Below, piece by piece: positions 1 through 32,000 of a DNA stretch of 32,000 bases. Location: positions 960,001 through 992,000 of the forward strand of contig NZ_CP019384.1 in the NCBI RefSeq assembly GCF_004102945.1. The letters run 5' to 3'. This DNA is from Candidatus Velamenicoccus archaeovorus. GTDB lineage: Bacteria; Omnitrophota; Gorgyraeia; Velamenicoccales; Velamenicoccaceae. Under the pieces are notes generated by a model. It searched no databases, was not told the DNA's origin, and saw only the letters and a list, made by a program, of their open reading frames with translations. Position numbers and translations under genes: made by a program. Every line of letters starts with the position of its first letter. Position 1 is the first letter of the stretch.

Positions 1-41
1 TGACAAAGATCGCATCGGATATAAACCATAGAAACGCTCCT

Positions 42-1085
42 TTATAAAGCGAGTCGGGCCATTAGACAGCGCCCTTTCTTTTTTAAATCCTTGGCACCAT
101 AAAAAAGATAAACCTGTCCACTATCCATAAAAACATGCGGCGAGTTAACAACCTTTGAGTCATACCCCTCTTCAGATCCTTTGGTTAGAATGGGATTATC
201 AATGTATTTTTCCCATTTTATGAGATCTTGGGAAAAAGCTAAGCCGATTCCATATTCATTAAAACGATTTTGACCTTCATAGAACGCGACATAGCTATCC
301 TCTAAGGGGAGGATGCTAACAATTAAAGCACTACTTTCATCCCATCCACCCTGACAACCGGGTTGAAGAATGGGCTCGCTATTTCTACGCCAGGAAAAAA
401 GATCTCTTGAAACGGCAAGCCCCGTTCTCACTTTTTTCCCATCAGAACCTCCGTAAAACAGAAAAAACTGTTCACCAAATTTTAGCACACAGGGTGAGAA
501 GACTCCGCAAGAATCCCAGGAGTGCTTATGACCAACCGCAAAAACAGGATTGCTGGTTTCAAATTGCCAATGAATCTTGTTCCTGGAGATAGCAATGCCT
601 ATAGCCCTTCCCTTTGCATGTTGAATGACCTGAGAGGAGGTCTTAGATAGCGATCTATACAATTTTCTATAAACACTCCCAGCTATTCTTTGTAAAGAAT
701 ATGGACAACAATTTACCCAATGCTTCATCAACCCATTCACATGTTTCTCGACAGCTTCAAAAAAAAGATAATCATTGTTATGATAAGACAGCCACGCAAC
801 AGCATCGATATTATGGTTCAAAACCCCCTGATGTTTTGAGGATATGACAGGGTTTCCTGGATATTTCATCCAATGTATCAAATCTCTAGAATACGCCAAT
901 CCAATTCCCCAGAGATTGGACTTCGTGCTACGCCCAGTGTAGAATAAAAAGGCATCTTTTCCTGGGGGGCGAAAAACAAAAGGACAATCCACCATCAAAT
1001 CATCCCAAGCACCCTTTCCTCCTACGTCTAGCACAGGAGTAGGGTGTCTGTTCCATTGGCCTCCTAGAAACGATGCTAACTTCAA
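42..1085 (-). CDS. Cytoplasmic beta-propeller glycosidase / glycoside-phosphorylase-like protein (GH130/GH43/GH32-type fold)
   Basis: 347-aa ORF with a reiterated blade signature ('WGIGLAYSRDLIHW', 'RTGLAVSRDLFSW', 'YGIGLAFSQDLIKW', each preceded by a W-D...F[LV]FY.G block). No signal peptide. Start is TTG at 1085 (plus-strand caa) with GAGGA 6 nt upstream. Family assigned from motif memory only. Confidence 0.5.
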   Translation of the reverse strand: MKLASFLGGQWNRHPTPVLDVGGKGAWDDLMVDCPFVFRPPGKDAFLFYTGRSTKSNLWGIGLAYSRDLIHWMKYPGNPVISSKHQGVLNHNIDAVAWLSYHNNDYLFFEAVEKHVNGLMKHWVNCCPYSLQRIAGSVYRKLYRSLSKTSSQVIQHAKGRAIGIAISRNKIHWQFETSNPVFAVGHKHSWDSCGVFSPCVLKFGEQFFLFYGGSDGKKVRTGLAVSRDLFSWRRNSEPILQPGCQGGWDESSALIVSILPLEDSYVAFYEGQNRFNEYGIGLAFSQDLIKWEKYIDNPILTKGSEEGYDSKVVNSPHVFMDSGQVYLFYGAKDLKKKGRCLMARLAL

Positions 1086-1094
1086 GTTAAATCC

Positions 1095-2585
1095 TCAAAA
1101 ATCCCCTAGAAGATATTTTTTAAAAACTATTCCATGCAAACAAAGGATGATAATTGAATACAAAAGTAGCCCCGTCACCACTAAAGAATAACAATGCCAT
1201 TTCCATGGAAAAAATAATAAAAACAGCATCCCCAATACAAAAAACCCCAAAGTCTTCAGCACTTTTTGAAGCCGAAATGGAAAAAAGTTTTTAGTGGAAT
1301 AAAAATAAAAAAAGAAAGTCAAAATATCTGCAGCAACTTTTGCAAAAGCAGCTCCCTTGATCGACAAAAATGGCACCAAAATCAAGTTTAAAACGACATT
1401 CGCCAGCGCAGTCATCACAGCAATTTTTCCGATCAGACCTTGTTGATCATAACACAAAAGACAACGGGAATACACTAGAGCCAATAACATCAACAGAGGC
1501 CACCAAATAAGAACTGCAAAAACAGGACCGCTCAAAGTGAATGCTTGGCCATAAATTAAAATCATCAAAGGAGTCGCCCAATAAGTTCCTAAAACAGCGA
1601 TTGGAAAAAACAAAAAAAACCCCGTGAGAATTGTCCAATAGATCACCGCTTTCATCGCGTGAGATGATTCATGCGCAGCTTTTGACATGATCGGGAGTAA
1701 CGCGTTAAAGTAAACCGTCAATGCAGTTATCATCAAAATGATCGGTCGGTAAGCAGCGTTATACAAACCGGCTGCACTCCCCCCTTTCCATAAAAATAAC
1801 AACATTGAATCAAAATAATGGATAACCCAAGCCATCAGGAGACTTAAACCCAGAGGAGCTGTGTCTCGAAGAGTCTTGCGAAAAAATTTCTTATCCCATA
1901 CAATAGCGAGGGAGCCAAATCTATTTCTGTAGAGTATAAACAAGGAAAATGTTGAACAAAGCCACGAAATATTAAATATTAAAGTGAAGATAAGTAGCTG
2001 CTGGTTTTCTCTCACAAAAAGGAAAATCCCGATCATAAAAAGAAAGGCGCGTAAAAAAACCGCTAATGCGACAAAAGCCATTTTTTCTAGACCCTGAAAA
2101 TACCAGTCCAGAAATAGAGCGGCAGGAATTAAGGCCAGACCATACACAAAAGTAATCGATTTCACGAAAAAGGGTTCATGGAGCAAATATAAAAATACAG
2201 CAAGAACGCATAGACTAAAAAAAGACAATAGAAGTCGGAGAGATATTACCCGATTGACGTAGAAATTGGTCCGGTCATGTATTGATCGTGCAACATTTCT
2301 TGCACCAAGAAAAGTCAAACCCATATTACTGAGATTCCAAAAAAACATAAAAACGATTTCTGCAAAAGCAACGATGCCAAAACCTTCCGGTCCCAAAATT
2401 CTGGCGGCTTGAACCATTGCTACAAAAAAACATATCGCAGCCAAGGCATTTCCAGAAAATAACCAAAACAAGTTAGAGAATATGTGTTTTTTTTGAATCA
2501 CGAATGCTTTATGTGCCATAGGATAAGGCACTAATCCATCCTCGGCATACACAGATTCTTTTTCTAATTCCTTCTTTGTATTCAT
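1095..2585 (-). CDS. Wzx-type polysaccharide flippase (MOP superfamily polytopic membrane protein)
   Basis: 496 aa, almost entirely hydrophobic helices (roughly 12-14 predicted by eye). Size and position within a glycan locus are typical of O-unit/EPS flippases. ATG at 2585. Confidence 0.7.
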   Translation of the reverse strand: MNTKKELEKESVYAEDGLVPYPMAHKAFVIQKKHIFSNLFWLFSGNALAAICFFVAMVQAARILGPEGFGIVAFAEIVFMFFWNLSNMGLTFLGARNVARSIHDRTNFYVNRVISLRLLLSFFSLCVLAVFLYLLHEPFFVKSITFVYGLALIPAALFLDWYFQGLEKMAFVALAVFLRAFLFMIGIFLFVRENQQLLIFTLIFNISWLCSTFSLFILYRNRFGSLAIVWDKKFFRKTLRDTAPLGLSLLMAWVIHYFDSMLLFLWKGGSAAGLYNAAYRPIILMITALTVYFNALLPIMSKAAHESSHAMKAVIYWTILTGFFLFFPIAVLGTYWATPLMILIYGQAFTLSGPVFAVLIWWPLLMLLALVYSRCLLCYDQQGLIGKIAVMTALANVVLNLILVPFLSIKGAAFAKVAADILTFFFYFYSTKNFFPFRLQKVLKTLGFFVLGMLFLLFFPWKWHCYSLVVTGLLLYSIIILCLHGIVFKKYLLGDF

Positions 2586-2613
2586 ATGCTATAATTCAAC
2601 AGTCTCACAGCCA

Positions 2614-4176
2614 TCAAGTCATTCTGGCGGCACGATTCGAGAAACGGCGGGAAAGATCTTTAGTCGCCGAAGCAAGTAACAGCAAAAAAGTAAGAAAATG
2701 TTTGAAAAATCGATAAAAAGTAATAGTCCACACCGCCTTAAGGTACTGTTTTCTATGCACTGATTTAGTATAGTTTCTAAAATAACGAAAAAAAGAAAAA
2801 AATGGATCTGCATAAAGTGGTATGGCCGTAAACTGAGCGTACAGAAAAGCAGCCAAAAAAGAGATATTTCGACGGTGGTGATTCAATTTGAAGCGTGGAT
2901 CAATAATTCGTTTATAAGGCTGACTTCCAAGATAGACATCATATTCATCTTTTTTTAAAGGAGGATGCACATATTCTTGATAAATCATCGTTCCTGGCAA
3001 TGGAACTGTAACAAAAAAACCGTAATGAGTAGCTTTGATCGCACGAGCTAATGCGATCGTTGCTTTAAGATCTTCTTCGGTTTCAGTCGGCGTATTGATC
3101 ATAAAATTTGCAAAAGTTCTTAACTTGTATTTTTTACAAATAGCATAAGCGTTATGAATCTGGTTAAGAGTTATCCCTTTCTTCATCAATTTTAGGATTC
3201 GTTCGGAGCCACTTTCAACCCCAAACTCCACTTGTATACACCCACTGCTGGCGACCATCTGTGCCATCTTTTCTGTAAAAATGTTGACTCGTGTTTGCAT
3301 GCCCCAGACAAGAGAATCAAGTTTTCGATGAACTAATCCATCGCAAAAGTCGCGAACACGCTGTTCCGAAACCGTAAAAGAGTCATCGTTAACAAAAAAA
3401 CTATCGATGCGGTAGCGGTTATAAAGAAATTCTAGCTCATCAAGAACATTGGGTATAGGCCGACATCGAAAGCGTTTCTTGTAGGTATGAACCGCCCATA
3501 GCGACGGATTTCCGCAATAAGTACACTGACAAGGGCATCCGCGCGTCGTTTGAACATCTATTCCAGCAAATATACTATAACGGATAATGCTTGTCCGCGG
3601 CTGGAGATAGAAATCCATATTTAAAAGGTCATAGGAAGGCATTGGCAAAATGCCAAGGTCTTCAAGAACGGCTCTTTTTGACGTCATAACGACTTCATCT
3701 CTATAATAGGCAATCCCTGGGACTTTGTGTACCTGTCCACCGAGCTTAAGAACCTGTAGTAGCTCCACGAGTGTCTCTTCGCCTTCCCCAAGCACTACAA
3801 AATCAAAAGGACTTTGAGGATAAAGAAAATCGCCTGGGTAAAATGTCGGGTGGTGTCCCCCTACTATCACTATTCCTTTATATCCCTGCTTCCTCAAATC
3901 TAAAGCCATGCGTAAAACACAGGAATATTCAGCACTTAAACAAGTAAAACCGACAAAAGAAGAGTTGGCAGCTAAAATTTGACTGACCGTTTCTTGCTCA
4001 ATCTTGCGTATATGCGTTTGTTTTCCAGCGTCCTTAATATCTACAATACAACAATCAAATCCTTTCAGTCGCAAATAAGACGCCAAATAAATACAAGGGA
4101 ATGGGACGATGGGTGAGCTAGCTCTCGTAGGCGGGCTAACCAAAACGATATCGATTAATCTATCAGTGTAGGTCAT
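2614..4176 (-). CDS. B12-binding-domain radical SAM enzyme (class B rSAM, methyltransferase-like) with hydrophobic C-terminal tail
   Basis: CX3CX2C cluster motif in 'TTRGCPCQCTYCGNP'. N-terminal Rossmann-like cobalamin-domain-type region ('VGFTCLSAEY', 'IVIVGGHHPTF', 'VVLGEGEETLVELL'). I place the start at ATG 4176 ('MTYTDRLIDIVLVSPP') rather than track start 4260, which would overlap the upstream gene by 98 nt. Confidence 0.8.
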   Translation of the reverse strand: MTYTDRLIDIVLVSPPTRASSPIVPFPCIYLASYLRLKGFDCCIVDIKDAGKQTHIRKIEQETVSQILAANSSFVGFTCLSAEYSCVLRMALDLRKQGYKGIVIVGGHHPTFYPGDFLYPQSPFDFVVLGEGEETLVELLQVLKLGGQVHKVPGIAYYRDEVVMTSKRAVLEDLGILPMPSYDLLNMDFYLQPRTSIIRYSIFAGIDVQTTRGCPCQCTYCGNPSLWAVHTYKKRFRCRPIPNVLDELEFLYNRYRIDSFFVNDDSFTVSEQRVRDFCDGLVHRKLDSLVWGMQTRVNIFTEKMAQMVASSGCIQVEFGVESGSERILKLMKKGITLNQIHNAYAICKKYKLRTFANFMINTPTETEEDLKATIALARAIKATHYGFFVTVPLPGTMIYQEYVHPPLKKDEYDVYLGSQPYKRIIDPRFKLNHHRRNISFLAAFLYAQFTAIPLYADPFFSFFRYFRNYTKSVHRKQYLKAVWTITFYRFFKHFLTFLLLLASATKDLSRRFSNRAARMT

Positions 4177-5353
4177 ATTTATAATAGCAGAAAGCACATG
4201 GATTGATTGTTTTGTCTCCGACCAATTCGCTGCGTCGCAATTCCTTTGCCCGCGGGCCATTCCATATCTGCGTAAGAAAATCCTGATTTAGATAGTTTCC
4301 AAGGACCGTATTTTCATACATGCGTTCTTCATAAAAAACTTTGTCATTGTCTGCGTGAAAATAAAAGGGTCGCCTTGTTCTGAAAAAGGGGCAAGCGCAC
4401 ACATCGCCATTATAGAAGATACAAACGCCGTGCCAAAGATGATAACACAAGCAATTTCTGAATGGCTTAATATTAGGCAATCTTAAGCGGATTCCTAACC
4501 TACGGGCTTTCTGGTGAGCTTGATTAAATAATTGTTCTTTAACTTCATTGTTTATCTCAAATATATTATTATCCTTTTCTTTTTTAACATGGACGATAAA
4601 TCCGCTAGCATTGATAAAATCAATTCCCAGGTCTTTGGCAAAATCGAGATAGTCAAGGATGTCACCGTAATTATCGCTTCTAAAGATAAAATTAAGGCCA
4701 AGTTGAAAGGCTTGTCGCTTATAAGCGGCCCTATACCGGGAAAACAAACGGATGCCCTCGACAGCCTTGTCGAAAGAGCTACCTTTTTTGATGTCTTCAT
4801 AACGTTGCCGGGAATGGGAATCCACTGAAATCAAAACGCTATCCACCCCTTCCCGAAAAGTCGTCTTGATCTTATTCTCGTCAATCAGACTGGCATTCGT
4901 AAAATATCCTGTTTTAATGCCGAAAGACTTAAAAAAATGATGGATGTCCCAGAATTCCGGGTTAAGGAAAGGTTCTCCTAACCCACCGACAAAATAAGTG
5001 CTGTAAATATATGGCAAAATATGCCCGAGCTTTTTAAGGTTTTTAAGAGAAACATTGCTTTTGGGAAGACCACCAAGAGCGGGATCGGTTTGGTAGAGCA
5101 CGCGTTCACAACCAGGACACCGCAAGTTACAAACCGTGCTAACTTCTACCATGAGAGTAATAGGAAAGTAGGGAACATTTTCTGGATGTCTATTACGAAA
5201 AATCAAATATTTAGCCACGTTAGACAACCTTAGGGGGGCTAAAAGATATCTAACTTTGACTGCGGAAGCAGCATCAAAACCAAAATATTTTTTAACCTGC
5301 CGAAAAATCCCGCTTCCCCGATATCGGTCAAAATTTTTGTCTTTATTGTTCAT
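4163..5353 (-). CDS. Radical SAM / SPASM-domain protein (paralogue A)
   Basis: 'VSTVCNLRCPGCE' CX3CX2C motif. Cys-rich C-terminus 'CLCYHLWHGVCIFYNGDVCACPFF...CAFCYY' typical of SPASM auxiliary-cluster domains. ATG at 5353. Confidence 0.8.
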   Translation of the reverse strand: MNNKDKNFDRYRGSGIFRQVKKYFGFDAASAVKVRYLLAPLRLSNVAKYLIFRNRHPENVPYFPITLMVEVSTVCNLRCPGCERVLYQTDPALGGLPKSNVSLKNLKKLGHILPYIYSTYFVGGLGEPFLNPEFWDIHHFFKSFGIKTGYFTNASLIDENKIKTTFREGVDSVLISVDSHSRQRYEDIKKGSSFDKAVEGIRLFSRYRAAYKRQAFQLGLNFIFRSDNYGDILDYLDFAKDLGIDFINASGFIVHVKKEKDNNIFEINNEVKEQLFNQAHQKARRLGIRLRLPNIKPFRNCLCYHLWHGVCIFYNGDVCACPFFRTRRPFYFHADNDKVFYEERMYENTVLGNYLNQDFLTQIWNGPRAKELRRSELVGDKTINPCAFCYYKYDLH

Positions 5354-5382
5354 GCCGTTTTAACCTTATGGTTACATCAATT

Positions 5383-6498
5383 TCATACCCGTCCTAATGT
5401 GTTAAAAGAACGACATCCAATACACATCGGATCTAAGGTGCCGGTTTTTTGAGGAACTCCATTTCGAAGAGCTTTGTATCGTGGTGAATTCCAGATTTCT
5501 GTGAAGGGTTTTTCAAAAATATTACCGAGGCAGTTCTTCCTTAAAAAATCTCTGCGATTAGCCATCATTACACCGCAACACGGCATGACATATCCTCCCA
5601 TCATAATGTAAGGTTGCACCCAGCACGAACACTGGGTAATTGGTGGCTGCATGATCGTGTCTCCTAGCGGAATGTCGATATCGCATTCATCTGCGATACG
5701 ATTAAGTTCTTTTAAATAATCATCACGTTTTTTTATAGATAGATGTTGTATTTCTTTAAAATCCAAGGTCCCCACGATATTAATAGTATTGCTGACATTC
5801 AGCTTCTTGATCAAACGAATAAAATCAGGCAGCTCTTGATAATTGTTTCCCATGATAACATAACGAAATGAAATTTCCGGCAATGGAGATTGGTATTTCT
5901 TTTTTAAGTCGTCAAATATCTTAAGGTTCTCTAGGACTTTATTAAATGAGGCACCGCGGCGTATCTCTTCATATGTTTTTGCAGTGGCGCCTTCCATAGA
6001 ACAGTAAATCCGCTCAACCCCCAATTTTATAACAGCTTCCATTTCATCTCTTTTAAGGTTTGTAAAACTTTCTACAAATTTTACAAAAACCCCCTTCTTC
6101 TTTGTGTATTCCAAAATCCGTATAAAGTCCTTATTGAGGAAAGAAGAACCTTCTCCTGTCGTATTGATCCACCACAATCCCGGAAATTGACTAAGGATAT
6201 GCTTGTATTCGTCAAAGCTCAGATCTCGATTTTCTTCACTCCAATAAGTATGTTCGCAATGGATGCACTTTAAATGGCAGCGAGTTGTAATTTCAACTTC
6301 GATTTCCCTTGGATAGGGCGCTAACTTCGGCCAGCGCTTATAAAAAATATGTGGGAGTCCCGGACCAACATTGGCAACGGTGGCTCGAGCAAAAATATAG
6401 CTTCGTAATTGCTTAAGGTCCCTCCTGCGAAAAAGAATATATCCCATATTGCGACAATTGCTAATGGCCTCTTCTTTAATATAATTCCATAATTTCAT
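5383..6498 (-). CDS. Radical SAM / SPASM-domain protein (paralogue B)
   Basis: 'TTRCHLKCIHCEH' CX3CX2C motif. C-terminal 'CSCWVQPYIMMGGYVMPCCG...CIGCRSF'. Shares the block 'YEEIRRGASFNKVLENL' with paralogue A ('YEDIKKGSSFDKAVEGI'). AAGGAG Shine-Dalgarno 7 nt upstream of ATG 6498. Confidence 0.8.
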   Translation of the reverse strand: MKLWNYIKEEAISNCRNMGYILFRRRDLKQLRSYIFARATVANVGPGLPHIFYKRWPKLAPYPREIEVEITTRCHLKCIHCEHTYWSEENRDLSFDEYKHILSQFPGLWWINTTGEGSSFLNKDFIRILEYTKKKGVFVKFVESFTNLKRDEMEAVIKLGVERIYCSMEGATAKTYEEIRRGASFNKVLENLKIFDDLKKKYQSPLPEISFRYVIMGNNYQELPDFIRLIKKLNVSNTINIVGTLDFKEIQHLSIKKRDDYLKELNRIADECDIDIPLGDTIMQPPITQCSCWVQPYIMMGGYVMPCCGVMMANRRDFLRKNCLGNIFEKPFTEIWNSPRYKALRNGVPQKTGTLDPMCIGCRSFNTLGRV

Positions 6499-6668
6499 TG
6501 GCTACTCCTTATTTTTATAGTGGGAAGATTTGAATCGGCTATACATAACCAATTTTCCTAAGGACATCTTTCTGTTCCTTATGCAGCCATAAATACTAGA
6601 AGCTCATGGCAGGTAAGGCGAGTATAAAACTTTCCTTAGCTAAAGACATAAAAAATGGTGGACATGTT

Positions 6669-8459
6669 TCACTTTGCGAGAAAATACACTATGAAAGAAC
6701 CAATTTGAATTCGTTCATATTCTTTTCTTTTGAACCAAGCGGGAGGACACTGCAAAATGCCGTTTTCATGAATACTAAAAATAACGACACAAGAGGCCGA
6801 GCCAGACAGAGTCTTATCATCTTGATGCTGCGGGCATATTCCAGTAAAAGTCGGAGGAACAAAAAAAGATGTCTGCGGCCTCCCACATTTTATTCTCAGG
6901 AATTCCTTAATAGCAAAAGCCGCTTCGCCTCTAAAGTTTTTTTCATCGTTAATGACCATGATGTTATCTTGCGGTCCTGTGTGTTCCTCTAAAAATGAGA
7001 ACAAAGCCTTGTTTTCCCTCCCTTCCTGTGCGAAAGCCCTAGCGCCTACAAATGACAGCATCAGTTTATAAACAACAAGACACACAGTAAGCCAAAATCC
7101 GAATCGATATAAAGAGAAGCCATGTTTGTTACGTCGTGTGGCACAAACGGCCCAATAAAGAATGGCCATAAAGATTCCCATGACAATGACTATGGCTACA
7201 GCAGAAAAACGTTTGAATAGTAAAAAATCCATTTTTTCAAAAAAACTTCGACTTATGAACAAATATCCTATCAAAACAAAAACCACTACGGAAGTCAGAA
7301 GAATCTTAATCAAGTTTTTTCTTTCAAAAGAAAAACGACTGTCATCTTTTCGTAGAAATTCTAGGAAAGATATCAGAAGCCCTGCATAACCTAACATGAG
7401 TGGCAAGATATACCGACCAAAGATACCGCAGCGAGCATAGATCATAAACTGTGGCACGATGATAAGTCCGAATAGAATCAACGAAGGCACTGCATTTGTG
7501 GTAAAACTTCGATCAATTCTTTTTGAAGAAAAAAATAAAAACAAAAACGCACAAAGTAAAATGACCAATCCTGCGCCAATCGTAGAAAATGAAAGACTAA
7601 CATCGATGGCCGTGATAGCCGCTCTGATGAATAACGACAGGTCGAAATGACTAATCCCGCCACCTTGCGCACCATAACCACCGAATCCTACGCTGGCTCC
7701 GATGATCAACAAAACCGAAATTGTAAAGATTAAGAGAATAAGAACGGCCCAAAAATTTGCTATCCATGCTTTTTGCCATGAAGTTCCATTGTGGAGACGA
7801 TAAGACCAAGCCATCAAATAAACAAAGGCAGGAATCATCAAGATGAAGCTTTCTTTTGATAAAGCTGAAAGAATGACGAAAACGACCATGGTACTCCGAA
7901 AACAAAATTTGTATCGAGGATGGCGAATGGCAAAAAGCATACAGACCCAAGAGGCCGCCAGAAGTAACATGGCGATATTCTCGTTAGGACCTAAGGACCA
8001 CCAAACGACGGCTTGGGGTCCCAGTAGAGTCAGTAAAACAAAAAGAATAGAATCGAGCCATGAAAATGATGTCAACCGACATCCGTAATAAAGTAAGAAT
8101 GACGTTAAGACGGCTAGAACTCCTGCGTAAAACAGCCACGTCGTGAAGTTTGCGCCGAGCCATTTCGTCAACAAAACTCTATGAATGAAATAAAAAGGTC
8201 TGAATCGATGACTTCCATTCAAATCTTTCCTAAACCACTTCGTAAATACGCTTCCCCACGTGTTCATTGAAAGATCTTCCTGGACACTAAGAATCTCATT
8301 GTCATCGGCCAAATGATAATCGGAAAACAAAGAACCGCTTCCGCCAAGGATGGCGCCCCAAAGCAAAACAAAAAACAAAGCTACAAAAAAATATTCGCCG
8401 CGTATGAATATGGCGGGAAAACTACGTTTTTGTGACTCAAATGCCTGCATGATCCCCAC
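6669..8459 (-). CDS. Large polytopic membrane protein, GT-C-like glycosyltransferase or Wzy-like polymerase candidate, with ~100-aa soluble C-terminal domain
   Basis: 596 aa with more than 10 hydrophobic segments. Acidic 'HLADDNEI' patch in the first predicted external loop, as in GT-C enzymes (ArnT/PMT type). Start ambiguous: GTG 8459 or ATG 8450. Overlaps the 3' end of the upstream SDR gene. Confidence 0.45.
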   Translation of the reverse strand: MGIMQAFESQKRSFPAIFIRGEYFFVALFFVLLWGAILGGSGSLFSDYHLADDNEILSVQEDLSMNTWGSVFTKWFRKDLNGSHRFRPFYFIHRVLLTKWLGANFTTWLFYAGVLAVLTSFLLYYGCRLTSFSWLDSILFVLLTLLGPQAVVWWSLGPNENIAMLLLAASWVCMLFAIRHPRYKFCFRSTMVVFVILSALSKESFILMIPAFVYLMAWSYRLHNGTSWQKAWIANFWAVLILLIFTISVLLIIGASVGFGGYGAQGGGISHFDLSLFIRAAITAIDVSLSFSTIGAGLVILLCAFLFLFFSSKRIDRSFTTNAVPSLILFGLIIVPQFMIYARCGIFGRYILPLMLGYAGLLISFLEFLRKDDSRFSFERKNLIKILLTSVVVFVLIGYLFISRSFFEKMDFLLFKRFSAVAIVIVMGIFMAILYWAVCATRRNKHGFSLYRFGFWLTVCLVVYKLMLSFVGARAFAQEGRENKALFSFLEEHTGPQDNIMVINDEKNFRGEAAFAIKEFLRIKCGRPQTSFFVPPTFTGICPQHQDDKTLSGSASCVVIFSIHENGILQCPPAWFKRKEYERIQIGSFIVYFLAK

Positions 8460-9408
8460 GATTCTTTCGATACCACGCGATCGTCTTTTTCAGACCCTCA
8501 TCCAAACCTACCCGTGGCCGCCACCGCAAAAGGATGTGAGCCTTCTTGTTATCACTGAAAAACCTGATAGCCTCTCCGGCCCGTTTAGGGATAGCTCCTT
8601 TCAGCAAAGAGATAGGATTCCCCACGAGTTTAACAACTTTTTGTGCGACATCGAAAATTGTATATTCGCGGCCGTTGCCGACATTGATGACCTCGCCGAG
8701 GCAAATCCCGAATCTGCGCGCTGCGCATATAAAAGCATCTACCACGTCACTGACGTAGTTAAATTCTCGTGTTTGGTCGCCCTCCGTCATCGGAAAATCT
8801 CTACGTTCCAGACAGTGGGCGATCAATGCGGGAATAAACATATCCTTGTCCTGTTGAGGTCCATATGTCAAAAAGGGCCTTAATGTCATTACGGGGAGGC
8901 CGAAGGATGAAAACATCATTTGACCATAATAGGTCGCGGCCACCTTGCTGGCGGAATAAGGAGATACGGGGGTTTCACGCTGACGCTCACGAAAAGGCAC
9001 GGGGCCATTGCCGTATTCTTCACATGTCCCGGTATTGATGAAGCATTTCAAACGCGGCAGTGCCTCCAGAGCGGCAGTAAGAAGGCTGACCGTTCCCCTG
9101 ACGTTGACATCCATCATCTCCTCAATCAATTCCGGCTGTCTGGCCGCATTACGCAATGCGGCCAAATGATAAATGAATGCGGGTTTTATTTTCTTAAGAC
9201 ATGAGACGACTTTTCGGAAATTCCGGATATCTCCTTCCCATACAGCAAGGCGCGAGACGACATCTTTCAGACGCGTATGGTTTGCGCCCTTTTTTAAAAA
9301 AACATGGACCTTTGCGCCGTCTTCTATGAGACGTTGCGTCAAATGGCTGCCGATAAAGCCGTCGGCGCCCGTCACAAAAACGACACGTCCTTTCAGTAAT
9401 GAACTCAT
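8437..9408 (-). CDS. NAD(P)-dependent sugar epimerase/reductase (extended SDR), candidate terminal enzyme of the CDP-dideoxyhexose branch
   Basis: 'VFVTGADGFIGSHL' Rossmann motif and 'YSASK' catalytic YxxxK. I prefer ATG 9408, which forms an ATGA overlap with the rfbF stop. ATG 9429 (track start) is also possible. Confidence 0.75.
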   Translation of the reverse strand: MSSLLKGRVVFVTGADGFIGSHLTQRLIEDGAKVHVFLKKGANHTRLKDVVSRLAVWEGDIRNFRKVVSCLKKIKPAFIYHLAALRNAARQPELIEEMMDVNVRGTVSLLTAALEALPRLKCFINTGTCEEYGNGPVPFRERQRETPVSPYSASKVAATYYGQMMFSSFGLPVMTLRPFLTYGPQQDKDMFIPALIAHCLERRDFPMTEGDQTREFNYVSDVVDAFICAARRFGICLGEVINVGNGREYTIFDVAQKVVKLVGNPISLLKGAIPKRAGEAIRFFSDNKKAHILLRWRPRVGLDEGLKKTIAWYRKNRGDHAGI

Positions 9409-10220
9409 GCGTCTTTCCAGATTTTCCATAGAGCTCGGCCCTCACGCCAATACTGATTAAGAAGGTCCATATTGCGCAAGGTATCCATGCATTGCCAGAA
9501 ACCGCGATGCTCATACATCATAAGTTCACGATCCCGAGTGAGGTTCTCAAGTACTTCTTTTTCGAGGGTACACGTATCGGCACCCGACAAATATTTAAAA
9601 ACTTTCTTGGAAAAGACAAAAAAACCGCCGTTGATAAAACCGCTGGATATCTGGGGTTTCTCGCTGAACCGGCTGATGCGATGATTTTTTACAACCAACT
9701 CGCCGAATCTTGCCGGGGGCCTTACACCCGTTATTGTTGCAATCTTTCTATGCTTAAAATGGAATTCCAACAGTTCCCCGAGATTGATATCCGCGACGCC
9801 ATCTCCATATGTCAACAGGAAAGTGTCGATGCCTGACAGATACGGCTGGACACGTTTGATGCGCGCGCCTGTCATAGCCGTAAGACCCGTTTGGACTAGC
9901 GTTACCTCCCAATCCTCTTCATCGTGAGTGCTATGAATCATGATATCTTCGTGGCTGCCAAGTTTCACTGTAAAATCGCAATTGTGGATACGATAATGAT
10001 AAAAAAACTCTTTAATAATGTCCCCCTTATAGCCCAAACAGATAATAAAGCGACGAAAACCATAATGCGCATATATCTTCATGATATGCCAAAGAATGGG
10101 TCGGTCGCCGATCGTTACCATCGGCTTGGGGATAAATTCAGTCTGCTCTCTCATACGGGTCCCAAATCCACCCGCTAGGATCACCACAGGAAATTCGGAA
10201 ATTTTGGGCATTTTATTCAT
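9405..10220 (-). CDS. rfbF: Glucose-1-phosphate cytidylyltransferase
   Basis: 'VVILAGGFGTRMREQTEFIPKPMVTIGDRPILWHIMKIYAHYGFRRFIICLGYKGDIIKEFF' is the characteristic RfbF/DdhA N-terminus. 271 aa fits the family. Confidence 0.85.
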   Translation of the reverse strand: MNKMPKISEFPVVILAGGFGTRMREQTEFIPKPMVTIGDRPILWHIMKIYAHYGFRRFIICLGYKGDIIKEFFYHYRIHNCDFTVKLGSHEDIMIHSTHDEEDWEVTLVQTGLTAMTGARIKRVQPYLSGIDTFLLTYGDGVADINLGELLEFHFKHRKIATITGVRPPARFGELVVKNHRISRFSEKPQISSGFINGGFFVFSKKVFKYLSGADTCTLEKEVLENLTRDRELMMYEHRGFWQCMDTLRNMDLLNQYWREGRALWKIWKDA

Positions 10221-11194
10221 ATGTCCATCCTCTCTTGAAAAGAGCCGCCTCCATGATTAAATTCGCTGCGGACGACAAATAGGGGGCGATGCTTAACTTC
10301 CATATAGAGCCTACCGATATATTCCCCAATAAGACCGAGAAAAAACAATTGAAAGCCGCCCAAAATCAGCATCGGCAACAGCGTCGAGGCCCAACCGGGC
10401 ACCTGATCATGGACCATTTTGACATACAAAACCCAGATAACTCCACCGATGGAAAAGACGCATAAAACTCCGCCAAGAATTGAAGCCATTCTCAAAGGAA
10501 CGTACGTAAATGAAACAATCCCGGAAAATGCCAAAGAAAAAAGCGACGTGATATTGAATTTTGTGACGCCGTCTCTCCGTGGTTCCCTCCGATAATAAAC
10601 AACAGCGTATCTGCTTTCCAGCTGCAGTATCATAGCCCGGATAAACCTGTTTCGTTCCGGAAGGCCATTAAACTCCTTTACCAATTCCTTCGACATGAGC
10701 CTGAAATCGCCGTGATTGTAAACGATTTCGACACCCATGGCTTGCAAACACTTATAGTAGGATTGGGAAAACCACCGTTTAAACAAACTGTCGGCCTTTC
10801 TGTCCTCTCTGACTCCCAAGACCAGGTCGTATCCCTTTTCATAATATGCGACCATTTCTTCTATCTTTTCCGGAGAATCCTGAAGATCGGCATCAATCGT
10901 GATAACCGCATCTCCGTTAGCATAAAATAACCCGGCCGAAAGAGACCCTTGGTAACCGAAATTACGCCTCAGAGCAATAATTCTGACGTGTTTGTCTGAC
11001 TCAAAGATGTGTTGCAGGACTTCAAGCGTCTGATCCGTTGAACCGTTGTCGACATAAACAATTTCAAACTGCGAGCATTTTTTGGATTGACGCAATCCTT
11101 CGCAGACATGCAGGAGCCGGCGATGAGTTGCATCCAGAACCTCTTTTTCATTGTGACAGGGTACAACGATACTCAGAAACTGGATTTTACGCAT
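10217..11194 (-). CDS. GT2 polyprenyl-phosphate glycosyltransferase (GtrB / ArnC / DPM1-like)
   Basis: 'LSIVVPCHNEKEVL', 'VDNGSTDQT' and 'ITIDADLQD' GT-A motifs. Two C-terminal TM helices and the family-typical 'GEYIGRLYMEVKHRPLFVV' tail. Confidence 0.8.
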   Translation of the reverse strand: MRKIQFLSIVVPCHNEKEVLDATHRRLLHVCEGLRQSKKCSQFEIVYVDNGSTDQTLEVLQHIFESDKHVRIIALRRNFGYQGSLSAGLFYANGDAVITIDADLQDSPEKIEEMVAYYEKGYDLVLGVREDRKADSLFKRWFSQSYYKCLQAMGVEIVYNHGDFRLMSKELVKEFNGLPERNRFIRAMILQLESRYAVVYYRREPRRDGVTKFNITSLFSLAFSGIVSFTYVPLRMASILGGVLCVFSIGGVIWVLYVKMVHDQVPGWASTLLPMLILGGFQLFFLGLIGEYIGRLYMEVKHRPLFVVRSEFNHGGGSFQERMDI

Positions 11195-11196
11195 GG

Positions 11197-12522
11197 TTAC
11201 CCCTTTTTAAAAGGCGCCATGAAAACAGAGAAAGATTCCTTGATATATCGGATCATTTTGTTGTCAAGCCCAGGGTAAACGCCAATCCAAAAAACCCGGT
11301 TCATAACAAAATCAGTATTTTTGAGGCTCCTGAAAACCCTGTGGCGCACGCCTTCAAAAGCCGGGTGACGGAGAATGTTTCCCGCAAACAACGGCCTGGT
11401 CGCAATGCGGTTTTTCTCAAGATGGGCGACGAGTTCGTCTTTCGTGAAAGGAGCCGTTTTTTTGACGCCAATCAGGAAACCAAACCAGCTTGGCCGAGAT
11501 CCCTTCGTTACCTGCGGCAAAATCAGATACTCTTCATATTGTCTTAATGCTTCATGAAGCAATCTAAAATTTTTCTGTCTCAAGCGTACAAATCCGGGCA
11601 ACTTCTTGAGTTGTGCAACGCCGACCGCGGCAGCCATATCAACGGGCTTAAGATTATATCCAAGATGGGAATAGATGTATTTGTGGTCATACCCTTTCGG
11701 CAACGACCCCATTTTCCAGCCAAAGCGGCAACCGCAGGTATTATCCTGTCCGGGTGCACACCAACAATCTCTGCCCCAGTCACGCAGAGACTCAAGTATC
11801 CTCTTGAATAACCCATCATTAGTGACGACAGCCCCGCCTTCGCCTGTGGTGATGTGATGCGCAGGATAAAAACTTAAAGTCCCCATGTCGCCGAAGGTCC
11901 CGACAGGCTTATCCCTGTAAGTAGCCCCCAAGGCATCGCACGCGTCTTCTATCAGAAATAGCCCGTGTTTTCTGGCGATCCGCATGACGGCTGCCAGATC
12001 AAAAGGATTGCCGAGCGTGTGTGCCATAATGATCGCACGCGTCTTTTTGCCGATAGCCTTCTCGAGCAAGCCAGGATCGACATTATAAGTTCCCAGAGCC
12101 ACATCAACGAAAACCGGAACAAGCCGGTTCTGAATAATAGGGGCGACGGTCGTTGGAAAAGAGGCCGCGAGAGTCAGAACTTCATCTCCGGGTTTCAGCC
12201 GCCTCTCTTTCAATAAAGGAGATGTCAGGGCTGAAACAGCCAATAGATTCGCCGAAGATCCCGAGTTCGTCAATACGGCGTAGCGGCATTTCAAATAGGC
12301 AGATATATCCTTGGCAAACCGATCGCCGTATCTGCCCAGCGTAAGCCAAAAATCAAGAGAACAATCTACAAGGGCGATCATCTCTTTTTCATCATAGACA
12401 CGGCCCGCATATGGAATGTGTGTCTGGCCGGGCACAAAGTGCTTCTTGCGCACCCTAAGCCGGTAGATATCCTTGACCAGCTTGAAAATTTTAGCGCGTA
12501 GCTTTTTTTCTTGAAAGGTCAT
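11197..12522 (-). CDS. rfbH: CDP-4-keto-6-deoxy-D-glucose-3-dehydrase (E1; DegT/DnrJ/EryC1-fold, PMP + [2Fe-2S])
   Basis: 441 aa. 'SFYPAHHITTGEGG' has His where aminotransferases carry the Schiff-base Lys. Hand count gives Cys spacing C-X57-C-X1-C-X7-C ('EDACDAL...RDCWCAPGQDNTCGCRF'), matching the unusual [2Fe-2S] motif reported for Yersinia E1. Confidence 0.85.
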   Translation of the reverse strand: MTFQEKKLRAKIFKLVKDIYRLRVRKKHFVPGQTHIPYAGRVYDEKEMIALVDCSLDFWLTLGRYGDRFAKDISAYLKCRYAVLTNSGSSANLLAVSALTSPLLKERRLKPGDEVLTLAASFPTTVAPIIQNRLVPVFVDVALGTYNVDPGLLEKAIGKKTRAIIMAHTLGNPFDLAAVMRIARKHGLFLIEDACDALGATYRDKPVGTFGDMGTLSFYPAHHITTGEGGAVVTNDGLFKRILESLRDWGRDCWCAPGQDNTCGCRFGWKMGSLPKGYDHKYIYSHLGYNLKPVDMAAAVGVAQLKKLPGFVRLRQKNFRLLHEALRQYEEYLILPQVTKGSRPSWFGFLIGVKKTAPFTKDELVAHLEKNRIATRPLFAGNILRHPAFEGVRHRVFRSLKNTDFVMNRVFWIGVYPGLDNKMIRYIKESFSVFMAPFKKG

Positions 12523-13489
12523 GACGCATCCAGTATGACGTGTACCAATCGATAGTCTCTTTCAATCCGTCCTTCAATGAATAAAGGGACTTCCACTCCA
12601 ACAGCCTTCCCGCTTTGGTCGCGCGAAGACTCTGATTGACGATCTCACCTCTGGCTGTATTTAGAATAAGCGGCTTCAAATCCTTTCGCCCCATAAGATC
12701 AAGAATAACTCTCACAAGTTCTTTGACTTTGATCTTTGTCTCATTGCCGAAATTAAAGGCCTGTCCCACAACGGCTTTGCTTCCCATTTTCTCGGCTAAA
12801 TGGATGTAAGCCCTGGCAGCATCCTTGACATAGAAATAATCCCTCACGTATTCCCCGTCGCTTCTAATGACAGGCCTTTCACCCAGATAAGCCGCACGTA
12901 TGGTCCCTGGAACGAGACGATTATAATTCACGTCGCCGCCCCCAAACAGGTTGCCGCAACGCGTCACACAAACAGGCAATTTGTAATGGTGGTGGTACAT
13001 CTGGGCAATCAGATCCGCACAGCTTTTGGATACATCATACGGATTCCTTCCAGCCAGCGGCGTCTCTTCGCCGTACGACAAACCACCGTGGTCCCCATAG
13101 GCCTTGTCGCTGGATGCTACGATGATCCGCCTGACGTGCCGGTGATGCCGACAGGCTTCTAAAAGCGACCACGTCCCCTTGATGTTGGATTCAAAGGTAG
13201 ACAAAGGACTCTGATTGGCTGTGCCGACAATTGTCTGGGCGGCGAGGTGAAAAACAAGCGTGATTTCATATTCATTGAGGATCCGTTCCACTAGAGAATA
13301 GTCCTCGACACACCCACGCACAATGGTTATTTGGGATGAAAGGCCATCGGTAAAAATCTTTGATTCCGGCACAAAATCCCTCACCAAACCGACTATCCTG
13401 GCTCCTTTTAACAATAGTTCTTGAGTCAGCCATGAACCCAATAAACCGGTGCAACCCGTGATGAAAACCTGCTCTTTATTCCAATGCAT
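12491..13489 (-). CDS. rfbG: CDP-glucose 4,6-dehydratase-like extended SDR
   Basis: 'VFITGCTGLLGSWLTQELL', 'SSDKAYG' and 'YDVSKSCADL' (YxxxK). Sits directly upstream of rfbH with a 32-nt overlap. Substrate assignment rests on context. Start set at ATG 13489 (GAGGTG upstream) instead of GTG 13495. Confidence 0.6.
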   Translation of the reverse strand: MHWNKEQVFITGCTGLLGSWLTQELLLKGARIVGLVRDFVPESKIFTDGLSSQITIVRGCVEDYSLVERILNEYEITLVFHLAAQTIVGTANQSPLSTFESNIKGTWSLLEACRHHRHVRRIIVASSDKAYGDHGGLSYGEETPLAGRNPYDVSKSCADLIAQMYHHHYKLPVCVTRCGNLFGGGDVNYNRLVPGTIRAAYLGERPVIRSDGEYVRDYFYVKDAARAYIHLAEKMGSKAVVGQAFNFGNETKIKVKELVRVILDLMGRKDLKPLILNTARGEIVNQSLRATKAGRLLEWKSLYSLKDGLKETIDWYTSYWMRHDLSRKKATR

Positions 13490-13518
13490 AGGCACCTCTT
13501 TTTAATCCGCTCGGACTC

Positions 13519-14928
13519 TCAATAAGCGTTCTTGTTCAATAGTCCTTTCCAGACAGTTAACCAGAGAATCTTCAGATCGAACCAGAGAGACCAGTGCTCG
13601 ATGTAATAGATGTCGTGTTCGATCCGTTTCTTCATTTTTTCCAGCGTATCCGTCTCTCCCCGCCAGCCATTCACCTGCGCCCAACCGGTGATGCCGGGCT
13701 TGACTTTATACCGCCACATATATGTTTCAAGAAGGAGTCTATGTTTTTCATCGAGATACAGCGGGTGCGGACGCGGCCCGACAATGGACATCTGTCCCCG
13801 CAGGACATTGTAGAGCTGCGGTAACTCATCAAGGCTGGTGCGCCTCAAAAAACGACCGACAGGAGTAATGCGTCCGTCCTCCCTCTTGGCCTGCAATTTA
13901 TCAGCGACGTCCTGTTCTGTTACCACCATGCTTCGTAACTTATAAACATAGAATTCCTTACCGGCAATGCCGTATCGCTTTTGCCTGAAAAAAACGGGTC
14001 CGGGCGAAGACATCCTGACCAAAGCCGTAAGGACAGCCATCAGGGGCGCAGTCAAGACCAGGGCGAAGGCGGAAACGACGATATCAAAAATACGCTTGAG
14101 GACCCTGTTCCATCCATAAATAGGGCTCTCCGTCAAGTTAATGATGGGCATACCGTCAAAATCCTCAATGCTGGCATTGAGCGTCAGGGCCTGGTAGATA
14201 TTCGGAGCGATGCGCACATCAACGGTTTCCTGCTCAAGTTTTTTTAACAAGTAGGCGAGCCTCTGATAGGCCCGGATCGGCAAGGCAATAAAAACCTGCT
14301 CGATCTTATAGCGATCGATTATTTCGCCGGTCATGGCGCAATTACCGAGGATTTCCTTTCCGCAAATGGTGTCGCCGGGCTTCAAATAATCGTCAATCCA
14401 GCCTATAAGAGAAAAACCGGTCCAAGTGCTGTCTGCGATCTTTTGGGCAAGTCTTTGGCCTGTCTCCCCTGCCCCGACGATCAAGACATGCTTTAAATTG
14501 TAGCCACGGACGCGCAAGAACCTGAGGAGTTTACGCAGAAGGATGCGGTCAAGAAAAATAAGACAAAGGCTCAGTAAGAAAAACAATACGAAAACCAAGC
14601 GTGAATAAACGTGGTCCCTGTAAAAAAAGCTCAAGGACAAAAGAACCAGAATCGCCATAAACGTTGCTTTAATGATCTGGAAAAATTCCTGCCAGAGAGA
14701 TATGTTTCTTTTAGGGGTATACATCTGAAAAATGTCAAAGACCACGGGCCAGACGACGGCAACGACAGGCAGGACAAAGAAATAATAACGTATCGGTGGC
14801 ACATCGGCAGGCAGAAACCATCCAGTCCTAAAACGCAAGACATAGGACAAAAGCCAGGCGGCCATCGCCAGGATGACATCCGTGAATCTGATGCAACCGA
14901 TCAGTATCTGCGCGTGTTTCTTCAGCAT
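13519..14928 (-). CDS. Initiating polyprenyl-phosphate hexose-1-phosphate transferase (WbaP/WcaJ-type large PGT)
   Basis: N-terminal TM bundle, central Rossmann-like 'VLIVGAGETGQ', and C-terminal bacterial sugar transferase domain ('RIFDIVVSAFALVLTAPLM', 'PGPVFFRQKRYG', 'DELPQLYNVLRGQMSIVGPRP'). Confidence 0.85.
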   Translation of the reverse strand: MLKKHAQILIGCIRFTDVILAMAAWLLSYVLRFRTGWFLPADVPPIRYYFFVLPVVAVVWPVVFDIFQMYTPKRNISLWQEFFQIIKATFMAILVLLSLSFFYRDHVYSRLVFVLFFLLSLCLIFLDRILLRKLLRFLRVRGYNLKHVLIVGAGETGQRLAQKIADSTWTGFSLIGWIDDYLKPGDTICGKEILGNCAMTGEIIDRYKIEQVFIALPIRAYQRLAYLLKKLEQETVDVRIAPNIYQALTLNASIEDFDGMPIINLTESPIYGWNRVLKRIFDIVVSAFALVLTAPLMAVLTALVRMSSPGPVFFRQKRYGIAGKEFYVYKLRSMVVTEQDVADKLQAKREDGRITPVGRFLRRTSLDELPQLYNVLRGQMSIVGPRPHPLYLDEKHRLLLETYMWRYKVKPGITGWAQVNGWRGETDTLEKMKKRIEHDIYYIEHWSLWFDLKILWLTVWKGLLNKNAY

Positions 14929-14929
14929 G

Positions 14930-16183
14930 TCAATTTTTCAGGTCTAGTAAGACTTTTTCAAAATCAGTCATAACGTTTTCATAGGACAGATGTGTTTCGG
15001 CAAAAGAACGGCCGGATGAACCACATCTTTCACGCAGGGCCGGATCATCATAGAATTTCAATATGGCCCCGGCCAAAAGCTTCGGATCTTCCGGAGGCAC
15101 AACCTCGCCGCAGCCGCTTTTTTGAATGCAGCGTGCAAGCTCGCAATCGGCTTCAGCAGCAGCCACCACAGGCCTGGAACTCCCCATGATATTCCACAAT
15201 TTGGATGGCATAAGAAAATCGCCGACGCCTTTCTTCTGAATAATGAGCGAGAGATCCGCAGCCCCCAGCATCAAAGGCAGCATCTCGCGGGGCTGCAAAG
15301 GCAGAAGGCGTATCTGCTCCGGCTCAATATCTTGAAGCCTTTGTTTGAGCCGGTTCAAACCGGCCCCTTCGCCGACTATCAGATATAAAATGTCTTTGCG
15401 GTCTTTTGTTAAAAGGGCCGCATCCGCCAAAATATCCACCCCTTGCTTTTCACCGATGTTGCCGGCATACAAAACAATAAACTTGTCACGGCCGATTCCA
15501 TAATGCTCTCTAAAAGCATTATCACGGGAAACAGGCTTCAGAAACTGCGTATCGACCCAATTAGGAAACAAAAGGACCGGTCTCCTGAAAGCGCCTTTGG
15601 TTTCGATGCGTTTCTTCATTCCATCACTGATGGTCGAAAGAAGAGCGGCCCGCCTGAAAAGAAATCGTTCCCAACGGCGCAAGAAACCCAGAATAAATCT
15701 GTTTTTGATAAGCCCGAGATCAGCCGCCGCATCAATCTGTAAATCCTGAATATGGAAAATAAATGGTATGCGTTTCACCCTGCAAAAAAACCAGGCCCAA
15801 AACCCCAGTTGCAGAGGCGGACATACAACGATAACGGCATCGATTTTTTTAAAAAGGATCTTGAGGAGACGCCAGCAAGAAGACAAGGCGAATACCGTCT
15901 CGTGCATCACGCGGGTTCTGACGTTGACCTTGTTCAGGGAAGGCACAAAAGACCGTAGGATCGTCACGCCTCCTTCTGATTCTGCCTTAGACCAGCGGCC
16001 GGCATACGGATGGCCGACTTTCCAGGAAGGATACCACGGGAAAGCCGTCACCACCGTGACCTCGTGGCCCTGGCGCGCCAAATATTCGGCCATCCCGCGA
16101 TTGAACACACCGATTCCAATCTGTTCGGGATAATAATGAATACTGTAAACCACCACATTCAGTTTCTTTTCGCTTTGGGTCAT
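14930..16183 (-). CDS. GT4 glycosyltransferase, WcaI-like
   Basis: N-terminus 'LNVVVYSIHYYPEQIGIGVFNRGMAEYLARQGHEVTVVTAFPWYPSWK' closely resembles the WcaI-type N-terminus. GT-B C-terminal half has an 'E...G...E' region. Confidence 0.75.
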   Translation of the reverse strand: MTQSEKKLNVVVYSIHYYPEQIGIGVFNRGMAEYLARQGHEVTVVTAFPWYPSWKVGHPYAGRWSKAESEGGVTILRSFVPSLNKVNVRTRVMHETVFALSSCWRLLKILFKKIDAVIVVCPPLQLGFWAWFFCRVKRIPFIFHIQDLQIDAAADLGLIKNRFILGFLRRWERFLFRRAALLSTISDGMKKRIETKGAFRRPVLLFPNWVDTQFLKPVSRDNAFREHYGIGRDKFIVLYAGNIGEKQGVDILADAALLTKDRKDILYLIVGEGAGLNRLKQRLQDIEPEQIRLLPLQPREMLPLMLGAADLSLIIQKKGVGDFLMPSKLWNIMGSSRPVVAAAEADCELARCIQKSGCGEVVPPEDPKLLAGAILKFYDDPALRERCGSSGRSFAETHLSYENVMTDFEKVLLDLKN

Positions 16184-16196
16184 CGTGTCGCTATCC

Positions 16197-17390
16197 TCAC
16201 GATGCCCCTGAAGCGCATCGAGATGATATGGCCGCCGTCTTGTCCATCAATTGCTCTATGGATGACCAGACATCTTGAACGGAGATTCCATCCATACATT
16301 CATGACCTGGTTTCTGGCATTTTTTATAGACACAGGGACGGCAGTCTACTTTTTCATTCCAAACCGCGACGATATGGTCATCAAAAGGCTTTGCCAAATA
16401 CGGCCATTGAGGCCCGTAAAGAACGACGGCCGGCGTCCCGACAGCCGAAGCAAGGTGCGATGCGGCGCTATCCAGACAAACAAGCAGCCTGCAACGCGAA
16501 AGAAAAGCCATGATCTGCACTAACGAATTTTTTAATACCAGAATGTCGCCTCCAAGCAAATCCAAAATCTCGGTGACCACAGGTGCGTCCTGCGGCCCTT
16601 CAATTAAAACAGGCAAATAATGCCCTTCCTGCAGCATGCGGATCACCCGAACAAAGCGCTCTGGACGCCACAGCTTCTCTTTCGTGCTGGCTCCCGGATG
16701 GATAGCCACAACCTCTCTGCCGGCGAGTCCTCTGTTTTTCCAAAACGCATCCAGCCATTTTACGGCATCAGCATCCATAGATAACCGGTAAGATTTGTCA
16801 TGGATATCCGCCCCCAGATAGCGCAAGACAGACAGCCTCCCCTCTAATAGATGAATGAGATCGCGCGGGAACTCTGGAATATCCGTTAAAAAGATACGTC
16901 CGCCGACAATGTCGTATCCCAGCCTGCGTCGCGCCCCGGCTAAAAACAGGAAAAAAATATTCCGGAAATCAATCTGGGCGTCGATGGCCAGATCAAACTT
17001 CTGCCTTCTTAAATACAAAACCATGCCTGCAAGTTTCCAGAGATTTTTGATATGGTAACTCCTGATACCCCAGGGGAAAGACGCCGTCAAGATGTCATCG
17101 ATAAAATCACACCCCCTCAGGAGTTCCTTTGCAAAATCGTTCGCTAAAAAGGTAATCTTAGAATGAGGATAGCGTTTGCGCAGCGCCCGCAAAAGAGGTA
17201 TGGCCATCATGACATCGCCGATGAGGTGTGACTGCACCACAAGTATTTTTGCCGGGATTTCATCAAAAGAGCCATTCTTATGACCCCGGGAAAAAAAATT
17301 AAGGAAACCGTCCAGAGCAAAGCCCCAGCGCAGCTTTTTCTGATTATAAGCCAGAAGAAAAGGGAGCGTCTGATTATTGCTTTTCATCAT
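16197..17390 (-). CDS. GT9 family glycosyltransferase (heptosyltransferase-like)
   Basis: 'KILVVQSHLIGDVMMAIPLLRALRKRYPHSKITFLA' is the typical GT9 N-terminal motif. C-terminal 'LVCLDSAASHLASAVGTPAVVLYGP' fits the nucleotide-sugar-binding half. Confidence 0.7.
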   Translation of the reverse strand: MMKSNNQTLPFLLAYNQKKLRWGFALDGFLNFFSRGHKNGSFDEIPAKILVVQSHLIGDVMMAIPLLRALRKRYPHSKITFLANDFAKELLRGCDFIDDILTASFPWGIRSYHIKNLWKLAGMVLYLRRQKFDLAIDAQIDFRNIFFLFLAGARRRLGYDIVGGRIFLTDIPEFPRDLIHLLEGRLSVLRYLGADIHDKSYRLSMDADAVKWLDAFWKNRGLAGREVVAIHPGASTKEKLWRPERFVRVIRMLQEGHYLPVLIEGPQDAPVVTEILDLLGGDILVLKNSLVQIMAFLSRCRLLVCLDSAASHLASAVGTPAVVLYGPQWPYLAKPFDDHIVAVWNEKVDCRPCVYKKCQKPGHECMDGISVQDVWSSIEQLMDKTAAISSRCASGAS

Positions 17391-17395
17391 AGGCG

Positions 17396-19538
<2,143 letters not shown>

Positions 19539-19542
<4 letters not shown>

Positions 19543-20996
19543 CCCCGGCTTTCCGAAATAAACTGGTGAGGTTTTGTTCTGCCGAAACTGTCCTGGAATC
19601 TGACAATGTCTGTTTCCGTAAGACTTGCGCCTGTCTGCACCTCGACGATCTTTAAAATAGTCTTCTCCCTGTTCTCGAGACGGTGGCGATGGCCTTTGGG
19701 GATAAATGTGCTTTCATTCTTGTGGACACGGTAACGACCTTTGCCGTTTGTGATCGTGGCCTGCCCCTGGATCACGACCCAGTGTTCGCTGCGTTTCCTA
19801 TGAAGCTGGAGGCTCAAAGATCTTCCTGGCAGGACCTCCACAAGCTTGATCTTGAAACCCGGCCCTGTTTCAAGAACCGTATAGCTCCCCCATGGGCGCT
19901 TGACAGTGACATGACAAAAATGTTCTTCTCTGTTTTTCTTTTTCAAGATATCCACAACCTGCTTGACGTCTTCACTCTTCTTTTTATCGGCAATAAAAAG
20001 AGCGTCGGGCGTATCAACCACAATCAATCCTTTGAGGCCGATGGTGGCTATCAAATGCTCGCGTCCGAGCACCGTCAGATCTCGGCTGCCGATATCGACA
20101 ATGTCGGCGAGCAAGAGATTGCTGTTTTTATCTTTGCGCTGAAGCTCGTCCCATGCCTGCCAGCTACCGAGATCCGACCAACCAAGCCCGTCAGCCGGGA
20201 TCATGGCTGCATTTCTTGTCTTCTCCATTACACCGTAATCGAAAGAAACAGGACGGATCCTGTTCCACGACGCCAAGCCCTCTTCTCCTTCGGCCGAGGC
20301 CGCAGCAGAAACCTGTTTCAAGAGCAAAGGCAGATGCGTGCGTATGGCCGACAAAAATACCCCCACACTACCGACGAAAATACCGCTATTCCAGAAATAC
20401 GAACCTTGTTTCAGGAATTTTTTGGCCGTTTTCAAATCCGGTTTCTCGCAGAACCTCTCAACACGACGCAAGATATTTGCCGGACCAAAGCTTCCCTTGG
20501 ACGGCGCTTTGATATAACCGTATCCCATTGCCGGGCGATGAGGCGGGATCCCGAAAACGACAAAACGGTCGCGGCAGTTGGCAAAAGCGCGCCGTATAAG
20601 AAGAGAAAACCTGTTCTTATTCGTTATCTGCTGGTCACATGGAAGGACGGCGACGCTGGCGTCTTCATCCTTGCAACGATCAAAGATGATCTTGGCAGCC
20701 AAAGCTATGGCGGGAGCCGTATTTTTGGGGGTAGGTTCAAAAATCAGGTTGGAAAGCGGGATATTGAATGAAGCAGTCTCCGATCTTATGATATCCCCAT
20801 ACAGGGGCGAGGTAACAATATAAATATTTTTAGCCGGAATGAGAGAATGGATACGCTCCAGGGAACGTCGAAAAAGACTCTTGTCTCTCCCCAGCCGAAG
20901 GAACTGCTTTGGTTCGAGCGTCCGGCTCTGGGGCCAAAATCTGCTGCCGACTCCGCCGGCCAGTAAAACGGCGTATCTGGCGTCGCTATTTCTCAT
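19539..20996 (-). CDS. manC: Bifunctional mannose-1-phosphate guanylyltransferase / type II mannose-6-phosphate isomerase
   Basis: '[17 protein letters not shown]' nucleotidyltransferase motif. C-terminal cupin '[45 protein letters not shown]'. Track start 21008 is TTG, so I prefer ATG 20996. Confidence 0.85.
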
Positions 20997-21654
20997 CTTT
21001 TTTCCCAAAAATAAACCTGAAGAACCTGACGGTGTCTTTCACGGGATGAATCGCGCTGTATTGACCGTCATAGACGGATGTGATAGGAACGGATTCAATC
21101 TTGAACCCCGCGCGCGCGACTTCCAGAAGCATCTCTGATTCGATTTCATATCGATCTGTGTTCAGGGAGATCGCCCGCAAGGCATCCATAGAAATAAGTC
21201 GAAAACCGCACTGGGTATCGGGAACGCGCTGACGGCACATCCTGGAGATCATAAAAGACATGAAGGCATTTGTCAGCTGTCTGATAAAAGGCATCCTCTT
21301 GGGCTTATGCATCCTGTTGCCGACCACAAGTCCAGGGGATTTCTCACGAAAACACCGGATAAACTGGTCGACGTCCGAAGGCAAATGCTGGCCATCTCCG
21401 TCCATGACGATCACGCCTTCATAAGCACGGGCCTTGAGGATCTCAAAGGCCTTGCGTAAAGAAGCGCCTTTGCCGAGGTTGCGCTCGTTAATGATGACTT
21501 CCGCGCCGTTGGCGTGCGCGAGCCTGGCTGTCTGGTCTATAGACCCGTCATCGATCGCCGTGACATCGAACCCCTTGGCCCTCAAGCTCATGACCAGCCA
21601 GCCGATCGTTTTTTCCTCGTTGAACGACGGAATAAGACAAACGAAAGCGCTCAT
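20986..21654 (-). CDS. Small soluble GT2 glycosyltransferase
   Basis: 'CLIPSFNEEKTIG', 'IDDGSIDQT' and 'VIVMDGDGQHLPSD' (DxD). Start placed at ATG 21654, which forms an ATGA overlap with the upstream stop, rather than 21684. Confidence 0.65.
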   Translation of the reverse strand: MSAFVCLIPSFNEEKTIGWLVMSLRAKGFDVTAIDDGSIDQTARLAHANGAEVIINERNLGKGASLRKAFEILKARAYEGVIVMDGDGQHLPSDVDQFIRCFREKSPGLVVGNRMHKPKRMPFIRQLTNAFMSFMISRMCRQRVPDTQCGFRLISMDALRAISLNTDRYEIESEMLLEVARAGFKIESVPITSVYDGQYSAIHPVKDTVRFFRFIFGKKDEK

Positions 21655-22493
21655 TCTTTCCAAAACTCCCTGAACATCATCCATTGTGTGGGATATTTTC
21701 TGATCTGTGCCTCGATGGAACGCGTATAAGCTTCGATATATTCGTCTTCCGTCAACCCTTGGGCCAGCGGTCTTGAAAAAGTAAGCGTATGGTGATCGTG
21801 CTCATCCCGAGCAACGAAGCCTGTAATGATCGCGGCCCCCGTCCTGGTGGCCAGAATGGCAGGGCCGCGGGGCATCATTTTTTTCTCCCCCAAAAAATCC
21901 ATCAGTTTTCCATTGTTTGAAAAAACCCTGTCGCCCACAAGAGCTACAAGTTGATTTTTATGCAAGGCTTCATATATCCTTCTTAGCGCAATACCCAGGG
22001 AAGGAACGACAATCGCCCCGATGCGTTCCCTTTGCCTGTTGAACAAAGCGTTGACCTTCGGATGACGGTGCGGCAAAGCCACCGCCACAAAGGGATAGCC
22101 TAAAAGGGCCATACAGACACCTCCCAATTCCCAATTATCCAGGTGGGCTGCGACGATAATAACACCCTTGCCTTTTTTCAGGGCCTCATCAATGTATTCA
22201 AGGCCGCTGATGGTCATGATCTTGCGGATGTCTTCCTTTTTGAGATATTTAACGCGGAAAAATTCGATCAGATATTTGCCGAAATTCACGAATACCTGCT
22301 TGGCGAAACTATTGACCTGATGATGCTGTTCGCGAGGAAGAATTTTCAGAAGGTTGCTGATGACCGCGCGCCTGTCGCGGGGAGAAAGATAATATTTCGC
22401 ATAGGAAAGCGCAATCGCCACCCCGTAAGCGGCTTTCAGGGGTAAAAAGGTCGCAAAAAAATAACCTATCCGGTAAAAGACATATGCGATCAT
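21651..22493 (-). CDS. LpxL/HtrB-family (lysophospholipid/lipid A-type) acyltransferase
   Basis: N-terminal membrane anchor. 'VAAHLDNWELGG' equals the family HX4[DE] catalytic motif (H-[LF]-[GD]-N-W-E). 280 aa. Confidence 0.7.
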   Translation of the reverse strand: MIAYVFYRIGYFFATFLPLKAAYGVAIALSYAKYYLSPRDRRAVISNLLKILPREQHHQVNSFAKQVFVNFGKYLIEFFRVKYLKKEDIRKIMTISGLEYIDEALKKGKGVIIVAAHLDNWELGGVCMALLGYPFVAVALPHRHPKVNALFNRQRERIGAIVVPSLGIALRRIYEALHKNQLVALVGDRVFSNNGKLMDFLGEKKMMPRGPAILATRTGAAIITGFVARDEHDHHTLTFSRPLAQGLTEDEYIEAYTRSIEAQIRKYPTQWMMFREFWKE

Positions 22494-23611
22494 TTGTTAC
22501 TCAAGACAAAGGCCGCGATATCACACGAAGAGGTCGCCTTTGCCAGCGAGCGCCCTTTCATGTTCGATAATGTCCCGGCATCGGCCGCGCCTCCCGCCAG
22601 AATACAGCGAACCGCAGGCACCACATCTGAAACGCCGGCCGCGCTGAGTGCCGCCTGGGCATCGATCAGAAAATCCGTATTCCTGGCCTCTTGGCCCGGG
22701 ATGGGATTCAAGATCACCATGGGCAAGCCTTTGGCAAGGGATTCAGCCGTCGTAATACCGCCAGGCTTTGTGATCACGAGATTCGCCGCACTCATCAATT
22801 GTTCAATCTCGTTCGTGTATTTAAATGTCAGAACGCGTTTTTGGAAACGCCGGTTCACCATCCACCTGTAGAGCTTGCGGTTAAGGCCGCAGACCACCAT
22901 CATCTGCATCGGCAATTCGCACTCATCCAGCTGTTTGATGATCTGTTTGATGGGGCCGAGTCCATGACCGCCCCCCATCACCAAAACAGCGGGAATATCC
23001 TTGTCCAGACCGTATTGCGCACGGATTTCTACGGCATCAACGGCTTTGGCGAATTTGGGGTCAATAGGGATGCCCAGCACTCGTATCTTCTCGGGCGGCA
23101 CGCCTTTACGAGAAAGCTCCTGGCTGGCCTGTTCGCCGGCCACAACATAAAAATCAACTTCATCGTAAACCCAAAATGAATGCGGCGCAAAATCCGTCAA
23201 GACCCCGTAAAGCTTAAAACGCCCCCCTCGTTCACGTTTATACGCCGACAGGATCCCGCAGGGAAAAGCCTGGGTGCACACAACGGCATCGGCCGAAAAT
23301 TCGCCCAAAAGGTTTTCCAGCTTATTGAATGCCCTGCGGTGCAGCCACGTCTTGAAACCGTCGCTCTTTTTAACAAAAGACGGCCGGTCATAAAGAAAGC
23401 GCCAAATAGACGGAACTCTTTTAATGACAAATAGATAAACCTTATGCGTCAACCATTCCGTGACGGGAAAAAAATAACGGAAAGCATTGATGCATTTTAC
23501 CGTCACAGATGGATCAACGATCTCAAATCCCTTCTTCAAGGCAGAGGCGGCGCTATGATGTCCGGACCGCTCCGTAATATATAAAATCAGCACTCTTTTC
23601 CCTGAAAGCAT
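22490..23611 (-). CDS. GT28 glycosyltransferase, MGDG-synthase / diacylglycerol glycosyltransferase-like
   Basis: 'KRVLILYITERSGHHSAASALKKGF' N-terminal MGDG-synthase-type motif. C-terminal 'VITKPGGITTAESLAKGLPMVILNPIPGQEARN' GT28 C-domain motif. Confidence 0.7.
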   Translation of the reverse strand: MLSGKRVLILYITERSGHHSAASALKKGFEIVDPSVTVKCINAFRYFFPVTEWLTHKVYLFVIKRVPSIWRFLYDRPSFVKKSDGFKTWLHRRAFNKLENLLGEFSADAVVCTQAFPCGILSAYKRERGGRFKLYGVLTDFAPHSFWVYDEVDFYVVAGEQASQELSRKGVPPEKIRVLGIPIDPKFAKAVDAVEIRAQYGLDKDIPAVLVMGGGHGLGPIKQIIKQLDECELPMQMMVVCGLNRKLYRWMVNRRFQKRVLTFKYTNEIEQLMSAANLVITKPGGITTAESLAKGLPMVILNPIPGQEARNTDFLIDAQAALSAAGVSDVVPAVRCILAGGAADAGTLSNMKGRSLAKATSSCDIAAFVLSNK

Positions 23612-23660
23612 AGGTGTCAGTTTAACAGAAAAGTCTTTCTATTTCAAAGGGTTTTAACGA

Positions 23661-23669
23661 ATTTTAGCA
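23661..23669 (-). promoter_or_regulatory. Possible extended -10 promoter element (TGCTAAAAT) for the glycan operon
   Basis: Minus-strand reading 'TTGACATGCTAAAAT' lies ~50 nt upstream of ATG 23611. The TGn-TAAAAT form matches an extended -10. No properly spaced -35. Confidence 0.25.
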
Positions 23670-23755
23670 TGTCAAATTCCTTGGAGAATCAGGTAAAAAG
23701 AGACGGCCAGACGGAGTTGTTTTGCAGACAGAAAGCCAGGATTTCGAGCCTGTTT

Positions 23756-24529
23756 TTATGGCGTTTCAACAGACGTTGCAGCCAGATAGAACATGCCGAA
23801 GGATATCAGGCCCTGGATGCGTACGGGAATGCGTTTTGGGTCGTCCGTCAACCAGATCTTGTATTTGGAAGGTTGGCTTTCGATGTAGAAGACAGAAAAT
23901 CTCCCCAAGGGGACCTTCAGGGAAGTTTTGGATTTCACGGTCAATTCAAATTTTTGTGTTGGAAGATTGACTGCATATGTTTTTCCGACAGCCATGTCCG
24001 GATCATTGCGCAAACGATAGATCAACAAGAGAACATTCTCCAAGGGGGTGTCGGAGGAAATCGTTTCAGTCTGCGAAGCCTTGCCATCCGTGGTCTTTGC
24101 GATAAGCACGCTTTTGCTGCCGGCTGCATATGTTTCCTCGATTGCTTCTTGTTTGCCGAAAAGCCTGACACGTCTCTCTACTTTATGCGGAAATTTGAAA
24201 TCTTCGGAGCCATAGACATCTTCAGTATCATTGACCGAAAATGTTTCGACACGAAGCCTCACATGCTGGCTGACGCCCTCCCGGCTTTCATCGCGTCCCG
24301 CATACGTTAAAACCCCGGAACCGACCTTGATGATATTGGAATAAACACCGAAAGAAATCGTTTCTCCCGCCGGAAAAACTGTTTTTGTGGTGTCTGCGGT
24401 TTTGCGAGCGGCCGCTGGTCTGGCTTCAGTCGGCCCCAAAAGAACCGAGGGCGTAGGGCTAAAAAACAGGAATCCGCCTGCGGCGGCACCCACGATGAAA
24501 ACAACAAGCAAAACTCGATAGAATTTCAT
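23756..24529 (-). CDS. DUF3108-like exported/membrane-anchored protein
   Basis: N-terminal 'MKFYRVLLVVFIVGAAAGGFLFF' signal/anchor. C-terminal 'KIWLTDDPKRIPVRIQGLISFGMFYLAAT' resembles the conserved DUF3108 end. Start set at ATG 24529 (GGGGGAG 9 nt upstream) rather than 24598. Confidence 0.5.
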   Translation of the reverse strand: MKFYRVLLVVFIVGAAAGGFLFFSPTPSVLLGPTEARPAAARKTADTTKTVFPAGETISFGVYSNIIKVGSGVLTYAGRDESREGVSQHVRLRVETFSVNDTEDVYGSEDFKFPHKVERRVRLFGKQEAIEETYAAGSKSVLIAKTTDGKASQTETISSDTPLENVLLLIYRLRNDPDMAVGKTYAVNLPTQKFELTVKSKTSLKVPLGRFSVFYIESQPSKYKIWLTDDPKRIPVRIQGLISFGMFYLAATSVETP

Positions 24530-24665
24530 GCTATGAATCTCCCCCTGGCTGAAGCCAGGGGTTTCTTTCCTGCATGATCCCGCCAGTTTGCTTCGCAAAC
24601 TTCCGGCGGGATAATCTTCGCCGCATTCATCCCCGGCTTGAAAGCTGGGGATTTCTGCGTCTCGA

Positions 24666-24974
24666 TTAAAAAAGATCTCTGGCTTTGTGTTTGTCGGCTA
24701 TGTCTTTGACATCCTGATACTCCACATACGTCAGGTCCGGCCGCTTCTGGCAGACCCTTGCAATCATGGATCCTTTGATGGCGTCGGGATTCTTGCGCAG
24801 GGTGATATAGCGGAAGTCCGTGCCGCATTGGGGACAATACTTTTCCCGGGAATAATCGATCCCTACATGCCGGCAACTGAAACAATCACCCATCAATTCG
24901 CCTGCCACAAGCAGATGCGCCGCCACCGTATCATAATCCAGTTCCTGACCAACCCGAAGATAAACCTTCTCCAT
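24666..24974 (-). CDS. Small hypothetical protein with CxxC...CxxC zinc-ribbon
   Basis: 102 aa. 'CFSCRHVGIDYSREKYCPQCG' is a four-Cys knuckle pair. GGAG 8 nt upstream of ATG 24974. No family recognised. Confidence 0.4.
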   Translation of the reverse strand: MEKVYLRVGQELDYDTVAAHLLVAGELMGDCFSCRHVGIDYSREKYCPQCGTDFRYITLRKNPDAIKGSMIARVCQKRPDLTYVEYQDVKDIADKHKARDLF

Positions 24975-25062
24975 CAGATTACTCCAGCGTGGAATAAATC
25001 ACCAATAACCAAGAAACAATATCCAAATAGAACTCAGTACCCAACCCCAAATCAAAAAACAT

Positions 25063-25407
25063 TTATTCAGATTTTGTAATAATTGCAGATAAAATATTCT
25101 TCAGTTCTCCTACCTCTCTCATGAGGGGTTCAATTTCACCTGCCATGTGGCCGTTGGCCTCAAGGATCAATTCCAACCAATGCAGACTTTCCTTAGCTTC
25201 TCTCCTAGCAATTTTTAAACGTTGGATAAAATCTTTTTTTCCTAAAGGATCGTTGGCTTCTCTGTAATTAGCCCCAACAGAGCCGGATGCGCCGATAACT
25301 TGACTAATTAATCTATCATTCATGGGATTTCTTTGCAAATTTTTACAAATCCGTATAACAGATTTGGCGAATTCAGTCGTTCTTCTTTCTAAATCGTATT
25401 TCATCAT
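25063..25407 (-). CDS. Four-helix-bundle protein (23S rRNA intervening-sequence protein / Avd family)
   Basis: 'FAKSVIRICKNL...LISQVIGASGSVGANYREANDPLGKKDFIQRLKIARREAKESLHWLELI' is the hallmark of this family. Track start 25428 is TTG, so ATG 25407 (or 25404) is more likely. Confidence 0.8.
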   Translation of the reverse strand: MMKYDLERRTTEFAKSVIRICKNLQRNPMNDRLISQVIGASGSVGANYREANDPLGKKDFIQRLKIARREAKESLHWLELILEANGHMAGEIEPLMREVGELKNILSAIITKSE

Positions 25408-25573
25408 TATTAGCTCTCGAAATCCCAAGCATCAAGATACAAAATACAAACAAATTTCAAATCTCAAATTCAAATGACCAAACAGATTTTTTCTCTTTGA
25501 ATGTGGGAATTTGATTGTTGGATTTTATTTGGTTATTGTATCTTGGGATTTGGTCATTTCTTCATTATTAGCT
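25398..25573. repeat. MITE-like imperfect palindrome (A/C-rich arm then G/T-rich arm) flanked by an 18-nt direct repeat
   Basis: Direct repeat 'atttcatcattattagct' (25398-25415) and 'atttcttcattattagct' (25556-25573), 17/18 identical. Exact complementary blocks lie between them: 25420-25429/25542-25551 (10 nt), 25433-25442/25536-25545 (10 nt), 25464-25471/25507-25514 (8 nt), 25472-25482/25549-25559 (11 nt). Confidence 0.55.
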
Positions 25574-25604
25574 ATTTTTCTTGGTGTCTGGATATTTGAA
25601 ATCG

Positions 25605-26129
25605 TCATGTTTTTGCCAAATATATGCCATCTCCTTCGTGCACATCCTTAAAAACCTCCAGGCCGATTTCCTGCCCCTTGACTGCCCGTTCAATCGGTCT
25701 TCGATCGATCTGCATGGAGCCGACCGTCTGCCTGAAATCCGTATTCCGCCCTTTGACCCAGACGGCATCGCCGATCGCCAAAGGAACCCGGCACTTGAAA
25801 ACTGCGGCTTTTACCTTCGGAAAATAATGGGTGATGTCGCCGGCCAAGACCCAAGGCGTCTTGGCGGATTTCTTTACGGCCTTCTTCCGGAGCGCCGGAC
25901 GGAGCGCCGCACGCCGGTGAAGTTTTCGTGCCCTACGCCGCGCCTTATGTCTTACGACTCTCTTCTTCTTTCGGGGGGATATTTTCCTGTGAGAAAAACG
26001 GTTTCTCCGGCGAGGAACAGGACGCATGCGCCTGCGCGCATGCTTTCGTCCTTGCGTCGCGCGCCTTCTTCTGCGTTTTTTAAATCCGAAAACCCGACCA
26101 AGGGTTTTAAAGAATTTTTTAAAAACCAT
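25605..26129 (-). CDS. Protein with ~90-aa Arg/Lys-rich N-terminal region fused to an EF-Tu domain II-like beta-barrel ('translation elongation factor-like' small-protein family)
   Basis: C-terminal 'GDITHYFPKVKAAVFKCRVPLAIGDAVWVKGRNTDFRQTVGSMQIDRRPIERAVKGQEIGLEVFKDVHEGDGIYL' has the alternating beta-barrel pattern of that family. ATG 26129 lies 2 nt after the OsmC stop. The overlapping plus-strand ORF 25581-26360 has no protein-like features. Confidence 0.5.
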   Translation of the reverse strand: MVFKKFFKTLGRVFGFKKRRRRRATQGRKHARRRMRPVPRRRNRFSHRKISPRKKKRVVRHKARRRARKLHRRAALRPALRKKAVKKSAKTPWVLAGDITHYFPKVKAAVFKCRVPLAIGDAVWVKGRNTDFRQTVGSMQIDRRPIERAVKGQEIGLEVFKDVHEGDGIYLAKT

Positions 26130-26131
26130 TC

Positions 26132-26533
26132 TCAGCGGGCCGACTCAAGCGTGATATCAACGTTCAAGCCGCCATGGAGGGTATTATGGATAAGGCAGGA
26201 ACGCGCCGCTTCTAGGATCGCGCGGGCACGCGGGCCGGGATCGGCCTTGGGCAGGCGGACCTTTACTTCAACCGCCGCTATAGATTTTTTGTCATCACTC
26301 AGGCGCCAATCAAGGGAAATAACGCAACCTTCCGCATCGATCTTGGCATTCTGGCAATAACGCACGACATACACGCCGATGCAACTCCCCAGCGAGGCGA
26401 CAAAAAGATCGGGCGGCGCCATCCCTGCGTCCGTTCCGCCTTTCTCAGGCGGAAGATCAATGGTAAGATTGTGTTTTCCTGCCATAGCCTCGAATTTAAT
26501 GCCACCTTGATAAGCGACCGTAAGATTATTCAT
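26132..26533 (-). CDS. OsmC/Ohr-family (peroxiredoxin-like) protein
   Basis: 'GGTDAGMAPPDLFVASLGSCIGVYV' and 'ARSCLIHNTL' carry the two conserved Cys contexts of the OsmC family. 133 aa. Confidence 0.8.
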   Translation of the reverse strand: MNNLTVAYQGGIKFEAMAGKHNLTIDLPPEKGGTDAGMAPPDLFVASLGSCIGVYVVRYCQNAKIDAEGCVISLDWRLSDDKKSIAAVEVKVRLPKADPGPRARAILEAARSCLIHNTLHGGLNVDITLESAR

Positions 26534-27030
26534 GAGAATTTCTCCCAGTGGATCATTTCTTTCGACGCTTTCTTTTGTGGCGCCGGTATTTCGGCAGGCA
26601 TGCCGACGGCGACCAGGCTGACCAGCTTTAAATCCTGAGCTCCACCCAGAAAACCCCTGACTTTATCGGTGTAATCCTTTTTGTCTCCGGCGATCCAGCA
26701 GGCGCCAAGCCCGGCCATCGAGAGCGCCAGTAACGCCTGGGTCGTGGCCGCGCAGCCATCCTCCAGATAATATTTCGTATCATGGCAAAAGACGACAATG
26801 CATGCCGATGCGTATTCAAGAAAAGCGCCATTAGGAGAAACGATCGCGGAGAGTTCCTTGAGGCGGGGTCTTTGCGTGACGACAACAAACTCCCAGGGCT
26901 GGACATTTCTGGCTGTCGGGGCCTGCGAGGCCGCCCAAACGGCCTCCTCTAGGAGCGTCTTAGAAACTTCGCCCGGTTTATACTTGCGGATGCTGCGGCG
27001 ATGGCTGAAAATATCCTTACGGTCGCTCAT
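26530..27030 (-). CDS. Nitroreductase-family flavoprotein
   Basis: 'RRSIRKYKPGEVSKTLLEEAVWAASQAPTARNVQPWEFVVV' is the canonical nitroreductase N-terminal motif. 166 aa. Confidence 0.8.
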   Translation of the reverse strand: MSDRKDIFSHRRSIRKYKPGEVSKTLLEEAVWAASQAPTARNVQPWEFVVVTQRPRLKELSAIVSPNGAFLEYASACIVVFCHDTKYYLEDGCAATTQALLALSMAGLGACWIAGDKKDYTDKVRGFLGGAQDLKLVSLVAVGMPAEIPAPQKKASKEMIHWEKFS

Positions 27031-27040
27031 GCCGTCTCAA

Positions 27041-28123
27041 TCACGCCTCGTCGCTGACCATGAGGATTGAATCAAGCTCGCCAAACGGATTCTTTTCCGA
27101 AATCGGGTTCGAAGGATCTTCTGTCCATTTTCCGTCGACGACAAAACGATATTTATAGTTGCCAGGTTTCAGGCTGACCTGTGTCTTCCAGATGCCGTTA
27201 TCCTTCGTGAGGCGCGATCTGTCGTCCAGGGACCAGTTATTGAATTCGCCGACGACATAAACGCTGTCATTCGCAGAACCTGTGAATTGGAACTCGACAG
27301 GCAAAAGCTCGCGGGTCTTCTTTTTGACGATCTTCTTCATGGCGGCCGTGATCTTCTCCATCAAGGCGCCCTCTCCGGAGATGATCTCGCGCGACAGGCT
27401 GAAATAATCCTTGGCCCCGCGGCTGTATTTATCGAAGGCGAAAATCGTCTTGGCTTCGGATTGTGATTCTTTGATCTTTACGTTGATATGCACGATCGTA
27501 TTGAAGACCTTCGACCCAAAGGTCTCCTTGATCTGATTAAGAACATTGAAAGAGTGGCGCAGGCGGGAATCGAAATTATTCACAAGCACGCGATAGGACA
27601 CTTTATGGCCGAGCCTGTCCCTGATCAAATCCACGATCTCGACGAGCCTCTGCACGCCGTCCACCGAAAAACGGGACGCCTCGACGGGGATGATCATCTG
27701 ATGCGCCGCCCGGATCGCATTCACCGTCAACAATCCCAGGTTCGGAGGACAATCGATCAGACAAAAATCATAAGCACCCTGAAAATCCTTCAAAATGTCC
27801 TGCAATCTTGATTCGCGGCCGATCTCGTCAGACAATTCCTGGTCTATGGTCGACAACATGATATTGGACGGCGCCAGGTCAAAATTGGGCCCGATATTGA
27901 CAATGATGTCTTTCAGGGAGCATTTGTTCTTGCTGATCTTGGACAAGCAATCATAGATGCCGATATCTTTCTCGACTCCCAACCCCATCGAAGCATGGGC
28001 CTGAGGATCCAGGTCAATCAAAAGCGTCTTCTTGCCGTTAAGCGCCAGAGCTGCAGCCAGGTTACAAGCCGTCGTGGTCTTACCGCATCCGCCTTTTTGA
28101 TTGGCAACTGCAAATATCTCCAT
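27041..28123 (-). CDS. ParA/MinD-family P-loop ATPase fused to a C-terminal AMPK-beta-type glycogen-binding module (CBM48)
   Basis: Deviant Walker A 'NQKGGCGKTTT', 'LLIDLDPQAHAS' and Walker B 'FCLIDCPP'. C-terminal 87 aa (27044-27304) 'VYVVGEFNNWS...LKPGNYKYRFVVDGKWTEDPSNP' parallels AMPK-beta GBD 'VYLSGSFNNWS...LPEGEHQYKFFVDGQWTHDPSEP'. Start set at ATG 28123 (GGAGG 5 nt upstream). Confidence 0.8.
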   Translation of the reverse strand: MEIFAVANQKGGCGKTTTACNLAAALALNGKKTLLIDLDPQAHASMGLGVEKDIGIYDCLSKISKNKCSLKDIIVNIGPNFDLAPSNIMLSTIDQELSDEIGRESRLQDILKDFQGAYDFCLIDCPPNLGLLTVNAIRAAHQMIIPVEASRFSVDGVQRLVEIVDLIRDRLGHKVSYRVLVNNFDSRLRHSFNVLNQIKETFGSKVFNTIVHINVKIKESQSEAKTIFAFDKYSRGAKDYFSLSREIISGEGALMEKITAAMKKIVKKKTRELLPVEFQFTGSANDSVYVVGEFNNWSLDDRSRLTKDNGIWKTQVSLKPGNYKYRFVVDGKWTEDPSNPISEKNPFGELDSILMVSDEA

Positions 28124-28158
28124 ATCGACCTCCGGTCCTAAGGTTTGGCCCATCCACC

Positions 28159-28737
28159 CTATTTGACGAATTCCACACCATCTATCAAAAGAACGCCTTT
28201 TTTACGGCGTAAATTCCATTCTTCGACGCTAAACGCCAACTGGTCCAGATGAGACCAATCGTTTAATGCATGAAAATTCTCTCGAGGGATCTCGATGATT
28301 TTCCAGGAAGGGCCGATGCTGCGTATATACAGGCTGGAGGTTTCTTTGCGTTTGTTTGTGAGGCTCACTTTAACGATCCCGTCTTTCTGGCTATCGTCGT
28401 CCATCATACGCAGGGAAAACCGCACGGATTTATACTCCCGCAGGTCTATCTCGGGTATATCGATCGCCAGGGTTTCGATCCTTGACGTCGCACGATTCAA
28501 AAAATTGTAACTCAGACGAAACGGCCCGTCGTGCTTGACGAGACCCAGCCGGCGTCCGACTTGCACGCCTCTAAAATTCGTCGTTGTCACGATTTTTATG
28601 GCGGCCAGGATGAATAAGGCCGTCAGCAAGAACAACAGGATGCGTTTGCTGAGAGTTTTGCGGTCTTTCTTGCGGGGCGGCTTCTTCTTTTTCTCAAAGA
28701 AAGTGCTCGCGATATGATCGGAAATTTCTTTTTTCAT
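28159..28737 (-). CDS. Single-pass membrane protein: basic cytoplasmic N-tail, TM helix, C-terminal beta-sandwich (CIA30/CBM11-like) domain
   Basis: 'EKKKKPPRKKDRKTLSKR' is followed by TM 'ILLFLLTALFILAAIKIV'. The C-terminal ~140 aa end in 'GVLLIDGVEFVK', a pattern seen in CBM11/CIA30-type sandwiches. Family assignment is tentative. Confidence 0.45.
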   Translation of the reverse strand: MKKEISDHIASTFFEKKKKPPRKKDRKTLSKRILLFLLTALFILAAIKIVTTTNFRGVQVGRRLGLVKHDGPFRLSYNFLNRATSRIETLAIDIPEIDLREYKSVRFSLRMMDDDSQKDGIVKVSLTNKRKETSSLYIRSIGPSWKIIEIPRENFHALNDWSHLDQLAFSVEEWNLRRKKGVLLIDGVEFVK

Positions 28738-28788
28738 TGTAACATCAATGCGATACTTGTCAATAAGTTCTCTTGCCTATTTATCGGC

Positions 28789-28826
28789 CGCAGAAGGACT
28801 TTGCGTCTAAACGCTAACCTTCTGCG
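28789..28826 (-). terminator. Nested hairpin downstream of the GH57 gene (non-canonical terminator or processing site)
   Basis: 9-bp stem cgcagaagg (28789-28797) / ccttctgcg (28818-28826) encloses an inner gcgt/acgc stem (28803-28814). Begins ~20 nt after the GH57 stop. No U-tract follows on the minus strand. Confidence 0.3.
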
Positions 28827-28847
28827 ATCCCAAAGGGATAGGTCTTC

Positions 28848-30401
28848 TTAGTAAGGCGACGTGGGATCCAACGACTGGTTCAAACAGGCAGGCGGCTCTT
28901 GTCCTATCATCCGGTATAAATTTTTTAAATGAAGCCTGTAAAGCTCGTCAAAAGCAACGTTTTTATCGCCATACCACCAAAACCAGTCGCTGCCTTCCAG
29001 AATATGGACCTGTTTCATGATGCGCTCATCCTGAAGCTCCTGCGGGCTCAATGACCTCCTGGCTTCGGCGAGACATTCCCATGCCGCATTTTTAGCCGGG
29101 TGCCCCATCCATTTATTCAATGTCCCATGGATCCACGATCCCGTGACCAGGGACGGCAACGAATGGCGCACGGGATGCCCTGCAAGGTATTCCCGCACCG
29201 TGACCGCTTTCATATAAGTTGCCTCGCTGATGCGCTGGTAAAGCGCCCTTAAAAAATCCCTGCCGTCGTTTCTGTAATATTCCCAGGCGTTTTCACCGTC
29301 GAGCGCCACCGTGACAAGACAATCGTCATCGCCGAAATATTCGTGGATCTTCAGGACATGGTACATGAAATTATCCACGGCATCGGTGGTGCGCCAATGT
29401 TGATATTCGAAACCGATCAGGTCCGAAAGGTATTTGTCGCGGAACAAAACTGTCAGCGGGCCGTTTTTTGTCTTGACGCCATAAGGACGGTAAAGAACGC
29501 GCCCGTCCCGGTGTATCTTTTTTGCCGTATTCCACAACATCGCCTCATCGGTGACGATCCAGCTCACTTGCGATTTCACGAGGCTCGGCAGGATATCCAT
29601 GGAGACCGCCTGCTCCGAAGGCCACATCCCGACGGCAGCATCGCCGAAACGTTCCCGATAGAACTTCACCGCTTCCTGGATATGCCAGATCGCATCTTCC
29701 GGCTGGGAAAAGATCGTCTTGGGCAGGGGCGTATTCGGATTGGCATCGCGCGCGGCAAATGAAGAAAACAACAAAGGCAAGATCGGATGAAAATAAGGAG
29801 AAACACTGACCTCAATCTTCCCTTCATCCTGCATCCTTTTATAAGCCGGGATGATTTCTTTTAAGATGCTGAATTGCCTGGCGACTACGGCTTGTTTCTC
29901 CTCTTCTGTAAAATACCTGCCTTTTTTCACAAGAGAGCGCAATTCGGGGATATTGGCGCGGAAATAAGGGTCTATCCACGAAAGATTAAACCAGACCTGG
30001 AGGTCCAAATAATCCTGATCGGAAAAACCGTAATCCTCGTGTTTTTTTAAAAACAGCTCATAATATCGCGGGTGGACGGAAACGACGCGGTTCAGTTCTG
30101 CCGAAAAGAAATTCTCCCTGACAAAATGCTTTTCATCAGGAGTCAATTCAGAGGCGCGTTTTTGGGTTAAACGGAGAAAACGGTCCGATAACCGGCCCGC
30201 GGCATATTCCTCGATCTGTTCGAGCAACGAAGGAACAACATTGAAGGTCTGGTGGACGTCCGGGAATTCATCCAAAAGAAGGGCCATGTCGAGATAATCT
30301 TTTGTGCCGTGCAGCCGCACCCAGGGAAGCTCGGCTTCCCCCGTCAGGAGGTTCTTGTAGTACGGCTGATGCATATGAAGGATAAATGCGAGATAGACCA
30401 T
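28848..30401 (-). CDS. GH57-family alpha-glucan-active enzyme (alpha-amylase/amylopullulanase-like, not branching-enzyme type)
   Basis: The five GH57 conserved regions are recognisable: 'LHMHQPYY', 'GKIEVSVSPYFHPILP', 'GMWPSEQAVS' (nucleophile Glu), 'ALDGENAWEY' (acid/base Asp), 'LEGSDWFWWYG'. Confidence 0.8.
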   Translation of the reverse strand: MVYLAFILHMHQPYYKNLLTGEAELPWVRLHGTKDYLDMALLLDEFPDVHQTFNVVPSLLEQIEEYAAGRLSDRFLRLTQKRASELTPDEKHFVRENFFSAELNRVVSVHPRYYELFLKKHEDYGFSDQDYLDLQVWFNLSWIDPYFRANIPELRSLVKKGRYFTEEEKQAVVARQFSILKEIIPAYKRMQDEGKIEVSVSPYFHPILPLLFSSFAARDANPNTPLPKTIFSQPEDAIWHIQEAVKFYRERFGDAAVGMWPSEQAVSMDILPSLVKSQVSWIVTDEAMLWNTAKKIHRDGRVLYRPYGVKTKNGPLTVLFRDKYLSDLIGFEYQHWRTTDAVDNFMYHVLKIHEYFGDDDCLVTVALDGENAWEYYRNDGRDFLRALYQRISEATYMKAVTVREYLAGHPVRHSLPSLVTGSWIHGTLNKWMGHPAKNAAWECLAEARRSLSPQELQDERIMKQVHILEGSDWFWWYGDKNVAFDELYRLHLKNLYRMIGQEPPACLNQSLDPTSPY

Positions 30402-30485
30402 GGAAAAACGATTACTCAGATTGTAGAAGCAGATGGCACAGATTAAAAAACATTTTTATATCGGCCTTACCTAAATATGAAAGAT

Positions 30486-30514
30486 ATATTACCATGTCTG
30501 AAGCCATATTGCAA
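30486..30514 (-). promoter_or_regulatory. Sigma70-like promoter candidate for the GH57 gene
   Basis: Minus-strand TTGCAA (30514-30509), 17-nt spacer, TAATAT (30491-30486). Predicts a ~75-80-nt leader before ATG 30401. Confidence 0.4.
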
Positions 30515-30538
30515 AACAATCCCCTCCTTTCAACTCAT

Positions 30539-30589
30539 CTTGATTGAAGCTCGGCTTCAATCAAGGATTACGGCTTCAATCAGGGATTA
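30539..30589. promoter_or_regulatory. Perfect 12-bp-arm palindrome plus a tandem copy of one half-site (candidate operator)
   Basis: cttgattgaagc (30539-30550) tcg gcttcaatcaag (30554-30565). Then 'ggcttcaatcaaggatta' (30553-30570) recurs as 'ggcttcaatcagggatta' (30572-30589) at 19-nt period. Located 25-75 nt upstream of the -35 candidate. Confidence 0.4.
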
Positions 30590-30616
30590 GACTTGTTTTG
30601 TCTCATTAAGGCGTGG

Positions 30617-30656
30617 ATAAAAACAAGAACCCCTGGGTTTCCCCAGGGGTTCTTGT
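30617..30656 (-). terminator. Rho-independent terminator of the porin gene
   Basis: 15-bp perfect GC-rich stem (30623-30637 / 30642-30656, loop tttc), followed on the minus strand by TTTTAT. Preceded by a second hairpin at 30679-30713 (taggccctgcgc / gcgcaggccta, one bulge). Confidence 0.75.
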
Positions 30657-30725
30657 AAAACAACTGCGCTTTCTAGGTTAGGCCCTGCGCTTATTAGGAA
30701 TTGCGCAGGCCTAGTGCTTTCTGCA

Positions 30726-32000
30726 CTAGAAGCTAACTTTGCAGGAAGCGATTGCTTCAGCCGCTGTCTCACCCTGCTTATAACCGGTCGTAACGTTTTC
30801 CGAGGCAATTGCCTTGCCAGGGAAGAACCAACCGCAGAGCAAGCCAAGCTGGACGTCTTCCGTGTAGTTATAAACCAGATTAACGTCTATCTCCTGACCG
30901 AGCTCTTTCTTGCCAGCGTTGAAGTAGTAACCGTTGCCATCGTAATCGTTCATGTTCAAAACGCCAGATCTGGAAGGAGCTTTGGCCATCAACAAGTACA
31001 CATAATCCAACTGCAGCCACACATCTTCGATGGGAGAAAATTTGCCCATCAAATCGATGTTATGCGCATTAGACTGCGGGAAGAGTGCATTGATGATATG
31101 ACCGTTGGTCTGGTTTTCGAACATCGGATCCCATGCATGGTAGTTCTTGTCAGAGTTAGGATTGCTGCCGCTATTTCTGTCGGCATCACCGGAGAAGTAG
31201 GAGTAGATCAACCCGAAAGACGGAGTGTACTTCCAACCCGGAGTATACATAACAACAGACTGAGATGCCCATGCACTGCGATCTCTTTCAACAGTAGAGG
31301 TGCCAGCCGGTGAAAGTTTCTTACCGAACTGGTATGCCATTTCCTGCTGCAGATTCAGCTTGCTGGTCGGCATGGTGCTGACGCGGCCACCAATGGTCTG
31401 CACGCTGTCAAGCTTGTCCACACCGGTATGTTTCTCGGAACTATTATCCTTTGACCAGAAGTAACCTTCGGCCAAAGTGTTCCACTTATCTGAAAACTGA
31501 TAAGCGGCATTGATACCATACAGGTTGATCCAATCGTTTGAATTGGCGCCTGTAACGGTAGCATGATCGATAACCGCATACACGACGTCGATAACGAGCG
31601 GATCATAATTCAATGTGGCCCTGATCGCATCAAACGCCTTGCGATACGCCAAATCACCATTCACAGAGCCGTAACCGGCCGCTTCGTTATAATTGGTGGT
31701 CTGGTTCGTACCGATTCCGCCAGAAACCGCATTGCTGTCAGGATTACCAACGCCATCGCCAATGATCATATCATTGCCGAAGTGGAGTTCCTGACGGCCG
31801 ACTGTCAACGTCAATGGAGAATACAAGAACTCCTTCAACGTGACATAAGCCAAGTCGAGATCAATGTCGGTCGCATTGCTATTCGAAGACCCGACCTGAT
31901 TCCAATTCCGTTCATTGATCAAACGGATAGTAGCAGCAACGTTATCCGTGAGGTCTGCATCAACTCTCAGGCGGACAACGCTGTTGAAGACGCTGATCCT
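30726..32000 (-). CDS. Outer-membrane beta-barrel, alginate-export (AlgE)-like porin, 5'-partial (runs off window)
   Basis: The track 'M' at 31922 is a TTG. The frame stays open to position 32000 ('RISVFNSVVRLRVDADLTDNVAATIRLINERNW...'). 'LAYVTLKEFLYSPLTLTVGRQELHFGNDMIIGDG' resembles the alginate-export signature. Alternating beta-strand pattern, Gly/Asn/Tyr-rich, C-terminal Phe. Confidence 0.55.
   Translation of the reverse strand, partial: RISVFNSVVRLRVDADLTDNVAATIRLINERNWNQVGSSNSNATDIDLDLAYVTLKEFLYSPLTLTVGRQELHFGNDMIIGDGVGNPDSNAVSGGIGTNQTTNYNEAAGYGSVNGDLAYRKAFDAIRATLNYDPLVIDVVYAVIDHATVTGANSNDWINLYGINAAYQFSDKWNTLAEGYFWSKDNSSEKHTGVDKLDSVQTIGGRVSTMPTSKLNLQQEMAYQFGKKLSPAGTSTVERDRSAWASQSVVMYTPGWKYTPSFGLIYSYFSGDADRNSGSNPNSDKNYHAWDPMFENQTNGHIINALFPQSNAHNIDLMGKFSPIEDVWLQLDYVYLLMAKAPSRSGVLNMNDYDGNGYYFNAGKKELGQEIDVNLVYNYTEDVQLGLLCGWFFPGKAIASENVTTGYKQGETAAEAIASCKVSF

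Follow-up and report, generated by a model that had tools for sequence, protein, structure and literature searches.

A three-enzyme radical-SAM cassette with a probable role in surface-glycan tailoring in Candidatus Velamenicoccus archaeovorus

Introduction

Radical-SAM enzymes are recognized by a CX3CX2C motif, which serves the SAM-binding [4Fe-4S] cluster, and by a partial TIM-barrel core. Most characterized SPASM enzymes mature peptides. A full SPASM domain is defined by the seven-cysteine motif CX9-15GX4C ... CX2CX5CX3C ... C, with two auxiliary clusters, and a twitch domain by an abbreviated C-terminal domain of about four cysteines (C...GX4C ... CX2C) with one auxiliary [4Fe-4S] cluster. 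The archetypal twitch-domain radical-SAM enzyme is BtrN, a protein of 250 aa that serves as the butirosin 2-deoxy-scyllo-inosamine (aminocyclitol) dehydrogenase. DesII is the TDP-4-amino-4,6-dideoxyglucose deaminase/dehydrogenase. AprD4 and MgmA, the methyl-coenzyme M reductase glutamine C-methylase, both have class-B architecture; AprD4 is not known to use cobalamin and performs no methylation. GenK, GenD1 and Fom3 are cobalamin-dependent C-methyltransferases that act on unactivated carbons, some of them on aminoglycoside sugars.

Here, three radical-SAM enzymes of Candidatus Velamenicoccus archaeovorus (Omnitrophota), an archaea-hunting bacterium, are compared with these systems. The window was a stretch of 32,000 nucleotides. 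No paper tying these radical-SAM families to surface glycans was found in the literature.

Results

A preliminary description of the window had reported three adjoining minus-strand radical-SAM genes, and an ORF check recovered three co-directional ORFs on that strand at exactly the reported coordinates, 2614-6498. All three products exceeded the Pfam gathering score for the Radical SAM superfamily (PF04055), so that the domain calls are far beyond chance, and their AF2 models superposed on radical-SAM structures. The motifs CPCQCTYC, CNLRCPGC and CHLKCIHC were all present, and their CX3CX2C cysteines were invariant in family alignments. The two SPASM-type proteins, enzyme B (4163-5353, minus strand, 396 aa) and enzyme A (5383-6498, minus strand, 371 aa), were mutual paralogues as described (25% identity, E 2e-28). 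No transmembrane segment was found in any of the three proteins.

The trio is part of a 21-gene glycan operon whose genes lie on one strand and overlap or are separated by at most 29 nt. The tight packing with CDP- and GDP-sugar genes that had been described holds with the sole exception of a 170-nt gap at 6499-6668. One flank is formed by a Wzx-type flippase (1095-2585, minus strand; Pfam Polysacc_synt, E 4.5e-32), as previously noted, and beyond it by a GH130-like beta-propeller protein, a candidate transferase/phosphorylase lacking any hydrophobic segment (42-1085, minus strand; Pfam Glyco_hydro_130, E 3.9e-16). The label "GT-C/polymerase-like" given to the other flank, a polytopic membrane protein of 596 aa with about 12 hydrophobic segments (6669-8459, minus strand), had no backing from Pfam or NCBIfam, neither of which gave a match even at E=10, and the protein is left without a family assignment. 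The minus strand continues with the CDP-hexose block (8437-13495), made up of an SDR (8437-9429; Pfam), the glucose-1-P cytidylyltransferase RfbF (9405-10220; NCBIfam 331.8 versus a cut-off of 300.25), a polyprenyl-P-sugar-type GT2 (10217-11194; Pfam), RfbH (11197-12522; NCBIfam 691.3 versus 423) and a 4,6-dehydratase-like SDR (12491-13495; Pfam). In the remainder of the operon (13519-23611, minus strand), Pfam detected a WbaP-like initiating transferase, GT4, GT9, GDP-fucose synthase (Fcl), GDP-mannose dehydratase (Gmd), ManC, GT2, a lipid A-type acyltransferase and an MGDG-synthase-like GT28.

The trio, Wzx and the GH130-like gene recur together in two related loci, L001 and L002. The adjoining Wzx was 50% identical in L002 and 38% in L001, and the GH130-like orthologues next to the trio were 48% and 35% identical, respectively; similar GH130-like genes were found in L005 and L006. 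In L002, the block to the left of the 170-nt gap matched at 48-78% and the right block was absent. In L067, the genes to the right of the gap (6669-13495) matched at 80-94% amino acid identity, with the 596-aa membrane protein at 91%, and the left genes at only 25-38%. Two paralogues of this membrane protein precede the trio in L001. By these identities, the gap coincides with a mosaic junction of two exchangeable gene blocks, and the trio is passed on as a unit together with its own Wzx flippase and GH130-like protein. The six genes at 42-8459 had a GC content of 38-42%, and the genes from 8437 on had 45-52%. A specific tie between the trio and the adjoining CDP-dideoxyhexose genes is not supported, because L002 carries the trio without RfbH or RfbF and L067 carries the CDP block with a different radical-SAM set. 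Nor is the cassette a rarity: related loci on contigs annotated as Deltaproteobacteria and Nitrospirae hold as many as four SPASM and three B12 radical-SAM enzymes. Enzyme B belongs to a narrow family of about 45 clusters (35% identity or higher), whose named clusters are annotated as Deltaproteobacteria, Nitrospirae or Thermodesulfobacteriota; the three contexts fetched (L005-L007) were all multi-radical-SAM glycan loci.

The enzyme A family comprised 192 clusters at E<=1e-30 in a representative library, and a genome scan located relatives in 105 loci across bacteria and archaea, many of them from anammox bacteria. Inspection of these neighbourhoods, which had been suggested as a check, revealed glycan genes in 70 of the 78 genome loci holding an enzyme A relative; as the trios of L001 and L002 also lie within glycan loci, the cassette was not found apart from glycan genes. 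Within four genes of the SPASM gene, these 78 loci contained GT4 (58 loci), a nucleotidyltransferase (44), a B12 radical-SAM enzyme (37) and an SDR (35). The recurring order was SPASM>B12>GT4>NTP>GT4>SDR, and the usual module consisted of a radical-SAM enzyme, a B12 radical-SAM enzyme, GT4, a sugar-1-P nucleotidyltransferase, a further GT4 and an NDP-hexose 4,6-dehydratase, this SDR resembling GDP-mannose- or dTDP-glucose-4,6-dehydratase. Fusions of family members to GT2 with methyltransferase, GT4 and Anp1/GT62-like domains retained the family motifs. A 5'-deoxyadenosine/MTA-nucleosidase-type gene adjoined SPASM genes in three loci, a GH14/42-like protein was encoded in 12, and housekeeping genes surrounded the family member in four (L039, L048, L060 and L066). 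Collectively, relatives of enzyme A in bacteria and archaea alike lie within the glycosylation machinery or are fused to parts of it.

The third enzyme of the trio carries the cobalamin-type N-terminal domain that had been recognized in the preliminary description. Its longest ORF, 2614-4260 on the minus strand, matched Pfam Radical_SAM (E 5.5e-17) and B12-binding (PF02310; E 1.4e-15, 57.6 bits versus a cut-off of 32.1). The start of the gene is most likely 4176, because the deposited BU251_04355 of this organism (520 aa) is 100% identical to the 2614-4176 product and a start at 4260 would create a 98-nt overlap with the upstream gene. The N-terminal Rossmann-like B12-binding domain is fused to the radical-SAM core, as in class B enzymes, and C214/C218/C221 were invariant in the family alignment. 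The AF2 model (pLDDT 91.8) had TsrM, MgmA, AprD4, CysS, OxsB and TokK as its best fold matches. The enzyme fell below every equivalog cut-off in NCBIfam, with ApyD, a RiPP enzyme, as its best partial match (170 bits versus 750) and the MJ_0865/MgmA-type model at 116 bits versus 360. Membership in the AprD4-family diol dehydratases (NF033070) was rejected at 65.9 bits versus 500. Relatives of this enzyme occur within glycan loci, and one carries a fused class I methyltransferase. These sequence relatives fit methylation and dehydration alike, and the use of cobalamin is a prediction.

Further partial matches of this enzyme, to HpnJ (135 bits versus 578), HpnR (66 versus 650) and a "lipid biosynthesis B12-binding/radical SAM" model (106 versus 360), would be compatible with the trio acting on a lipid of the same operon, such as the polyprenyl carrier, lipid A or another membrane lipid, and not on a sugar. 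The lipid A-type acyltransferase and MGDG-synthase-like genes of the operon and the many anammox loci in the family could be read in the same way. However, all three scores are far below cut-off, lipid-synthesis genes are not among the conserved neighbours (which comprise GT4, a nucleotidyltransferase, a 4,6-dehydratase and Wzx), the fusion partners are glycosyltransferases, and the three enzymes are free of membrane segments. A lipid substrate is improbable on this evidence.

Enzymes A and B matched both Pfam Radical_SAM (E 8.5e-14 and 6e-12) and SPASM (E 3.7e-11 and 5.8e-09). In family alignments, the invariant cysteines were C74/C78/C81, C290, C308, C359 and C362 in enzyme A, with C307 nearly invariant, and C75/C79/C82, C303, C321, C386 and C389 in enzyme B. 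Both tails follow a twitch-like CX11-12GX4C...CX2C pattern, and both proteins end soon after the CX2C. Of the SPASM tails previously ascribed to these proteins, the Pfam matches stood but the full seven-cysteine motif did not; because only four to five tail cysteines are conserved, the tails are twitch-like and a full SPASM domain with two auxiliary clusters was rejected. Consistent with the cysteine pattern, the profiles of both families matched BtrN with the CX2C aligned, which places them in the twitch subfamily. Each tail is a twitch domain of the BtrN kind, and its four cysteines form the predicted site of a single auxiliary cluster. Proteins of the A/B type also share a conserved N-terminal helical extension of about 60 residues.

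Fold searches with the paralogues (AF2 model of enzyme A, pLDDT 88.6) returned SuiB and SkfB alongside BlsE, viperin and DesII at TM 0.5-0.6, with anSME and EpeE also among the matches; in these model-based searches, sugar-acting and peptide-acting relatives ranked together. In profile searches of solved structures, BtrN and DesII were top for both paralogue families, with the peptide maturase SkfB between them for the enzyme A family (E 3.4e-07). The closest characterized relatives of the trio are thus BtrN/DesII and AprD4/MgmA and not precursor-linked peptide maturases. Peptide maturation of the RiPP type, by a cassette located in a glycan operon by chance, would suit the record of characterized SPASM enzymes, the SuiB, SkfB, anSME and EpeE fold matches and the ApyD match. 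The protease, ABC exporter and precursor gene whose absence had been noted were indeed not found in the operon, and Pfam detected no PqqD/RRE domain there. The trio genes overlap or lie 28-29 nt apart, and the sole ORF in the 170-nt gap (21 aa, 6502-6567) was conserved in no related locus. With the ApyD and StsB scores far below cut-off and the glycan context conserved across phyla, membership among RiPP radical-SAM maturases was rejected, and this alternative is highly improbable.

The best partial NCBIfam matches of the paralogues were models of W-cofactor oxidoreductase and metalloenzyme maturases (113-131 bits versus 380-400). The pair might accordingly be protein maturases of a locus partner, a glycosyltransferase or GH-like protein, as anSME is for sulfatases; GH-like neighbours are frequent (GH130-like here, GH14/42-like in 12 loci), and the glycosyltransferase fusions could equally represent an enzyme and its target. 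The maturase-model scores do not bear this out: TIGR04317 (130.8 bits versus 380) and TIGR04311 (115.7 versus 400) were both rejected. The window as a whole contained no tungsten or molybdenum oxidoreductase. Moreover, partner families differ between loci while the link to a nucleotidyltransferase and a 4,6-dehydratase persists, and the best alignment of the twitch region is with BtrN, which dehydrogenates a small molecule. Protein maturation by the pair is therefore unlikely, at a small fraction of the overall probability.

Discussion

Collectively, these data suggest that the trio are probably soluble cytoplasmic radical-SAM enzymes that tailor sugars in an O-antigen-like surface glycan whose export depends on Wzx. 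The unusual sugar modification proposed in the preliminary description is well supported as glycan tailoring; the chemistry and the substrate level are predictions. Each enzyme would cleave SAM reductively, and the resulting 5'-deoxyadenosyl radical would take hydrogen from a carbon atom of the sugar in a diphosphate-linked substrate. This substrate could be an NDP-hexose, as a rule one made by the nucleotidyltransferase and 4,6-dehydratase that are inherited alongside, or a polyprenyl-PP-linked sugar derived from it. The glycosyltransferase fusions and the co-inheritance of Wzx fit either; an NDP-sugar is favoured over a lipid-linked glycan because of the linkage to the nucleotidyltransferase and dehydratase. 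In the twitch enzymes, an electron may pass to the auxiliary cluster for alcohol-to-ketone oxidation, as in BtrN-type enzymes, or hydrogen may be returned for epimerization. The class-B enzyme may use methylcobalamin to methylate an unactivated sugar carbon or, less likely, catalyze AprD4-like diol dehydration. The adjoining transferases would then build the modified unit into the repeat, and the co-evolving Wzx would export it.

The trio points to a radical route for surface-sugar modification, by families that accompany sugar-transferring enzymes in anaerobic bacteria and archaea and in some cases form fusions with them. More tentatively, and with the balance of probability somewhat against it, these families may constitute a widespread, unrecognized radical-SAM branch of surface-glycan biosynthesis in anaerobic bacteria and archaea that makes C-modified sugars. 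Such a branch would consist of a BtrN-like twitch family, often with class-B enzymes, tied to NDP-hexose 4,6-dehydratases and lying next to glycosyltransferases or fused with them; among its lineages are Omnitrophota, CPR, anammox Planctomycetes, Nitrospirota, methanogens, Asgard and DPANN. If so, its products would be C-methyl, epimerized, oxidized and deoxy sugars, and C-modified sugars may have been overlooked or taken for O-methyl sugars in mass-spectrometric glycan analyses. The S-layer glycan of Kuenenia contains a 174-Da "dimethylated deoxyhexose" whose exact sugar was left undetermined (PMC5088730), and this sugar would be one possible case.

Comparison with known systems

The peptide- and protein-modifying enzymes anSME, SuiB, SkfB and PqqE share the Pfam Radical_SAM and SPASM architecture of the paralogues and appear among the fold matches, but they have the seven-cysteine motif, two auxiliary clusters and a peptide or protein substrate, whereas the trio paralogues have four to five tail cysteines and no peptide partner was found beside them. 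GenK, GenD1 and Fom3, likened here by description, have the class-B architecture of the B12 enzyme but belong to secondary metabolism. Among solved structures, AprD4 (E 4.6e-37) and MgmA (E 1.9e-37) come closest to the B12 enzyme by profile and also match in fold, and AprD4, the apramycin C3' diol dehydratase, is a sugar-acting enzyme of class-B architecture; the B12 enzyme differs in an extra helical C terminus of about 80 residues and in NCBIfam scores far below the family cut-offs. DesII, whose radical-SAM chemistry is directed at a nucleotide-linked 6-deoxyhexose, resembles both paralogues in sequence (E 1e-06 and 5e-04) and fold, although the match is limited to the radical-SAM core of a protein of about 490 aa with another C-terminal part and a role in macrolide sugar biosynthesis. 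BtrN lacks the N-terminal helical extension, has low identity to the paralogues and uses a free aminocyclitol as its substrate; its setting is an antibiotic pathway and not a surface-glycan locus with nucleotide-sugar genes. It is nevertheless the best solved match for both paralogue family profiles (E 4.8e-13 and 7.6e-06), and it shares with them a C-terminal twitch region whose CX2C aligns with their own, the cysteine set of a single auxiliary cluster and a carbohydrate-like substrate.

Three adjacent radical-SAM genes and their motifs

Three adjacent minus-strand ORFs scored above the Pfam gathering thresholds for radical-SAM (rSAM) enzymes: Radical_SAM plus B12-binding at 2614-4260 (the longest ORF), and Radical_SAM plus SPASM at both 4163-5353 (SPASM-B) and 5383-6498 (SPASM-A). 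As the preliminary description had read from the sequence, each carries a CX3CX2C string, and its cysteines are invariant in an alignment of that protein's relatives. From its second ATG, the product of the 2614-4260 ORF is 100% identical to BU251_04355, a 520-aa protein of Candidatus Velamenicoccus archaeovorus. Because the identity begins at this codon, the gene was assigned a start at 4176 rather than 4260, giving a 14-nt overlap with its upstream neighbor. No hydrophobic segment in any of the three proteins reached the threshold for a transmembrane segment, and membrane anchoring of the enzymes was rejected on this ground.

The SPASM-A and SPASM-B proteins are paralogues (25% identity, E 2e-28), as had been proposed; the full SPASM tails attributed to them did not hold. 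In family alignments, the only cysteines conserved in the C-terminal domain were C290, C307/C308, C359 and C362 for SPASM-A and C303, C321, C386 and C389 for SPASM-B, both following a CX11-12GX4C...CX2C pattern. This reduced set rules out a full SPASM domain, and the tails match a twitch arrangement with one predicted auxiliary cluster.

The trio lies in the distal part of a glycan operon

The trio was found in the distal portion of a cluster of 21 genes, all on one strand and transcribed from 23611 down to 42, in which neighboring genes overlap or are separated by at most 29 nt, except for a 170-nt gap at 6499-6668. As annotated with Pfam and NCBIfam, the minus-strand operon begins with an MGDG-synthase-like GT28, a lipid A-type acyltransferase, a GT2, ManC and Gmd, followed by Fcl, GT9, GT4 and a WbaP-like initiating transferase. 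Next come a 4,6-dehydratase-like SDR, RfbH, a polyprenyl-phosphate-sugar-type GT2, RfbF and an SDR; the 3' part encodes a 596-aa membrane protein, the three rSAM enzymes, Wzx and a GH130-like protein. RfbH (11197-12522, minus strand; CDP-6-deoxy-4-keto-hexose 3-dehydrase type) and RfbF both scored above their NCBIfam equivalog cut-offs. Among the ORFs annotated in the window, no E3/RfbI-type flavin and [2Fe-2S] reductase was detected. These annotations bear out the earlier claim that the trio is packed with Wzx, CDP-dideoxyhexose and GDP-fucose genes.

The GH130-like beta-propeller protein (42-1085, minus strand) lacks a hydrophobic segment, and its gene is conserved together with the trio. 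Other proteins of GH fold (GH14/42-like, WbsX/GH99-like) recur across related loci. These proteins may be transferases or phosphorylases rather than hydrolases. Beyond the GH130-like stop, a ribosome-binding site and ATG at position 29 of the minus strand open an ORF ('MVYIRCDLC...') that exits the left edge; the operon is therefore truncated by the window. This ORF resembles none in the related loci. In one of these, L002, genes for GT4, SDR and a nucleotidyltransferase come after the corresponding position. Exact-protein look-ups with the GH130-like protein and BU251_04355 yielded no record that extends the sequence leftwards. The locus tags sought for expression data were absent from the supplements of PMC12583861.

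Outside the operon, the minus-strand ORF at 25605-26129 encodes a protein of 174 aa that is without a Pfam match and whose N-terminal half is extremely rich in Arg and Lys; it adjoins a gene for a 23S rRNA-intervening-sequence-type protein (25063-25428). A minus-strand gene at 27041-28153, upstream of a GH57 gene (28848-30401), encodes a ParA/MinD-type ATPase that carries a glycogen-binding AMPK1_CBM domain fused at its C-terminus.

Nearest relatives and the peptide alternative

None of the three enzymes reached an NCBIfam equivalog cut-off. The best partial matches of the paralogues were to metallo-cofactor maturase models (113-131 bits versus cut-offs of 380-400), and those of the B12 enzyme were to ApyD, BchE and HpnJ (135-170 bits versus 481-750). 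Among solved structures, BtrN was the best relative of both paralogue family profiles (E 4.8e-13 and 7.6e-06), its twitch region and CX2C aligning with both families, and DesII was among the top matches for both. For the B12-domain family, the glutamine C-methylase MgmA and the sugar diol dehydratase AprD4 were equally near (E about 1e-37). AF2 models were confident (pLDDT 88.6 and 91.8), and fold searches scored sugar-, nucleotide- and peptide-acting rSAM enzymes alike. As judged from the predicted models, such searches settle the rSAM class, not the class of substrate.

The possibility that the trio modifies a peptide was weighed against the content of the operon. The gaps between genes in the trio region are too short for a precursor gene, and the sole small intergenic ORF (21 aa, 6502-6567, in the 170-nt gap) was rejected as a precursor because none of 89 related loci contains a counterpart. 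A Pfam search of the operon detected no domain of an RRE, a protease or an exporter. The absence of a precursor, protease and exporter noted previously was thus confirmed.

The trio is inherited in a mosaic glycan locus

In the comparison of related loci, the full trio was found in L002 and in L001, the latter from a groundwater MAG labelled Deltaproteobacteria; both are within glycan loci and have extra rSAM genes. Identity to the window in these two is 74-78% for SPASM-A, 33-67% for SPASM-B and 61-69% for the B12 enzyme; Wzx is also kept, at 38-50%, as is the GH130-like gene, at 35-48%. L002 shares flanking Fcl, GT9, GT4 and WbaP-like genes with the window at 51-70% and the rSAM/Wzx/GH130 block at 48-78%, without the CDP-hexose block. 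The Omnitrophota locus L067 is 80-94% identical to the window at the amino acid level from the 4,6-dehydratase-like SDR through RfbH, GT2, RfbF and SDR to the 596-aa protein. Beyond this protein it encodes a different SPASM enzyme (38%), B12 enzyme (25%) and Wzx (38%), and SPASM-B is absent.

The six distal genes of the window (42-8459) have a GC content of 38-42%, versus 45-52% for the rest (8437-23611). This split, and the matching of L002 and L067 to different halves of the operon, indicate by comparison of sequences that modules have been exchanged within the glycan locus. From the sharing patterns of L067 and L002, the rSAM/Wzx/GH130 block is an exchangeable module bounded at the 170-nt gap. 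Dependence of the trio on the CDP-dideoxyhexose genes was rejected, since L002 keeps the trio but lacks these genes, and in L067 they are accompanied by a different rSAM set; the trio is thus independent of these genes.

The 596-aa protein (6669-8459, minus strand) is polytopic: about 12 hydrophobic segments precede a C-terminal soluble part of about 120 residues. Searches of Pfam and NCBIfam at cut-offs as loose as E=10 gave no match, and the protein does not resemble the PMT_2 protein of L002; a counterpart in L067 is 91% identical, and L001 has two copies. The earlier label of a GT-C/polymerase-like protein is therefore only tentative, and the protein may be the polymerase or ligase that is otherwise missing.

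Related rSAM families recur in glycan loci

Inspection of the neighborhoods of the closest relatives extended the glycan association well beyond this genome. At E<=1e-30, a search of 1.84 billion representatives placed 192 clusters in the SPASM-A family. A genome scan gave 105 loci, of which 80 were kept and their ORFs called and clustered; a SPASM gene was called in 78. The bacteria include Omnitrophota, Patescibacteria, anammox Planctomycetes, Nitrospirota, Elusimicrobia, Desulfobacterota-type taxa and Chloroflexota, and the archaea include Methanoperedens, Methanospirillum stamsii Pt1, Hadarchaeota, Bathyarchaeota, Heimdallarchaeota and Micrarchaeia. Glycan families were present in 70 of the 78 loci. 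Half of the eight others were short contigs (4-9 genes called). The remaining four offer no obvious glycan context: L048 and L060 place the SPASM-A relative among housekeeping genes, and in L039 and L066 no glycan family was recognised.

Within four genes of the SPASM gene, a GT4 was found in 58 of the 78 loci, a sugar-1-P nucleotidyltransferase of about 245 aa in 44, a B12-type rSAM in 37 and an SDR in 35. The gene order SPASM>B12>GT4>NTP>GT4>SDR recurred in at least nine loci, its SDR being GDP-mannose- or dTDP-glucose-4,6-dehydratase-like. L010 provides an example at 9944-16380, with an SDR of the GDP-mannose-4,6-dehydratase-like kind. Further partners included a GH14/42-like protein (12 loci), O-carbamoyltransferases and methyltransferases. 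SPASM-A relatives were also fused to GT2 plus a class I methyltransferase, to GT4, to Anp1/GT62-like glycosyltransferase domains, or to an aldo-keto reductase plus ferredoxin; CX3CX2CE, CX11-12GX4C and the terminal CX2C were kept in every glycosyltransferase fusion checked. One relative of the B12 enzyme was fused to a class I methyltransferase, and others sit in glycan loci. The SPASM-B family is narrow; three of its loci, L005-L007, belong to glycan biosynthesis and combine as many as four SPASM and three B12 rSAM genes with DUF362-ferredoxin, GT9, DUF218 and Wzx, and in L005 and L006 also with GH130/GH43-like proteins. Members of the SPASM-A family interrupted by intein or LAGLIDADG homing-endonuclease domains include P0397, P0419 and P0449.

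A PNP_UDP_1 nucleosidase gene adjoins SPASM genes in three glycan loci (L022, 7824-8639; L036, 9077-9898; L043, 1284-2105), lying directly between two SPASM rSAM genes in L036 and L043. All three are of the MTA/SAH/5'-deoxyadenosine nucleosidase type. Enzymes of this type clear 5'-deoxyadenosine, and their position would fit a role in disposing of this rSAM by-product. DUF362 proteins adjoin SPASM rSAM enzymes in L004 (11176-12123), L005 (2420-3550), L006 (1572-2705) and L013 (11122-12267), with weak or faint ferredoxin (Fer4) matches in L005 and L006. They are candidates for a dedicated electron donor; none was found within the window.

Collectively, gene context, modular inheritance with the flippase and glycosyltransferase fusions support the proposed assignment of the trio to a surface-glycan pathway. 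As read from these genomes, the cassette is one instance of a broad pattern and not unique to this organism, a distribution that adds to rather than subtracts from its interest.

Proposed chemistry and substrate

In the proposed mechanism, a 5'-deoxyadenosyl radical would take hydrogen from one of the sugar carbons in a substrate linked to diphosphate. For the twitch enzymes, the reaction may be a BtrN-like oxidation or an epimerisation, and for the class-B B12 enzyme a C-methylation, with AprD4-like dehydration less likely. Linkage to nucleotidyltransferase and 4,6-dehydratase genes and the predicted solubility of the proteins favor NDP-sugar substrates; the glycosyltransferase fusions and co-inheritance with Wzx are compatible with a lipid-linked unit as well.

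According to PMC5088730, methylated HexNAc occurs in the S-layer O-glycan of Kuenenia stuttgartiensis beside an unidentified residue of 174 Da, described there as a 'putative dimethylated deoxyhexose' with no positions assigned to its methyl groups. In Kuenenia, loci L049 and L074 encode a SPASM-A family enzyme, a 4,6-dehydratase-type SDR and two to three B12-type rSAM enzymes, with a nucleotidyltransferase also present in L074. The link between this residue and the gene content of these loci is a correlation only.

Significance and comparison with known systems

Candidatus Velamenicoccus archaeovorus, a member of the Omnitrophota, is described in PMC13153191 as a predatory epibiont of archaea. 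Conserved gene order, flippase co-inheritance and glycosyltransferase fusion tie these rSAM families to surface-glycan assembly in lineages that include many unculturable ones. If this reading is correct, envelopes of anaerobes would bear oxygen-independent sugar modifications, among them that of an archaea predator whose surface mediates contact with prey, and the families would be a source of new enzymes with which to functionalise C-H bonds in carbohydrates. The recurrent module of rSAM, B12-rSAM, GT4, nucleotidyltransferase, GT4 and dehydratase comprises six genes, a size suited to a heterologous host.

No description of SPASM or B12 rSAM enzymes in surface-glycan loci was found in the searchable full text, which included a 2022 review of cobalamin-dependent rSAM enzymes and the RadicalSAM.org paper; coverage was incomplete, and an earlier notice is possible. 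Within this scope, the view that a three-rSAM glycan module is uncharacterised stands.

To our knowledge, rSAM chemistry on sugars has been described almost solely for antibiotic pathways. There, sugar tailoring by BtrN, DesII and AprD4 is established, and GenK, GenD1 and Fom3 provide examples of cobalamin-dependent methylases. The rSAM superfamily and its general chemistry are known already; what is new is the biological setting of these uncharacterised subfamilies, and their fusions to glycosyltransferases are, as far as could be found, without earlier description.
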